A DNA stretch of 64,000 nt from Clostridia bacterium. GTDB lineage: Bacteria > Bacillota > Clostridia > Christensenellales > Borkfalkiaceae. The translations under genes and the position numbers were made by a program. The stretch lies in the NCBI GenBank assembly GCA_017558105.1, contig JAFYWI010000002.1, forward strand, positions 2,152 through 66,151, read 5' to 3'. Of the stretch, positions 1-64,000 are shown one piece after another. The stretch's first letter is position 1, and each line of letters opens with the position of its first letter. Below the pieces are notes generated by a model, which searched no databases, was not told the DNA's origin, and saw nothing but the letters and a program-made list of their open reading frames with translations.

Positions 1-503
1 TTTCTCTTATAATATTTATTGTAATATCTTCATTATTAAGGCATCAAAGACCAATAGTGTTAAAAAACACGGCAAAACGCTTACCTTGGGAGTTAATTCC
101 TTTTGTTATATCTATGTTTATAATAGTGTTAGCCCTACAAAAACAAAACGTAACGGAAGTTATTTCTAATTGGCTTAGCAAAGATTATGCTATTTGGAAA
201 TATGGGTTTGCTTCCTTTTTATCTTGCAACCTAATGAATAATATTCCAATGAGCGTTTTATTTAGCACTATTCCAAATTTTGCTAACCCACTTTTACAAA
301 ACCAAGCAATATATTCAACTATTATAGGCTCTAATATAGGTGCGTTTTTAACCCCTATTGGCGCGCTTGCCGGCATTATGTTTACAGATTTAATTGCAAA
401 ACAAAAGGTTAAATATACTTTTTTAAGTTTTATTAAATACGGCGTTATTATTGCCATACCAACCATTTTAGGTGCTTTGCTAGGATTAAGCATTGTTTTA
501 TAA
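1..503 (+). CDS. ArsB/NhaD-superfamily permease, C-terminal part (5' end lies outside the window)
   Basis: Frame 3 is open from the window edge to the stop at 501-503. Polytopic hydrophobic sequence with NNIPMSVLF and GSNIGAFLTPIGALAG, typical of arsenical-pump/citrate-transporter-like permeases. A hairpin terminator follows. Confidence 0.6.
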   Translation, partial: SLIIFIVISSLLRHQRPIVLKNTAKRLPWELIPFVISMFIIVLALQKQNVTEVISNWLSKDYAIWKYGFASFLSCNLMNNIPMSVLFSTIPNFANPLLQNQAIYSTIIGSNIGAFLTPIGALAGIMFTDLIAKQKVKYTFLSFIKYGVIIAIPTILGALLGLSIVL

Positions 504-538
504 AAAATTTTTTAAGTAAACTATATATACGTTAAAAA

Positions 539-570
539 ACGGACTTTGATTTTTCAAAGTCCGTTTTTTT
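539..570 (+). terminator. Rho-independent terminator of the permease gene
   Basis: acggactttga / tcaaagtccgt stem followed by a T7 run. Confidence 0.8.
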
Positions 571-636
571 ACTAACAAGCCAATAAGCAAAACTATAACT
601 AAATTTTAATGTGAATTTAGCCATTAAATTATTGCA

Positions 637-1746
637 TTATTTATTTTTTAAATTTTCCATAAAAGCAATTTTATTCTCTTTTGCCGTTGTAGTTGGTCTG
701 CCAAGGTCTTCCCTTGCACCTATTGCGCATTTTACTTCTATAAAAGATAACGCCTTTTTTTTCTTTGCGTTTTTAAGTGCAATCTCTAATGAATCAAAAT
801 CGCTTACGCATACGGCATTATCGTAACCACAACCTAAAGCAATTTTAACTAAATTTATGTCTTTTGCAACGGTAGGCATGCCCCCAACAGTCTCATGCGA
901 GCCGTTATTTATTACTACGTGCACGACGTTTTTAGGCGAATTAGTTCCAAGAACTGCCATTGCCCCCATGTGCATTAGCACAGCACCGTCGCCGTCTATA
1001 ATCCACACCTTTTTATCTGCTTTAACGTTTGCAATTCCCAAAGCAATTGAGGAAGAATGCCCCATAGAACCTACGGTTAAAAAGTCCTTCCCGTGTGATT
1101 GCCCGTTCGCCTCCCTAATTTCAAATAATTCTCTAGATGCTTTGCCCGTTGTAGAAACTATTACGTCTTCTCCACTAACTGAAACGATACGTTTAATTAT
1201 TTCTTCACGCATCATAGTATTGCCGTTTGTATATTTAACTTTTTTATCAAATTCAAGCGAACCTTTTTTTACTACAAAAGCTACTTGTTTTCCACTATCT
1301 AATAAAGGTTGCCACTCTTTCAATTGATTTTCCACTTCTATAGAAGTAGTTTCTTTAGTTATTATAAACGTTTTAATATCCATATCTTCAAGTAATTTAA
1401 CGGTTACTTCGCCTTGATAGATATGTTGAGGCTCGTCGTGAACGCCTGGTTCACCACGCCAACCAACGATAAAAATACACGGAATTCCATACACCTTATC
1501 GTTCATAAGAGATGCAACTGGGTTAATAATGTTGCCAAGCCCACTATTCTGCATATAAACAACCGGCACTTTGCCCGTAGCCAAATGATAACCAGCGGCA
1601 ACACCTACCGCATTACCTTCGTTTGCCGTAATTACGTGCTTGTCTGATATGCCAAATCTATCCATTAGATAATTACAAAGTGGCTTCAATTGAGAGTCTG
1701 GTACACCTGCAAAAAATTCATATTTGCTTAAAAAATCTAGTTTCAT
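637..1746 (-). CDS. ppd: Phosphonopyruvate decarboxylase (TPP-dependent)
   Basis: 369 aa. N-terminus FFAGVPDSQLKPLCNYL and the TPP motif IIDGDGAVLMHMG...NNGSHETVGG are typical of Ppd/AepY. It sits directly downstream of a PEP-mutase gene. Confidence 0.85.
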   Translation of the reverse strand: MKLDFLSKYEFFAGVPDSQLKPLCNYLMDRFGISDKHVITANEGNAVGVAAGYHLATGKVPVVYMQNSGLGNIINPVASLMNDKVYGIPCIFIVGWRGEPGVHDEPQHIYQGEVTVKLLEDMDIKTFIITKETTSIEVENQLKEWQPLLDSGKQVAFVVKKGSLEFDKKVKYTNGNTMMREEIIKRIVSVSGEDVIVSTTGKASRELFEIREANGQSHGKDFLTVGSMGHSSSIALGIANVKADKKVWIIDGDGAVLMHMGAMAVLGTNSPKNVVHVVINNGSHETVGGMPTVAKDINLVKIALGCGYDNAVCVSDFDSLEIALKNAKKKKALSFIEVKCAIGAREDLGRPTTTAKENKIAFMENLKNK

Positions 1747-1756
1747 TTTATCTCCT

Positions 1757-2854
1757 TTATATAACCAACTTAGAATACAACCCGTAAACTTCTTTACTAC
1801 CCAAAGTTACAGGGGTGTTTTTTAGCCTTTCAACGTTTACCGACGACGTAAGATTTTCTAAATGCTCTTCTTTTACACGTGGTTTAGCAAGGTTAAACTC
1901 TAAAATTAATTGATTAAAAATTTCAATGCCGTCTTCAGCCTTTTTTCCACCCATTGCTTGGGCAATTTGTGTAAGCACGCTTTTTAAATAATCTTCTCCA
2001 CGAACGTCTATGCACTTGTTAGAATTATCTATTATATACTTCCAAGTAAGTGGCAAACATACGCTTACCGCGTGCCCGTGTGCTAAACCATAGTTAGAAG
2101 TTATTTTATAACTCATTGCGTGAGCAGCTGTGGTTTTAGATATATTTATTGCCTTACCAGCAAGGTTTGAGGCTATAATAATTTCTTTTGAACTTTTTTC
2201 TTTGTTTTCAAAAACGTATTCTCTTGCAGAACGCATTATCATTTCTATTGCGCATTTAGAATACTCTTTGCTTTCATCGGTAGAATAAACCGACCAAAAA
2301 CTTTCTATTGCTTGACATAAAGCATCTAAAAGAGTGCTTTTTTTCTGATAATCTGAAAGATTGCGCAAAAAGGAATAATCTAACACTGCAAGTGATGGGA
2401 GTAAACTTTGGTGAGCCACAGAATACTTTTTGCCATTTTTATAAATAACTGCAAAGTGTGTTGCCTCACTTCCCGTGCCAGCTGTAGTAGGAATTGCTAC
2501 TAAAGGAATTTTTGTATCTTTATATTCACACCTAACTAAATCTGTATTTTTATCGCCCGCAGAAAAAAGTTTAATACATTTAGCAGTATCTATTGCGCTA
2601 CCTCCACCTACTGCTATAATTGCATCACACCCGTTATCGTTAAAAACTTTAGCCCCCGTAATAGCCTGCTCGTATTGTGGATTAGGAGTAAAGTCACTAA
2701 ACCGTACGAAAGGTATATTTTGTGAATAAATATAGTCTTTTATTAATAGTTTATCAAAAGAGTTAGAACAAACTAGCATAAATTTTTTACTGCGCGAAAG
2801 TTGTAAAAACTCTTTAATAACGCTATAATCTCCGTTTTCAATAATAACAGACAA
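1757..2854 (-). CDS. Group III iron-containing alcohol dehydrogenase, probable phosphonoacetaldehyde reductase (PhpC/FomC-like)
   Basis: 365 aa. GGGSAIDTAKC and the His cluster AAHAMSY...LAHGHAV are typical of Fe-ADHs. It lies between ppd and the pepM fusion with gaps of 10 and 3 nt. Confidence 0.7.
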   Translation of the reverse strand: MSVIIENGDYSVIKEFLQLSRSKKFMLVCSNSFDKLLIKDYIYSQNIPFVRFSDFTPNPQYEQAITGAKVFNDNGCDAIIAVGGGSAIDTAKCIKLFSAGDKNTDLVRCEYKDTKIPLVAIPTTAGTGSEATHFAVIYKNGKKYSVAHQSLLPSLAVLDYSFLRNLSDYQKKSTLLDALCQAIESFWSVYSTDESKEYSKCAIEMIMRSAREYVFENKEKSSKEIIIASNLAGKAINISKTTAAHAMSYKITSNYGLAHGHAVSVCLPLTWKYIIDNSNKCIDVRGEDYLKSVLTQIAQAMGGKKAEDGIEIFNQLILEFNLAKPRVKEEHLENLTSSVNVERLKNTPVTLGSKEVYGLYSKLVI

Positions 2855-2857
2855 TCT

Positions 2858-4867
2858 CTATTCCTCCGGTATTAACGTTATTATTTCTTTTATAGACATA
2901 CACATATCGTCAGCTTCTTTTGCCCTATGGTTTAATAGAATTGTTTTAGCAACGTTTTGCATTGCAGGAAATCCACTTCTAGTAAGTTGATTTGCATAAA
3001 TTACAACGTTAACCCCTCTATCCTTAAACTCTTGTTCCGTTACGGAATTAAACGAAGTAGGCACTACGACTATAGGTGTGATTTCATTTTCTGCCCTAAA
3101 TTTTTCAACAAATTCAAAAATCTCAGTAGGGTCTTTTTTTCTACTGTGAATCATTATTGCGTCTGCCCCAGCTTTACTGAACGCAAAAGCACGAGTTAGC
3201 GCATCTTCCATACCGCGTTCTAAAATTAAACTTTCAATACGCGCACAAATCATAAAGTCTTTAGTTTTTTGAGCCTTTTTCCCTGCTTGAATTTTAGCAC
3301 AAAAATTTTCTATACTATCTTGGGTTTGAACCACTTCTGCCCCAAATAAAGAGTTCTTTTTAAGCCCCGTTTTATCTTCAATAATAACCATAGAAACGCC
3401 CATGCGTTCTAAACTTCTTACGGTATAAATAAAATGCTCGGTAAGTCCACCCGTATCGCCGTCAAAAATTATTGGCTTCGTTGTTACTTCCATTATATCG
3501 TCAATCGTTCTAAACCTTGAAGTCATATCAACGAGTTCAATATCTGGTTTACCTTTTGCAGTACTATCGCATAGCGAAGATACCCACATCGCATCAAACT
3601 GATAAGTCTTGCCGTCTTTTAATACCTTCGTGTTTTCAGCAATAAGCCCCGTTATCCCGCTATGTGCTTCAATAGCGTTTATGCAACCTTTCATTGCCAA
3701 AAGTTTTTTTAGCCTGCCACGACGCATATCTGGCATAGAAAGTTGTTGGCGAGAAGCCTTTTCAAGTTCAATATGTTTTGGGTCTTGTGAATAAGGGAAT
3801 TCTACTAATTTACCACCATAACTTTCTAAAATAGAAATAACTTCATCTCTTATAGGCTTTTGAAAACCTTCTTTCCAGTCGTCGCCGTGTACTACCACGT
3901 CTGGTTTTAACGTGGTTAAAATTTCTTTATAAGATAAATTTTTTTGTTCTATTACCTTAGATACTCCGTTTATATTTTCTACTAAGGTTTTTCTCTCTTC
4001 AAAACTCATTAACGGATAACGTTTATAACTAGCAACTGCCTCGTCTGAAAGAACCCCTACGATTAATTTTCCGTGCCTTTGCGCTTTCTTTAATATGCTT
4101 ATATGCCCACTATGTAACATATCAGTAGAAAAACACATATATACGATTTTATTTTCTATTTCTTTAAGTTTTTTTGAAACCATTGCTAAATCTTCAGGCG
4201 TATCTATTTCTGCGCAAATATCGTTTGCAAAATCAATAGGAACAATTTCGCACTTATCTGATATATTGTTAAACGCGTTTTCTGCGTAACATTTATCTTC
4301 CTTTCTTTCGCAAAATTCTACTATTTCATTAAGCCAACAATTCCACTCTTTTTTATTTAGTTTATAAAGTGGTTGCGCTGCTACGGCATTGGTAAAAAAC
4401 TCAATACCAATTTTTTCCACCCTACCGTCGTGTATTACAGCCTTAAAATCTTTTTCTGGTAAAGGAAGCGTAGTACTTACCGTAACACAGCTTTTTTTGC
4501 TATTTACTACGTTTTCAAAAACAGATTCATCAAAAACAAGGTCTCCGTGCATCATAACGATATCTTCGTCTTTAAGCTCTTCCCTTGCACAATAAATTGA
4601 ATAAATATAATTAGTTTTATCGTAAATAGGGTTATTTACGAAAGTATAATTTAATTCGTAACCTAAATTTTTACAATAATCTACTAACACGTTATCAAAA
4701 TACCCCGTGGTCATAACAACTTCTTTTATGCCAGCGTTAGATATAATTTTTAACTGCCTAGATAAAATTGTTTCTTCGTTATTTATTTCAGTCATACATT
4801 TAGGGTGTTCGCTTGTAAAAGCCCCCATTCTGCGCCCTAAGCCAGAGTTAAGTATTAATGCCTTCAT
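2858..4867 (-). CDS. pepM: Tri-domain fusion: LicC/MobA-like NTP-transferase + HxGH cytidylyltransferase + PEP phosphomutase
   Basis: 669 aa. N-terminus MKALILNSGLGRRMG (GxGxR nucleotidyltransferase). Middle region FSTDMLHSGHISILKKA (HxGH class cytidylyltransferase). C-terminus FDGDTGG...MVIIEDKTGLKKNSLFG (PEP-mutase EDKxxxxxNS signature). Confidence 0.85.
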   Translation of the reverse strand: MKALILNSGLGRRMGAFTSEHPKCMTEINNEETILSRQLKIISNAGIKEVVMTTGYFDNVLVDYCKNLGYELNYTFVNNPIYDKTNYIYSIYCAREELKDEDIVMMHGDLVFDESVFENVVNSKKSCVTVSTTLPLPEKDFKAVIHDGRVEKIGIEFFTNAVAAQPLYKLNKKEWNCWLNEIVEFCERKEDKCYAENAFNNISDKCEIVPIDFANDICAEIDTPEDLAMVSKKLKEIENKIVYMCFSTDMLHSGHISILKKAQRHGKLIVGVLSDEAVASYKRYPLMSFEERKTLVENINGVSKVIEQKNLSYKEILTTLKPDVVVHGDDWKEGFQKPIRDEVISILESYGGKLVEFPYSQDPKHIELEKASRQQLSMPDMRRGRLKKLLAMKGCINAIEAHSGITGLIAENTKVLKDGKTYQFDAMWVSSLCDSTAKGKPDIELVDMTSRFRTIDDIMEVTTKPIIFDGDTGGLTEHFIYTVRSLERMGVSMVIIEDKTGLKKNSLFGAEVVQTQDSIENFCAKIQAGKKAQKTKDFMICARIESLILERGMEDALTRAFAFSKAGADAIMIHSRKKDPTEIFEFVEKFRAENEITPIVVVPTSFNSVTEQEFKDRGVNVVIYANQLTRSGFPAMQNVAKTILLNHRAKEADDMCMSIKEIITLIPEE

Positions 4868-4886
4868 TTGTTCTCCTTTTCATATC

Positions 4887-4915
4887 ATTATAACAAATAC
4901 TAATTCGTTTGTCAA
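4887..4915 (-). promoter_or_regulatory. Consensus sigma-A promoter for the pepM-adh-ppd operon
   Basis: On the minus strand: TTGACA, 17 nt, TATAAT. The -10 box ends 20 nt upstream of the ATG and GGAG lies at 4873-4876. Confidence 0.6.
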
Positions 4916-5035
4916 TTACTACGCAAACACCAGCAAAGCACAATATAAAAAAACTAATAAATTATTGCTTAAAATACTGAATTTATAACTAGTGTTTGAA
5001 CGAAATAGAAAAGTCAAAACAAGTATTGCAAAAAG

Positions 5036-5064
5036 TTGCAAAATAAACTTAATTGTGGTATACT
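5036..5064 (+). promoter_or_regulatory. Sigma-A promoter (extended -10) for the divergent transferase operon
   Basis: TTGCAA, 17 nt, TATACT, with a TGn extension (tgg) immediately upstream of the -10 box. Confidence 0.5.
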
Positions 5065-5088
5065 ATTTACGTTTTTATAAGAGCAAAG

Positions 5089-6921
5089 ATGGAGCATATG
5101 AAGAAAATGGAAAAAAACGAACAACTCACCTTTAAACAAAGAACGATAAAGCGTATTTTACCTACGCTTCTTTTCTCTTTAGCAATTCCTTTTATAACGT
5201 GTATTTGCATTCCGTTTGAAATTTTTGCAAACAATATTGAGCAATTTGTTTTTTCTGTAAAAGACTTTTTGCCTTTATCTATTTTAATATCTTTAGGCGC
5301 AACGATAATTTTCTTTTTTTCTCTTTTATTTTTACCAGAAAAAGCATACAGAATAGTTGCTTCAATATACTTGGCTTTAGCATTTTTATTTTTTATTCAA
5401 AGCAATTATCTTAACGTTGGAGTACGTTCGCTTGCTGGCGACGGATTAGGCTCTAGCATATCGTTAGTTAGCAAAATAATTAATCTTTTTGTTTGGCTGT
5501 TGGTTTTAGGCGTTGCCGTGTTTTTTGCAGTTTTTAAAAAGTGGCACGATATTTTATCTATGGTTGCAGTAGGGCTTTGCGCGGTTATTACTATTTCTTC
5601 TCTTATGTCTCCTTTCGTGCTTGCAATTTCTACAAAAAACGTTTTTAAAACTAAGGCTGAACGCGTAAACCTAAACGGAGAAGACACGTTTAATATTTTA
5701 ACTACAAAAAACCTTACTAATATTTCTTCTAATGGTAACGTATTTATTTTCGTTGTAGACGTTATGGATAAAACGTTCGTTGAAGAAGCCATTGAAAAGC
5801 GTCCTGAAATTTTTAATAGTTTAGATGGGTTTACTTATTTCGAAGATAACCTTTCTCTTTTTGGGCACACTTTCCCTTCCGTTGCAAACATTATTACGGG
5901 CGCAGAGTTTGAAGTTACAAAGGAACGTTCTAAATATTTAAATAACGCTTATCAAAACGCCGTTCCTTTAGATATTTTAGATGAAAACGGATATCAAATT
6001 AATATTTTTAGTCAAGGTTTTTACGCTTATGAAGATGCTAGTTATATGCCTTCATACGTTAGTAACGTTTCAGAAGCAGTAAAAACTAACGTTAAACATC
6101 CTTTTTTATTAACTGCAAACTTTATTCAAATTGCTTTATACCGTTGTTTCCCTCTATTTTTAAAAAATTTAGTAGGTAACGTAGATTCAGCTGAAACCAA
6201 CAACTTCGTTTCTTGCGAAGATGAAAACGGGTACAAACAATATTCAACCGACTTAAAAGAAGTATACAACACAATTCAAAGTTCTAAAGACGATGGTAAA
6301 TTTACCACGATAAACGATAAAAAAGTGTTTTCACTCGTTCACGTTTATGGTTGCCATAGCATTAAGTATAACGCAAATTGGCAAAAACCTACCGGGAAAG
6401 ACAGAAACGATATAACCCTTTCTCTTATGAATAGTTTTAGCATTATAAACGAATACATAAAGGCAATGAAAGATATTGGCGTTTACGAAGAATCTACTAT
6501 TCTTATTTTAGGCGATCACGGAAAACCAATAAACGACTTGAAAGATCTTTCTCGCCCAATCCAAACAGGATTATTTATTAAACAAAAAGGCGCTGGAAAC
6601 GTTGCCGGCGAAGGTTACAAAATTAGTAGTAGCCAAGTAAGTCATTCTCAAATTTGGTCAACTATATTTGATAGTGAAAATATAACTCTTACTCCAGAAC
6701 AACAAGAAGCGTATAATCAAACGACGTTTAAGAAACTTAACCCTGAAGATAAATCGCATTTTGATATTTTAGAAGACGAAAACGTTACTAGATATTATTT
6801 CTGGCATACCTATGCTGGCGATTGCGATGAGTATAAGTACAAAATTACTGGTGCTGGCAATAACTTTAACAATTGGGAAATGTACGAACACATACACACG
6901 GATAAATTTCTTATGAACTAA
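5089..6921 (+). CDS. Polytopic membrane protein with an extracytoplasmic alkaline-phosphatase-superfamily (LtaS/sulfatase/phosphotransferase-like) domain
   Basis: The track ORF starts at TTG 5053 and I prefer ATG 5089 (MEHMKKMEK). About 5-6 N-terminal TM helices are followed by a soluble domain with FIFVVDVMD and ILILGDHGKP motifs, as in LtaS/EptA-type enzymes. Confidence 0.55.
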   Translation: MEHMKKMEKNEQLTFKQRTIKRILPTLLFSLAIPFITCICIPFEIFANNIEQFVFSVKDFLPLSILISLGATIIFFFSLLFLPEKAYRIVASIYLALAFLFFIQSNYLNVGVRSLAGDGLGSSISLVSKIINLFVWLLVLGVAVFFAVFKKWHDILSMVAVGLCAVITISSLMSPFVLAISTKNVFKTKAERVNLNGEDTFNILTTKNLTNISSNGNVFIFVVDVMDKTFVEEAIEKRPEIFNSLDGFTYFEDNLSLFGHTFPSVANIITGAEFEVTKERSKYLNNAYQNAVPLDILDENGYQINIFSQGFYAYEDASYMPSYVSNVSEAVKTNVKHPFLLTANFIQIALYRCFPLFLKNLVGNVDSAETNNFVSCEDENGYKQYSTDLKEVYNTIQSSKDDGKFTTINDKKVFSLVHVYGCHSIKYNANWQKPTGKDRNDITLSLMNSFSIINEYIKAMKDIGVYEESTILILGDHGKPINDLKDLSRPIQTGLFIKQKGAGNVAGEGYKISSSQVSHSQIWSTIFDSENITLTPEQQEAYNQTTFKKLNPEDKSHFDILEDENVTRYYFWHTYAGDCDEYKYKITGAGNNFNNWEMYEHIHTDKFLMN

Positions 6922-6931
6922 AGGTAAAATC

Positions 6932-9043
6932 ATGGATAAAATTATGTACTACGTTTGTATCCCTTTTGGATACATTATGAAATGGTGCTATCAATTAGTA
7001 GGAAACTACGGCATAGCGATTATTTTATTTACACTTGCTACTAAATTAGTTTTACTACCTATTTCGGTTTGGATTCACAAAAACTCTATATTAATGGTAA
7101 AAATTCAACCAGAAATAAACTTCATGAAGGCTAGGCTTCATGGTAATATGGATGCTATTGCAGACGAGCAAGCAAAAATATTTAAACGCGAGCACTACCA
7201 CCCTATGCTATCGCTTGTACCTTTATTATTGCAAATATTTTTATTGCTTGCAGTAGTTTATATTATTTACCATCCAATGAATTACTTGCTTGGAATATCA
7301 GACCAAGCAATAAGTAGCCTTGCTACCTACCTTAAATTAGACGTTTCGCAATCTTCTTACCAACTTTATATTATTGACGCAATAAAATCTGGTACGATTA
7401 CGGCAAGTTTAAGTTCAGAAATAGGGCTTTCCCCTGCTGTTCTTGGTGATATTATTAGCAAGGTAAACGGTTTCAACTTAAACTTTATTGGAATTAATCT
7501 TTCTATCGTACCGGCAGAAGTTTGGGGTTGGTTTATACTTGTTCCTATCGTTGCTGGTGCATCTTCTTGGTTTATGAGTTTTACACAAAACGCATCTAAC
7601 GTTATTCAACATGAACAAAGTAAAATTAACCAATATACTATTATGGCAATAAGCGTTGGGCTTTCGCTTTATTTAGGGCTATTTGTTCCTACAGGACTTG
7701 CTATTTATTGGGTTTCTAGCAACCTTTTATCCGTTTTACAAATGTACTGCTTAAACGCCGTTATAAACCCTAAAAAATACGTAGACCACGACGCACTAGA
7801 ACAATCTAGAAAAGTGCTTAACGATGCAAAATCTTATGGCAAAATAGACAAACACGACCCTTTGTTTAAGAAAATGAAAAAACGCGAAAAAGTAGATTAT
7901 AAAGCATTTATGCGCGTTGCCAATAAACACATCGTTATATATTCTGAAAAAAGTGGCTTTTATAAGTATTTTAAAGACGTAATGGACGAAATGTTAAAAC
8001 GTTCTAACGTGGTTATTCATTACGTTACCAACGATTATAACGACCAAATTTTTGAAGTGGCAAAAAAAGAACCACGTATAAAACCTTATTACATAAGCCT
8101 AAAGAAAACCATCCTTTTAATGATGATGGTAGAAACTGACGTTTTTATTATGACTACGCCAGATTTAAATAAGTATTACCTTAAAAAATCTTTTACGAAA
8201 AAAGACATTGAATATATCTATATCCCACACGATTCAATGAGTGCGCATAAAAACTTTAACGAAGGCGCTTTTGACGAATTTAATACCATACTTTGCGTAG
8301 GTAAGCATTTTGTAGATGAAATTAGAGCAATTGAAAAACTTTACAAATTACCTGCCAAAAACCTTGTGGAATTTGGTTTTCCACTTCTTGATAATTTAGT
8401 AGAAACCGTTAAAGCACAACTACCTAAAAAAACCAACAAAACAAAAAAAGAAATTTTAATTGCACCTTCTTGGCAAGAAGAAAACATTTTAGAGAGTTGT
8501 ATAGATACTATTATTGAAAAACTTTATAGCGATAATTATCACATAACGGTAAGACCTCACCCTGAATTCGTTAAAAGATTTGGCTACAAATTAAATCAAT
8601 TAGTTAATAAATACTCTAATTACGATAAGGATAAACTTACTTTTGAATTAGATTTCTCTAGTAATAGCTCCGTTTATAATGCAGACCTTATGATAACGGA
8701 CTGGTCTGGAATAGCTGCAGAATATAGTTTTGCAACGGGTAGACCTACTATTTTTATTAATACTAAAATGAAGGTAAATAACCCTAATTGGCAAAATATT
8801 GATATAACGCCTATTGAAATTAAGCTAAGAAGTGAAATCGGTATCCCCGTAGATTTAGATAACCTTGTTAATATAGATAAAATCGTAAGCGATGCTATAA
8901 CTAACGCTAAAAAATACAAAGAGAAAATTGAAGAATGCTTTAAAACCTTTACTTTTAACCATGGTACAGCTGCTAAAGTTGGCGCTGATTACATTCTTAA
9001 AAGTATTATTAATAAACAACAAAAAGCAAAAGAAAAAAATTAA
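6932..9043 (+). CDS. Fusion of a YidC/Oxa1-type membrane insertase domain with a CDP-glycerol glycerophosphotransferase (TagB/TagF family) domain
   Basis: 703 aa. The N-terminal ~280 aa carry GIAIILFTLATKLVLLPISV...QPE...LVPLLLQI...GLAIYWVSSNLLSVLQ (YidC pattern). The C-terminal ~400 aa carry ADLMITDWSGIAAEYSFATGRPTIFI (Glyphos_transf pattern). Confidence 0.75.
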   Translation: MDKIMYYVCIPFGYIMKWCYQLVGNYGIAIILFTLATKLVLLPISVWIHKNSILMVKIQPEINFMKARLHGNMDAIADEQAKIFKREHYHPMLSLVPLLLQIFLLLAVVYIIYHPMNYLLGISDQAISSLATYLKLDVSQSSYQLYIIDAIKSGTITASLSSEIGLSPAVLGDIISKVNGFNLNFIGINLSIVPAEVWGWFILVPIVAGASSWFMSFTQNASNVIQHEQSKINQYTIMAISVGLSLYLGLFVPTGLAIYWVSSNLLSVLQMYCLNAVINPKKYVDHDALEQSRKVLNDAKSYGKIDKHDPLFKKMKKREKVDYKAFMRVANKHIVIYSEKSGFYKYFKDVMDEMLKRSNVVIHYVTNDYNDQIFEVAKKEPRIKPYYISLKKTILLMMMVETDVFIMTTPDLNKYYLKKSFTKKDIEYIYIPHDSMSAHKNFNEGAFDEFNTILCVGKHFVDEIRAIEKLYKLPAKNLVEFGFPLLDNLVETVKAQLPKKTNKTKKEILIAPSWQEENILESCIDTIIEKLYSDNYHITVRPHPEFVKRFGYKLNQLVNKYSNYDKDKLTFELDFSSNSSVYNADLMITDWSGIAAEYSFATGRPTIFINTKMKVNNPNWQNIDITPIEIKLRSEIGIPVDLDNLVNIDKIVSDAITNAKKYKEKIEECFKTFTFNHGTAAKVGADYILKSIINKQQKAKEKN

Positions 9044-9063
9044 AATATTTTAAGGAGAATATT

Positions 9064-9294
9064 ATGAACCTACTTTCAAGTTTTTATCAATTACTTTATA
9101 TTGACCCTGCTGCAACGACTGTTCTTTTAACTTCTATAACTGCTATAGTTGCCGCTATTGGAGCTTCTGCTATAATAATATGGCGTAAACTTAAGAAAAA
9201 TGTTAAGAAAACATTTCATATTGACGAAAATGCCAATAAAGAAGTTGAAGAAGATTTAGTTATTACTGAAGACAACTCTAATAAAGAAGACTAA
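9064..9294 (+). CDS. Small single-pass membrane protein with an acidic C-terminal tail
   Basis: 76 aa with RBS aaggagaatattATG. One TM segment (TTVLLTSITAIVAAIGASAIIIW) and last gene of the cassette. Confidence 0.5.
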   Translation: MNLLSSFYQLLYIDPAATTVLLTSITAIVAAIGASAIIIWRKLKKNVKKTFHIDENANKEVEEDLVITEDNSNKED

Positions 9295-9308
9295 CTAACT
9301 TTTAATAC

Positions 9309-9406
9309 AAAAGTTAAATATACTTTTAAGTTTTATTAAATACGGCGTTATTATTGCCATACCAACCATTTTAGGTGCTTTGTTAGGGTTAGCAATAATG
9401 CTATAA
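9309..9406 (+). pseudogene. Orphan remnant of the 3' end of an ArsB-like permease gene (duplicate of ~403-503)
   Basis: A 55-nt block is identical to 423-477 (aagttttattaaatacggcg...ggtgctttg). Small indels upstream break the frame. It ends ...GALLGLAIML* versus ...GALLGLSIVL* in the intact copy. Confidence 0.75.
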
Positions 9407-9422
9407 AATACATTTTAAAAAT

Positions 9423-9457
9423 AAAAACGGACTTTGAATTTTCAAAGTCCGTTTTTG
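9423..9457. terminator. Bidirectional hairpin terminator, near-copy of 539-570
   Basis: acggactttgaa / ttcaaagtccgt stem flanked by A and T runs. It serves the remnant and the convergent yccF. Confidence 0.7.
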
Positions 9458-9475
9458 TATTTATTTAATTAAATT

Positions 9476-9844
9476 TTAATAAACGTCTGCACCAAATGGG
9501 AATAAAGATGCTTTTGCTAACTTAAAGCATTGTTTACCAAATGGAATACCTATTAAGGTTACGCAAAGTATTATGCCCAAAAACGCGTAAGTTAAACCTA
9601 ACGTTAAACCACCGTAAAATAGCCAAATTAAGTTTGCAAATGGGTGTGAACTAAAATCTGTTTCTATTTCTTTACCAAAAGGCATAAGAGTAAAACCTGC
9701 TAACTTAAAACATTCTACGCCAAAAGGTATGCCTATTAAAGTTATGCATAGAAATAAACCAAAAAAGAAAAATTCTATTGCAGTTATAATGCCTACCGTA
9801 CACCACCATAAAAGGTTTCTAAAAAGATTAAAAATTGCCCTCAT
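9476..9844 (-). CDS. yccF: YccF-family inner membrane protein (tandem DUF307)
   Basis: 122 aa with two repeats of the LIGIPFG.(E/Q)CFKLA..L.PFG motif. Confidence 0.8.
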   Translation of the reverse strand: MRAIFNLFRNLLWWCTVGIITAIEFFFFGLFLCITLIGIPFGVECFKLAGFTLMPFGKEIETDFSSHPFANLIWLFYGGLTLGLTYAFLGIILCVTLIGIPFGKQCFKLAKASLFPFGADVY

Positions 9845-9857
9845 AAAAAAATCTCCT

Positions 9858-12764
9858 TTATACTTTTCTTATTAAATCTACAGGTTTTTCTTTTGTAATT
9901 TTAATTATTGGTATTAAACTTGCCATAAAACCTGTTAACAGGCTTGCCAATAATATTATTAAAATTTGCCTTACGCCAAATATTACGAAACTAACGCTTA
10001 AGTACATAATATTCATTATATAATTACTTACTATTATACAAGCAATATAAGAACATATCGTTGCCAGAACTCCGCTTATTAAAGAAATAATAAAACTTTC
10101 TACCATAAACATAACGAATATATTTTTACTACTTGCGCCAAGACCACGTAGCACACCGATTGATTGCTTTTTAGAAATTATACTTGTAGCAACGTAGTTA
10201 AACAACAAGAATACAGAGAATAAAACTACTACTAAAGAAACGTATAAGAATAAGTTTGCAAACTCTTCTATATATTCTTTATTATATTCAATCGTTGATA
10301 AAATGTTATTTTCGTACCAATTTAATTTCATTCCCGTTTGCGTTGACATTGCCTTAGCAAGAGTTTGAGCACCAAAATAGTTGTAACCTAAAGGTGCTAT
10401 CATACGAGAATAAATGCCCTGTTCTTTATTAATTTTTAACAAATTAAAACCAGAATCAGAAAGCAATAGGTTTCCATACGTGCTTAAAGAATTTTCGCTC
10501 GAGTAAATATTCGTATCTGCATTTAAATATATACCTTTAACAATTAAATCTTCTTCTATAATTTTCTTGCCGTTTTCGTAAAAGACTATTCTTATTTCTT
10601 TTAGGTTTTCTTCGTGTGTTCCACGTATTTTATTTATTAAAACAACTAAATCGTTAACGGCAGTTACTTTATCAGAATAATCGTTTGAAGAGCTTTTAAT
10701 TTCGTTAATTAATCTGTTTAACTCGTCGTAATCATCACTTTCGGCAGATACTCTTTCTTCAGAAAACAACCTGTGTAATGCCTTTGCAGAAACCAACACT
10801 TCGTGCGCTTTTAAAGATGGTTCGCCCGTACTGCCATCAAACATTATTATATTATTTGCAGTAAAATCATCTAAATTATAAAACAAATAACTGTGCGCGC
10901 TTTGTACGTTTTTATTTCCAACTTCTACTTCGCCCGTAACGTAGTTAGTTACGTAACTTGTTACTGAATTATTTTTTGTTCTTAGTTGTTCAACGTAACC
11001 ACCCGCAACGAACAATAATTTATTTAGACTTGCGTTTATATAGGTGTTATAATCTTGTGCTAAAGAGTATTCATCGCCACTCATAACAGATTTTAACTTT
11101 TCGTATTTTGGCGAAATTTTGCCACAATCTACAATACCTACAACCTTAAATCTTTTATTTACACCGTTGCTCATAAGACGGTCTATTTCAATAGTTGTGC
11201 CAATTAAATCTTCTGTTTTTTCTATTACTTTTCCGTCGTATTCAATAACTTGTTCTAACGGATTTCTTATACCCAACCAATACACTATACTTTCTGCCAT
11301 ATAACTTGAAATAGCTACTTCTGGAAGAGTTCCTTGCGTCTCTAACTTTGGATATCTACCATAAATTCTATAATTGTAAGAAGAAGTAGATATATATTCA
11401 TCGTTACCTTTTTTAACTATTTCATCTGCAGTAAACTCTATTAAACCATTTACTTGTTGATGATAATAATCTTTACCATACGAATTATTAGCATACCTTG
11501 TAGCAGTTAAACTCCAACCTTTGTTGTAGTTATAGTTTCCTTCAACGGCTGTGATACTAGTTGTATCGTCTATATCGTAAACGCCCTTAAAAGCATAGCC
11601 GGTAGATGCACTAATTCTATCTATATACTCTTGGCTAATTTTTAGGTCTACGTCGTAATAATAATCGTCTTCATAAGAAGCATAAACGGAAACGGCGCCA
11701 TAATCGTTATTGCGCAATAAATGCGACAATGCAGTTACACCATTATATGATGCAACCGAATCGAACAACCCAAACAATGCAAATGCTACTACAGAAAGTA
11801 AAATTGTAAATATTAGCCTTAAAGGTTTAACGAATATTGATTTTGCACCTAAACCTGCACAAGTAGTAAACTTCATTTTACTATTTATAAGTGGCGCAGG
11901 GGTTTCTGGGTGAACGGCTTCTATTTTTCCCGTTTGTTTCTTTTCTCTAACGTTTAGTTCTTCTTTTACAACTATTTTTTTTCTTTCTTTAACTGCTTTT
12001 GCTAGTTTTTTGGTTTCATCTTCGGTTAAAGAACTACCAGATAATACCGTTATTTCGCTTTCTTGTTCGTAAACGTTGCCAACAATTTTTTGCTCGGAAA
12101 CCAACAAGTCTTCTGCAATAACCCCGTCTACAAACCTAATAATTCTGTCTGCATACTTTTCGGCAAATTCCATTTCGTGAGAAACTACTACAACCAACTT
12201 TTCTTTAGAAAGTTCTTTTAGTAGGTCCATAACTTGTTTACCAGAAAGGCTATCTAAAGCGCCGGTAGGTTCATCGGCTAAAATTATTTTAGGGTTTTTA
12301 ATAAGCGCCCTTGCTATTGCTACCCTTTGCTTTTGCCCACCACTCATTTCAGTTGGATTTCTTTTTGCATAACCTTCTATACCAACCCTTTCTAGTAAAG
12401 CATTTAACGTTTCTTCGTTGGTAACATTACCTTGTAATTCGTTAGCCATACCTATGTTCTTTTCTACAAGGTATTCGTTTAATAAATTATATTCTTGAAA
12501 AACGAAACCTACGAAAGTGTTTCTATAACTGTCGTAATCAGAAGGTGAAAAGGAAGAAAATTTTCTTCCGTCTATAATAATTTCGCCACTATCTATATTA
12601 TCTAAGCCACCAACGACGTTCAAAAGGGTGGTTTTACCACTACCACTTTTACCCGTTATAAACACCATACCCATATCTGGAAAAACTATGTTTACGTTGT
12701 TAAGAGCAACTGTGTTTCCTGCCTTAGTGATATAAGTTTTTTTTACGTTAATTAATTCTAACAT
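9858..12764 (-). CDS. Fused ABC transporter ATPase + FtsX/MacB-type permease
   Basis: Walker A GKSGSGKTT, signature MSGGQKQRVAIARAL, Walker B ILADEPT, a large extracytoplasmic region and C-terminal FtsX-like helices. ATG 12764 with GGAG at 12771-12774 is preferred over the TTG at 12776. Confidence 0.85.
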   Translation of the reverse strand: MLELINVKKTYITKAGNTVALNNVNIVFPDMGMVFITGKSGSGKTTLLNVVGGLDNIDSGEIIIDGRKFSSFSPSDYDSYRNTFVGFVFQEYNLLNEYLVEKNIGMANELQGNVTNEETLNALLERVGIEGYAKRNPTEMSGGQKQRVAIARALIKNPKIILADEPTGALDSLSGKQVMDLLKELSKEKLVVVVSHEMEFAEKYADRIIRFVDGVIAEDLLVSEQKIVGNVYEQESEITVLSGSSLTEDETKKLAKAVKERKKIVVKEELNVREKKQTGKIEAVHPETPAPLINSKMKFTTCAGLGAKSIFVKPLRLIFTILLSVVAFALFGLFDSVASYNGVTALSHLLRNNDYGAVSVYASYEDDYYYDVDLKISQEYIDRISASTGYAFKGVYDIDDTTSITAVEGNYNYNKGWSLTATRYANNSYGKDYYHQQVNGLIEFTADEIVKKGNDEYISTSSYNYRIYGRYPKLETQGTLPEVAISSYMAESIVYWLGIRNPLEQVIEYDGKVIEKTEDLIGTTIEIDRLMSNGVNKRFKVVGIVDCGKISPKYEKLKSVMSGDEYSLAQDYNTYINASLNKLLFVAGGYVEQLRTKNNSVTSYVTNYVTGEVEVGNKNVQSAHSYLFYNLDDFTANNIIMFDGSTGEPSLKAHEVLVSAKALHRLFSEERVSAESDDYDELNRLINEIKSSSNDYSDKVTAVNDLVVLINKIRGTHEENLKEIRIVFYENGKKIIEEDLIVKGIYLNADTNIYSSENSLSTYGNLLLSDSGFNLLKINKEQGIYSRMIAPLGYNYFGAQTLAKAMSTQTGMKLNWYENNILSTIEYNKEYIEEFANLFLYVSLVVVLFSVFLLFNYVATSIISKKQSIGVLRGLGASSKNIFVMFMVESFIISLISGVLATICSYIACIIVSNYIMNIMYLSVSFVIFGVRQILIILLASLLTGFMASLIPIIKITKEKPVDLIRKV

Positions 12765-12791
12765 ATAATTCTCCAAAAAATCTCAACTACT

Positions 12792-12820
12792 AATATAACA
12801 AAAAAGTGTGCAAGTGTCAA
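12792..12820 (-). promoter_or_regulatory. Sigma-A promoter of the ABC/yccF unit
   Basis: On the minus strand: TTGACA, 17 nt, TATATT. Confidence 0.5.
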
Positions 12821-12831
12821 TATATGAGCAT

Positions 12832-12857
12832 AAAAAAAGCATAGATAACATCTATGC
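12832..12857 (-). terminator. Rho-independent terminator ending the T-box operon
   Basis: On the minus strand: gcatagat-gtt-atctatgc followed by T7, 17 nt after the ilvE stop. Confidence 0.75.
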
Positions 12858-12873
12858 TTTAATTCGTTTGTTA

Positions 12874-13935
12874 TTATATTTTATAAACCCAACCGAATTG
12901 GTCTTCAACTCTGCCCCATTGAATACCCGTTAAAGTATCGTAAAGGTGTTGAGTTAATTTACCAATTTTGCCGTTGTTAATAACGTATTTTTTGTCTTTA
13001 TAACAAAGTTCGCCAATAGGTGAAACAACTGCAGCCGTTCCACAGCCCCACGCTTCTTCTAACGTGCCTTCTTCTAATGCTTTAGCAAGTTCTTCAATGC
13101 TAATTAACCTTTCGCTTACTTTATAACCTTCTTTTCTTAATAATTCTAAAATAGATTTTCTGGTTATACCAGGCAAAATAGAGCCTGCTAGCATTGGAGT
13201 TACAACTTCGCCGTTTATTTTGAACATAACGTTCATAGCGCCAACTTCTTCAATATATTTTCTATGAACGCCATCTAACCAAAGAACTTGTGAATAGCCT
13301 TTCTTTTCTGCCCTTTCGCCAGCCCTATTGCTTGCTGCGTAGTTACCACCGCATTTTGCTTCGCCCGTGCCACCACGAACAGCCCTTACGTCTTCGTCTT
13401 CTATCATAATTCTAACAGGATTAATGCCTTCTTTATAATAACTGCCAACAGGTGAAGTTATAATTACGAAAGTTGCGTTTTTAACAGAGTGAACACCCAA
13501 AGTTTCGTCGTTACCAAACATAAATGGGCGAATATAAAGTGAAGTGCCGGTTGCAGATGGAACCCAATCTTTTTCAAAATCAATAAATTTAACTAACGCT
13601 TCTAAGAACATATCTTCTGGGATTTGTGGCAAGCACATTCTTTCTGCCGACCTATTCATCCTTCTAATATTTTCCATTGGGCGAAATAGTTGAACGTTGC
13701 CTTCTAACGTTCTATATGCTTTTAAGCCTTCAAAAATTTCTGAACCATAGTGTAAAACGGTTGAAGCTGGGTGCAAAGCAATTTTTTGGAACGGAACTAT
13801 TTTTGCATCGTGCCAACCTTTTTCTGCGTTATATTCCATAATGAACATATGGTCTGTAAATACTTTACCGAAACCTAACGTGCTTGCTTCTGGTAACGTT
13901 CCAGGGCAAGTAGTTTTAGTAATAGAAATTTCCAT
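12874..13935 (-). CDS. ilvE: Branched-chain amino acid aminotransferase
   Basis: 353 aa, class IV aminotransferase pattern (HYGSEIFEGLKAYR, LYIRPFMFG, GGTGEAKCGGNYAAS, GITR). Confidence 0.9.
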   Translation of the reverse strand: MEISITKTTCPGTLPEASTLGFGKVFTDHMFIMEYNAEKGWHDAKIVPFQKIALHPASTVLHYGSEIFEGLKAYRTLEGNVQLFRPMENIRRMNRSAERMCLPQIPEDMFLEALVKFIDFEKDWVPSATGTSLYIRPFMFGNDETLGVHSVKNATFVIITSPVGSYYKEGINPVRIMIEDEDVRAVRGGTGEAKCGGNYAASNRAGERAEKKGYSQVLWLDGVHRKYIEEVGAMNVMFKINGEVVTPMLAGSILPGITRKSILELLRKEGYKVSERLISIEELAKALEEGTLEEAWGCGTAAVVSPIGELCYKDKKYVINNGKIGKLTQHLYDTLTGIQWGRVEDQFGWVYKI

Positions 13936-13937
13936 AA

Positions 13938-14483
13938 TTATTCTCCTTTATAATCTCTGCCTAATTTTAGTGCGTTTAGGTTGATTTCTAACATATCTGC
14001 GTGTTTTGCAGAAATAACTTTCTTTAATGCGTCTATAACGCCTTGTTCGTTAGTAAAGCCGTTTGTTTCTTTTAAAACTTTACCTAATAGAATTACGTTT
14101 GCAAGTTTAGAAATGTTGTTATCTGATGCCATTTTGGTTGCAGGAATATAGTAAGCAGTTACGTCTGTTCTTTTAACTTTTCTGTCTATTAAAGAAGAAT
14201 CAACGAAAATTATGCCACCACTTTTAACTCTTTCTTCATAAAGGTCTAAAGATGGTAAGTTCATAGCAACTAAAACGTCTGGTTTTTCTACTATAGGAGA
14301 GCCTACAGCCGTGTCGCTTATAATAACCGAACAACTTGCCGTGCCACCACGCATTTCTGGGCCGTAAGATGGCAACCAACTAACGTTTTTGCCGTCTGTT
14401 AAGCCTTTGTATGCTAATACTTTACCTGAAAACAATATACCTTGACCGCCAAAACCAGCGAATAAATATTGTGTAGTACTCAT
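13938..14483 (-). CDS. 2-oxoacid:ferredoxin oxidoreductase, gamma subunit
   Basis: 181 aa with FAGFGGQGILFSGKVLA...PSYGPEMRGG, typical of OFOR gamma subunits. Confidence 0.85.
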   Translation of the reverse strand: MSTTQYLFAGFGGQGILFSGKVLAYKGLTDGKNVSWLPSYGPEMRGGTASCSVIISDTAVGSPIVEKPDVLVAMNLPSLDLYEERVKSGGIIFVDSSLIDRKVKRTDVTAYYIPATKMASDNNISKLANVILLGKVLKETNGFTNEQGVIDALKKVISAKHADMLEINLNALKLGRDYKGE

Positions 14484-14496
14484 AATTTTTTTCTCC

Positions 14497-15237
14497 TTAT
14501 TTACTAGACCTATCTTTATAAACGCCTAGTGGATAGTAAGGTATCATTTTTTCTTCTACCCATTTAAGTGCGTTAGATGGTGTTAAGCCCCAGTTTGTTG
14601 GGCAACTTGAAACAACTTCTACTAATGAAAAGCCTTTTTTGTCTACTTGGTTTTGGAAAGCCTTTTTAATTGCTTTTTTAGCATTTTTAACGTTTTTAAC
14701 GTTGTTTACTGCAACCCTTTCTAAATATTCAGGGCCGTCTAACTGAGAAAGCATTTCGCAAACTTTAATTGGGAAACCACATTCGTTTACGTTTCTGCCA
14801 TATGGTGAAGTTTGTGTAATTTGACCAGGTAGAGAAGTTGGTGCCATTTGACCACCCGTCATACCATAAATTGCGTTGTTAATGAAAATAATAGTAATAT
14901 TTTCGTTTCTTGCTGCAGAGTGTACCGTTTCTGCCATACCAATAGACGCCAAGTCGCCGTCTCCTTGGTAAGTAAATACTATATTTTCTGGGTTAGCACG
15001 TTTAACACCCGTTGCAACTGCAGGGGCTCTGCCGTGTGCGGCTTCAACCATATCGCAATTAAAATAGTCGTATGCCATAACTGAACAACCTACCGGTGCA
15101 ATACCAATAGTTTTTCCTTCAATGCCTAATTCATCTATAACTTCTGCTACTAACCTATGTACTATACCGTGAGTACAACCTGGGCAGTAGTGCATTTGAA
15201 CGTCTGCCAATGCTTTTGGTTTATCGAAAACTACCAT
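14497..15237 (-). CDS. 2-oxoacid:ferredoxin oxidoreductase, beta (TPP-binding) subunit
   Basis: 246 aa with CPGCTHG, GDGD...NNAIYGMTGGQ TPP motif. Confidence 0.85.
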   Translation of the reverse strand: MVVFDKPKALADVQMHYCPGCTHGIVHRLVAEVIDELGIEGKTIGIAPVGCSVMAYDYFNCDMVEAAHGRAPAVATGVKRANPENIVFTYQGDGDLASIGMAETVHSAARNENITIIFINNAIYGMTGGQMAPTSLPGQITQTSPYGRNVNECGFPIKVCEMLSQLDGPEYLERVAVNNVKNVKNAKKAIKKAFQNQVDKKGFSLVEVVSSCPTNWGLTPSNALKWVEEKMIPYYPLGVYKDRSSK

Positions 15238-16301
15238 TATTCGTTACCCCCTTCGTTAGCGTTTATAATTGCTTTTAGAACTTGTTCTGGTGAAGGTATC
15301 ATACCACCTGTACGATTACATAAAGTTACAGGTACTTTTCCGTTTACAGAAAGGCGAATATCTTCTATCATTTGCCCCATAGAAAGTTCTACTGATATAA
15401 TTTGTTTAACTTTATTAGAAGCATCTGCAAATGCTTTTTCTGGGAAAGGCCACAAGGTTATTGGGCGAATTAAACCAACCTTTATACCTTGTTTTCTTGC
15501 TTCGTCTATTGCGTTTCTTGCAACTCTTGCAGCAATACCGAATGCTGCAATACAAATTTCGGCATCTTCCATTAGGTATTCTTCATACCTAACTTCGTTT
15601 TGCTTAATAATTTCGTATCTTTCAAAACGTTCTATATTAGTTTTTTCTAATTGGTCTGGCTTTAAGAATAAAGAGTTTACAATATTGTGCTTTCTTCCCA
15701 TTTTAGTGCCAGTAACAGCCCAAGGTTTTTCTACTTCTTCTGCTAATTCAAAATCTAAACTAACAGGTTCCATCATTTGCCCCATAGTTCCGTCTGCTAA
15801 AATCATAGAAGTAACGCGGTACTTATCGGCAAGTTCAAAGCCTTTAACCGTTAGTTCTGCCATTTCTTGAACAGATGCAGGTGCTAAAACTATCATATGA
15901 AAATCGCCGTGTGCGCCACCCTTGGTTGCTTGAAAATAATCGCTTTGAGAAGGTTGAATACCACCAAGCCCTGGGCCACCACGTTGTACGTTTACAATTA
16001 ATGCAGGTAAATCTGCACCAGCCATATAAGAAATACCTTCGCCTTTAAGTGATATTCCTGGGCTAGATGAAGAAGTCATAACCCTTTTACCAGCGGCAGA
16101 TACGCCGTATACCATATTGATTGCGGCAATTTCGCTTTCTGCTTGTAAAAAAGTTCCACCAATCTTTGGCATTCTTTTTGCCATGTATGCTGCTATTTCC
16201 GTTTGTGGAGTTATAGGGTAACCGAAGTAGTGCCTACAACCTGCTTTTATAGCCGCTTCTGCTATTGCTTCGTTTCCTTTCATTAAAACTTTTTCGCTCA
16301 T
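15237..16301 (-). CDS. 2-oxoacid:ferredoxin oxidoreductase, alpha subunit
   Basis: 354 aa with GNEAIAEAAIKAGCRHYFGYPITPQTEI, the typical alpha N-terminus. It overlaps the beta start by 1 nt. Confidence 0.85.
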   Translation of the reverse strand: MSEKVLMKGNEAIAEAAIKAGCRHYFGYPITPQTEIAAYMAKRMPKIGGTFLQAESEIAAINMVYGVSAAGKRVMTSSSSPGISLKGEGISYMAGADLPALIVNVQRGGPGLGGIQPSQSDYFQATKGGAHGDFHMIVLAPASVQEMAELTVKGFELADKYRVTSMILADGTMGQMMEPVSLDFELAEEVEKPWAVTGTKMGRKHNIVNSLFLKPDQLEKTNIERFERYEIIKQNEVRYEEYLMEDAEICIAAFGIAARVARNAIDEARKQGIKVGLIRPITLWPFPEKAFADASNKVKQIISVELSMGQMIEDIRLSVNGKVPVTLCNRTGGMIPSPEQVLKAIINANEGGNE

Positions 16302-16309
16302 AGTAAAAC

Positions 16310-16516
16310 CTACCTTTCTACCTTAATTATGCAGTCTGGACACATAGTAGCGCAAAATGCACAACCTATGCACGCTTCCATTTTTACTGCTTCTACGGGG
16401 TGATGCCCCTTTTTATTTATTTTGTCTGTTGCTAACGCCAATACGCCTTTTGGGCATGCTTCTACGCAAAGCCCACAGCCCTTACACTTATCTACCTGAA
16501 AAGTTAAATTAGCCAT
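16310..16516 (-). CDS. 2-oxoacid:ferredoxin oxidoreductase, delta subunit (2x[4Fe-4S] ferredoxin)
   Basis: 68 aa with CKGCGLCVEACP and CIGCAFCATMCP. Confidence 0.85.
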   Translation of the reverse strand: MANLTFQVDKCKGCGLCVEACPKGVLALATDKINKKGHHPVEAVKMEACIGCAFCATMCPDCIIKVER

Positions 16517-16528
16517 AAATTTTCTCCT

Positions 16529-17191
16529 TTATATTTTCTTTTGCATCACTAACGGATACAAATTACTTACTTTATCTTTTAGTTGTTCAAATAGTTTTTC
16601 ATCTACGGTGTTTAATACCAATGGTAAACCTAATTTTTCCGCTAACTTACTAGCAAAATCTACCGAGTTCAACACGTCTTCTATAGTGGTTTCTTTTCCT
16701 AAATTAGAATTGTTTATTATACCCGTAAACTTAATTTTGCAAGCGTTTTCTATTTCGCTAAAAACTTCTATTGCGCCGTCTATATCGCTAGTGAGTGGCC
16801 TAAATTTATTTATTACGTAAAACATATCGTAATTATTTTCTTGCTTTATTTTAGGTGCAACTCTACCTAGCGCTAAAGCACCACGTTCATCTCCACCCAC
16901 GTCTAATATAGCGCGCATGCTCAAATCGTCGGTTATGCTATAAATTTCTTGTGGCAAAGCCGGAATATCTACGTTAGAGTTTGCGTAAGGAGAACAAATT
17001 AGTTTTATGCCCGCACTCTTTAGCAACTCTTCGCTATCTTTCGTTCTAAAATATGGGTTTACTATGTCGATATCGGCAATAGCAACGTTATTATATAACT
17101 TTTTTAAATCAAAAGCAAGGTTTATAGCAATATTAGTTTTGCCACTTCCGTAATGCCCCGAAACTATTGTTAATCTTTTAAAATCTATCAT
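16529..17191 (-). CDS. MinD/ParA/CooC-like (SIMIBI) P-loop NTPase of unknown role
   Basis: 220 aa with Walker A SGHYGSGKTN and a DVGGD segment, embedded in the operon with gaps of 3 and 12 nt. Confidence 0.6.
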   Translation of the reverse strand: MIDFKRLTIVSGHYGSGKTNIAINLAFDLKKLYNNVAIADIDIVNPYFRTKDSEELLKSAGIKLICSPYANSNVDIPALPQEIYSITDDLSMRAILDVGGDERGALALGRVAPKIKQENNYDMFYVINKFRPLTSDIDGAIEVFSEIENACKIKFTGIINNSNLGKETTIEDVLNSVDFASKLAEKLGLPLVLNTVDEKLFEQLKDKVSNLYPLVMQKKI

Positions 17192-17194
17192 ATT

Positions 17195-19483
17195 TTACAA
17201 TTTATTTCTTTGAATTTTACCACTGGTTGTTTTAGGCAATTCATCTCTAAATACAACAACCCTTGGGTATTTATACGGTGCAGTATGGTCTTTAACGTAT
17301 TTTTGAATTTCTTTCTTTAGTTCTTCTGTAGGAGCAGTACCTTTAGTTAATACAATACTTGCTTTTACTACTTGACCACGAACTTCATCTGGAACGGCAG
17401 AAACACCACATTCTAATACGTAAGGTAATTCCATTATTACACTTTCTATTTCAAAAGGCCCTATTCTGTAGCCAGAAGATTTAATTACGTCGTCTGCCCT
17501 ACCAACGTACCAATAGAAGCCGTCTTCATCTCGCCAAGCAACGTCGCCCGTGTGGTAGAACCCATCGTGCCAAACTTCGTTAGTTTTTTCATCGTCGTTA
17601 TAATAACCACTAAATAATCCACAAGGAATTCTGTCTTTAACGTTAATACAAATTTCGCCAGATTTACCCGTTTCTACTTCGTTGCCGTCGGCATCTAATA
17701 ACCTAACGTCGTAAAGTGGAACAGGTTTACCCATAGAACCTGGTTTGGTATCTGCGCCTTGCAAGTTACCTATAACAAGGGTTGTTTCAGTTTGACCAAA
17801 ACCTTCCATAATGCTTAAGCCCGTTGCCTTATTAAATTGCTTAAATACTTCTAAGTTTAAGGCTTCGCCAGCAGTCGTCATATGTTTTATAGAAGATAAA
17901 TCGTATTGAGAAATATCTTCTTTAACCATCATACGAAGCATTGTTGGTGGAGCGCAGAAAGTAGTAATACCATATTTTGCAAACATAGGTAAAATGTCGC
18001 TCGCGTTAAACTTTTCGAAGTCGTAGGTAAATAGCCCGCCTTCGCATAGCCATTGGCCGTACATTTTTCCCCACATTGCTTTGGCCCAACCGGTATCTGA
18101 AATAGTAAAGTGTATTCCGTTAGGGTCTACCGCGTGCCAATATTTAGCAGTATGGAAATGCCCTAATGGGTATTTGAAACTATGTTTTGCAATTTTTGGA
18201 TAGCCCGTTGTACCACTGGTGAAGAACATAATCATATCGTCGTCGCCACAAGCGGTGTTTTCATCTCTTTCAAAGTGAGTGCTAAATAAAGCACACTCTT
18301 CGTCGAAATTTCTCCAACCTTCTTTTGCTTCGCCAACTATAATTTTGTTTACTAGTTGAGGGCATTTTTTACTTGCAGTTTCTGCGTGCTTATATGCTTC
18401 CCCTTTAGAAGTACAAATAATGGTGCTAACCCCAGCAGAGTTAAACCTATATTCAAAGTCGTGGTCTAAAAGTTGGTTCATAGCAGGTATTGCTACTGCT
18501 CCAATTCTATTTAAGCCAAGTAAAGTGTACCAAAATTGGTAATCTCTACCTAAAACAAGCATAACCTTATCGCCTTTTTTAATACCTAAAGACTTAAAGT
18601 AGTTTGCTGCACGGCAAGAATATTTTTTAATATCGCTAAAAGTAAACCTTCTTTCTTCCTTTTCCCTAGAAATATGTAGTAGGGCAAGTTTATTAGGGTC
18701 TTTTTTAGCAATTTCGTCTATAATATCAAATGCAAAGTTGAATTTTTCTATATTCTTAAAGTCTATAGTTTTTAATACGCCGTTTTCATCTACGGTGGTT
18801 TCTATAAACTTTTTATAAACTCTTTCAACAGAGTCTTTTTTAACCGTTTTAACTTCTAAATTCTTATGCTTCTTTTGTAATTCTGGTATTGCTTCGCCAG
18901 TAGGGTTTAATACTATTGCGTAGAAAATACAATCTTTACCACCAACGGCTATCATTCCGTGTGGGGTTGCAGAGTTATAATAAATACTATCGCCTGCGCT
19001 TAAAACTTCTTCGTGTTCGCCAATTTTTACTTTTAATTGACCTTCTATAACGATATCTAATTCTTGCCCAGAGTGAGAAGTTACTTCTATTTCTTTGTTT
19101 TGCGCTTCTAAACTATATTCACTGCGAACGTAAAGTGGTTCTGCAATACGGTTTTTAAAAGACGGTGCTAAGTTAAAATACGTCATACCGTGTGCTTGTT
19201 CTATTTTTTGACCTTTGCCTGCACGAGTTAAAGTATAAGACCTTAAATTTGGGCTTTGACCTTCTATAATATCGGTAACGTCTACGTTAAAGGCTTGCGC
19301 ACAACGATAAATAAATGCAAAGTTTAAATCTTGCAAACCTTCTTCGCACTTAATATATTCTTCTTCAGAAACACCCGTTCTTTCTGCCATTTCTAAGGTA
19401 GAAAGACTTTCTATTTCACGAAGTTCTTTTATTCTGTTCGCCATTTCCTTGATTTTTAAATCAAGTTCTAAAAAATTACTCAT
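17195..19483 (-). CDS. XRE-HTH + cupin domain fused to an AMP-forming (medium/short-chain) acyl-CoA synthetase
   Basis: ATG 19483 with GGAGAG RBS; the track's longer ORF runs into the T-box terminator. HTH: IKELREIESLSTLEMAERTGVS. Cupin: GDSIYYNSATPHGM. ANL enzyme: FFTSGTTGYPK, GFGQTET, YHTGD, SSGYRIGPFEIES, TTSGKIQR. Confidence 0.85.
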   Translation of the reverse strand: MSNFLELDLKIKEMANRIKELREIESLSTLEMAERTGVSEEEYIKCEEGLQDLNFAFIYRCAQAFNVDVTDIIEGQSPNLRSYTLTRAGKGQKIEQAHGMTYFNLAPSFKNRIAEPLYVRSEYSLEAQNKEIEVTSHSGQELDIVIEGQLKVKIGEHEEVLSAGDSIYYNSATPHGMIAVGGKDCIFYAIVLNPTGEAIPELQKKHKNLEVKTVKKDSVERVYKKFIETTVDENGVLKTIDFKNIEKFNFAFDIIDEIAKKDPNKLALLHISREKEERRFTFSDIKKYSCRAANYFKSLGIKKGDKVMLVLGRDYQFWYTLLGLNRIGAVAIPAMNQLLDHDFEYRFNSAGVSTIICTSKGEAYKHAETASKKCPQLVNKIIVGEAKEGWRNFDEECALFSTHFERDENTACGDDDMIMFFTSGTTGYPKIAKHSFKYPLGHFHTAKYWHAVDPNGIHFTISDTGWAKAMWGKMYGQWLCEGGLFTYDFEKFNASDILPMFAKYGITTFCAPPTMLRMMVKEDISQYDLSSIKHMTTAGEALNLEVFKQFNKATGLSIMEGFGQTETTLVIGNLQGADTKPGSMGKPVPLYDVRLLDADGNEVETGKSGEICINVKDRIPCGLFSGYYNDDEKTNEVWHDGFYHTGDVAWRDEDGFYWYVGRADDVIKSSGYRIGPFEIESVIMELPYVLECGVSAVPDEVRGQVVKASIVLTKGTAPTEELKKEIQKYVKDHTAPYKYPRVVVFRDELPKTTSGKIQRNKL

Positions 19484-19499
19484 ATTTCTCTCCGTTTTG

Positions 19500-19775
19500 G
19501 AACGAAAAAAACCCGCCCCAAAGATTTTATACTTCGAGACGAGCCTACATTTAGCCCGCGGTACCACTCAAATTGCAGTTAAACTGCCACCTCAGAATCT
19601 AACAATTCTTATGCACTAACGTAGCAACTACGGGGAAGTTCTACTAAAAACTAAAAAATTTTTTTCTTCTTCCCAACTCGAAAGTTACAAACTTTAACCT
19701 TTCTGTAACGGCTTTCACCACCCGCCGTCTCTCTGAAACCTACTAAATTAAAGCACCCTTTGTCTTCGTCTTTAT
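19500..19775 (-). promoter_or_regulatory. T-box riboswitch leader (tRNA-sensing antiterminator)
   Basis: On the minus strand: AGAGAG bulge plus distal-loop GGGUGGUGAAAGCC. T-box sequence AAUUUGAGUGGUACCGCGGGC at 19554-19574. Terminator CUCGUCUCGAAG-N8-CUUUGGGGCGGG-U7 at 19505-19543. Confidence 0.85.
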
Positions 19776-19786
19776 ATTTTTTTATT

Positions 19787-19816
19787 ATTTTAACATACTT
19801 AAACTATATATGTCAA
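19787..19816 (-). promoter_or_regulatory. Sigma-A promoter upstream of the T-box leader
   Basis: On the minus strand: TTGACA, 18 nt, TAAAAT, with a TGn extended -10. Confidence 0.5.
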
Positions 19817-19867
19817 CAATTTTTAAGCCCTTATTTTTATAGTTTAAATAGTATATTATTACCTTTT

Positions 19868-20599
19868 TTATTCTTCAATTTTGAATGCTTCTTTATTCGT
19901 GCAATAATAAATATCTTCTTTATTAGAAACTAATTTACAAAAATCTTCAATTACTTGCCAATCTACACCGCCGTTAGCATAGTCGAACTCATAGGTATGC
20001 CCCCAAATATAAAATAGTTGTGGTTTGGTAGGGTTTTTCATATTTATAAACTTTTCTGCTAATTCAAAAAGTTCTTTTTTATTGCCAATATGAGCAGTTG
20101 GGTCAAACGATAAAAGATTTTCTTGTAAATCAAAACTAAAGTTTTTTCTTATGGTTCTTGAATACTTAACCCCGGTATTTTCTTTTATTACTTTTATAAC
20201 CCTTTCATCGTGGTTTGGGTCTGCGTTAGGATAAGCCATACCTACAACTTCGTAGCCACATAGATTAGAAAGTATTTTCCTATCTTCTTCTACTTGCCAA
20301 ATTATGCAACTATCGTCTTCGTTAACTAAATATGGGTGAGTTAAAGTATGCACTGCAACTTCGTGCCCAGAGTAAATCTTTTTAATATCTTCTGCGTGAA
20401 CCTTATTATGTGGAATTTGAATAATTTCGCCGTCTTTTTTAACGTTTACTATTCCTTTATTGCCAAATAGCCCTGAATTTAGGTTGAAAGTGCTTTTTAA
20501 ACCGTATTTATTTAATATTTCTATAAACCTAATATCTTGTGTAATGCCATCGTCAAAACTAAAAGTTAACGCTTTATTAAATTTATTTTGCCAATACAT
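19868..20599 (-). CDS. Polysaccharide deacetylase (NodB-homology / CE4-like)
   Basis: LTFSFDDGITQD...HTLTHP motifs. ATG 20599 (MYWQNKF) with RBS GGAGAAAAA is preferred to the track start at 20656. Confidence 0.7.
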   Translation of the reverse strand: MYWQNKFNKALTFSFDDGITQDIRFIEILNKYGLKSTFNLNSGLFGNKGIVNVKKDGEIIQIPHNKVHAEDIKKIYSGHEVAVHTLTHPYLVNEDDSCIIWQVEEDRKILSNLCGYEVVGMAYPNADPNHDERVIKVIKENTGVKYSRTIRKNFSFDLQENLLSFDPTAHIGNKKELFELAEKFINMKNPTKPQLFYIWGHTYEFDYANGGVDWQVIEDFCKLVSNKEDIYYCTNKEAFKIEE

Positions 20600-20773
20600 A
20601 ATTTTTCTCCTTAAATTTAGCCACTTAATTATATAATAATCATTAAAAAATTTCAAGGCAATTTAAAAACAAAAAAAAGTTTTTTTATTTTTGCACTATT
20701 TTTTGCACTATAAGACACACTTTTAATAAATTGCTTGATTTTTTATGTAAATTATAATATTATAATTTTAAGT

Positions 20774-21670
20774 ATGGAAAGCAACAATAATTTTACAAAA
20801 TATTCTTTAAAAAAGAATATAAATATTCCCGCATTATATACCGTGCACTACTTTAAGTATGGAAAAAATTTTAGTTTCCACGGCGAAAGTCATAACTTTT
20901 GGGAGTTGGTGTATATAGATAGCGGTAAGGCAACCATTGTTTCCGATAAAAAAGAGTTTACCCTTTTACAAGGGCAAGCCTTTTTGCATACTCCAAACGA
21001 ATTTCACACTATTTACACTACAGATAGTTTTGCAAACTCCGTTATTATTTCTTTTGATTGCAAAAACAAACAATTAATGGAAATTGCAGACAAAGTTTTG
21101 GTTTTAGGCGACAATGAAAAAATGCTATTGAACAAAATTATTAAAGAAGCAGACCTTACTTTTGACGATAAGTTAGACCAAATTTATTTGCAAAAAATGA
21201 ACAAAAAGAAAAATGCCCCTTTTGCTTGCGAACAAGTTCTTAAAAATTGCATTGAATTATTGTTTGTTTGGCTGTTAAGAGATTCAAAAAATACGCAAAA
21301 AGTTAGCACTATGTTCGTTAACGTTGGCTCTAACGATATTACAGATAGAATTATGAACATATTAAATGCTAAAATTAACAAAGGCGAAAACGTTAGTTTA
21401 GAAGAACTTGCTTATTCCCTTAACGTTAGCAAAAGTTATATTAAACAACAATTTAAAAAGGTAAACGGCTATTCGGTTATAGAATTTTTTATTAAACTTA
21501 AAATTAACAAGGCTAAAGAACTTTTAAGCCAAAACAAGCATTCTGTTACAGAAATTGCAGATATGTTAGGGTTTTCTACCGTGTTTTATTTTAGCAGACA
21601 ATTTAAAAAACATACCGATATGTCCCCTACAGAATATGTTAAATCGATAAAAGTAGATAATTTATTATAA
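20774..21670 (+). CDS. AraC-family transcriptional regulator (cupin N-terminus, HTH C-terminus)
   Basis: C-terminal SLEELAYSLNVSKSYIKQQFKK...ITEIADMLGFSTVFYFSRQFKKHTDMSPTEY. Start taken at MESNNN. Confidence 0.8.
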   Translation: MESNNNFTKYSLKKNINIPALYTVHYFKYGKNFSFHGESHNFWELVYIDSGKATIVSDKKEFTLLQGQAFLHTPNEFHTIYTTDSFANSVIISFDCKNKQLMEIADKVLVLGDNEKMLLNKIIKEADLTFDDKLDQIYLQKMNKKKNAPFACEQVLKNCIELLFVWLLRDSKNTQKVSTMFVNVGSNDITDRIMNILNAKINKGENVSLEELAYSLNVSKSYIKQQFKKVNGYSVIEFFIKLKINKAKELLSQNKHSVTEIADMLGFSTVFYFSRQFKKHTDMSPTEYVKSIKVDNLL

Positions 21671-21681
21671 AGGTGAACACT

Positions 21682-22830
21682 ATGAAAGGTTTTAAAAATG
21701 CAAGAGTTTATTTGTACGAAAAAGGAATTGTAACTACTAACGTTGGTTTTGAAAACGGCGCAATCGCCTACGTTGGCAACGAAGACGTTATTACCGAAGT
21801 TTTACCATATAAGGAAGGGCAAGTTATAGTTCCTGGCTTTATAGACCAACACATACACGGCGCGTTTGGTGCAGACGCTATGGATGGAACGGTAGAATCT
21901 TTAGAAAAAATTGCTTGTGCTATAGCCGAAGAAGGTACAACAACCTTTTTAGCAACTACAATGACTAATAGCGAAGAAGATATTTTAAGGGCTATGAACG
22001 CCGTTAAAGAATATAAAGAACTAAATTCTAAAAAAGGTGCATTACTACACGGCATACATTTAGAAGGTCCGTTTATTTCGCCTAAACACGCAGGCGCTCA
22101 ACCTAAAGAATATATTGCTAAACCTATTGTGGAACAATTTGAAAAATATAATATTGCTAGTGGAAACAACGTTAAATTGGTTTCTTTAGCACCAGAAGTA
22201 GATGGCGCTTTAGAACTTATAGATTATTTAAATAAAAACGGCATAGTAGCAAGCGCTGGTCATACGGACGCAGGCTATAACGATATTAAAAAAGCCATAG
22301 AACACGGCTTAAAAAATATTACCCACACCTTTAACGCGCAAAAGCCACTTCACCACAGAGAAATTGGTACGGTTGGTAGTGCATTTTTATTTGATAGCCT
22401 TAACTGCGAAGCCATTTGCGACACTATTCATTTAAGCATACCTGCAATTAAACTTTTAATTAAAAACAAACCACACGATAAAGTTAGTTTAATTACAGAC
22501 TCTATGCGTGCAAAATATTTACCAGACGGGTTAAGTGAATTAGGTGGCCAACAAGTTATTGTTAAAGACGGCGAAGCAAGGTTAGTAGACGGAACTTTGG
22601 CTGGTAGCATATTAAAAATGTGCGACGCTGTTAAAAACCTTGTATTAAAGTGCGACGTTAAGTTTACCGACGCTATAGATTTTGCAACCGTTAACCCTGC
22701 TAAAAACCTAAATATCTTTGATAAAAAAGGTTCTATTGCCGTTGGTAAAGATGCCGATATTACCGTGCTTAACGAAGACTTTAGCGTTGAGCTAACCATT
22801 AGAGAAGGTAACGTTATTTATAAAAAATAA
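21682..22830 (+). CDS. nagA: N-acetylglucosamine-6-phosphate deacetylase
   Basis: PGFIDQHIHG, HLEGPF, AGHTDA and ITHTFNA motifs. ATG 21682 has an AGGTG RBS 7 nt upstream. Confidence 0.85.
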   Translation: MKGFKNARVYLYEKGIVTTNVGFENGAIAYVGNEDVITEVLPYKEGQVIVPGFIDQHIHGAFGADAMDGTVESLEKIACAIAEEGTTTFLATTMTNSEEDILRAMNAVKEYKELNSKKGALLHGIHLEGPFISPKHAGAQPKEYIAKPIVEQFEKYNIASGNNVKLVSLAPEVDGALELIDYLNKNGIVASAGHTDAGYNDIKKAIEHGLKNITHTFNAQKPLHHREIGTVGSAFLFDSLNCEAICDTIHLSIPAIKLLIKNKPHDKVSLITDSMRAKYLPDGLSELGGQQVIVKDGEARLVDGTLAGSILKMCDAVKNLVLKCDVKFTDAIDFATVNPAKNLNIFDKKGSIAVGKDADITVLNEDFSVELTIREGNVIYKK

Positions 22831-22872
22831 ACACTTAAAAACACTAATATTTTACAAACGATTTTAATAATT

Positions 22873-22902
22873 AAAAACCCACTACTTTTCGTAGTGGGTT
22901 TT
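22873..22902. terminator. Bidirectional terminator between nagA and gyrA
   Basis: cccactac-N5-gtagtggg with flanking A and T runs. Confidence 0.7.
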
Positions 22903-22929
22903 GTTGTTGTTTTGTTTTTTATTTAGTTA

Positions 22930-25437
22930 TTATTCAGCGCTTTCGGTAGTTTCTTCTACTTCTTCGGTGTCTTCTTCACTCTTTGGGCTTATTGCTATTT
23001 TAGATATAGAAGTTTCGTCTAAACGCATAATTCTAACCCCTTGAGTGTCTCTGCCAATTTTGCTAATACCAGACGCGGCAACCCTAATGATTGTGCCGTT
23101 TACGGTAATTAACATAATATCTTCTGCACTAGAAACTAATTTTAAGTTAACTAACTGACCGGTTTTCTCGTTAAACACACCTGCTTTAACGCCTTTACCG
23201 CCACGTTGTTGTAGCCTATAATCGCTAATGTCTGAACGTTTGCCATAACCCTTTTCTGTTACGGTAATAACTTCGCAGTCTTCTTTAATAACCGTCATAT
23301 CAACAACGAAATCGTCGTCGTTAAGTTCTAAGCCTTTAACACCTTGAGTATCTCTGCCGGTAGGTCTTACGTCTGTTTCTGCAAACCTAATACACTTACC
23401 ACTATGAGATGCCATTAAAATTTCATCTTTACCATTGGTTAATTGAACGGAAATTAGTTCGTCGCCTTCAACTATAGAAATTGCTATTTTACCCGTTTTT
23501 CTAATGCTTGCAAATTCTGTTAAAGCAGTTTTCTTAATTATGCCGTTTTTAGTTGCCATTGCAATATAGCCTTCGGTATCTGCCTTTAACGGCAACATTG
23601 CGCAAACCTTTTCGTTTTGTTCTAATTGTAATAGGTTAACAATTGCTCTGCCCCTTGCCGTTCTTTGCGCTTCTGGTACGAAATAACCTTTTATGCTATA
23701 TACTTTACCTTTATCTGTAAAGAACAATATATCGTCGTGAGTGGAGCAAACGAACATATCGTCTATAAAGTCTTCTTCTTTTGGCTTATGAGCCGTTACA
23801 CCCCTGCCACCCCTTCTTTGAGTTCTATATTCGGTAATAGGTAACCTTTTAACGTAGCCAAAGTGGGTTAAACTTATAACAACGTCTTCTACAGGGATTA
23901 AATCTGCAATATCTATTTCGCCATAGTCGTAAGAAAGTTCTGTTTTTCTTGGTGATGGATATTTATTTTTCATATCTATCATATCTGTTTTAATAATATT
24001 TTTAACTCTACTTTCGTTATTTAAAATATCTGTTAAATCATCTATGATTTTGCCAAGTTCAACAAGTTCTTCGTTTAATTTTTCAACTTCCATAGCAGTT
24101 AAACGTTGAAGCCTCATTTCCAAAATTGCGTTGGCTTGTTTTTCAGAAAGTTCAAACCTTTCGGTTAATGCGCTAACTGCACTATTTTTATCGTTAGAAG
24201 CCTTAATAATTTCTATAACTTCGTCTATATTAGCAAGTGCAATTACTAAACCTTTTACTATATGCGCCCTTTCTTCCGCTTTTGCTAAATCGTATTTAGT
24301 TCTTCTAATAATAACGGATTCTTGGTGAGCAATATAGTGTTCTAAAATTTCTTTTAAGCCTAAAACCTTTGGCTCGCCGTCTACTAAAGCAAGTAAAATT
24401 ATGCCGTCTTTAACTTGAAGGTTGGTGTGCTTAAACAACGTGTTTAGAACTACTTGAGAGTTTACGTCTTTTTTAAGTTCTATAACTATTCTCATACCGT
24501 GCCTATCAGACTCGTCGCGTAAGTTAGATATGCCTTCAATTCTTTTATCGTTAACCATTTGAGCAATGGTTTTAATTAATTCTTCTTTATTTACTTGGTA
24601 AGGTATTTCGGTTACGACGATTTTTTCTCTGCCGTTTGCCATTTCTTCAATATCTGTTTTAGCCCTTAAAACAAAGCCACCTTTACCCGTTTTATACGCT
24701 TGCCTTATACCTGCTCTGCCCATTAAAACGCCACCAGTAGGATAATCTGGTGCAGGGATAATTTCCATAAGTTCTTCTATGCTAATTTCAGGGTTATCTA
24801 ATAAAGCAATACACCCGTCTAAACACTCTGCAAGGTTGTGTGGTGGAATATTAGTTGCCATACCAACGGCAATACCGTCTGCACCGTTAACTAATACGTT
24901 AGGAAACCTTGAAGGTAATACAACCGGTTGCATTTCAGTATCGTCGAAGTTAGGGTAGAAATCTACCGTGTCTTTATCTATTTCCTTTAACATTTCGTTA
25001 GCAAGTTTACTTAACCTTGCTTCCGTGTACCTATATGCTGCGGCAGAGTCGCCGTCGACAGAACCGAAGTTGCCGTGCCCATCTACGAGTGGACAATTTA
25101 TAGAGAAATCTTGCGCTAAACGAACTAATGCATCGTAAACGGAACTATCGCCGTGTGGGTGATATTTACCTAAAACTTCACCGACGATTTTTGCACATTT
25201 TTTATGTGCCTTATCAGAAGTTAAGCCCATATCGTGCATAGCGTACAAAATTCTTCTATGAACGGGTTTCAAACCATCTCTTACGTCTGGAATAGCCCTT
25301 GAAACGTTAACCGCCATAGCATATGCTATAAAAGACTTTTTAACTTCGTTATTAACTTCTATATTTATAAGTTTTGTCTTTTTTAAGGTTTCTTCAAAAT
25401 CTTTACTAAGTTCAACACTATTATCTTTTTTAGCCAT
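22930..25437 (-). CDS. gyrA: DNA gyrase subunit A
   Basis: 835 aa with [23 protein letters not shown]-type N-terminus (here [26 protein letters not shown]), [17 protein letters not shown] and an acidic C-terminal tail. Confidence 0.98.
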   Translation of the reverse strand: [835 protein letters not shown]

Positions 25438-25448
25438 AGTATTCCTCC

Positions 25449-27443
<1,995 letters not shown>

Positions 27444-27585
27444 TTACCTTTTTTACAAGCGTTTTTTGCAACTTTAAAACTATTTATAGTTTTAATAAGC
27501 ATATTTTTTAACTTTTGAAAATATTGCCGAAAAATGTATATTTTTTTGGTTAAAAAACCATACTAATTAGGCAAGGGAGACGGTT

Positions 27586-27735
27586 ATGATAGAGTGTAAA
27601 AATTGCAAAAATATAGTTAAAGACGGCAATCTTTTAGGATGTAAAAATTGTGGTGCTTACATTTGTGCAAGTTGTGGCGAAAAAACTAAAAAAATTTGCC
27701 CTTATTGTTATAGCGATTTGGAATTTTTTGGTTAA
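27586..27735 (+). CDS. 49-aa cysteine-rich (4x CxxC) zinc-ribbon mini-protein, absent from the ORF track
   Basis: RBS gggagacggttATG. Translation MIECKNCKNIVKDGNLLGCKNCGAYICASCGEKTKKICPYCYSDLEFFG*. A strong terminator follows. Confidence 0.55.
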   Translation: MIECKNCKNIVKDGNLLGCKNCGAYICASCGEKTKKICPYCYSDLEFFG

Positions 27736-27755
27736 ATAAATTAATATTTTACAAC

Positions 27756-27787
27756 AAAAAAAGGGCAAAAATTTTGCCCTTTTTTTG
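27756..27787. terminator. Bidirectional terminator
   Basis: gggcaa-N5-ttgccc stem with an A run upstream and a T7 run downstream. Confidence 0.7.
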
Positions 27788-27818
27788 AACTTTTTTATTT
27801 TAAGTTGGTTTTTATTTT

Positions 27819-28925
27819 TTAGTTAAATTTTTCTTTATTTTCTTTTATGCTTTCAAAAAGTTTAATTTCAAAGTCAATTAAGCCTTTTAATTGACTGTTT
27901 TTGGCTTCTTTGATACCCTTGTTATAGAACATATCAAAAACTTCTTTTTCCTTTCTTACGTACAAAAGATAGGCTAATTTTGCTCGTAACGTTTTAGCCG
28001 TGTTAACGTTATTTAAGTATTTTTCTAGTTCGTAGGTTAAATCGTCTGCCAAGTCTTCGTTATAATTAAAGGTGCAAGCGTTAAATAACGCGTCTACTTT
28101 AATTTCGTTTATATAACCTTTTGGCATATATTCTTCTAACCCTAAAAGCCTTTCGATAGTTTTAATTGCGTTAGCGTAATCTTTTTTATCTAAATAATAG
28201 TTATACCTTGCGTTTAGTAGGTTTATAAACATAATTTCATCTTCTGGTAATTGTGGAAGGTTAAAATATTTTTCTTCTTCTATTTCGCTAGGAGTTTTAC
28301 CTTGATATAACAATGCTTGAATTTCTAATAAACCAACGGTAACTTTTGCAATATCATCTTTTCTTTTTAAGCCTAAAGCAGTTGCGCCATCGTTTCTAAA
28401 ACCACCTTCTGTCATTGGCAATAAACTGCCTAATGCGAAGAAGGCAGAAACTGGTAGTGCCATACTTAAAAAGAAATATAATTCAACTGGTAAAAGGCTT
28501 ACGAAAAATAGTGGTACAATGCTAATTATAGTTAAAACGGAAGAAACTACGCCACCAGATATTGCAACTTTTCTATACCTTTTAAAAAGGTTTTCGGTTG
28601 TGGTAGGAACAAGTTCGGTGCTACCTGCTTGGTCTTTTAACATTATAAATTTAAACTTTAGTTTGCCGTTAATTTTTTCCCACCTAAAAAACCAAACTGA
28701 AAAAGAAATAAGTTCAAATTTGTTAATTTTGCCTGCTATTAAATGCCCCCATTCGTGCAAAAAAGTGTTTATTAGCCCAAACACTATTGCTCCACCTAAC
28801 GCAATTAAGCCGTTAATTATTACGTTTTCCGTTTGGGCGCCTGCTAGCGCGCAACTTAAAATTACAAGCCCTAAAGTAGCGCCCAAAGATATTATATTGT
28901 TTATTAAAGTAGTTTTTTTATTCAT
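27819..28925 (-). CDS. Membrane-embedded HExxH zinc metalloprotease (M50/DUF3267-like) with a helical-repeat C-terminal domain
   Basis: 368 aa. LHEWGHLIAG lies within a TM helix, there are four or more TM segments and a later NDG motif. The C-terminal ~170 aa are TPR-like helical. Confidence 0.55.
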   Translation of the reverse strand: MNKKTTLINNIISLGATLGLVILSCALAGAQTENVIINGLIALGGAIVFGLINTFLHEWGHLIAGKINKFELISFSVWFFRWEKINGKLKFKFIMLKDQAGSTELVPTTTENLFKRYRKVAISGGVVSSVLTIISIVPLFFVSLLPVELYFFLSMALPVSAFFALGSLLPMTEGGFRNDGATALGLKRKDDIAKVTVGLLEIQALLYQGKTPSEIEEEKYFNLPQLPEDEIMFINLLNARYNYYLDKKDYANAIKTIERLLGLEEYMPKGYINEIKVDALFNACTFNYNEDLADDLTYELEKYLNNVNTAKTLRAKLAYLLYVRKEKEVFDMFYNKGIKEAKNSQLKGLIDFEIKLFESIKENKEKFN

Positions 28926-29785
28926 ATAGTTTTGTCCTTTAAGTAGCCTTCTAAATTGTCTCCTTCACTAATGGTTAGTTGGTCTAATCCCAATCTTTCC
29001 ATTATAAAGCATAATATTGCTACGCCACTAGAAATTGTTTCTATTCTTTTTTCTTGTAAACCTATTATGTTTTTTCTTTCTTCTAAACTTAAAGAATAAA
29101 GTTTTTTCTTTAAACTTAAAAGGTTTTGTTTTTCTATTACGTAGCCGTGGGTTTTATTAGGGTCGTAAACCTTTAACTTAAGTAAAATGGCACAAGCGCT
29201 TAGCGCAGAGCCACCAATAGCAGTAAATTTCTTTTCTTCTAACCCACCTAAAGCCAAAAAAACGTTGTTTAAGTATTCTTGGGCTTTTTTTTCTTTTTGC
29301 CCCGCAACGTTGGTTAAACTTACGCAACCTATATTAAAACTTTTTAAGTAGGTAATTTTGCCGTTTTTTTGCACCACTATTTCAGTGCTTGCGCCACCAA
29401 CGTCTATTAACCCACCATTATTCCCACCTAGCCCACCTAATATTCCTAAATAGGCTTCTTTTTCGCCAGAAACTACGTCTATTTCAATTCCACACAAGTT
29501 TTTGCACATAGCCAAAAACTCTTGCTTGTTTTTTGCGTTTCTAACGGCTGCCGTTGCAAACGCCCAAATATTATTTATGCCAAGGGCTTTTGCTCTTTTA
29601 ACAAAAAAAGAAACGGCCTTGGCACTTCTTTCCATTGGTGTGGTTTGCAAAATTAAATTTTCGCCCATTCCCTCTGCTAAACGAGTTGTTAAAACTTCTT
29701 TGTTATGGTTTTTTCCGTTTATACTTACCATTAACCTTACAGAGTTAGAGCCTATATCTATAACTGCAAATTTATTCATTTTCAT
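28922..29785 (-). CDS. Ppx/GppA-family phosphatase
   Basis: 287 aa with FAVIDIGSNSVRLMV and IDVGGASTE (ASKHA fold). A 4-nt overlap couples it to the downstream protease gene. Confidence 0.8.
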   Translation of the reverse strand: MKMNKFAVIDIGSNSVRLMVSINGKNHNKEVLTTRLAEGMGENLILQTTPMERSAKAVSFFVKRAKALGINNIWAFATAAVRNAKNKQEFLAMCKNLCGIEIDVVSGEKEAYLGILGGLGGNNGGLIDVGGASTEIVVQKNGKITYLKSFNIGCVSLTNVAGQKEKKAQEYLNNVFLALGGLEEKKFTAIGGSALSACAILLKLKVYDPNKTHGYVIEKQNLLSLKKKLYSLSLEERKNIIGLQEKRIETISSGVAILCFIMERLGLDQLTISEGDNLEGYLKDKTI

Positions 29786-29786
29786 T

Positions 29787-30125
29787 TTATTTTACTGGTT
29801 TCATAAATTCTTCGCCAATTCTATCGTTTTCAAACCAATAGCCCAATTCATGAGCCCTTTTTATAATCCATTCTTCGTCGGCCACTCTCTCTTCATACTC
29901 TGAGCCTTCTTCAAGGCGTTGTTCGTAATATTGTATTTTTGAAATTAATTCGTCGTATTTATTCTTCGTAACAATTATTGCAACAACTTGGTAAATTAAA
30001 AGAGCAAGTAAAACGATAAGCAAAACTATTGCGCCAACCTTTAGCGCATTGTGTACTCTTTTAGATTTTTCAGTTTGCGTTTGCCCTGCGTTTTCTTCTT
30101 GCAAGGTGTTTTTTTCTTCTGCCAT
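29787..30125 (-). CDS. divIC: Septum formation initiator (DivIC/FtsB family)
   Basis: 112 aa with one TM, a coiled coil and IIKRAHELGY near the C-terminus. It follows yabP-yabQ as in Bacillus. Confidence 0.65.
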   Translation of the reverse strand: MAEEKNTLQEENAGQTQTEKSKRVHNALKVGAIVLLIVLLALLIYQVVAIIVTKNKYDELISKIQYYEQRLEEGSEYEERVADEEWIIKRAHELGYWFENDRIGEEFMKPVK

Positions 30126-30465
30126 TTAATTTCCTTAGTTTTTCTTTTATTCGTTTATCTATTATATTATAAATCTTTTTAATGAATTTTGCAAGTATTA
30201 TATTAAAACTTTTAGCCGAAATAAAAAGTCCTATTAAAACCCCTGCCAACATATACACTCTTATCGATGGAAAATGCAAATTAAAAGAATAGTAAAAATA
30301 ACTAACCGATAACAGCACGAAAAAAGCAAGGTCTAATAGTATATTTAACCATTTAACCTTAAACTGCTTAAAAAGTATTATCGGTAAATAAAAAATACCC
30401 CAAATTGCGCCGAAAGATACGCATGCTAAAAATATGTAAAACTGCCCGTTTGAAATAAAGTTCAC
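30070..30465 (-). CDS. yabQ: Spore cortex biosynthesis protein YabQ
   Basis: 131 aa with four hydrophobic helices, directly after yabP (4-nt overlap). Its basic tail overlaps the divIC start by 56 nt. Confidence 0.65.
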   Translation of the reverse strand: MNFISNGQFYIFLACVSFGAIWGIFYLPIILFKQFKVKWLNILLDLAFFVLLSVSYFYYSFNLHFPSIRVYMLAGVLIGLFISAKSFNIILAKFIKKIYNIIDKRIKEKLRKLNGRRKKHLARRKRRANAN

Positions 30466-30722
30466 TTAAACAACCTTTTTAATAACGGCTGTTTTTTATG
30501 GTTATATTTAACTTCTAAAAAATTTCCGTCTGCCGTAAGATTGCCGTTTGCTTTGTTAAAGGCAGTAATTTTTATATTTTCGCCCGTAACTAAAAGGGTG
30601 CTTCCACTTACCGTTAATTTAAGCCATTGCGAAGTAAACCCGTCTACACTTTCTACGTTGGAAACGGAAAGTTTTTTTCTTCCTTCTATAAGTACTTTTT
30701 CTACGTTTATATTTTCTTGCAT
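30462..30722 (-). CDS. yabP: Sporulation protein YabP
   Basis: 86 aa with the pattern KLSVSNVESVDGF...LTVSGSTLLVTGENIKI. Confidence 0.75.
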   Translation of the reverse strand: MQENINVEKVLIEGRKKLSVSNVESVDGFTSQWLKLTVSGSTLLVTGENIKITAFNKANGNLTADGNFLEVKYNHKKQPLLKRLFK

Positions 30723-30844
30723 AATTACCCCCTACTCTACTAATAGACTATGCTAAAAAAATATTTTTACAACTAATTGTGTTAATTTGCTTGCTTTATG
30801 AAAAAAATTTGTTAGTATATACGGGTAATTAAGACTAGATGAAG

Positions 30845-31010
30845 TTTATGGAAAAAGCGTTTGCTACCGAAGAAGTAAAACTTTCAGGTGCCTAACTTTA
30901 GGCGAAGACCATAAATGGATAGCGTTCTGGAGAATCTCAAAATCATTGAGTACCGAAGGTGCAAAGGCTTTATATAAACAAGCCTAATCTCTCAGGTAAA
31001 AGGACAGAAT
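30845..31010 (+). promoter_or_regulatory. Tandem glycine riboswitch
   Basis: Aptamer 2: CUGGAGAA...ACCGAAGGUGCAA...CUCAGGUAAAAGGACAG. Aptamer 1 is weaker: GGAAAA...ACCGAAGAAGUAA...UUCAGGUG. It lies upstream of a sodium:alanine/glycine symporter. Confidence 0.8.
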
Positions 31011-31098
31011 TCACTTTTTTTGCGTGGAATTTTTGTAACTCACAATGTTTTAGGTTAAACGGAACGTTTAGCTTATTTTTTTATTTTAAGGAGTTACT

Positions 31099-32547
31099 AT
31101 GGAAGCACTTACAAAATTTATTGCAACTGTTAACAGTTATCTTGCAGACTACGTTTTAATAATTCTGCTAATTGGTTTAGGCGTATTTTTTACTATTAAA
31201 ACACGTTTTGTTCAAATTAGATGTTTTGGCGAAGGGTTTAGAAAGGTTTTTGGTAATCTTTCGTTAAAAGGTAAAAAAGAAAAGGGTCAAATGTCTTCTT
31301 TCCAAGCCTTTGCAACAGCCGTTGCCGCACAAGTTGGTACGGGCAACATCATAGGCGCAAGCGCCGCTATTTTAGCCGGTGGTCCAGGTGCTGTTTTTTG
31401 GATGTGGCTAATTGCCTTTTTAGGTATGGCTACCAACTATTCCGAAGCAGTTTTAGCACAACGCACCAAAAGCAAAGATGAAAACGGCTTTATTCAAGGT
31501 GGCCCAGTTTACTACATAAAAACGGCTTTTAATAATAAGTTTGGTAAGGTTTTATCTATATTCTTTGCTATTGCCACTATTGTTGCGCTAGGGTTTATTG
31601 GCTCTATGGTTCAATCTAATTCTATTGGCGAAGCAGTTTATAACGCAACTGGTATTCCTACCTACGTAGTTGGTATTATAGTAACCGTTTTGGCAGGAAT
31701 TATTTTTATTGGTGGCATTTCTAGGTTAGCCTCTGTTACCGAAAAGTTCGTACCTATTATGACCGTTTTATATTTATTAGGTGGCATAATTGTTCTTTGC
31801 TGTAGAGTTACTTTTATTCCAGAAGCGCTTGGTATGATATTTAAATTTGCATTTACTCCTAACGCAGTTATTGGTGGTAGCATTGGCGCAGCGCTAAAAA
31901 CGGCTATTAGCCAAGGCGCAAAACGTGGATTGTTTTCTAACGAAGCCGGTATGGGTTCTACACCACACGCACACGCTCTTGCAAACGTAAAAACCCCACA
32001 CGAACAAGGCGTAACGGCTATGGTTGGTGTTTTTATAGACACGTTTATAGTATTAACCCTTACCGCTCTTGTAATAATTTCTACTCTATACGCAGGAAAC
32101 GGCCCACTTATGAACGGCAATCCAACCGAGTTAGATAAATCTAATATGCTTGCAAATGGTATTGCTGCCATTTTTACCAACGGAAGCATTGGTTTACAAA
32201 TTGGTTCTATTTTCGTTGCCGTTTGCCTAACTTTCTTTGCTTTTTCAACCATTATTAGTTGGAACTTGTTTGGCAAAATTAACTTTAACTACGTATTTGG
32301 TAAAAAATCTACTATAGTTTATTCAATATTGTCGTTAGTATTTATTTTATTAGGTTCTTTCCTTAAAAACGATTTAGTTTGGGAATTAACCGACTTCTTT
32401 AATTATTTAATGGTTTTACCTAACGCATTGGCGTTAATTGCCCTTTCTAACCTTGTTAAAGATGAAATTAACAAAAGAGATATACGCAAGAAAAAAGGTT
32501 TATTAAACAAGGCAGGAGAACCTTTATACGACGTAGACAAAGAATAA
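31099..32547 (+). CDS. agcS: Sodium:alanine (glycine/alanine) symporter, AGCS family
   Basis: 482 aa with FQAFATAVAAQVGTGNIIG and KRGLFSNEAGMGS motifs. RBS is aaggag. Confidence 0.9.
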   Translation: MEALTKFIATVNSYLADYVLIILLIGLGVFFTIKTRFVQIRCFGEGFRKVFGNLSLKGKKEKGQMSSFQAFATAVAAQVGTGNIIGASAAILAGGPGAVFWMWLIAFLGMATNYSEAVLAQRTKSKDENGFIQGGPVYYIKTAFNNKFGKVLSIFFAIATIVALGFIGSMVQSNSIGEAVYNATGIPTYVVGIIVTVLAGIIFIGGISRLASVTEKFVPIMTVLYLLGGIIVLCCRVTFIPEALGMIFKFAFTPNAVIGGSIGAALKTAISQGAKRGLFSNEAGMGSTPHAHALANVKTPHEQGVTAMVGVFIDTFIVLTLTALVIISTLYAGNGPLMNGNPTELDKSNMLANGIAAIFTNGSIGLQIGSIFVAVCLTFFAFSTIISWNLFGKINFNYVFGKKSTIVYSILSLVFILLGSFLKNDLVWELTDFFNYLMVLPNALALIALSNLVKDEINKRDIRKKKGLLNKAGEPLYDVDKE

Positions 32548-32561
32548 TTTAATTACAAACT

Positions 32562-32596
32562 AAAAACACGCTAAAATTTTTTAGCGTGTTTTATTT
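32562..32596. terminator. Terminator after agcS
   Basis: acacgctaa-N6-ttagcgtgt followed by a T-rich tract. Confidence 0.7.
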
Positions 32597-32631
32597 TATG
32601 TTTTTATTCTATCTTTTAGAAAATTCGCAAC

Positions 32632-33225
32632 CTATCTTTTAGAAAATTCACAACCACAATAGTTTTGCCTATATAAGCCGTACTCTTTAGAAAGTTCTAT
32701 ACTTCTAATATAGCCGTTTTGTTTTTTGAAATCTGCATATAAAAATTTAACCTTTTTTTCTTTTGCAATTTCAAAGCCAATTTCGTTTAATAGCGCGCTA
32801 TTTTTTAACGGGCTTACAGAAAGAGTAGTTGTAAAAAATTCGTAGCCGTTGTTAGAAGCAAACTCTGCCGTTTTATTTAACCTTAAATTAAAACAAAGTT
32901 TACACCTACTACCACCTTCAACTTCTTTTTCATAACCTTTTACGCAATTTAAAAATTGCTCTTTTAGGTGTTGTTCCCCAAAAAAATTAACCCCTAAAAG
33001 TTCACATAACCTTTTTTGTTCGTTAAACCTTAGTTGGTATTCTTCTAAACTATCTATATTAGGGTTATAATAATAAACGGTTATTTCAAAATAAGGTTTT
33101 AGCCTTTCTATTACAGAACTTGAACAAGGGGCGCAACAACTATGCAACAATAAGGTTGGTTTTTTCTTTTCTTTTTGTAATTGCAAAATTATATTTTGCA
33201 TTTCTTTATTATAATTTTTCACCAT
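32632..33225 (-). CDS. queH: Epoxyqueuosine reductase QueH (DUF208)
   Basis: 197 aa with LLLHSCCAPCSS...YYYNPNI...CxxC...YCGCEFS. Confidence 0.85.
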   Translation of the reverse strand: MVKNYNKEMQNIILQLQKEKKKPTLLLHSCCAPCSSSVIERLKPYFEITVYYYNPNIDSLEEYQLRFNEQKRLCELLGVNFFGEQHLKEQFLNCVKGYEKEVEGGSRCKLCFNLRLNKTAEFASNNGYEFFTTTLSVSPLKNSALLNEIGFEIAKEKKVKFLYADFKKQNGYIRSIELSKEYGLYRQNYCGCEFSKR

Positions 33226-33923
33226 TATATTTCACTTTTAACTATTTTTCCATTTTCGTTGGTCATTAAATAAGCTTTGCCACCAGCAGAAATACTTTTA
33301 GTTAATTTGCCGTTAATAAATTCTAAAGCGCAGTCGTTTTCTACGCAATAGGCACTTTTAATTCCTTTTTTAATAAAGGCTTTAGTAAAATCTTCTTCTC
33401 TTTCGTTAAAGTGTGGGCACATTGTTCCATCTAACACGCCTAATCCTTTTTTCATAACGTAATCTGCACTTTGCCCACGCATAATTTCGTAGTCTGTGTA
33501 CATATCGTTAAACCAACAAATTGCACCTGCAGAAAGCCCACAAATTATTTTACCCTTATTATAAGCATCTATAATAAGTTTATCTAACCCTACTTCGCGC
33601 CATTTTTCTAACATATACACCGTGTCGCCACCACCTATGTAAATGCAGTCTGCCATATCTATTTTCCCTGCGATTTTTTCTATATTCATTTCGCCGTAGA
33701 CTATTAGCGCAACTTCTGCCTTAATATCGAAAACAGAAGTGTAAGTTTTTCTAAAACTATTAAAGTAAGGCATTGAATCGTGAGAGGCAGTGCCTATAAA
33801 CAAAGCGTTAGCGCGTTTATCTTTTGCGTGAATTTTGGCTTTTTCTGCCACGTATTTATCTATTTCTAACGTGGTTTTATTTTTTATTTCGCCACCACCA
33901 ATGGCTATAATAATTTTTTCCAT
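33225..33923 (-). CDS. Peptidase S51 (dipeptidase E-like) family protein
   Basis: 232 aa with IIAIGGGE, IYIGGGDT and GLSAGAICW (nucleophile Ser). Confidence 0.7.
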   Translation of the reverse strand: MEKIIIAIGGGEIKNKTTLEIDKYVAEKAKIHAKDKRANALFIGTASHDSMPYFNSFRKTYTSVFDIKAEVALIVYGEMNIEKIAGKIDMADCIYIGGGDTVYMLEKWREVGLDKLIIDAYNKGKIICGLSAGAICWFNDMYTDYEIMRGQSADYVMKKGLGVLDGTMCPHFNEREEDFTKAFIKKGIKSAYCVENDCALEFINGKLTKSISAGGKAYLMTNENGKIVKSEI

Positions 33924-33997
33924 AAGTTCCTTAAAATATTAATACTATAAAAAAGGTTAGACTTATTTGCCCAACCTTTTAATTTAATTTATTTTTA

Positions 33998-34690
33998 TTA
34001 CATTTCCGTGTAGTAGTTGCAACCCAAGTCTTTTTTCTTTTTGTACTTTGTAAATACAGAACCTAAAATATTAACGCCGTTTTTACGAAGTTCTTTAACT
34101 GCAATTTCTACTTTTTCTTTTTTGGTTTCGCCGTGCGCTACTAAGAAAATTGCGCCGTCTACTAAGAAAGATAAGTTAATATAGTCGGAAGAAGTTAGAA
34201 TTGGTGCGCTGTTAATTAAACAAAAATCGAATTCATTTTTTAATTCTTCTACTAGTTTTTTAAACTTTTCAGAAACTATTACGGAAGTTGTGCTAGTAAT
34301 ATCTATTTCCCCGTTAGTTATAACTGAAACGTTTTGATATTCCGTTTGTTTAACAACTGCCTTTTTTTCTGCAGAAGACAACGCGTATTCTCTAATGCCG
34401 TTTGCTTTTTCTACGTTTAAGAAGTGTTGGATTTTAGGGCTTGCAAAATCTAAGTCTATAACAACTACTTTTTTACCTATTTCACCAAGGCTAACTGCCA
34501 AATTGCTAGTGGTTAAAGCCTTGTTTTCGTTAGCGTTGGCAGAAGCAATTTGAATTACTTTTATTTTGCCATTTTCGCTAAAGTGTAAAACGTTATCTCT
34601 TAGCCTATTATATAGGCTTGAACCTTTTTCTACCGGTTGATTTACTATTTCTTGCTTATTCTTTTTACCAAAAAACATATTTTTCACCAT
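33998..34690 (-). CDS. CpsD/CapB (BY-kinase)-like P-loop protein with degenerate Walker motifs
   Basis: Overall BY-kinase layout. Walker A region reads IASANANENKALTTSNLA, A' reads VVVIDLDFASP and B reads CLINSAP. The start is uncertain (ATG 34690, 34678 or 34741). Confidence 0.55.
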   Translation of the reverse strand: MVKNMFFGKKNKQEIVNQPVEKGSSLYNRLRDNVLHFSENGKIKVIQIASANANENKALTTSNLAVSLGEIGKKVVVIDLDFASPKIQHFLNVEKANGIREYALSSAEKKAVVKQTEYQNVSVITNGEIDITSTTSVIVSEKFKKLVEELKNEFDFCLINSAPILTSSDYINLSFLVDGAIFLVAHGETKKEKVEIAVKELRKNGVNILGSVFTKYKKKKDLGCNYYTEM

Positions 34691-34767
34691 TTTATAGTTT
34701 AATTTTAAATATATTATACAATACTTGGTAAAAAAAATCAATACGAAATATAATTTTTTTTGTTATT

Positions 34768-35274
34768 TTACCCTTGTAATTTGCCTAAAAGTTGTTTAAG
34801 TGCGTGAACGTGCAAGTTTTCATCTAATATAATTCTAGAAATTATTGCACTAATTTTTTCATCTTGTATTTTTTCTAACATATCTTCATAGTCGCTTATG
34901 GCAAGCATTTCGCCTGCAATATCGTCTAAAAGCATTTTGTTTGGAGTTTTGCTATAAGACACGCAAGAAGTGTTGTAAAACTGAAAACCAAACGGTGTGT
35001 TTATTCCGTAAGCGCTATCTAACCCTAACCTATTAAGAAGTTCTGCAAGAATATGTAAATGTTCCATTTCGGCTAACGCAATAGAAATTAAAACTTCTGC
35101 GTATTCTACCATATCTAACCGATTAAAATATAGCGCGTGAAATTGATATTGCAAAATTGCCGTTAGTTCGCTATGCTTCGTTGAGTACGCTGGTGCTATT
35201 ATTTGCGCATAAATATAATTTGGCGTAATTTCTTCCATTTTAGGGTATGGTAAATCTACGGCTAAAGGTTTCAT
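34768..35274 (-). CDS. Ferritin-like / Mn-catalase-family (CotJC-like) protein
   Basis: 168 aa with HSELTAILQYQFHALY and ALAEMEHLHILAELL di-metal-type helices. Confidence 0.5.
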   Translation of the reverse strand: MKPLAVDLPYPKMEEITPNYIYAQIIAPAYSTKHSELTAILQYQFHALYFNRLDMVEYAEVLISIALAEMEHLHILAELLNRLGLDSAYGINTPFGFQFYNTSCVSYSKTPNKMLLDDIAGEMLAISDYEDMLEKIQDEKISAIISRIILDENLHVHALKQLLGKLQG

Positions 35275-35375
35275 AGTTATCCCCCGTTGTTTTTATTTAT
35301 AACTATGAAAAAAAGGCACCTTATTGTGAAAGATGCTTTTTAAAGGTTTCGTTTACAATATTTACGTAGTATAAT

Positions 35376-36649
35376 TTAACCTAATAATTTTTTTTCTTTT
35401 TTCATTATAATAAGCGTTAAAGTTATTACCACTAAAGAAAGTAATGCTAATGTTATAAACAAAATTGGCCAACCAAACGCTTCAAATACTAAACTTGAAA
35501 GTGTTGGCGCTACACCCGCCGCAATAGATGCACACCCGTTTAGCACATAAGTAAAATTGCCTGGCTCTATAACGTCCCTTATTTTATAAGTCATTACGCT
35601 ATTGTACGGCAAACTTGCCATTTTTGCGCCAGACAATAATAAGCTTGAAAAAACTACGACTGCAACGGTGTTTTCGTATAAAAAAGTTAATGCTATGCTT
35701 GATGTTATCACTAACACAATTAAGCCTATTGCTAATGCATACATACGTTTCGTTTGCATAAACAAGTTTATGCCATATATGGACGCCCCACCAACTAAAA
35801 AAGCAACTATTGTTGAAACTAGCGGGGAATACACTTTACTAATTCCATTTCCATTATTATATAGTAACGTTGGCACCCAGTTGTTGAACGCATAATAAAC
35901 TATGTATGCCAGAAGATATACTAAAGACACTATTAATATAAAAGAAAGCATCCCTTTTCTTCCTTTTAGCGACGCTTTTGGTGCGTTGTAATCTGCTTGG
36001 TGTGGTTCGTGATGTTCGTCTTCTATTTCTTCTTTTAAGGCGTGAATTTTTTTGTTAAAATTGGCATACCAATAAAAAAAGCTAAACAAGTAGCGCCCAT
36101 TAGCACCCCTGCTAAAACAAATGCTAAATCCCACCTGTTAATAGCAGTAAATATAGCCGCAATGCCATAGCAAATAGCCAAAGAAAAACCGATACAAAAC
36201 GATATAGCTTTAACCCCTGAAAAATAATATTTTTTAGAAAGGTGTTTATTGTAAATACTAACTACCCCACCATAAACACCTGCTTGAGCTAACCCGTTTA
36301 GTGTAAATATAATAAAAATATGTAATATGTTTCCATATAGTTTACCTAGTACGCCAATTAAAATGGTAAGTATAGAAGATATTCCTAAAGATATAGTTAA
36401 AAACTTTCTTAAATCTATTTTATGAGCGAAAAATATCAACAAAAACTGCATTAACGCATAAACAACGTAATAAAACAAGTTTGCCAAACTTAACGTAGAG
36501 TCTTTCATTTGAAAAACCATTTTAATTTCTACTATTTCCGCCGTAAATATTTGTTTTGAAATCATCATAGCCAAAAACAAAGCTACACCCAATGCAACCA
36601 ACCATTTTTGATAGGTTCCATGTCTTTTTTCTGCTATAGACATTTTCAT
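35376..36649 (-). pseudogene. MFS transporter split by a frameshift in a homopolymer
   Basis: Two overlapping ORFs (36035-36649 and 35376-36134), each with about 6 TM helices. The frames meet at a coding-strand A7 run (plus-strand T7 at 36047-36053), and one extra A would give ...PILTKKIHALKEEIE.... Confidence 0.65.
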
Positions 36650-36770
36650 TTTTCCTTTCCTTTTGGTTTTTACCTTAAAATACTCTTGTGATTTCGCACT
36701 CTTTATCTTTATACGATTATTGTTGTTTTATATCTTTAAATATTCGCAAATTTCGTAAATTTTTAGTCAT

Positions 36771-37391
36771 TTATCTTTTCCATTGAAGATTATAATGAAT
36801 GTCGTCTGCCTTTTCTTCTTCTGTATATTTTCTTAAAGTGTTAACTGGTTTGCCGTCGTTATACTTTCTGTCGTTAACTGCTTCGGCTGTACCCATAACG
36901 GTTACGTTTAATTGACGTCTTCTTGCTCTAACTTGGTCCCAGTCAATAAAGTAAACGTGAGCAAATTCACCACCGTCTAAAACGCCGTCTTTAATAGTCA
37001 TTGTTTCGCTTCTGCCAAAGAAACAAGAACGTAAGTGACCGTCTGTATTTAAAGAAGTGAAGTCGCCTGGTTCGTTAACGAATCTACCAAATTGTGTGTG
37101 AATTGGACCTGGGTGCATATATTCGTTTGTTTCAGAATAATCTGGAATAAACTTTTGCATAATTTTTAATAGGTCGTGTTGTAAATATTCTAAATCGTAC
37201 TTATCTAAGTCGTGAGAACATTCTTGAATCATAACAGAACAAGTTGTGTGGTGAGAAGCAATGGTTACTGTACCATTTTTAATACCAGATTCTTCTACGA
37301 TATGTAAAATATCGCTTGTAACGTCGTGGAAAGTTGGTCTCCAACCCCTAGATTGTAATTCGATTTCTTTTTGAAAAACTTTAAATTCCAT
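36771..37391 (-). CDS. YjbQ/UPF0047-family protein (long form)
   Basis: 206 aa with FHDVTSDI...NGTVTIASHHTTCSVMIQE. RBS is aaaaggag. Confidence 0.7.
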   Translation of the reverse strand: MEFKVFQKEIELQSRGWRPTFHDVTSDILHIVEESGIKNGTVTIASHHTTCSVMIQECSHDLDKYDLEYLQHDLLKIMQKFIPDYSETNEYMHPGPIHTQFGRFVNEPGDFTSLNTDGHLRSCFFGRSETMTIKDGVLDGGEFAHVYFIDWDQVRARRRQLNVTVMGTAEAVNDRKYNDGKPVNTLRKYTEEEKADDIHYNLQWKR

Positions 37392-37414
37392 AATTTTTCT
37401 CCTTTTTTAGTTTT

Positions 37415-37543
37415 TTATTTTATTTTATATTTTTTTGCTAATTTTTGTAGCCCTTTTGCCATTTTTGCTAACGTTTCGCCATACATATAACATTTTGGGC
37501 CATGTTCAAAAAATGGTTCGCTAATTTTATAATCTTTAACCAT
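37415..37543 (-). CDS. Possible 42-aa small protein between the SIS and YjbQ genes
   Basis: MVKDYKISEPFFEHGPKCYMYGETLAKMAKGLQKLAKKYKIK*. It fills the otherwise empty 160-nt gap on the same strand, but the RBS is weak. Confidence 0.25.
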   Translation of the reverse strand: MVKDYKISEPFFEHGPKCYMYGETLAKMAKGLQKLAKKYKIK

Positions 37544-37554
37544 AATGTTTCTCT

Positions 37555-38151
37555 TTATTTTTTATTTAATCTTTCGCCAACTGCTCCACCTGGATGAATT
37601 AATGCAAATTGTTCGTTCTTAAAGCCCGTTTCTTCAATTAGGGCTGTTTGTAAAGCGTGGAATATCATACATAGTGCCGTGGTTGAAGTTGTGCCTTGAG
37701 AATTATATTTATCTGTTTCTCTGTTAACGTATTGTTTAATAACAACGTCTGCCCCAAGTGCTAAAGGAGATTCTAAATTTTCAGTAACCGTAATTACTTT
37801 TACTTTTTTTGTTTTACAAATGTCTAAAATAGGTAAAAGTTCTTTAGTTTTGCCCCCGCGAGATGCAAAAACCATTACGTCGCCTTCTTGTAAAAAACCC
37901 GTTGCGCCGTGAACGGCTTCTGCAGGAGAAATAAACCTTGCAGGTTGTTCTATACAACAAAGTAGGTGTGCTAAGTGTTGGCAAATAATGCCAGAATGCC
38001 CACAACCACAAGTTCCTATTCTATTTGCGTTTTTTAATAGTTCTACTGCGTTAGAAAATTGTTCTTCATCTAAATAATTTAGCATTTCGCTAATACATTC
38101 TGCTTCAATTTTGTACGCTTCTTTTACCGCCGTTAAACTTTCTTTTTTCAT
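37555..38151 (-). CDS. SIS-domain sugar-phosphate isomerase/binding protein
   Basis: 198 aa with RIGTCGCGHSG...VMVFASRGGKTKE...VITVTEN. Confidence 0.75.
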   Translation of the reverse strand: MKKESLTAVKEAYKIEAECISEMLNYLDEEQFSNAVELLKNANRIGTCGCGHSGIICQHLAHLLCCIEQPARFISPAEAVHGATGFLQEGDVMVFASRGGKTKELLPILDICKTKKVKVITVTENLESPLALGADVVIKQYVNRETDKYNSQGTTSTTALCMIFHALQTALIEETGFKNEQFALIHPGGAVGERLNKK

Positions 38152-38381
38152 AAAACACCTTTTTGCAAAAAACTTTTTTAATCATATACAAAATTAATTA
38201 TAACATTTATAAAAATAAAAGCAACCTTTTTAACTAACTTATTTTATAAATTTTTGAACAAATTTTATAAATAACGAAAAATAAATTATTTAATTTTATG
38301 TTGATTTTGTTTTACTTTAGTGATATAATACTTTCGTTAAATTTTTTTAACGATTTTTACATTTTTAAGGAGTTGAATTTT

Positions 38382-39242
38382 ATGAGATTTTTAATGATTG
38401 GCGCACATCAAGACGATGCTGAATTTGAATGTGGCGGAACTGCCACCCTACTTGCTAAAAACGGACACCAAGTTAGGTTTTTATCTTGCTGTAACGGTTG
38501 TGGTGGCCACCATATTAACACTAAAGAAGAAATTAGTGCAAGAAGATGGGAAGAAAGTAAAAAGGTTGCTAAACTTTTAGGTATTGAATACGACGTTTGG
38601 CACGACGTTGACGACTGTTCTATTATGCCAGATTTAGAAACTAGAAGAAGAATGATTAACTATATTAGAGAATATAAACCAGACGTTATTATTACCCACA
38701 GAACTAACGACTACCACGCAGACCACAGAAACGTTGGTATTTTAGTTCAAGATGCTTCTTACGTTTTAATAGTTCCACACGAATGCCCAGAAACTACTGC
38801 ATTAAAAGAAATGCCAGTTATCTTATTTATGGACGACCCTTTCACTAACCCTCTGTTAATACCAGAAATTATTGTTCCTATAGACAGCGTTATAGAAACT
38901 AAACTTCAAATTTCTGCAATAAACGAATCTCAAGTATTTGAATGGTTACCTTATACTTATAACGAACCTGCACCAGACAAAAATAACCCAGAAGACGTAT
39001 TTAAAATTTTACGTGGTTTTGAAATTACCGAAAAAACTACCGATAAAGAAATTTTAAACACTCCGTTTAAGCGCGCTTACGCTGTTAAATATGCAAAAGT
39101 TGCCGCTAAACACAGAAAGTTCTTAATTAAATCCTACGGTAAATTAGGTAAAAAAGTTAGGTATGCAGAAGTATTCGGTTGTAGCGAATATGGTACGCCA
39201 ATTACCGAAGAAGTTAGAAAAATTTTAACTAACTTAAAATAA
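38382..39242 (+). CDS. PIG-L/LmbE-family N-acetylglucosaminyl deacetylase
   Basis: MRFLMIGAHQDDAEFECGGT...THRTNDYHADH. RBS aaggag precedes ATG 38382. Confidence 0.8.
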   Translation: MRFLMIGAHQDDAEFECGGTATLLAKNGHQVRFLSCCNGCGGHHINTKEEISARRWEESKKVAKLLGIEYDVWHDVDDCSIMPDLETRRRMINYIREYKPDVIITHRTNDYHADHRNVGILVQDASYVLIVPHECPETTALKEMPVILFMDDPFTNPLLIPEIIVPIDSVIETKLQISAINESQVFEWLPYTYNEPAPDKNNPEDVFKILRGFEITEKTTDKEILNTPFKRAYAVKYAKVAAKHRKFLIKSYGKLGKKVRYAEVFGCSEYGTPITEEVRKILTNLK

Positions 39243-39264
39243 ATTTTAACTTATAAACAAAATT

Positions 39265-39296
39265 AAAAGAACACCGAATTCGGTGTTCTTTTTTTA
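39265..39296. terminator. Bidirectional terminator
   Basis: agaacaccg-aatt-cggtgttct with A and T runs on both sides. Confidence 0.8.
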
Positions 39297-39310
39297 TTGT
39301 GTTTTTTATA

Positions 39311-40804
39311 TTATTCTTCAAATTTAACTGCTTCTTCGTAAACTTTTTCTGCTTTAGAATTGTCTGCCTTATCTAATAAAGAGCCAACTATACAAGCAAC
39401 CATACCAACTATAAAGCCTGGTAATAATTCGTATAACCCTGTTGTGTTAGATAAGAATATAATCCATAAAACTACCGTTAATCCACCTGCAACCATACCA
39501 GCAACAGCGCCTTTATAGGTAAATTTCTTCCAATATAATGAAAGTATTATAACCGGACCAAACGCAGCGCCAAAGCCTGCCCAAGCATTTTCTACAAGGC
39601 TCATAATATTGCCAGAGCCTGGTATTATTGCAATAATAAACGCTATTATTGAAATTACAACTACTACTGCCCTACCAACCCAAAGTGTTTCTTTTTCGGT
39701 TGCGTTCTTTCTAATAATCGGCTTATAAATATCGCAAGTGAAGGCACTAGACGCAACTAATAATTGGCTATCTGCCGTGCTCATTGCGGCAGCAAGTATT
39801 GCTGAAAGGAATATGCCAGAAATAAACGCAGGGAAAATTATTCTAACCATGTTTATAAATACCATTTCGCTATTACCACTAACAAGTTCTGGGAAAACGA
39901 AACGGCCAACCACACCAATAAGTGCTGCCATAGCAAGTGTAATAACTACCCAAACGGTTGCTACTCTGCGAGAAGTTTTAATCATTTTACTAGATTTTAT
40001 TGACATAAATCTTACTAAAATGTGTGGCATACCCATATAGCCCAAGCCCCAAGCAAGACCAGAAAGAATTGAACTAATACTTTCCCAGTCTAACTTGCCA
40101 CTAGGAAGTAAATTAAAGTAGTTTGGAGAATTGCTTAATATTGCATTAATATCAAACGCACCACTGCCGTTAATTCCGTTAACTGCAACGAAAATTGGAA
40201 CGAACACTATTGCGCCTAACATTAGTAAAGATTGAAAAAAGTCTGTCCAACAAACTGCGTTAAACCCACCCATAAATGTATAGGCAAGCATAATTACACC
40301 AAAAATTACCATTGCCAAAGCATTACTTTCTATTTGTAATACACTTTGGAAAAGGGCTGCACCAGCCTTAAAACCACTTGCTACGTAAACGGTAAAGCAT
40401 ACGAAGAAAATTACTGCAGAAATAACTTGCAACGCTTTGCCAGATGCTTTAAATCTATTATTTAAATATTGTGGAATAGTTATAGAATCTCCTGCAGATT
40501 GAGAAAATTTTCTTAATCTTCCAGCAACTACTAGCCAGTTAAAATAAGTGCCTAATGCTAAACCAATAGCAATCCACACTTCTCCAAAACCTATTGCTAA
40601 AATAGAACCTGGTAAGCCCATTAAAAGCCAACCGCTCATATCGGAAGCCTGTGCAGACATTGCCGTTACGAAAGGCCCCATTTTTCTTTCGCCTAAAAAG
40701 TATTCTTTTTCGTTATTAGACTTGCTTTTTACCATAAAATATATGCCTATGCCAAGCATAGCAACAAAATAAACGATAAACGCAAGTAATTCTCCTATTC
40801 TCAT
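39311..40804 (-). CDS. putP: Sodium:solute symporter, PutP-like (sodium/proline symporter family)
   Basis: YFLGERKMGPFVTAMSAQASDMSGWLLMGLPG closely matches the PutP signature. ATG 40804 has GGAG 9 nt upstream and is preferred to the TTG at 40819. Confidence 0.8.
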   Translation of the reverse strand: MRIGELLAFIVYFVAMLGIGIYFMVKSKSNNEKEYFLGERKMGPFVTAMSAQASDMSGWLLMGLPGSILAIGFGEVWIAIGLALGTYFNWLVVAGRLRKFSQSAGDSITIPQYLNNRFKASGKALQVISAVIFFVCFTVYVASGFKAGAALFQSVLQIESNALAMVIFGVIMLAYTFMGGFNAVCWTDFFQSLLMLGAIVFVPIFVAVNGINGSGAFDINAILSNSPNYFNLLPSGKLDWESISSILSGLAWGLGYMGMPHILVRFMSIKSSKMIKTSRRVATVWVVITLAMAALIGVVGRFVFPELVSGNSEMVFINMVRIIFPAFISGIFLSAILAAAMSTADSQLLVASSAFTCDIYKPIIRKNATEKETLWVGRAVVVVISIIAFIIAIIPGSGNIMSLVENAWAGFGAAFGPVIILSLYWKKFTYKGAVAGMVAGGLTVVLWIIFLSNTTGLYELLPGFIVGMVACIVGSLLDKADNSKAEKVYEEAVKFEE

Positions 40805-40883
40805 ATCTTTCATCTCCAATTAAATTACCAAAACATTTTAGCAAATTTTGTATTATAAATCAAGCATATTCGCAACTAATTAT

Positions 40884-40914
40884 AAAAAGAACGCTTGTGC
40901 AAGCGTTCTTTTTG
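40884..40914 (-). terminator. Terminator after the isomerase gene
   Basis: gaacgctt-gtgc-aagcgttc with a T run on the minus strand. Confidence 0.7.
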
Positions 40915-40974
40915 ATTGTTTTTGTTGTTAAACTTCTACCCAATCGCCTAATTTAGACATAGATTCTATAACTT

Positions 40975-41811
40975 TTATTTTTTCTCTTTGAATACTTTTT
41001 TGTTTAAATAATCTACGGCTTTTTTAAGGTCGTTTAATTGTTTTTCTCCTTCTATTTCCCTTTCAATAATAATTGGGCCGTTAAAACCTACTTTTTCTAA
41101 TTCCTTAAACACTCTTTTAAAGTCTACGTAGCCTTCGCCGATAGCCGTTTCTTTACCTAATTCGTAAGGGTTTGTTGGTGGAACGCTGTCTTTAACGTGC
41201 ATACTTTTAATATATTTGTTTAAAGTAGGAACGGCTTCTATTGGGTTGCCGTAGCCATACATTATTATATTAGCAGTATCTAAGTTAACGAAAATATTAC
41301 CTAAGCCGATTTCTTCTATTAAACGTAGCATTGTAATAGGGCTTTCGCCACCCGTTTCTAATAAAACGTTAACGCCAATTTCTTTGCAATATAAAGCAAA
41401 GTTTTTAACGCATTTTTTCATATAAAGGTATTCTTTACTAAAAGGGTTGTTTGCAACGAACCCTGCGTGAATCAACACGTCTAAAACGCCCATTTCTTTA
41501 GCAAAACTTGCAGCACTTTTAATATATTTTAACCTTGCTTTGCCATATTTTTTACTATTTATGCCGGCATCTTTATAGTCGCCGTAAATATCCCATTTAG
41601 TAAGATTGTCGTAAAAACCTGCAAAAAGCGCAACTACTTTAACACCTACCTTTTCGGCTGCTTGTTTAATAACTAGTGCATCTTCTTTGCAATAGGTTTT
41701 TGGCTTAAAAACTAATTGGCAAAAACTAAACCCCAATTCTTTTAGTTTGGTAAAAGATTGTTCTGCCATTTCTACCTTTTTTAAGCGAACTAAAGTTCCA
41801 AATTCTTTCAT
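40975..41811 (-). CDS. Xylose-isomerase-like TIM-barrel sugar phosphate isomerase/epimerase
   Basis: 278 aa with an AP-endonuclease-2/TIM-barrel pattern (VLIHAGF, LLETGGES, NLDTANI, HVKD). Confidence 0.7.
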   Translation of the reverse strand: MKEFGTLVRLKKVEMAEQSFTKLKELGFSFCQLVFKPKTYCKEDALVIKQAAEKVGVKVVALFAGFYDNLTKWDIYGDYKDAGINSKKYGKARLKYIKSAASFAKEMGVLDVLIHAGFVANNPFSKEYLYMKKCVKNFALYCKEIGVNVLLETGGESPITMLRLIEEIGLGNIFVNLDTANIIMYGYGNPIEAVPTLNKYIKSMHVKDSVPPTNPYELGKETAIGEGYVDFKRVFKELEKVGFNGPIIIEREIEGEKQLNDLKKAVDYLNKKVFKEKK

Positions 41812-41822
41812 TTTTTACCAAA

Positions 41823-42881
41823 TTATAATTTTACAACGGTGTTCTTTTCGGCAGATTCAAACGCTGCCATTAGAACTTGCATATCTTTTCTAATTTGTTC
41901 GTGAGTAACTATTTGCGTAGCCTTACCGTCTAAAACTTTTATAACGTTTTCGTAATATTCTTCCCAACGTGGTAATTCTTCTGGAATAGGTAGTGGCAAT
42001 TCTTCTAAGTCGTGCTCTGCCCTTGGCCACATTGTTGTAGATAAGCCGTTAGGAGTGTAAACGCAACCTTCTTCCCAACAGATTTTTTGGTTTTTAGCAC
42101 GAATAATTTTACCTTCTTTGCCAAACCATTTGTATATTATGGCAGAGCCGTCGCTACCTTCTAAATGCCACCTTGCTTCGCTAACATAGCACCATAAATC
42201 TGCAATAACTTGGGCTCTAACACCACTAGCAAATTCTATAACTACACGGCAAACGTCGTCGACGTTTAGCATACGAACTTTTTGTAGTTCTGCATATACT
42301 GAAACGGGTTTATCATTTTCAAATAGGCATAACACTTGGTCTATCATATGAATACCCCAGTCGTATAAAAGTCCACCACCCGTTTCGTATAAACTTTTCC
42401 AACTTGCGTCTGAAAAACCCCTATTACCATATAAACGAGAGTTTAAGTAGAAGTTTTTACCAAGTAAATTTTGGTTTACAATATTTTTCATTATGGCAAA
42501 GTCTGTGTCGAACCTACGGTTTTGGTGCACTGTATAAAGTTTGCCCGTTCTATTAGAAACGGCAATAACTTCTTCTAATTCTTCTAAATTTAAGCAAGCA
42601 GGTTTTTCGCAAACTACGTTTTTGCCTTTTTCCATTGCAGTAATACAATGGTCTTTATGGAAGATATTAGGCGTAGCAACCAAAATTAAGTCTACTTCGC
42701 TATTAAAAAATTCTTCTTCCGTTTCGTAAACCTTAAAACCATCTTGTTTAGCAAGTTCTCTTCTTTGTTCGTTTATATCGTAAACTGCACCAATTTCTAA
42801 CCCGTTAATTCTTTCCGTAACGTTTTTGCAGTGCCAAGAACCCATAGTGCCGTAGCCAATAACTCCTAATTTGTATGCCAT
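41823..42881 (-). CDS. Gfo/Idh/MocA-family NAD(P)-dependent oxidoreductase
   Basis: YKLGVIGYGTMG Rossmann N-terminus and EKPACLN motif. Confidence 0.85.
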   Translation of the reverse strand: MAYKLGVIGYGTMGSWHCKNVTERINGLEIGAVYDINEQRRELAKQDGFKVYETEEEFFNSEVDLILVATPNIFHKDHCITAMEKGKNVVCEKPACLNLEELEEVIAVSNRTGKLYTVHQNRRFDTDFAIMKNIVNQNLLGKNFYLNSRLYGNRGFSDASWKSLYETGGGLLYDWGIHMIDQVLCLFENDKPVSVYAELQKVRMLNVDDVCRVVIEFASGVRAQVIADLWCYVSEARWHLEGSDGSAIIYKWFGKEGKIIRAKNQKICWEEGCVYTPNGLSTTMWPRAEHDLEELPLPIPEELPRWEEYYENVIKVLDGKATQIVTHEQIRKDMQVLMAAFESAEKNTVVKL

Positions 42882-43106
42882 AATAATTCTCCTTACATTA
42901 TTAATATTGTTCGTTTATTAAACTTTATTTTTTAGTTTATAGTTATATTATACTTTTTGTTGTAGCAAATTTCAATAGATATTAAAAAAAATATATACGA
43001 ATATTCTTTCAAAAAGATACTCATTTTTACGATTTTTTTTATAAAAGTAAAAAATCGCTAGTTTTTTCATTTGTCGTTTTAATATTTCTTATGATATAAT
43101 TGAGTT

Positions 43107-43958
43107 ATGAAATACGATTTTGTTATTAACCACAACTTTGTTAGAAACCCCTTAGAGTTAGAAAAATTAAACCTTTTACAACTTGGCAGAGTGTTTTGTA
43201 ACGAAACTTTTTATTGCGATAACCACTACCACGTTAATTGGTACGAACTAACTATTGTTACCGATGGCGAAGGTGTAATTTACGCTAACGATATTCCTAC
43301 CAAAATTAAAAAGGGTGATATTTATTTTTCTACCACCTTTGAAAACCATAAAATAGAAACTTCTAAAGAAAAACCCTTAAAATACGACTTTTTTTCTTTC
43401 TACCCTACCGATAAAAAGTTGGCAGAGCAATTACAAAAGTTTTCTAATGCCAACAACATTACTTCAAGGGTATTTTCTAGCGAAAGAATAACCTTTTTGG
43501 TCAGCACGGCTCTGCACGAATTAACAAGGGAAAAAGACGGGTTTACCCTAATCACCATAAACGCAATTTGTTTGCAAATTTTGGTATATTTAATTAGGGC
43601 TCTAAACAAGGTTAAAACTGAAAGCACTAACCCAAGCGACAAGGAAGTTTTGTGTTTTCAAATTATGGAATATATTACGAGCAATATATATAATATAGGA
43701 AAAATAAGCGAAATTTCTAATAATTTTGGGTATTCTTATAATCACTTATCTTACTTATTTAAGAAAACTACGGGGAACACTATTATAGAATTTTATAACC
43801 AAACAAGGCTAAATTTAAGCAAAGCCTTAATAGAAGAAGAAAACCTTTCTTTAAGCAAAATTGCTAAAAAACTTAACTTTTCTACCGTTTATTCGTTTAG
43901 CAATTCCTTTAAAAAACACTTTGGCGTTTCGCCACTAACCTACAAAAAAAGTTTGTAA
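43107..43958 (+). CDS. AraC-family transcriptional regulator
   Basis: Cupin-like N-terminus and C-terminal HTH region ISEISNNFGYSYNHLSYLFKK...FSTVYSFSNSFKKHFGVSP. Divergent from the oxidoreductase operon. Confidence 0.8.
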   Translation: MKYDFVINHNFVRNPLELEKLNLLQLGRVFCNETFYCDNHYHVNWYELTIVTDGEGVIYANDIPTKIKKGDIYFSTTFENHKIETSKEKPLKYDFFSFYPTDKKLAEQLQKFSNANNITSRVFSSERITFLVSTALHELTREKDGFTLITINAICLQILVYLIRALNKVKTESTNPSDKEVLCFQIMEYITSNIYNIGKISEISNNFGYSYNHLSYLFKKTTGNTIIEFYNQTRLNLSKALIEEENLSLSKIAKKLNFSTVYSFSNSFKKHFGVSPLTYKKSL

Positions 43959-44083
43959 AATAAAACGAAAAGGATGTTAAAAATAACGTGAACCCAATTA
44001 AAAGCGCCAAAACAATTTGGTGCTTTTAATTTAATAAGAATACGAGCAGTATTTTATTAATACAATGTTATAAGGGGATTAAA

Positions 44084-44608
44084 ATGAAAAAGAATATTTG
44101 GTTATGGCAATTAGGTGGTATAACTTTCGTAAGCGTATTAGGTAGTATTTTGCATTTTTTATACGGGTGGACTAATAACAACAAAATTGTGGCGTTGTTT
44201 TCTAGCGTTAACGAAAGCACTTGGGAACATATGAAATTGCTATTTTTCCCTGCACTAATTTATGCAATTTTTCAAAGTTTTTTTAGTAAAAAAGAGTTTA
44301 ATTCTTTTTGGTGCGTTAAGTTAATAGGTACTTCTTTAGGGCTAATTTTAATACCAACTTTTTTCTATACTTCAACCGGAATTTTTGGCACTTTACCTGG
44401 GTGGCTTAACGTTATAATTTTCTTTGTTTCGGTTGTTTTAGGGTTTTATTACGAAACTTTTTTGTTTAATAAAAACTATAAAACTAACTGCCAAAAAATT
44501 TGCATAATTTTATTTATTATAATTGCAATTTTGTTTTTTATTTTTACATATTTTCCACCTAAAATTCCACTTTTTTTAGACCCCGTTTTTAACATTTACG
44601 GAGCATAA
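44084..44608 (+). CDS. Small polytopic membrane protein of unknown function (DUF6512-like)
   Basis: 174 aa with 5 TM helices and an NESTWEHMKLLFFP motif. Confidence 0.5.
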   Translation: MKKNIWLWQLGGITFVSVLGSILHFLYGWTNNNKIVALFSSVNESTWEHMKLLFFPALIYAIFQSFFSKKEFNSFWCVKLIGTSLGLILIPTFFYTSTGIFGTLPGWLNVIIFFVSVVLGFYYETFLFNKNYKTNCQKICIILFIIIAILFFIFTYFPPKIPLFLDPVFNIYGA

Positions 44609-44653
44609 ACAACAACCAGTTATTTACATTTTAATCTTTTATTAAAATAGAAC

Positions 44654-44686
44654 AAGGCTTAAGACTTCACCTTAAGCCTTTTAGTT
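44654..44686 (+). terminator. Rho-independent terminator
   Basis: aaggcttaag-N7-cttaagcctt followed by a T-rich tract. Confidence 0.65.
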
Positions 44687-44733
44687 TGTTTAATATTTTT
44701 TCAAAACTAACCTTTTATCTTTTTTAACAAATT

Positions 44734-44779
44734 GTGTTAATAATTAACACTTTTTTGTTAAAATGTTAAAAATTAACAT
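44734..44779. promoter_or_regulatory. Two related palindromic operator-like sites (TGTTAA-N3-TTAACA)
   Basis: gtgttaat-a-attaacac at 44734-44750 is a perfect 8-1-8 palindrome. atgttaa-aaa-ttaacat at 44763-44779 is a perfect 7-3-7 palindrome. Their centres are 29 nt apart. Confidence 0.5.
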
Positions 44780-44819
44780 AAAATTTTAATATAAACACGC
44801 TAAAATGTTTTGTAATAAT

Positions 44820-44848
44820 TTGATTATTTTGTCTTTTTGTGCTAAAAT
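44820..44848 (+). promoter_or_regulatory. Candidate sigma-A promoter of the hdr/flx/frd operon
   Basis: TTGATT, 17 nt, TAAAAT, with a TGc extended -10. Confidence 0.35.
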
Positions 44849-44973
44849 ATTTTTGCAAGTATATATAATGATTAATTATAGCCAACTTGCTTTTAACAAA
44901 AAAAGAAAAAACTTAGGCACAATTAATACTTTTTTCTTAAAAGATAAATAGTTTAAACAAAAGGACAGACATT

Positions 44974-45762
44974 ATGAAAATGAGTTATTTTCCTGGTTGC
45001 ACCTTAAAAAACAAAGCAACCGACTTAGACGTGTATGCAAGGCTTTCAGCAGAAGCGCTTGACATTATGCTTGAAGAAATTGAAAATTGGCAATGTTGCG
45101 GTGGCATGTTCACCAGTTCTAACGATGAAGTTGCAACCAAACTATCTTCCGTAAGAGTTTTAAACTCTGCATTTAAGAAAGGGCAAGATTTGGTTACCGT
45201 TTGTTCTGCTTGCCACAACGTTGTTAAACAAACTAATAACGCTATGCAAACCGATAGTGAATTCGCTTCTAAGGTTAACAACTATATGGGCGAAGATAAA
45301 TACGAAGGTCAAACCAAAATTTACCATTACTTAGAAATGCTACGCGACGTTGTTGGTTTTGAAAAAATTAAAGAAAAAGTAGTTAACCCACTAAAAGGCA
45401 AAAAAATTGGTGCTTACTACGGGTGCTTATTACTTCGCCCAAGCAAAGTAATGGCTATGGATAACCCAGAAAACCCAACCATTTTAGAAGACTTTATTCG
45501 TGCAATTGGGGCAGAACCAGTTATTTATGCTCAACGCAACGAATGTTGTGGTGGCTACGTTACTTTAGAAAGTCCTAACAGCGCTAAAAAACAAAGCAAC
45601 CGAGTTTTAGAAAATGCTAAGGCAAACGGCGCAGAATTAATTATTACTGCCTGCCCACTTTGTTTATATAACTTAAAAAAGAGTGGCGCTAATATTCCTG
45701 TAGTTTACTTTACGGAATTACTTGCCGAAGCCTTAGGATTAAAGGAGCAAACAAATGACTAA
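44974..45762 (+). CDS. hdrB: Heterodisulfide reductase subunit B-like protein (two CCG domains)
   Basis: 262 aa with FPGC...WQCCGG...CSACHN and YYGC...NECCGGY...CPLCLYN. Confidence 0.85.
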   Translation: MKMSYFPGCTLKNKATDLDVYARLSAEALDIMLEEIENWQCCGGMFTSSNDEVATKLSSVRVLNSAFKKGQDLVTVCSACHNVVKQTNNAMQTDSEFASKVNNYMGEDKYEGQTKIYHYLEMLRDVVGFEKIKEKVVNPLKGKKIGAYYGCLLLRPSKVMAMDNPENPTILEDFIRAIGAEPVIYAQRNECCGGYVTLESPNSAKKQSNRVLENAKANGAELIITACPLCLYNLKKSGANIPVVYFTELLAEALGLKEQTND

Positions 45763-46141
45763 TAAATATTCAGTAGAAGAAATTATTAAAAGAAGTGGTG
45801 CAAACCCACTTAAATGTATGAAATGTGGTAAATGCTCTGCAACCTGCCCTGCTTACGATGAAATGGAATATCACCCACACCAATTCGTTAGCATGATTGC
45901 AGACGGAGATATTGAAGCATTAGTTAAATCTGATTCAATTTACAGATGCCTTTCTTGTTTTGCTTGCGTTGAAAGATGCCCAAGGGGTGTTGAACCTGCA
46001 AAACTTATTGAAGCGTTAAAGTTAGAAGTTATTCGCAAGAAAGGGCAAAATTATCTTACACCAAACGATATCCCTAATATGCTTAACGAAGACCTTCCTC
46101 AACAAGCAATAGTTAGCGCATTTAGAAAATACACGAAATAG
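45755..46141 (+). CDS. hdrC: Heterodisulfide reductase subunit C-like 2x[4Fe-4S] protein
   Basis: 128 aa with CMKCGKCSATCP and CLSCFACVERCP. It overlaps hdrB by 8 nt. Confidence 0.8.
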   Translation: MTNKYSVEEIIKRSGANPLKCMKCGKCSATCPAYDEMEYHPHQFVSMIADGDIEALVKSDSIYRCLSCFACVERCPRGVEPAKLIEALKLEVIRKKGQNYLTPNDIPNMLNEDLPQQAIVSAFRKYTK

Positions 46142-46156
46142 GAGAAATTAATTAAG

Positions 46157-48151
46157 ATGCAAAGAATAGGTGTTTTTGTTTGCTGGTGTGGTAGTAATAT
46201 TGCCGGCACGGTAGACGTAAAAGCAGTTGCCGAAGCCTTAAAATTTGAGCCAGGCGTTGTTCATTCTACCGATTACCAATATATGTGTTCTCAAGCAGGA
46301 CAAAATTTAATTAAAGACGCTATTAAAGAACATAACCTAACGGGTATTGTAGTATGTTCTTGTTCACCAAGAATGCACGAAGCAACTTTCCGTAAAACAG
46401 CCCAAAGTGCTGGCATTAACCCTTATATGGTAGAAATTGCCAATATTAGGGAACAATGTTCTTGGGTACATAAAGATATGGCTATTGGTACTGAAAAGGC
46501 TATTATTTTAGGTAAGGCTGCAGTAGCAAAAGTTAACTTAAACGCACCGTTAACCCCAGGTGAATCTCCTGTAACTAAACGTGCATTAGTTATTGGTGGT
46601 GGTATTGCAGGTATTCAAACTGCATTAGATATTGCAGACGCTGGTTTTGAAGTAGATATAGTTGAAAAGAAGCCAACCATTGGTGGTAAAATGGCTCAAT
46701 TAGACAAAACCTTCCCTACCCTAGACTGCGCTGCTTGTATTCTTACACCAAAAATGGTAGACGTTGCTCAACACGAAAAAATTAGAATATTCTCTTATAG
46801 CGAAGTTGAAAGCGTTAAAGGTTTCGTTGGTAATTTTAACGTTACCATTAAAAAACACGCTAGGTACGTCAAAGAAGATTTATGTACCGGTTGTGGTGCG
46901 TGTGTAGAAAAATGCCCACAAAAGAAAGTTGCTAACGAATTCAACTTAAATATGGATAATAGGCACGCAATATATATTCCTTTTGCACAAGCAGTTCCTA
47001 AGGTTGCTACTATAGACCCAAGTGCTTGTACTATGTTAAAAACGGGTAAATGTGGCGTTTGCTCTAAAATTTGTGCTGCAGGCGCTATAGATTACACCCA
47101 AAAAGATGAATATATAGAAGAAAAATACGGCGCAATAGTTGTTGCTACCGGTTTTAACCCTATTAGTTTAGAAAAATTTGACGAATATGCTTACAGCCAA
47201 TCTAAAGACGTTATTACTTCACTTGAATTTGAAAGGTTAACTAACGCGGCAGGCCCAACTGCTGGTAAACTTCTTCGCCCATCAGACGGAAAACACCCAC
47301 ACAAAATAGTTTTCGTTCAATGCGTAGGCTCAAGATGTTCTGCCGGCGCAGAAAAGGGCAAAGAATACTGCTCTAAAATTTGCTGTATGTACACTGCTAA
47401 ACACGCAATGTTAGTTAGAGATAAATACCCAGATACTGAAGTTTACGTTTTCTATATAGACGTTAGAACTCCTGGTAAAAACTTTGATGAATTCTACCGC
47501 CGTGCCGTAGAAGAATATGGCGTTCATTACATTAAAGGTATGGTTGGTAAAGTTACCCCAGAAGGCGAAGTGTTAAAAGTACAAGGCTCTGACCTAATTA
47601 ACAATAAACAAATTAATATAGATGCAGATTTAGTTGTTTTAGCCGCTGCTATTGAACCAGATAAGAGCGCAAGGCCACTTGCAACTAAACTTACTGCTAG
47701 TATGGATACTAACGACTTCTTTACAGAAGCCCACCCTAAACTACGCCCTGTTGAAAGCCCAACTGCAGGTGTATTCCTTTCTGGTGCTTGCCAAGGCCCT
47801 AAAGATATTCCTGAAACGGTTTCTCAAGCAGGTGCTGCCGCAGCCAAAGTAATTGGCTTGTTGGCTAAAGATAAACTTCTTGGTAACCCTTGCGTTGCAA
47901 GGAGCAACGAACTTTTATGTAACGGTTGTTCTAACTGCGAAAAAGTTTGTCCTTACGGCGCTATTACTTATATTGATAAAGACTTTAGAATGCCAGACAG
48001 AACTACTAGAACAAGGCGCATAGCACAAGTAAACCCTGCTGTTTGCCAAGGTTGTGGTGCTTGTACCGTTACTTGCCCTTCTGGCGCTATGGACCTTAAC
48101 GGTTTCACTAACGGACAAATTATGGCGGAGGTAGACGCAATATGCAAATAA
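46157..48151 (+). CDS. hdrA: Heterodisulfide reductase subunit A-like FAD/Fe-S flavoprotein
   Basis: 664 aa with GVFVCWCGSNI, ALVIGGGIAGIQTALDIADAG, FPTLDCAACILTPKM and several CxxCxxCxxxCP clusters. Confidence 0.9.
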   Translation: MQRIGVFVCWCGSNIAGTVDVKAVAEALKFEPGVVHSTDYQYMCSQAGQNLIKDAIKEHNLTGIVVCSCSPRMHEATFRKTAQSAGINPYMVEIANIREQCSWVHKDMAIGTEKAIILGKAAVAKVNLNAPLTPGESPVTKRALVIGGGIAGIQTALDIADAGFEVDIVEKKPTIGGKMAQLDKTFPTLDCAACILTPKMVDVAQHEKIRIFSYSEVESVKGFVGNFNVTIKKHARYVKEDLCTGCGACVEKCPQKKVANEFNLNMDNRHAIYIPFAQAVPKVATIDPSACTMLKTGKCGVCSKICAAGAIDYTQKDEYIEEKYGAIVVATGFNPISLEKFDEYAYSQSKDVITSLEFERLTNAAGPTAGKLLRPSDGKHPHKIVFVQCVGSRCSAGAEKGKEYCSKICCMYTAKHAMLVRDKYPDTEVYVFYIDVRTPGKNFDEFYRRAVEEYGVHYIKGMVGKVTPEGEVLKVQGSDLINNKQINIDADLVVLAAAIEPDKSARPLATKLTASMDTNDFFTEAHPKLRPVESPTAGVFLSGACQGPKDIPETVSQAGAAAAKVIGLLAKDKLLGNPCVARSNELLCNGCSNCEKVCPYGAITYIDKDFRMPDRTTRTRRIAQVNPAVCQGCGACTVTCPSGAMDLNGFTNGQIMAEVDAICK

Positions 48152-48576
48152 CAGAACATAAACCTTTAATAGTGGCATTTTGTTGCAACTGGTGTTCTTA
48201 CGCTGGTGCAGACCTTGCTGGAAATAACAGACTTAATTACCCTGCCGACGTAAAGATTATTAGAGTTCCTTGCTCTTGTAGGGTTAACCCAATGTTCGTT
48301 CTTCGTGCCTTCCAAAAAGGTGCTGACGGCGTTATTATTTGTGGTTGCCACCCAGGAGATTGCCACTACACTTCTGGTAACTACTACGCAAGACGTCGTA
48401 TGGCAATGCTATTTTCTATGTTAGATTACCTTGGCATTGAAAGAGAACGCACCCGTGTTGAGTGGGTTTCTGCTGCAGAAGGTGCTAAGTTTTCTGCTAC
48501 AATGAACGATTTTGTTGAAAAAGTTACTAAACTTGGCAAAAACAAAAGATTGGAGGATTTAAGATGCAAAAAATAA
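48142..48576 (+). CDS. mvhD: MvhD/FlxD-like iron-sulfur subunit
   Basis: 144 aa with IVAFCCNWCSYAGADLAG...VPCSCRV...GCHPGDCHY. Confidence 0.85.
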   Translation: MQITEHKPLIVAFCCNWCSYAGADLAGNNRLNYPADVKIIRVPCSCRVNPMFVLRAFQKGADGVIICGCHPGDCHYTSGNYYARRRMAMLFSMLDYLGIERERTRVEWVSAAEGAKFSATMNDFVEKVTKLGKNKRLEDLRCKK

Positions 48577-49547
48577 CGACTGATGCTTTAGTTCAAAAAG
48601 CCGTTGAACTACTTAATAACAATACGGTATCTTACGTTCTCGGTTGGAAAAAGGGTGAATTCGATTACGATATTACCCCTTACGTATTCAAAGATGAAAA
48701 AACCTTAAAAGAAGAATTTATTTATAGCGACTTTTGTGGTGTAAACCTTTCTAAATACTTAGTTGCTAAAACTAAAGAATTAGCTGGCAAAATTTTAGTT
48801 TTCTTAAAGCCTTGCGACACTTATAGCTTTAACCAACTTTTAACTGAACATAGGTTTAATAGAGAAAAAGTTTACGCAATAGGTATTCCTTGCGAAGGTA
48901 TGCTAGATATAGATAAAATTAAACTTAATTTAGAAGGTATTAGTTCTATTGTAGAAACAAAAGAAGGCGTTAAAGTTAACACTTTAGACGATAAAACTAT
49001 TGAACTAGAAAAACAAGCAATTTTATTAGAAAAATGTAAAAATTGCAAAAGCAAAAAACACTATGCTTACGATGAACTTTTGGGCGAAGAAGGCGACGTT
49101 TTAGATAACAACCGTTTCGATGAAGTTGCAAAGTTAGAAAGTATGACGGCAGAAGAACGTTTTGAATTTTGGCAAAGCCAACTTTCTAAATGTATTAGGT
49201 GCAACGCTTGTAGAGATGCTTGCCCTGCTTGTACTTGCGAAAAATGTGTTTTCGACAACCCTAATTCTGGCATAGAAAACAAATCACCTGCAAATAGTTT
49301 TGAAGAAAAACTATTCCATATTATTCGTGCTTTCCACGTTGCAGGTCGTTGTACCGATTGTGGCGAATGTTCACGTGCTTGCCCACAAAACATTCCACTA
49401 CACTTACTAAACAGAAAATTCATTAAAGACATAAACGAACACTACGGCGAATTCCAAGCAGGCTTAGAAGTTGGTCAAAGAGGCCCACTAGTTAGTTATA
49501 CTACGGAAGACGTTGAACCTTCGGACGTTTTTAATAAAGGAGAATAA
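48564..49547 (+). CDS. FlxC/HydB/AsrA-like 4Fe-4S polyferredoxin subunit
   Basis: 327 aa with CIRCNACRDACPACTC and CTDCGECSRACP. It overlaps mvhD by 13 nt. Confidence 0.65.
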   Translation: MQKITTDALVQKAVELLNNNTVSYVLGWKKGEFDYDITPYVFKDEKTLKEEFIYSDFCGVNLSKYLVAKTKELAGKILVFLKPCDTYSFNQLLTEHRFNREKVYAIGIPCEGMLDIDKIKLNLEGISSIVETKEGVKVNTLDDKTIELEKQAILLEKCKNCKSKKHYAYDELLGEEGDVLDNNRFDEVAKLESMTAEERFEFWQSQLSKCIRCNACRDACPACTCEKCVFDNPNSGIENKSPANSFEEKLFHIIRAFHVAGRCTDCGECSRACPQNIPLHLLNRKFIKDINEHYGEFQAGLEVGQRGPLVSYTTEDVEPSDVFNKGE

Positions 49548-49548
49548 A

Positions 49549-50577
49549 ATGCGTAAATGTTCTTTAAGTGCAATTAATTCTATTTTTGAAGAAATTGCTA
49601 AAAATACTATGCTTTTTTTACCCGTAGATAATAAAGACGGCAAAGCAGAATATAAAAAATGGCAAGAAGGCTTTCTTTTAAGCGAAAAACTTAACACCGT
49701 TAAAAGCCCTAAAGAATTTCTCTTTCCACAAACGGAAAATTTAATGGAATTTAAAACGAGTGGTAAAAACATTGAAATTATAGACACAAGAACTGCTAAA
49801 GAAGATTTTGTTGTGTTTGGCGTTCGTGCTTGCGATGCAAAGGCTTTTGATATTTTAGATAAAGTTTTCTTAACCGAACCAAGAGATAGTTATTACGCTT
49901 CTTGTCGTGAACACGGCACTATAATTACCTTAGCGTGCAATAAGCCTAGCGAAACTTGTTTCTGTTCTGCCTTCGGTATTGACCCTGCTAACCCTATGGG
50001 CGACGTTTCTGCTTGGAAAACCGAAAATGAAATGTTTTTTGAAGCAAATACCGAAAAAGGCGAAAAATTTATTGAATTAATTAAAAATTTAACGGAAAAA
50101 ACTGATAATAAAGAAGTTAAAAAACAAAAAGAAAAAATTTCTAATATAATGAAAAAACTTCCGTTGGCTAATTTAAGCACAGAAAAATTTGGTGGTGGCA
50201 AAACCAAAGAATTATTCGACGCACCAGAATGGGCAGAACTTTCTTCTACTTGTTTAGGTTGTGGAACTTGTACTTTCGTATGCCCTACCTGCCAATGCTA
50301 CGATATTAAAGATTTTAACACCGGCAAAGGCGTAATTCGTTTTAGGTGTTGGGATTCTTGTATGTATTCTAACTTTACACTTATGGCACACGGCAACAAC
50401 AGAAATTCTCAAAAAGAACGTTTCCGCCAACGTTTTATGCACAAGTTAGTTTACTTCCCAGAAAATAACGACGGAACTTTTGGTTGCGTTGGTTGTGGCA
50501 GGTGCTTATCTAGATGTCCTATTTCTATGAACATCGTTAAAGTAATGAAAAAATTAGGGGGAAAAACAAATGACTAA
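49549..50577 (+). CDS. FlxB/HydB/AsrA-like 4Fe-4S subunit
   Basis: ATG 49549 follows RBS aaaggaga. CLGCGTCTFVCPTCQCYD and CVGCGRCLSRCP are typical of the sulfhydrogenase-beta/AsrA family. Confidence 0.7.
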   Translation: MRKCSLSAINSIFEEIAKNTMLFLPVDNKDGKAEYKKWQEGFLLSEKLNTVKSPKEFLFPQTENLMEFKTSGKNIEIIDTRTAKEDFVVFGVRACDAKAFDILDKVFLTEPRDSYYASCREHGTIITLACNKPSETCFCSAFGIDPANPMGDVSAWKTENEMFFEANTEKGEKFIELIKNLTEKTDNKEVKKQKEKISNIMKKLPLANLSTEKFGGGKTKELFDAPEWAELSSTCLGCGTCTFVCPTCQCYDIKDFNTGKGVIRFRCWDSCMYSNFTLMAHGNNRNSQKERFRQRFMHKLVYFPENNDGTFGCVGCGRCLSRCPISMNIVKVMKKLGGKTND

Positions 50578-51400
50578 CGTAGATACTTTAATTCCTAAAG
50601 TTGGTGTTATTACCGACGTACGCATAGACACCCCAGATATTAAAACTTTTAGAGTTGTTACTCCTGATGGCAAAAAGGCTTTCGACCACAGACCTGGTCA
50701 ATGCGCTATGCTTTCTATTCCTGGTGTTGGCGAAGCAATGTTTTCTATAACTTCTTCACCTACTAATACGGAATATATGGAATTCTCTATTAAAAAATGT
50801 GGTTGTGTTACAGAGTGGTTGCACTCTGCAGAAGTAGGTCAACAAATTACTATAAGAGGGCCTTACGGCAAACCTTTCCCTGTAGACGACGAATTTGCAG
50901 GCAAAAACCTACTATTTATTGCAGGTGGCGTTGGGCTTGCTCCACTACGTTCTGTAATTAACTACTGCCGTCATTACCGCGATAGATATGGTAAAATAGA
51001 TATCGTTTACGGCTCTAGAAGTAAAGACGACTTGTTAGACTATAAAGAAATAATAGACGAATGGGCTACCGACGAAGGCATTAACGTTCACTTAACTATA
51101 GACAATGCTCAAGAAGGTTGGGACGGGCACGTTGGTTTCGTACCTAACTACGTTAAAGAACTTGGCTTTGATACAGATAAAACTGCCGTTCTTTGCGGGC
51201 CACCTATTATGATTAAATTTACCCTAGACGGGCTTTACGCGTTAGGGTTTGAAAAAACACAAATTTACACCACGTTAGAACTTCGTATGAAATGCGGTGT
51301 TGGTAAATGTGGCAGATGTAACGTAGGCGCAAAATACGTTTGCAAAGACGGACCTGTTTTCCGTTTTGACGAACTAAACGAACTACCTACAGAATATTAA
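50570..51400 (+). CDS. FlxA/HydG/AsrB/PyrK-like FAD + NAD(P)H-binding [2Fe-2S] oxidoreductase subunit
   Basis: 276 aa with RPGQCAML, MFSITSSP, LLFIAGGVGLAPLRS and a C-terminal CGVGKCGRCNVG cluster. Confidence 0.75.
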   Translation: MTNVDTLIPKVGVITDVRIDTPDIKTFRVVTPDGKKAFDHRPGQCAMLSIPGVGEAMFSITSSPTNTEYMEFSIKKCGCVTEWLHSAEVGQQITIRGPYGKPFPVDDEFAGKNLLFIAGGVGLAPLRSVINYCRHYRDRYGKIDIVYGSRSKDDLLDYKEIIDEWATDEGINVHLTIDNAQEGWDGHVGFVPNYVKELGFDTDKTAVLCGPPIMIKFTLDGLYALGFEKTQIYTTLELRMKCGVGKCGRCNVGAKYVCKDGPVFRFDELNELPTEY

Positions 51401-51412
51401 AAGGAGAGAACT

Positions 51413-52087
51413 ATGGAAAAAATGGTAAACGTTTTCCTTTTTGGAAAAAAGTATGAAGTTCCTGCAAGTCTTACTATTATGACTGCTATGGAATATGCTG
51501 GCTACCAACTTGTTAGGGGTTGTGGTTGCCGTAACGGCTTTTGTGGCGCTTGCGCTACCATATACCGTATTAAAGGTGATAAAGAATTAAAGGCTTGTCT
51601 TGCTTGCCAAACTCAAGTAGAAGACAATATGTACGTTGCTACCTTGCCTTTCTTCCCTTTAGTTAAACAAGTTTACGATATTGAAAAGGTTACACCTTCT
51701 CAACAAATTATGATGCAACTTTACCCAGAAATTTATGCTTGTATTGGTTGTAATGCTTGTACGAAAAGTTGTACTCAAGACCTTAACGTAATGCAATACA
51801 TTGCTTACGCACAAAGAGGTGACCACGAAAAATGCGCAGAAGAATCTTTCGACTGCGTTATGTGTGGCGTTTGTTCTTCAAGATGCCCTGCTGGGATTTC
51901 TCACCCACAAGTTGCAGAACTTTCTAGGCGTATTTACGGCAAGTATATTGCCCCAGAAACTCAACACTTATTAGATAGGGTTAAAGAAATTGAAGACGGC
52001 AAATACGTTGAACTTATTGAAACACTTATGAATAAGCCAATAGAAGAACTTAAAGAACTTTATAACAATAGAGAGATTGAAAAGTAA
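51413..52087 (+). CDS. SdhB/FrdB-like iron-sulfur subunit ([2Fe-2S] plus two CxxCxxCxxxC(P) clusters)
   Basis: 224 aa. CRNGFCGACATIY...C resembles the SdhB 2Fe-2S motif. CIGCNACTKSC and CVMCGVCSSRCP follow. Confidence 0.7.
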   Translation: MEKMVNVFLFGKKYEVPASLTIMTAMEYAGYQLVRGCGCRNGFCGACATIYRIKGDKELKACLACQTQVEDNMYVATLPFFPLVKQVYDIEKVTPSQQIMMQLYPEIYACIGCNACTKSCTQDLNVMQYIAYAQRGDHEKCAEESFDCVMCGVCSSRCPAGISHPQVAELSRRIYGKYIAPETQHLLDRVKEIEDGKYVELIETLMNKPIEELKELYNNREIEK

Positions 52088-52099
52088 GGGAGATTAATA

Positions 52100-53710
52100 A
52101 TGTATAAATATACTCAAGAACAACTAGATTCAATGAAAAAAGTTGAAGCGACTAGGCAAGAAAGGTTAAACAATCTTTTTGCTAGAATGAGCGCTGATGA
52201 AAAACAAAAAGTATTAAAAGAAAATCACCCAGACTATATTGATTCTGCTTACGAAGAATTAAAAGTAGGACCTAATAAGGGTGGCAAAGTTCTACACGAA
52301 CTTGCAGACCTTTTACAAGGTAGGTCAAGAGTTTTAGATATGGATTTAGACCTAACTAAACCAGATTACGACGTAGACGTTTTAGTTATTGGTGGTGGTG
52401 GCTCTGGTTCTTGCGCTGCTATTGAAGCAGATAACGCAGGCGCTAAGGTTATGATGGTTACTAAACTTCGTATCGGTGACGCTAACACTATGATGGCTGA
52501 AGGTGGTATTCAAGCGGCAGACAAACCTAACGACTCACCTGCTATTCACTACCTAGATGCTTTTGGTGGTGGCCACTTCGCAGCTAAGCCAGAACTATTA
52601 TATAAACTTGTTAACGACGCTCCAGATTGTATTAAATGGCTAAACGAACTTGGCGTTATGTTCGATAAAGACAAAGACGGCACTATGATTACTACCCACG
52701 GTGGTGGTACTTCAAGAAAACGTATGCACGCTTGTAAAGACTATTCTGGTGCAGAAATTATGAGAACTTTACGTGATGAAGTTCTAAATAGGGGTATTCC
52801 TGTTGTGGATTTTACTTCTGCTATTGAACTTATTAAAGACGTTGAAGGTAAAGTTGCAGGTGCAGTACTTCTTAATATGGAAACCAAAGAAATTAAAATT
52901 GCAAGGGCTAAAACGGTTGTTATTGCTACAGGTGGTGCTGGCAGACTTCATTACCAAGGCTTCCCTACTTCTAACCACTACGGCGCAACGGCAGACGGCT
53001 TGGTTTTAGGTTATAGGGCTGGTGCTAAACTTCTTTATGCCGATACGCTTCAATATCACCCAACCGGTGTTGCAGAACCTACACAAATTTTTGGTGCACT
53101 AGTTACCGAAAAAGTTCGTTCACTTGGCGCTCAATTAGTTAATAAAGATGGTGAAGCGTTCGTTTATTCTTTAGAAACGCGTGACGTTACTGCTTCTTCT
53201 ATTATTAGAGAATGCAGACAAAGAGATAACGGCATTAAAACTACCGATGGCGAAGGCGTATGGCTAGATACACCTATGATTGAAATGATTGGTGGTGAAG
53301 GCACTATTGAAAAACGTATTCCTGCAATGCTACGTATGTTTGGTAAATACGGCATTGATATTAGAAAAGAACCTATTTTAGTTTACCCTACCCTACACTA
53401 CCAAAACGGTGGTTTAGATATTTCTGCAGACGGTATGACTACCAACGTTCCTAACCTATTCGTTGCTGGCGAAGCCGTTGGGGGAATTCACGGCAGAAAT
53501 AGGCTAATGGGCAACTCTTTATTAGATATTATAGTTTTCGGTAGAAACGCTGGTAAGAGTGTTGGTAAAGTTTATAAAAACGTTGAACTAAAAGAATTAA
53601 CTTTAGACCACGTTAAAGCCTTTGATAAAGAACTTAAAGATGCTGGCTTAAACCCAACTAAACTTTCACCACAATTATTACCTAACTACACCATACAAAA
53701 AGATATTTAA
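52100..53710 (+). CDS. Fumarate reductase / succinate dehydrogenase / L-aspartate-oxidase-family flavoprotein (soluble, FrdA-like)
   Basis: 536 aa with DVLVIGGGGSGS, MMAEGG, LQYHPTG, ETRD, LHYQNGG and HGRNRLMGNSLLD. These are the family's FAD and dicarboxylate-site motifs. Confidence 0.8.
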   Translation: MYKYTQEQLDSMKKVEATRQERLNNLFARMSADEKQKVLKENHPDYIDSAYEELKVGPNKGGKVLHELADLLQGRSRVLDMDLDLTKPDYDVDVLVIGGGGSGSCAAIEADNAGAKVMMVTKLRIGDANTMMAEGGIQAADKPNDSPAIHYLDAFGGGHFAAKPELLYKLVNDAPDCIKWLNELGVMFDKDKDGTMITTHGGGTSRKRMHACKDYSGAEIMRTLRDEVLNRGIPVVDFTSAIELIKDVEGKVAGAVLLNMETKEIKIARAKTVVIATGGAGRLHYQGFPTSNHYGATADGLVLGYRAGAKLLYADTLQYHPTGVAEPTQIFGALVTEKVRSLGAQLVNKDGEAFVYSLETRDVTASSIIRECRQRDNGIKTTDGEGVWLDTPMIEMIGGEGTIEKRIPAMLRMFGKYGIDIRKEPILVYPTLHYQNGGLDISADGMTTNVPNLFVAGEAVGGIHGRNRLMGNSLLDIIVFGRNAGKSVGKVYKNVELKELTLDHVKAFDKELKDAGLNPTKLSPQLLPNYTIQKDI

Positions 53711-53718
53711 TTTATTTC

Positions 53719-53751
53719 CTTAACGGCAGAATACCTTTTGCCGTTAAGTTT
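53719..53751 (+). terminator. Weak terminator after the nine-gene operon
   Basis: cttaacggca-N10-tgccgttaag followed by only ttt. Confidence 0.4.
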
Positions 53752-53799
53752 AATAATATATGATAACGGGCTTAATGAAATAAATTTTTAGGAGACATT

Positions 53800-55227
53800 A
53801 TGGAAAATTCAAAAAAGAAAAGCCTTAAATGGCTTTGGATTACAATTGCCTTAGTTGTAGTTGCCGGCATTGCAATTTGGTGTGGTGTTGCATCTACTTG
53901 GGGTAAAGACATAAAAGATAAATGGGGCGAATTTGAAAAAACACAATATGGCATTGGAAATATTTTAAGTATTTCAAGTTTTTTAATAACTTTGTTTGTA
54001 ATAGTTGTTCTTGGCTATATGCTTGGTAGAATTACTATTAAAGGTGTTTCTTTAGGAACGGCTGGAGTATTCCTAGTTGCTATTCTTGTTGGTTTCTTAT
54101 GCACTTTAATTCCAGAAGATATTCCTGTTATTGGGTCACTTCACCTACAAGCAGAAATATTAGATAAGGTTAACAAAGAAGTAATTCAATCAGCGTCTAA
54201 AAATCTTCCTTACTTCAAAAGTGTTTTACAAAACGTTGGTTTAGTTCTATTCGTTGGTTCTGTTGGTTTTATTGCAGGCCCTAAATTCTTTAGAGATTTA
54301 GCAAAGAACTTTAAAACCTATATATTTATGGGCGTTATAATTATTCTTGCAGGTACGGTAGTTTCAGTTGCTTTTGCACTTATTCCTGGAATTGGATCAG
54401 ACTTTTCTGCAGGTGTTTTATCTGGTGCATTAACTTCTACCCCTGGTTATTCTGCAGCGTTAGAAGTTTCTAGTGCACAAGGTTTAGTAACGTTAGGGCA
54501 CGCTATTGCATATCCTTTCGGTGTTATAGGTGTTGTACTATTCGTTCAACTTATGCCTAAATTCTTAAAAGCAGATATGAACGTTGAAAGAAGCTTATTA
54601 AAACCAGAAGTTATGGCTTCTACCGAAAAGAAGGAAGAAAAGAAATTATTTAAATGCGACGACTTTGGTTTAATGCCTTTAGCATTAGCAATAGTTTGTG
54701 GACTACTTATTGGAGCAATTAAAATTCCACTAACAGGGGCTGGTTATAATGGTGCTTGCTTCTCTTTAGGAACTACTGGTGGCGTTTTAATTATGTGCTT
54801 AGTATTTGGTCACTTTGGTAGAATTGGTAAACTTTCTTTAGAAGTACCTCAACACTCTGCAAAAGTTTTACGTGAATTAGGTTTAATGCTATTCTTAATT
54901 GGCGCTGGTGTAGACGGTGGCGTTTCACTTGTTACCGAAGTTGCTAATGCAGGTGGCGGTATGATAGTTGTTTGGGGGCTTTTAGGTGGCGCTGTAATGA
55001 CGTTAACCCCTATGATAGTTGGTTTCTTCGTAGGTGGCAAAATGTTAAAACTTCCACTACTTAACAACCTTGGCTCTATTACCGGTGGTATGACTTCTAC
55101 CCCAGCATTAGGAACACTTATCTCTACTGCTGAAACAGAAGACGTTGCAAGTGCTTATGCTTCAACTTACCCTATTGCGTTAGTTTTAATAGTTCTTGCT
55201 TGTAATTTAATGATAGGCTTAATTTAA
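53800..55227 (+). CDS. AAE-family (aspartate:alanine exchanger / YidE-YbjL-like) transporter
   Basis: 475 aa. Two homologous halves each carry G(R/H)I...SLG..GG.L motifs (GRITIKGVSLGTAGVFLVAILVG and GRIGKLSLEVP...). RBS is aggaga. Confidence 0.7.
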   Translation: MENSKKKSLKWLWITIALVVVAGIAIWCGVASTWGKDIKDKWGEFEKTQYGIGNILSISSFLITLFVIVVLGYMLGRITIKGVSLGTAGVFLVAILVGFLCTLIPEDIPVIGSLHLQAEILDKVNKEVIQSASKNLPYFKSVLQNVGLVLFVGSVGFIAGPKFFRDLAKNFKTYIFMGVIIILAGTVVSVAFALIPGIGSDFSAGVLSGALTSTPGYSAALEVSSAQGLVTLGHAIAYPFGVIGVVLFVQLMPKFLKADMNVERSLLKPEVMASTEKKEEKKLFKCDDFGLMPLALAIVCGLLIGAIKIPLTGAGYNGACFSLGTTGGVLIMCLVFGHFGRIGKLSLEVPQHSAKVLRELGLMLFLIGAGVDGGVSLVTEVANAGGGMIVVWGLLGGAVMTLTPMIVGFFVGGKMLKLPLLNNLGSITGGMTSTPALGTLISTAETEDVASAYASTYPIALVLIVLACNLMIGLI

Positions 55228-55250
55228 TTAGTAAATATCTTAACAATATT

Positions 55251-55288
55251 AAAAGGAGTATTAGTTTTTCTAATACTCCTTTATTTTT
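55251..55288. terminator. Bidirectional terminator
   Basis: ggagtattag-ttttt-ctaatactcc flanked by A and T runs. Confidence 0.75.
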
Positions 55289-55293
55289 AATTC

Positions 55294-56445
55294 TTAAAGT
55301 TCTAAATCTTTAAATAGTTTAGCAATTTTTTGTTTCTTTTCTTCGCTAACTTTTTTGTTTGCTTTTAGTTCAAAAGAAGCCTTTTCTCTTTTTTCTTTGT
55401 TTAACAAAGAAAACCAACGTCTTACAATAAAAAATGGATAAAGTATTTTCCATTTCCTTAAAACCGGGTATCTTATTTCCATAGTCTTAAATGGTGGAAA
55501 TATTCTTTGAAAGAAATATTTTAAACTTCCTTTTTTAAGTTTCTGTATGGTCGTTGAGTTTGTAGTATCTCCGTACATCCCAGAATAAAGGGCGAAATCT
55601 TTTAACGACAAAACTATATCATCGCCACCTTCATCAGCAAGTAAATATTTAGTGGTTTTTTCCAAAACGTCCGCAAACCTTTTTAGTCCTGCTTGGCTTA
55701 ATAAACTGTTTAATACATCTCTCTCTAAGTTGAATTTTTGCAGTATAATTAAAGTATCTATAAAAGGTCTTATACCACAACCACCACCCCTAACGTGTTT
55801 TGCAATATGTGCTATATGATAGAAGTAAAAGAATTCTTCTTTCATACTTTTTTCATAACTATCCGTTTGATATAAATAGTTCCAAACTTCATCTAGCACG
55901 TTTTTTATTTTTACATCTGTTTCTACCAATGCAAAATGAAGTTCAAAATGAATACCACTTTCAGAAACCATTTGAACGTCGTGGTCGCTTTGCCCATCTA
56001 CTTTATAAAGTAAACGTTCTTGCAAAAAAGAAATTGCATTGTTAACGTCGTTAGATTTTACTAAAATATCTATATCGCAACTGGTTCTTTGCCAAGTCGT
56101 AGAATAAAAATTACGAATAACGCTCCCTTTTAGCGGAATAAAAGGTATTTTTGCTTCTTCTAAAGTTTTGCAAATTTGTTGCAGTTCATAACGTTGTTGT
56201 TCATAACGATAAACTGCAACGTTTCTTTCATATAAGAAATGTTTTTTTGCGTTAGGGTTTTCTTCTAATAACCCGTTTTTTTCTAACGCGTTGCCAATTA
56301 AATGTGCAAGGTCGTGCCGTTTTGCAAGTGAAAATAGAGCAGGCAAAATTTCTGGAGTTATTAAGTTTTTTATTTCTTCCGTTAGTTCGGTTTTATTTAT
56401 TTCAAACCTAATTAGCGCGAAAAATATTTTTTCTAGTTGTTGCAT
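55294..56445 (-). CDS. Uncharacterised nucleotidyltransferase-family protein (capsule-locus type)
   Basis: 383 aa. PLKG...DIDILV is reminiscent of minimal nucleotidyltransferase folds. Assignment is tentative. Confidence 0.4.
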   Translation of the reverse strand: MQQLEKIFFALIRFEINKTELTEEIKNLITPEILPALFSLAKRHDLAHLIGNALEKNGLLEENPNAKKHFLYERNVAVYRYEQQRYELQQICKTLEEAKIPFIPLKGSVIRNFYSTTWQRTSCDIDILVKSNDVNNAISFLQERLLYKVDGQSDHDVQMVSESGIHFELHFALVETDVKIKNVLDEVWNYLYQTDSYEKSMKEEFFYFYHIAHIAKHVRGGGCGIRPFIDTLIILQKFNLERDVLNSLLSQAGLKRFADVLEKTTKYLLADEGGDDIVLSLKDFALYSGMYGDTTNSTTIQKLKKGSLKYFFQRIFPPFKTMEIRYPVLRKWKILYPFFIVRRWFSLLNKEKREKASFELKANKKVSEEKKQKIAKLFKDLEL

Positions 56446-56477
56446 TTTTGCCCCTTTTATATCTTAACATACTACCT

Positions 56478-57212
56478 TTATAGTAGCCCTTTATATTCCT
56501 TTTGAACCTTTTCGTAACTTTCTAAATTGCCAATATCGTAACGTTTACCCGGCATTACAAAAGCGTGAACGGTTGTTTTAGTGCATAGCCAAGCGATATA
56601 ACTACCTGGGGCATCTACACCACAACCTTCTTCTATGCCTTCTTTAACAAGTTTTGCATCTTCCTTAGTGTAATAATAAAATGGTGGGCAAGCCCAGTTA
56701 GATTTTGGCTCTTGTGGTTTTTCGGTTAAACGAATAATTTTATCCGTTTCGTCTACTTCTGCCACACCCGTTTTCTTTAATTTTTCTAAATTACCTTCGT
56801 AATAACGCATTATGCAAGAAGTGCCTTTTTCTTTTGCATACAATATAAACTTGGTTAGGCTAAAGTCTAACAAATTATCGCCTGCAACAACTAATATATC
56901 ATCATCTACGCCTAGTTTTTCTATGGCAAACTGAATATCTTTAACTGCACCAAGGCGTGTTTCGTTAGAAGTTGTGCCATCGTCTACAATAGTAATTTTT
57001 TTATTGCTTTCTTTCGCCCAATTAGAAAAAATTTGGGCAAATTTATGGTTAGAAACAACTATATATTCGTCTACCCAACCTAAACTATCTATATCGTCAA
57101 TAAGCCAATCTAAAATAGTTTTGTCTTGCACCTTTAATAGGGACTTTGGAAAGTTTTCTGTTAAAGGATATAGCCTAGTAGCATAGCCCGCCGCCAAAAT
57201 TAAACATTTCAT
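56478..57212 (-). CDS. Sugar-1-phosphate nucleotidyltransferase
   Basis: 244 aa with MKCLILAAGYATRLYPLT and VVAGDNL. It overlaps the kinase stop by 4 nt. Confidence 0.8.
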   Translation of the reverse strand: MKCLILAAGYATRLYPLTENFPKSLLKVQDKTILDWLIDDIDSLGWVDEYIVVSNHKFAQIFSNWAKESNKKITIVDDGTTSNETRLGAVKDIQFAIEKLGVDDDILVVAGDNLLDFSLTKFILYAKEKGTSCIMRYYEGNLEKLKKTGVAEVDETDKIIRLTEKPQEPKSNWACPPFYYYTKEDAKLVKEGIEEGCGVDAPGSYIAWLCTKTTVHAFVMPGKRYDIGNLESYEKVQKEYKGLL

Positions 57213-58381
57213 ACTTCTACCCCGTTTGCAATATTACAAATATGAACAGAGAATTTTCCTTTTAAGTTAGGAAATGCTTTTAGGTATTCTTCGGTAATTT
57301 TTTTAGTAATGCTTTCTTCGTATTCTGGGTTAATTATTGCTATACAACAACCCTTAAAACCAGCACCACTAAAACGGCCACCGTAAATACCTTCTGTTTT
57401 TAGCATAATTTCGTAAAGAGTTTTAAGTTCTTCTGAACCCGTTTCGTAATTGCATATAGAAGATTTACCGCTTTCAAAAGAAAGTTTACCAAACGTTTCT
57501 ATATCTCCGTTTTTATAAGCATCTACGCCTTTTTGTACACGAATAGATTCCGTGTAAAAATGTTCTGCACGTTTGTGCCAACTTTCTGGAAGTTTATCTT
57601 TATATTGCAAATATACTTCGTAAGGAACGTCGCTAAGATAGGTTTCGTTTATCTTGCCGTATTCCATACCACTAAACGCCTTAAGTGCATATGCTGCGGC
57701 ACGACATTCATCTACTCGCATATTATACTTACTGCCTGCAAGGTTTCTTTCTATGCCTGAAAAGAAAATTGCAATTTTAAAAGGCTTCATATTAACAGGG
57801 GTTGGAATTAACTCATAAGTATCGTCTTTTGTGTTTAAATATAATAAGTTGTTCTTTTTAGAAAAAACTTCGCAAGATTGGTCTAGTTTACCACAAGAAA
57901 CGCCAACATATTTGTTTTCTGCCGCTTGAGCAGTTAAAATCATTTCTAGTTTGCTAAGTTTTATGTTATTAACCTTACATAGTGCCGATAAAAACGCTAA
58001 CGTTACCGCAGCAGAAGAAGAAAGACCACCAATTGGTAGCGTTCCTTCAATAACACCACTAAGCCCAACTCTTAAAGGATATTTTTTAGAAAGCATTAAG
58101 GTTGCGCCACGCAAATAATCTGCCCAGTCGTTTTCTTTTGTTTCCAAAACAGAACTAACGTGCCATTGCGCACGCTTACTAAACTGTAACGAATTTAACT
58201 CAATAACTCCGTTTTGCTTTGGAGCATAGGCAATGTTTATGCCTTTATCTATGGCAAAACCCGTTATCTTGCCTAGTTGGTGGTCTATATGCGCACCAAT
58301 AGGGCAAATACGGTAAGGGCAAAAAGATACTGCCATAGGTTCTTTTTTATAAGTTTCTACAAATTTTTCTACACAACGCAT
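57209..58381 (-). CDS. GHMP-family sugar 1-kinase (galactokinase-like)
   Basis: CPIGAHIDHQLG (galactokinase-signature-like) and PIGGLSSSAA (GHMP motif). ATG 58381 with GGAG 9 nt upstream is preferred to the TTG at 58396. Confidence 0.75.
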   Translation of the reverse strand: MRCVEKFVETYKKEPMAVSFCPYRICPIGAHIDHQLGKITGFAIDKGINIAYAPKQNGVIELNSLQFSKRAQWHVSSVLETKENDWADYLRGATLMLSKKYPLRVGLSGVIEGTLPIGGLSSSAAVTLAFLSALCKVNNIKLSKLEMILTAQAAENKYVGVSCGKLDQSCEVFSKKNNLLYLNTKDDTYELIPTPVNMKPFKIAIFFSGIERNLAGSKYNMRVDECRAAAYALKAFSGMEYGKINETYLSDVPYEVYLQYKDKLPESWHKRAEHFYTESIRVQKGVDAYKNGDIETFGKLSFESGKSSICNYETGSEELKTLYEIMLKTEGIYGGRFSGAGFKGCCIAIINPEYEESITKKITEEYLKAFPNLKGKFSVHICNIANGVEV

Positions 58382-59571
58382 TAAAATTTTCTCCAAACCA
58401 TTTTATCTACTACGCCCGTATAACTTTGAATAATTTTTACTACTTTTGTTGAAACGTTTTCTTCAACGTAATCTGGAACAGGTATTCCGTGATTACCATC
58501 TTTTGTTAAACTAACAGCCGTTTCTACTGCTTGTAAAAGGTGTTTTTCATCTATGCCAGCAAGCACGAAACAAGCCTTGTCTAACGCTTCTGGGCGTTCT
58601 GTGCTTGTACGAATACAAACTGCTGGGAAAGGTTTACCAATACTTGTAAAGAAAGAACTTTCTTCTGGTAAGGTACCACTATCTGACACAACTGCAAAAG
58701 CGTTCATTTGTAAGTTGTTGTAGTCGTGGAAGCCTAAAGGTTGGTTTTGAATAACACGCTTATCTAACTTAAAGCCAGTTGCTTCTAAACGCTTTTTGCT
58801 TCTTGGGTGACAAGAATATAAAATAGGCATATTATATTTTTCTGCCAACTTATTAATTGCAGTAAATAATGAATTAAAGTTCTTTTCCGTATCGATATTT
58901 TCTTCTCTGTGTGCAGAAAGAAGAATATATTTTTTAGGTTCTAATCCAAGTTTAGTTAAAACGTTGCTTTCTTCTATTTCTTTTAGGTTGCTATGTAATA
59001 CTTCTGCCATAGGAGAGCCTGTAACGTAAGTTCTTTCTTTAGGCAAGCCACATTCTGCTAAATATCTTCTAGCGTGTTCGCTATATGCTAGGTTTACGTC
59101 GGAAATAATATCTACAATGCGCCTATTAGTTTCTTCTGGTAAACATTCATCTTTACAACGGTTACCTGCTTCCATATGGAAAATTGGAATATGTAAACGC
59201 TTTGCAGAAATTGCAGAAAGGCAACTATTAGTATCGCCTAAAATTAACAATGCATCTGGTTTAATTGCACTCATAAGTTTATAAGAACAATTTATAATAT
59301 TGCCAACGGTTGCACCTAAATCGTCGCCAACGGCATCCATATAAACTTCTGGGTCTTTAAGTTTTAAGTCCTTAAAGAATACGCCGTTTAAGTTATAGTC
59401 GTAATTTTGACCGGTATGTGCCAAAATAGTATCAAAATACTCACGGCACTTGTTTATAACTGCACCTAAACGAATTATTTCTGGCCTTGTACCTACTATA
59501 ATAAGTAGTTTTAATTTTCCATTTTCTTTGAACTTAACGTCGCTGTAATCTAACTTAATTTTCTTTTCCAT
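58381..59571 (-). CDS. fnlC: UDP-N-acetylglucosamine 2-epimerase family (FnlC/CapG-type, UDP-L-FucNAc pathway)
   Basis: 396 aa with LLIIVGTRPEIIRL...HTGQNYDY...HMEAGNR. Third gene after fnlA-fnlB. Confidence 0.8.
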   Translation of the reverse strand: MEKKIKLDYSDVKFKENGKLKLLIIVGTRPEIIRLGAVINKCREYFDTILAHTGQNYDYNLNGVFFKDLKLKDPEVYMDAVGDDLGATVGNIINCSYKLMSAIKPDALLILGDTNSCLSAISAKRLHIPIFHMEAGNRCKDECLPEETNRRIVDIISDVNLAYSEHARRYLAECGLPKERTYVTGSPMAEVLHSNLKEIEESNVLTKLGLEPKKYILLSAHREENIDTEKNFNSLFTAINKLAEKYNMPILYSCHPRSKKRLEATGFKLDKRVIQNQPLGFHDYNNLQMNAFAVVSDSGTLPEESSFFTSIGKPFPAVCIRTSTERPEALDKACFVLAGIDEKHLLQAVETAVSLTKDGNHGIPVPDYVEENVSTKVVKIIQSYTGVVDKMVWRKF

Positions 59572-59599
59572 ATTAAAAATAAATTCCTTTTGATTTTCC

Positions 59600-60766
59600 T
59601 TATTCTACTATTTCAAAAAAAGTATCTGGTTTATTAGTGTCAAATTGTTCGTTTGCCCACATTATAGTAACCAAGTTTTCTGTTTTAGATAGGTTTATTA
59701 TATTGTGGGTATACCCAGGTAACATATGTATTGCTTTAATTTCATCACCACTAACTTCAAAATTTAGCACTTCGTTAGTGCCAATTTTTCTTTGTTGAAT
59801 TAAGCCTTTGCCACTAACTACAATAAAAAATTCCCATTTCGTATTGTGCCAATGTTGCCCTTTTGTTATGCCAGGCTTAGAAATGTTTACCGAAAATTGA
59901 CCGCACTTTTCCGTTTTTAATAATTCGGTAAAACTGCCCCTATCGTCTTTATTCATTTTTAAGTTAAACGCCACTTTTTCTTTTGGCAAATAACTTAAAT
60001 AGGTAGAATAAAGTTTTTTTGCAAAACTACCGTTAGGTATTTCGGGCATAATTAAGGTGTTTGTTTGTTCTTTAAACGAATACAACAAATCTACAATTTC
60101 GCCTAAGGTTACTTCGTGCTCTACGCTAACTTTACAAAAATCACCTTGCCTATTTTCTTTACCTTCTAGGGAATTTAACATTTCGCTAACTAAATCGTCT
60201 ATATATATAAGGGTTAAGGCAATATTTCTATCGTTAACGGTTATAGGCAAGTCGCAAGCAATGTTATTACAAAACGTTGCTACTGCGCTATTGTAGTTTG
60301 GCCTACACCATTTACCAAAGACGTTAGGAAACCTATATACTAGCATTTTTGCGCCTGTTTCTTTGCCATATTCAAAAAATAAATCTTCGCCAGCCTTTTT
60401 GCTTTTGCCATATTCGCTACCAGCATATCTGCCTTCTAGCGTTGCTTGAATAGAAGAAGAAAGCATTACCGGGCAAGTATTATTATATTTTTTTAACGTG
60501 TTAAGTAAAGTAGATGCAAAGCCAAAATTGCCTTGCATAAACTCTTCTTCCGTTTTAGGTCTGTTTACTCCTGCTAGGTTAAACACGAAATCTGCTTTAG
60601 CGCAATAGTTCTCTAATTCTTCTAAAGTGCTATCTATATCGTATTCAAGAACTTCTTCAATAATTAAGTTTGGGCGTGTTTTATCTTTGCCTGCTTTTAT
60701 GTTTTTAAGGCTTTCTACAAGGTTTTTACCAACAAAACCCTTTGCGCCTGTTATAAGAATTTTCAT
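59600..60766 (-). CDS. fnlB: CapF/FnlB-type bifunctional reductase (SDR N-terminal domain, cupin C-terminal domain)
   Basis: 388 aa with MKILITGAKGFVGKNL and a C-terminal cupin region DDRGSFTEL...GQHWHNTKWEFF. Confidence 0.8.
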   Translation of the reverse strand: MKILITGAKGFVGKNLVESLKNIKAGKDKTRPNLIIEEVLEYDIDSTLEELENYCAKADFVFNLAGVNRPKTEEEFMQGNFGFASTLLNTLKKYNNTCPVMLSSSIQATLEGRYAGSEYGKSKKAGEDLFFEYGKETGAKMLVYRFPNVFGKWCRPNYNSAVATFCNNIACDLPITVNDRNIALTLIYIDDLVSEMLNSLEGKENRQGDFCKVSVEHEVTLGEIVDLLYSFKEQTNTLIMPEIPNGSFAKKLYSTYLSYLPKEKVAFNLKMNKDDRGSFTELLKTEKCGQFSVNISKPGITKGQHWHNTKWEFFIVVSGKGLIQQRKIGTNEVLNFEVSGDEIKAIHMLPGYTHNIINLSKTENLVTIMWANEQFDTNKPDTFFEIVE

Positions 60767-60767
60767 T

Positions 60768-61820
60768 TTAATATTTAATTCCCATTTTTTCTAATTCTTC
60801 GCGTATATAAGAAAGTGTTAATAATTTTTGTTTAACTTCTTCTACTGTTAAAAGTTTAGTATTATTAGAATTGAATTCCGTTAAGGTGTTACGCTCTGCA
60901 TCGCCTTGACTAAAATACTTATCGTAATTTAACCCACGGTTATCGGCTGGAACACGGTAGAAGTTACCCATATCTATTGCGTTTGCACATTCTTCATTGG
61001 TTAAAAGCGTTTCGTACATTTTTTCGCCATGGCGAATACCAATAACTTTAATTTTGTTTTTATCTCCACCAAACAGTTCACAAACGGCTTCGGCTTGAGT
61101 TTGAATTGTACAAGCAGGTGCTTTTTGAACCAAAATATCGCCACTAACACCATTTTCAAAAGCAAATAAAACAAGGTCTACTGCTTCATCTAAACTCATT
61201 ATAAACCTAGTCATACTACCGTCTGTTAAGGTAATAGGTTGTCCGTTTTTAATTTGTTCTATCCATAATGGAATAACGCTACCACGAGAACACATTACGT
61301 TACCGTACCTTGTGCAACAAATTTTAGTTTTTTCTGGTGAAACGGTACGAGCCTTTGCAACGGAAACCCTTTCTTCTAATGCCTTAGAAATACCCATAGC
61401 ATTTACAGGGTATGCAGCCTTATCGGTAGATAAGCAAACAACGTTTTTAACCCCTGCTTCTATTGCGGCGGTTAACACGTTTTCCGTACCTAAAACATTT
61501 GTTTTAACTGCTTCTATTGGGAAAAATTCGCAAGAAGGAACTTGCTTTAACGCTGCCGCGTGGAATATGTAGTCTACCCCGTGCATAACGTTACGAAGAG
61601 ATTGAATATCTCTTACGTCGCCAATAAAGAACTTAATTTTTTCTGCTACTTCAGGCATTTTTGCTTGAAATTCATGGCGCATATCGTCTTGCTTTTTTTC
61701 ATCTCTAGAAAAAATTCTAATTTCACCAATGTCGGTTTTCAAAAACCTGTTTAATACGGCGTTACCAAAACTACCCGTTCCACCCGTTATTAATAACGTT
61801 TTTCCCTTAAATAAACTCAT
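60768..61820 (-). CDS. fnlA: UDP-GlcNAc 4,6-dehydratase/5-epimerase (CapE/FnlA)
   Basis: 350 aa with LLITGGTGSFGNAVLNRFL...IRIFSRDEKKQDDMR...AAALKQVPSCEFFPIEAVKTNVLGTENV...TRYGNVMCSRGSVIPL, very close to staphylococcal CapE as I recall it. Confidence 0.9.
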   Translation of the reverse strand: MSLFKGKTLLITGGTGSFGNAVLNRFLKTDIGEIRIFSRDEKKQDDMRHEFQAKMPEVAEKIKFFIGDVRDIQSLRNVMHGVDYIFHAAALKQVPSCEFFPIEAVKTNVLGTENVLTAAIEAGVKNVVCLSTDKAAYPVNAMGISKALEERVSVAKARTVSPEKTKICCTRYGNVMCSRGSVIPLWIEQIKNGQPITLTDGSMTRFIMSLDEAVDLVLFAFENGVSGDILVQKAPACTIQTQAEAVCELFGGDKNKIKVIGIRHGEKMYETLLTNEECANAIDMGNFYRVPADNRGLNYDKYFSQGDAERNTLTEFNSNNTKLLTVEEVKQKLLTLSYIREELEKMGIKY

Positions 61821-61830
61821 ACTTTTTCTC

Positions 61831-62613
61831 CTATATCCCTAGTCTTCTTTTCATAATTGACCAATATTTACTAACCAAGTAGCCCATTTTTGACATTTTT
61901 CGTATTTTTTTCACCTTTGTTGGTATTCCTTCCTTTTTTAAGAAACTATTATTTTTCCATAGCCAACGTGACTTCCAAATTCCATATCCCTGACCTCTTA
62001 ACAACACATAACTAAATATGTCCTCACTTCTTATTTTGTCATAATATGTAGTTCGACTACAATAATACTCCATACCCTTCTTTTCAATGCTTAAACTATT
62101 GAACCCTTTATCCTCAAATTCCCAAGCTGACATAGCTCCTTTTGTAGCTTCTAGTAAAACATCCTTTCTCCATAATGCTGCTTGACAATTACACATATAT
62201 TGAGCATCTTTTTGTGGCTTCATTAAATAATATTCTTCATATCTTGATTCTTCGGTGTAACCAGTAATTTTGTTAAAATAAAACACTGCTATTTGATTGT
62301 TTGTTTTCATCTCTTGCAATACTTTATTAAATTTTTCAGTTTTTACACTTCTTTGGAAAAAGAAATCTTCTAAAAAAAACAATATGAATTCTGCATCAAT
62401 TTCTTCTAATACGCGATGTAATCTTGCCGTCCATTTGCCCTCATGAGAAAGTATTGTTTTTACACCATATTTACTGTAATTTTTGCTTTCTGTATTTAAA
62501 AAAACAGGCAAATTACAATCAGGCCAGTATTTTCTTAGTAAATAAAAAAATGGGTCCCAAGCCTCTTCATAAGAGTCGCAACTACATACTAAAATAGCAC
62601 ATTTATCCCTCAT
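61831..62613 (-). CDS. Hypothetical protein, possibly a GT-A-like glycosyltransferase
   Basis: 260 aa with ILVCSCDSY...FILFFLEDFFF (DxD-like acidic motif), in the polysaccharide locus. I do not recognise a family. Confidence 0.3.
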   Translation of the reverse strand: MRDKCAILVCSCDSYEEAWDPFFYLLRKYWPDCNLPVFLNTESKNYSKYGVKTILSHEGKWTARLHRVLEEIDAEFILFFLEDFFFQRSVKTEKFNKVLQEMKTNNQIAVFYFNKITGYTEESRYEEYYLMKPQKDAQYMCNCQAALWRKDVLLEATKGAMSAWEFEDKGFNSLSIEKKGMEYYCSRTTYYDKIRSEDIFSYVLLRGQGYGIWKSRWLWKNNSFLKKEGIPTKVKKIRKMSKMGYLVSKYWSIMKRRLGI

Positions 62614-64000
62614 TTTTCACGTTCCCCTTTTTCCCAAATATAGCTTTTATAATTTTAATACTTTCTTGCAATGCTTTTACTTTGAACAAAAACGATACTC
62701 CAATATAAACAACACCCGCAACTATAATTTGTAAAAACATACAAAGCAATGAAGGTATAGGCAAAAATATCATCCAATATATACTTAATGACATGATAAG
62801 TGTTAAAAGCAATGCTGATGTTAGATCTTTTAATTGTTCTAATAAGTTATACCTTAAAATTATAATGTTAGGGATAATATTAATAAATAAGCCCACAAAG
62901 TTAGCAAATGCTTCAGCAAGAGCAATTGCTATTACTCCTTTGTTAATAAAAACAATTAGCACTATAACCCCTACTAATTTTTTTAGAATATCTAAAATTA
63001 AGTAAATACCACTTTTCCCCAGCGCTTTAACAACTTGTATATGCATTGAACCAATAGGGGAAACTAAAAATGAAATACAAGCTATTTGCAAATATATAAC
63101 CGCATCAGCCCATACATCTGTTAAAATGAAATTTATAAAGGGTTTTGCTACTATTGCTAAACCAACAATGAGAGGCAAAATTATAAACGACCCAAACCTA
63201 ATAGATTGTCTTAACCTATATTTTAATTTTGCCTTATTATCACTTTCTCTTGACATAGAAGAGAATAAGACAGAATCCAAAGAAGCACCAACTTGTCCCG
63301 CTAATAATTGAGGAAAGCTTTTACCTTTTTTATAATAGGCTAGGTCTGCAGAATTATACTTTCTTGCAATTATCCATGTGTATAAATCTGAATAAATTGT
63401 AGTTAATAATGTAGCAAATAATAGTTTCCACCCATAAGATAATAATATTTTTAATCTCTTAAACGAAAAAGCAAGTGTAGGTCTCCATTTTATAGTGAAA
63501 AATAAAACTATGGTATCTATAAGAGTATTTAAGATGTACTGCACCATTAAGGACCACACACCATATCCTAAAAAAGCCATTACAATACCAACTGCTCCGG
63601 AAACACTTATACCGCCTAACGTTGAAAAGAAAAACCTTCTAAACATTAAGTTTCTAGAAACATATGCACGTTGCACAGAATTAAATGAAGAAATTATAAG
63701 TTGAATGCCCATTATTCTTAATAACGTAGTTAATTCTTCTATCCTAAAATAAAGTGATATATATGGTGCAACAAAAAAGAGAAGCAAATACAAGCAAATT
63801 GAAAAGCCCATTCCAAAGTATAGCACACTAGAAAAATCTACGTGGTCAACTTCTTTTTTTTGTATTAATGCATTGCTAAACCCACCAGTAACGAAAACAT
63901 TTGCAATACCAATAAAAAGAGTTACTATTGCTATTACGCCATAATCATCTGGCAATATAAATCTAGCCAAAACAATGGAAACTATAAAACTTACAATTTG
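62603..64000 (-). CDS. wzx: Wzx-type oligosaccharide flippase (MOP superfamily); N-terminus outside the window
   Basis: More than 12 TM helices and LARFILPDDYGVIAIV, typical of the Wzx N-terminal region. The frame stays open to the window edge. Confidence 0.75.
   Translation of the reverse strand, partial: QIVSFIVSIVLARFILPDDYGVIAIVTLFIGIANVFVTGGFSNALIQKKEVDHVDFSSVLYFGMGFSICLYLLLFFVAPYISLYFRIEELTTLLRIMGIQLIISSFNSVQRAYVSRNLMFRRFFFSTLGGISVSGAVGIVMAFLGYGVWSLMVQYILNTLIDTIVLFFTIKWRPTLAFSFKRLKILLSYGWKLLFATLLTTIYSDLYTWIIARKYNSADLAYYKKGKSFPQLLAGQVGASLDSVLFSSMSRESDNKAKLKYRLRQSIRFGSFIILPLIVGLAIVAKPFINFILTDVWADAVIYLQIACISFLVSPIGSMHIQVVKALGKSGIYLILDILKKLVGVIVLIVFINKGVIAIALAEAFANFVGLFINIIPNIIILRYNLLEQLKDLTSALLLTLIMSLSIYWMIFLPIPSLLCMFLQIIVAGVVYIGVSFLFKVKALQESIKIIKAIFGKKGNVKNEG

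Follow-up and report, generated by a model that had tools for sequence, protein, structure and literature searches.

The ten genes hdrB-hdrC-hdrA-flxD-flxC-flxB-flxA-frdB'-frdA'-transporter of the window (the whole stretch of 64,000 nucleotides analysed here) form one tightly packed, real operon that, with a probability of roughly 0.6, encodes a soluble, quinone-independent, Flx-Hdr-linked NADH:fumarate oxidoreductase bifurcating to ferredoxin, together with an exporter for its product. The first-pass annotation had presented this module as a candidate novel reductase, a claim that is not supported, since for Pseudoclostridium thermosuccinogenes both this operon and this bifurcation hypothesis are already in print (PMC7282089, which cites a 2019 preprint). 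The operon type is already known, the idea dating from 2019-2020 and concerning a Clostridium that produces succinate.

Architecture and boundaries of the operon

The features of the locus are the following:

44654..44680, bidirectional: intrinsic terminator, 10-12 bp stem, 4 GC pairs, T-run on both strands
44755..44772, + strand: Rex-operator-like site TTGTTAAAATGTTAAAAA, one mismatch against TTGTTAANNNNTTAACAA
44974..45762, + strand: hdrB, CCG-domain subunit, 262 aa (two stretches matching Pfam CCG, 76 bits)
45755..46141, + strand: hdrC, 2x[4Fe-4S] ferredoxin-like subunit, 128 aa (Fer4_8/Fer4_17; HdrC models 57-60 bits)
46157..48151, + strand: hdrA, subunit with FAD and multiple [4Fe-4S] clusters, 664 aa (HdrA2 model 785 bits)
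48142..48576, + strand: flxD/mvhD, [2Fe-2S] connector subunit, 144 aa (Pfam FlpD 189 bits; VhuD 139 bits)
48564..49547, + strand: flxC, Fe-S protein with two CxxCxxCxxxCP motifs, 327 aa (only generic Fer4 dicluster matches)
49549..50577, + strand: flxB, HydB/ShyB/AsrA-like Fe-S protein, 342 aa (Fer4_22 106 bits)
50570..51400, + strand: flxA, FAD/NAD(P)H-binding subunit, 276 aa (FAD_binding_6, NAD_binding_1, DHODB_Fe-S_bind)
51413..52087, + strand: frdB', frdB-like Fe-S subunit, 224 aa (Fer2_4/Fer2_3 and Fer4 matches)
52100..53710, + strand: frdA', frdA-like flavoprotein, 536 aa (FAD_binding_2 232 bits)
53800..55227, + strand: AspT/YidE/YbjL (AAEx) family transporter, 475 aa (Asp-Al_Ex 201 bits)
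55252..55282, bidirectional: intrinsic terminator, 13-bp stem, 4 GC pairs, T-run on both strands

On re-checking, the nine ORFs from hdrB to frdA' and their junctions matched exactly the coordinates first given, all on the + strand. Neighbouring genes either overlap, by 8, 10, 13 and 8 nt, or stand 15, 1, 12 and 12 nt apart, a spacing that suggests translational coupling, and every start is preceded at 6-10 nt by a Shine-Dalgarno sequence (aggag/ggagg). Nine is nevertheless not the total, because the transporter gene belongs to the same terminator-bracketed unit as a tenth member. The terminator at 44654-44680 ends the DUF6512 gene that lies upstream and sets the 5' limit of the unit, and that at 55252-55282 closes it; both are strong, and none lies in the 89-nt gap between frdA' and the transporter gene. 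None of the products of the nine genes (0/9) has a predicted transmembrane segment; the lack of an FrdC/D membrane anchor had been noted earlier. The transporter has about 10-12 such segments in a TM scan and exceeds the cutoff of the YidE_YbjL_dupl model (143.5 against 71.95 bits). Of 64 related loci, about 49 encode it directly 3' of the flavoprotein gene. It is probably a succinate (dicarboxylate) exporter or exchanger.

At the regulation level, the promoter region contains, 202 nt before the hdrB ATG, a probable and newly recognised Rex operator (44755-44772), through which Rex would control the operon. Compared with TTGTTAANNNNTTAACAA, which we take to be the Rex operator consensus of the literature, it is the only match with at most one mismatch in the 64-kb window, where 0.075 would be expected. 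In relatives, all matches of this quality (6/6) are located 34-102 nt before mdh or fumC. Of 51 operon promoters, 10 contain a site with up to three mismatches, versus 1.9% of control windows; matches with up to two mismatches are not enriched over the 64-kb window as a whole. The enrichment at operon promoters, together with the presence of rex genes in 13 loci, agrees with an NADH-consuming function.

Subunits and their predicted cofactors

HdrB carries two complete motifs for non-cubane [4Fe-4S] clusters (C..CC..CxxC), with ten cysteines at positions 9, 41, 42, 77, 80, 151, 191, 192, 227 and 230. It remains below the cutoff of both the HdrB (155 bits) and the SdhE (149 bits) models of NCBIfam, and aligns with methanogen HdrB structures at 117-132 bits with all cysteines matched. 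HdrC contains two CxxCxxCxxxCP motifs. HdrA aligns end to end with HdrA of M. wolfeii (5odc_A, 670 bits, residues 3-661), keeping all cluster motifs as well as the Cys pair beside the FAD, and is presumed to be the bifurcating flavoprotein. FlxA, which is HydG/AsrB/PyrK-like (PRK08345 227, HydG 198, AsrB 196 bits) and has a C-terminal [2Fe-2S] site, is the presumed entry point for NAD(P)H. Both middle Fe-S proteins had been called HydB/AsrA-like, a description that fits FlxB (ShyB 168, HydB 159, AsrA 152 bits), whose ATG at 49549 is preceded by a Shine-Dalgarno sequence and agrees with the spacing in homologues. It does not fit FlxC, which resembles FlxB in the common C-terminal dicluster region only and whose gene holds the same position in all related loci.

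The Fe-S subunit encoded by frdB' combines an SdhB-type [2Fe-2S] motif with two CxxCxxCxxxC motifs for two 4Fe-4S sites. Its designation as SdhB/FrdB-like stands as a distant relationship only (TfrB N-terminus 36 bits, dhsB 30 bits, SdhB 26 bits), and no CCG domain was found in it by profile and motif check. Its gene always adjoins the flavoprotein gene across related loci; in P0122 both subunits are naturally fused, which counts in support of the proposed function.

The flavoprotein, in turn, is borne out as FrdA-like. Its AF2 model (pLDDT 94.9) has E. coli FrdA as best structural match (1kf6_A, E 2.9e-36, TM 0.72), and the full catalytic set of fumarate reductases is kept (H320, T336/E337, R340, the proton shuttle R361, H433 and R468; E. 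coli SdhA equivalents H242, T254/E255, R286, H354 and R399), these residues being invariant or nearly so in a 50-sequence alignment with a mean column identity of 35%. Asn128 replaces the His that binds FAD covalently, so that the FAD should be non-covalent. Loss of this His is typical of reductase-only enzymes (FrdA H44 variants), and non-covalent FAD in Sdh/Frd enzymes abolishes succinate oxidation. A pair 47% identical to these two proteins occurs in a three-gene unit with a NuoF-like NADH dehydrogenase subunit as sole partner, and the pair is also found on its own; Hdr is thus not required in principle. This modularity of the reductase pair is a new observation.

Conservation and relation to known systems

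The survey for hdr-flx genes directly followed by frd-like genes that the first-pass annotation had called for revealed their co-conservation: among 55 related loci whose sequence reaches at least 1.5 kb further upstream than hdrB, order, strand and spacing of the nine genes are identical in 55/55. Gut Clostridia commonly have this arrangement, which reference genomes contain in at least 597 loci, a breadth not described before, with subunits kept at 60-90% identity across hundreds of species. Directly upstream of hdrB, all 55 loci have a class II fumarate hydratase gene, fumC (TIGR00979 714 bits, cutoff 665), preceded in 43 of 54 by an LDH-like malate dehydrogenase gene (mdh), an Ldh/Mdh-family member in which the residue that discriminates substrates is Arg. 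In contrast to these relatives, neither fumC nor mdh is found beside the module or elsewhere in the 64-kb window, which speaks against the preferred reading, and the missing fumC is likewise a new observation. A relative with a 55% identical flavoprotein (L082) has the order OFOR-hdrA-mvhD-hdrC-hdrB-frdB'-frdA' without flx genes, and to judge from this sequence the Hdr-Frd linkage is independent of gene order.

The closest known system is that of P. thermosuccinogenes, where Koendjbiharie and van Kranenburg described a "succinate operon" of fumC, seven Flx-Hdr genes (CDQ83_RS03360-03330), two fumarate reductase genes (CDQ83_RS03325-03320) and a small ORF (CDQ83_RS03315), highly expressed and co-regulated about 3.5-4-fold (Koendjbiharie et al. 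2020, PMC7282089). Succinate is among the products that this bacterium releases, and an excess of NADH leads it to induce the operon (PMC7282089). Judged by order and lengths, both operons are alike in gene number and order: hdrB, hdrC, the next five genes and the two reductase genes measure about 261 aa, 108 aa, 5.35 kb, 225 aa and 534 aa there, and 262 aa, 128 aa, 5.24 kb, 224 aa and 536 aa here, with a gap of about 12 nt between the reductase genes in both. The proposed function, NADH to ferredoxin plus fumarate, is also shared. The differences are the upstream fumC, which the window lacks, the AAEx transporter in place of an ORF of about 83 aa, and the host, here an uncultured gut Clostridium of low GC content. 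The literature searched yielded neither a biochemical nor a genetic test for any member.

The seven-subunit set is that of Desulfovibrio vulgaris FlxABCD-HdrABC (Ramos et al. 2015, as cited in PMC7282089 and PMC6315080), with FlxA as FAD/NAD(P)H/2Fe-2S protein, FlxB and FlxC as Fe-S proteins, an MvhD-like FlxD, and HdrA/B/C. As described in those citing papers, the acceptor proposed in D. vulgaris is DsrC, versus an operon-encoded Fe-S/flavoprotein reductase here. The identity of the set had been recognised earlier, but the order here (hdrBCA-flxDCBA) is not its exact reversal because hdrB stands before hdrC. To our knowledge, bifurcation by the D. vulgaris complex has not been demonstrated biochemically. 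HdrA, HdrB, HdrC and MvhD are also homologous over their full length, with cofactor ligands kept, to those of the methanogen MvhADG-HdrABC and Fdh-Hdr complexes (PDB 5ODC, 7BKB, 8RVU), in which a hydrogenase or formate dehydrogenase takes the place of Flx (NADH) as donor module and CoM-S-S-CoB that of the presumed protein-bound reductase as acceptor.

Regarding the reductase, the Methanothermobacter thiol:fumarate reductase TfrAB is, like the pair here, soluble, with non-covalent FAD and no membrane anchor. HdrC, HdrB and the Fe-S subunit match separate segments of TfrB; the Fe-S subunit here carries no fused CCG domain. TfrA is the best NCBIfam model for the flavoprotein at 336 bits against a cutoff of 718, matching model positions 6-425 of 546; the flavoprotein lacks positions 426-546, is without a C-terminal helical domain and has an extra N-terminus of about 90 aa. 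Fold and catalytic residues are shared with quinol:fumarate reductase FrdABCD, and in type E SdhABEF/methylmenaquinol:fumarate reductase SdhE, a CCG protein, touches the SdhB-type subunit, as HdrB would touch FrdB' here; unlike these enzymes, the system described here has no anchor subunit, quinone site or covalent FAD, and the C-terminus of its flavoprotein is truncated. Genetic linkage of an Hdr module to a soluble Tfr-type fumarate reductase is known from Thioflavicoccus and tubeworm symbionts, where tfrAB is interspersed with flxABCD-hdrABC and korABCD (PMC6315080), and from the Mvh-Hdr-TFR-OGOR-FH cluster of Cloacimonadota (PMC8542988). These clusters, which L082 resembles, have been read as part of the reductive TCA cycle in autotrophs, versus fermentative succinate formation here.

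Proposed electron route and alternative readings

It is proposed that the FAD of FlxA oxidises NAD(P)H and that electrons would pass from its 2Fe-2S cluster, by way of FlxB and FlxC with their Fe-S clusters and of the 2Fe-2S cluster of FlxD (MvhD), to the FAD of HdrA, where the pair would split. One electron would move uphill through the ferredoxin domains of HdrA to ferredoxin. The other would move downhill, first through HdrC and both non-cubane clusters in HdrB, then along the FrdB-like subunit with its 2Fe-2S and 2x[4Fe-4S] chain, and would end at the FAD that the FrdA-like subunit binds non-covalently. There, fumarate would be turned into succinate, to be exported by the AAEx transporter. 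The net reaction would be 2 NADH + Fd(ox) + fumarate -> 2 NAD+ + Fd(red, 2 e-) + succinate, which from standard potentials (NADH -320 mV, fumarate/succinate about +30 mV, ferredoxin about -450 mV) yields about -40 kJ/mol. As regards a soluble route from NAD(P)H to fumarate as the probable acceptor, the functional reading of the first-pass annotation is strongly supported by the adjacent fumC of the relatives (55/55), the invariant order, L082, the catalytic residues and the FrdA match. Electron bifurcation and ferredoxin reduction, complex formation with direct HdrB-to-FrdB' transfer, and the nucleotide and ferredoxin partners are predictions.

Since HdrB retains the full disulfide-reductase-type cysteine set, a thiol/disulfide intermediate may occur. 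The operon could then encode two enzymes joined by a soluble thiol, Flx-Hdr bifurcating NADH to ferredoxin and to a disulfide at HdrB, and the Fe-S/flavoprotein pair re-oxidising the thiols, as TfrAB does with CoM-SH/CoB-SH. The rank of TfrA among curated models and the wording "ferredoxin (and thiols)" in PMC7282089 also point this way. This is unlikely, given that the thiol-oxidising site of TfrB is its C-terminal CCG domain, absent from the Fe-S subunit here, and that the whole locus has a single CCG protein. Moreover, we know of no CoM or CoB synthesis in Clostridia. Direct wiring is favoured by the lack of a CCG domain in the FrdB-like subunit and of any DsrC-like or other thiol-carrier gene conserved in the 80 loci inspected (ORFs of at least 100 aa). 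That Flx and Hdr act as an Fe-S wire only, with ferredoxin not reduced, is quite improbable. The pair with a NuoF-like subunit alone implies that a simple NADH-linked reductase probably exists, but HdrA is full-length, reaches 670 bits with an HdrA for which bifurcation is structurally proven and retains both ferredoxin domains with all cluster ligands, and seven extra cofactor-rich subunits so widely conserved would be hard to explain where the reaction sets free about 68 kJ/mol as it is.

In principle, enzymes with flavin-based bifurcation can run backwards, and fumC and mdh are both bidirectional, so succinate and reduced ferredoxin might jointly reduce NAD+, with succinate oxidation supplying fumC and mdh. 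The non-covalent FAD, the excretion of succinate and induction under NADH excess in the characterised host, and a Rex-type control that agrees with NADH consumption make this confurcating direction very improbable. Equally far-fetched is another substrate for the flavoprotein, as L-aspartate oxidase (NadB) or a urocanate/acrylate-type enoate reductase, despite NadB models reaching 216-268 bits, NadB structures that align well, aspartate:alanine exchangers in the family of the downstream transporter and the window without fumC. Every NadB model remains below its cutoff (TIGR00551, 268 versus 453), the position of NadB Glu121 is occupied by His, NadB has no Fe-S partner, relatives have fumC beside the operon, and urocanate reductase reaches a TM of 0.64 versus 0.72 for FrdA. 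Aspartate oxidase had been named beforehand as an identity that would speak against the proposal; the flavoprotein does not look like one.

Under the preferred bifurcating route to fumarate, the reduced ferredoxin could power Rnf or a hydrogenase, and fumarate reduction would in this way conserve energy without quinones.

Ten co-directional genes between two terminators

ORF calls on the window reproduced exactly the coordinates that the first-pass annotation had given for nine genes, running from hdrB to frdA', and the junctions between them consist of overlaps of 8, 10, 13 and 8 nt and gaps of 15, 1, 12 and 12 nt, with a Shine-Dalgarno sequence before each of the nine start codons. A tenth gene begins 89 nt after the flavoprotein gene, with no terminator-like structure in between, and the ten genes are bracketed by two strong bidirectional terminators.

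44654-44680, strong bidirectional terminator, upstream side
44974-53710 (+), hdrB-hdrC-hdrA-flxD-flxC-flxB-flxA-frdB'-frdA'
51413-52087 (+), frdB' of this set, Fe-S subunit, 224 aa
52100-53710 (+), frdA' of this set, flavoprotein, 536 aa
53800-55227 (+), tenth gene, AAEx (AspT/YidE/YbjL) family transporter, 475 aa, about 10-12 hydrophobic segments
55252-55282, strong bidirectional terminator, downstream side

The neighbours on either side (AraC and DUF6512 upstream, nucleotidyltransferases and a GHMP kinase on the other strand downstream) look functionally unrelated, and the GC content is 0.37-0.39 in the operon versus 0.32-0.34 in the flanks. Elsewhere the window consists of ordinary chromosomal genes, among them gyrAB, genes for a 2-oxoacid:ferredoxin oxidoreductase and for phosphonate biosynthesis, and nagA. 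The phosphonate set at 637-4867 (-) comprises a PEP mutase fused to nucleotidyltransferase/cytidylyltransferase domains (669 aa), a phosphonate-type Fe-dependent alcohol dehydrogenase and a phosphonopyruvate decarboxylase, a gene content that suggests a phosphonate-decorated cell-surface polymer. At 12874-19567 (-) a branched-chain aminotransferase is encoded together with a three-subunit VorB-type 2-oxoacid:ferredoxin oxidoreductase and a 790-aa MbcS-like acyl-CoA synthetase with an N-terminal extension of ~250 aa; these genes suggest a ferredoxin-linked branched-chain amino acid or fatty acid pathway, which would be a further source of reduced ferredoxin in this organism.

At the subunit level, profile and structure-sequence comparisons called for only minor corrections of the earlier description. 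The first seven products match the FlxABCD-HdrABC set (FlxA, FlxB, FlxC, the MvhD-like FlxD, HdrA, HdrB with two CCG motifs, and HdrC). The ten Cys of HdrB (262 aa) form two complete C-x(n)-CC-x(n)-CxxC motifs that align with methanogen HdrB structures, HdrC carries two CxxCxxCxxxCP motifs, and HdrA (664 aa) matches the bifurcating HdrA of Methanothermococcus (5ODC) end to end with 670 bits, all cluster motifs and the Cys pair beside the FAD being aligned. FlxD scores 189 bits as FlpD, FlxB is HydB/ShyB/AsrA-like, FlxC resembles FlxB only in the C-terminal dicluster region, and FlxA is of the HydG/AsrB/PyrK type, with domains for FAD and NAD(P)H and a 2Fe-2S domain at the C-terminus. FrdB' combines an SdhB-type 2Fe-2S motif with two four-cysteine (4Fe-4S) motifs, and its similarity is remote, to SdhB and to the N-terminus only of TfrB (model positions 19-102). 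Whereas TfrAB bears on its Fe-S subunit a C-terminal double CCG domain for thiol oxidation, profile and motif searches of the 224-aa FrdB' product detected no CCG domain.

A soluble flavoprotein related to fumarate reductases

The flavoprotein belongs to the FAD_binding_2 family and reaches no curated equivalog threshold among NCBIfam-type models, its scores being 336 bits against TfrA (NF004900, cutoff 718, model positions 6-425 of 546 matched), 270 bits against SdhA/FrdA models (cutoff 567), with all curated Sdh/Frd flavoprotein models below cutoff, and 204 bits against the flavocytochrome c model (cutoff 285). An AF2 model built on a 50-sequence alignment that included distant representatives attained a pLDDT of 94.9 and a pTM of 0.93; a first model, based on a shallow alignment of sequences 81-93% identical, had a pLDDT of 66 and was discarded. 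The closest structure is E. coli FrdA (1kf6_A, E 2.9e-36, TM 0.72), followed by SdhA, NadB, flavocytochrome c3 and urocanate reductase, and a urocanate-type reductase was rejected on its weaker structural match than FrdA. The possibility, raised in the first-pass annotation, that the protein might be an L-aspartate oxidase was likewise rejected, since it misses the NadB threshold (TIGR00551, 268 bits, cutoff 453), has a His at the position of NadB Glu121, and always has an Fe-S subunit adjacent or fused to it.

The residues for dicarboxylate binding and protonation are complete (H320, T336/E337, R340, R361, H433 and R468), align with H242, T254/E255, R286, H354 and R399 of E. coli SdhA, and are invariant or nearly so across the 50 sequences (35% mean column identity); this His-Thr/Glu-Arg-His-Arg set is common to complex II (FrdABCD, SdhABCD), in keeping with the fold match. 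Complex II differs in other respects. Alignment to solved structures places an Asn where SdhA and FrdA have the His for covalent 8-alpha-FAD: in the motif 'GDANTMMAEGG' the Asn stands at the position of SdhA His45 ('SHT'), and this N129 is invariant in close homologues. Complex II also has one or more membrane anchors and a quinone site, whereas the operon has no anchor. The absence of FrdC/D noted in the first-pass annotation was borne out by a hydrophobic-segment scan, which predicted no transmembrane segment in the nine products, and by the 80 best related loci, across which no anchor gene is conserved; a membrane-bound complex II was rejected on these grounds.

At its C-terminus the flavoprotein is missing the helical domain found in FrdA and TfrA, and it begins with an extension of ~90 residues (residues 1-90, window 52100-52370) containing the conserved motif HPDY...G(P/A)NKG(D/E)...ELAxLL. 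Neither this extension nor the C-terminal tail matches a Pfam family, and the extension has no counterpart in FrdA, SdhA, NadB or TfrA. In the AF2 model it folds into helices at residues 6-42 and two short strands, and it may help the protein to dock onto the Fe-S subunit or Hdr.

Related loci, gene context and a Rex-like site

The flavoprotein family is large and varies little: among clusters made at 90% identity, the best 120 all consist of proteins of 533-538 aa with 81-93% identity to the query. When one genome per species was scanned, the module turned up in at least 597 loci, and the best 80 of these all belong to uncultured Clostridia of the gut or rumen (Christensenellaceae, 'Ca. Scatosoma', Oscillospiraceae, Acutalibacteraceae). 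The nine genes have the same order, strand and spacing in every one of these 80 loci with enough DNA, and the co-conservation of the frd-like pair with the hdr/flx genes, on which the original proposal depended, thus holds. Antisense ORF clusters overlapping the operon in related loci (12, 15, 17, 18, 22 and 23) were dismissed as artefacts of mechanical ORF calling.

Within the same best 80 loci, a class II fumarate hydratase gene (fumC; TIGR00979, 714 bits, above cutoff) lies directly before hdrB in all 55 loci with room upstream. It is preceded in 43 of 54 loci by an Ldh/Mdh-family gene with the motif 'GVGRKPGQSR', whose Arg occupies the position telling malate from lactate dehydrogenases. 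Directly downstream of the flavoprotein gene, an AAEx transporter is found in about 49 of 64 loci and a small membrane ORF of ~105 aa in its stead in 11, the two never occurring together; rex is present in 13 loci. Among ORFs of 100 aa or more, these loci share no conserved gene for a DsrC-like or other carrier. Judged from gene content, this context would constitute the reductive branch from oxaloacetate to exported succinate, and because of it fumarate is identified as the acceptor far more firmly than by the window alone; the invariant position of fumC and the catalytic set of the flavoprotein both support the acceptor first proposed.

An operon of this kind has been described as the 'succinate operon' of Pseudoclostridium thermosuccinogenes, which comprises fumC, seven Flx-Hdr genes, two fumarate reductase genes and one hypothetical protein, CDQ83_RS03315, regarded as a potential succinic acid transporter (PMC7282089, 2020). 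All its genes are highly expressed and co-regulated about 3.5-4-fold, and induction at NADH build-up was inferred from physiology (PMC7282089). Both the operon and the bifurcation hypothesis, which goes back to a 2019 preprint as cited in PMC7282089, were therefore already in print, and the claim of a novel reductase made in the first-pass annotation does not stand. Gene coordinates from the supplement of PMC7282089 give the same gene count and order and nearly coinciding lengths, with the two reductase genes again ~12 nt apart, and the window likewise has seven Flx-Hdr genes followed by a two-gene Fe-S/flavoprotein pair on one strand. It differs as a variant without the heading fumC, with AAEx in the position where P. 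thermosuccinogenes has, by size, the small ORF. Hdr modules linked with Tfr-type reductases have also been reported in sulfur-oxidising symbionts (PMC6315080) and Cloacimonadota (PMC8542988), and the searched literature (including PMC12174285 and PMC9044749) contained no biochemical demonstration and no enzymological or structural study of such a complex. The window operon is a further member of a kind already described.

An exhaustive search of 50%-identity representatives yielded about ten full-length clusters sharing the N-terminal extension. In one (L082, flavoprotein 55% identical), a four-subunit 2-oxoacid:ferredoxin oxidoreductase is followed by hdrA-mvhD-hdrC-hdrB-FeS-flavoprotein (L082:811-9771), an arrangement that resembles the kor-tfr-hdr clusters of reductive-TCA autotrophs, and the 10-kb contig holds no flx genes. 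Another encodes P0122 (L081:5250-7433), in which the Fe-S subunit (39% identity across all 224 residues) and the flavoprotein (56% identity) are naturally fused into one protein of 727 aa; its contig has no hdr/flx genes upstream. In L083-L085 (47% identity) the pair forms with a NuoF-like subunit (Complex1_51K, SLBB and NADH_4Fe-4S domains) a three-gene unit with overlapping starts (9366-12891), apparently a less elaborate soluble NADH:fumarate reductase that seems to lack an earlier description; genes for cytochrome c, UbiA and DsrE lie nearby in these genomes, which look proteobacterial. The pair stands alone in L086, and the flavoprotein alone in L087-L089. These contexts indicate that the Fe-S/flavoprotein pair is modular, with a varying donor module, and that the Hdr-Frd linkage is kept in the two nearest clades even though their gene order has changed. 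The small ORF (L025:11628-11945 and ten other loci), which gives a weak PQ-loop match (E 0.011), also follows the fused gene (L081:7449-7682); it matches CDQ83_RS03315 in size, and it is a candidate new small dicarboxylate exporter.

Homologues of fumC, mdh, rex and the small ORF are absent from the 64 kb window, which, compared with the 80 best loci, is the only one seen without fumC and mdh before hdrB. Where relatives have these genes, positions 43107-44973 are occupied by genes for an AraC-family protein and a DUF6512 membrane protein, along with a terminator and an AT-rich promoter region of ~290 nt; neither AraC nor DUF6512 is conserved upstream in relatives. Together with the operon's higher GC content, this may mean that the ten-gene unit was relocated or was acquired without fumC/mdh.

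At the level of regulation, the 64 kb contain a single match with at most one mismatch to the clostridial Rex box (0.075 expected), at 44755-44772, 202 nt before hdrB. The six such matches in relatives are all located 34-102 nt upstream of mdh or fumC, and near-consensus sites are roughly ten times enriched at operon promoters. Matches with up to two mismatches show no enrichment in the window (4 found, 3.58 expected), and weight was placed only on the one-mismatch and promoter-restricted analyses. The site before hdrB is a probable operator, and Rex-type control would fit, suggestively, an induction of the operon when NADH accumulates. The Rex-like box is preceded, at a distance of 4 nt, by a perfect 17-nt palindrome, GTGTTAATAATTAACAC (44734-44750), whose half-sites TGTTAA and TTAACA stand 3 and not 4 nt apart; this palindrome could be a second operator or the site of another regulator.

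Electron path and biological meaning

The observed operon is real, and genome-level evidence lends good support to its functional reading. Best supported is a soluble complex in which NAD(P)H would reduce both ferredoxin and fumarate. FlxA would oxidise NAD(P)H, electrons would travel through FlxB, FlxC and FlxD to the FAD of HdrA, and one of them would pass from there to ferredoxin, while the second would take the route HdrC, HdrB and FrdB-like subunit to the FrdA-like FAD, where fumarate would be reduced. From standard potentials, the overall reaction is exergonic by roughly 40 kJ per fumarate. To the specific form of a directly wired, thiol-free complex, a soluble bifurcating NADH:ferredoxin/fumarate oxidoreductase in which the two non-cubane [4Fe-4S] clusters of HdrB would act as a relay into the docked SdhB-like subunit instead of reducing a disulfide, we assign a probability slightly under one half (about 0.45).

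A thiol intermediate between HdrB and the fumarate reductase is possible, given that HdrB retains the full disulfide-reductase-type motif; however, FrdB' carries no CCG domain, the locus encodes a single CCG protein and no conserved carrier gene was found in the related loci, and direct wiring is favoured over a thiol shuttle for these reasons. A non-bifurcating wire from NADH to fumarate, operation of the complex in reverse, and a different substrate for the flavoprotein are all less likely than the directly wired bifurcating complex.

New here are the breadth of the module in gut Clostridia, its invariant association with fumC/mdh, the modularity of the N-extended pair, including the natural fusion and the NuoF-like and Hdr-only variants, and the probable Rex operator. 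With at least 597 loci, mostly of uncultured gut and rumen Clostridia, a published hypothesis on a single organism gains broad ecological reach. Since the operon is compact and soluble and has in most relatives its own fumarase, malate dehydrogenase and exporter, it is a practical target for heterologous expression, as well as for structural studies of how an HdrB-type subunit passes electrons to another protein and for engineering succinate production under anaerobic conditions; with it, the Flx-Hdr acceptor in Firmicutes and energy conservation in fumarate reduction become directly testable. If the reading is true, the long-sought physiological acceptor of Flx-Hdr in Firmicutes would be identified, and the N-extended pair would be a portable terminal-reductase cassette joined in evolution to NuoF-like, Hdr-only or Hdr-Flx donors. 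Fumarate reduction in many strictly fermentative Clostridia would then be energy-conserving, yielding low-potential ferredoxin beyond its role as an electron sink; together with Rnf, this would amount to an energy-conserving 'fumarate respiration' for hundreds of quinone-free gut Clostridia, and estimates of the ATP yield of succinate formation in gut and rumen communities would change.
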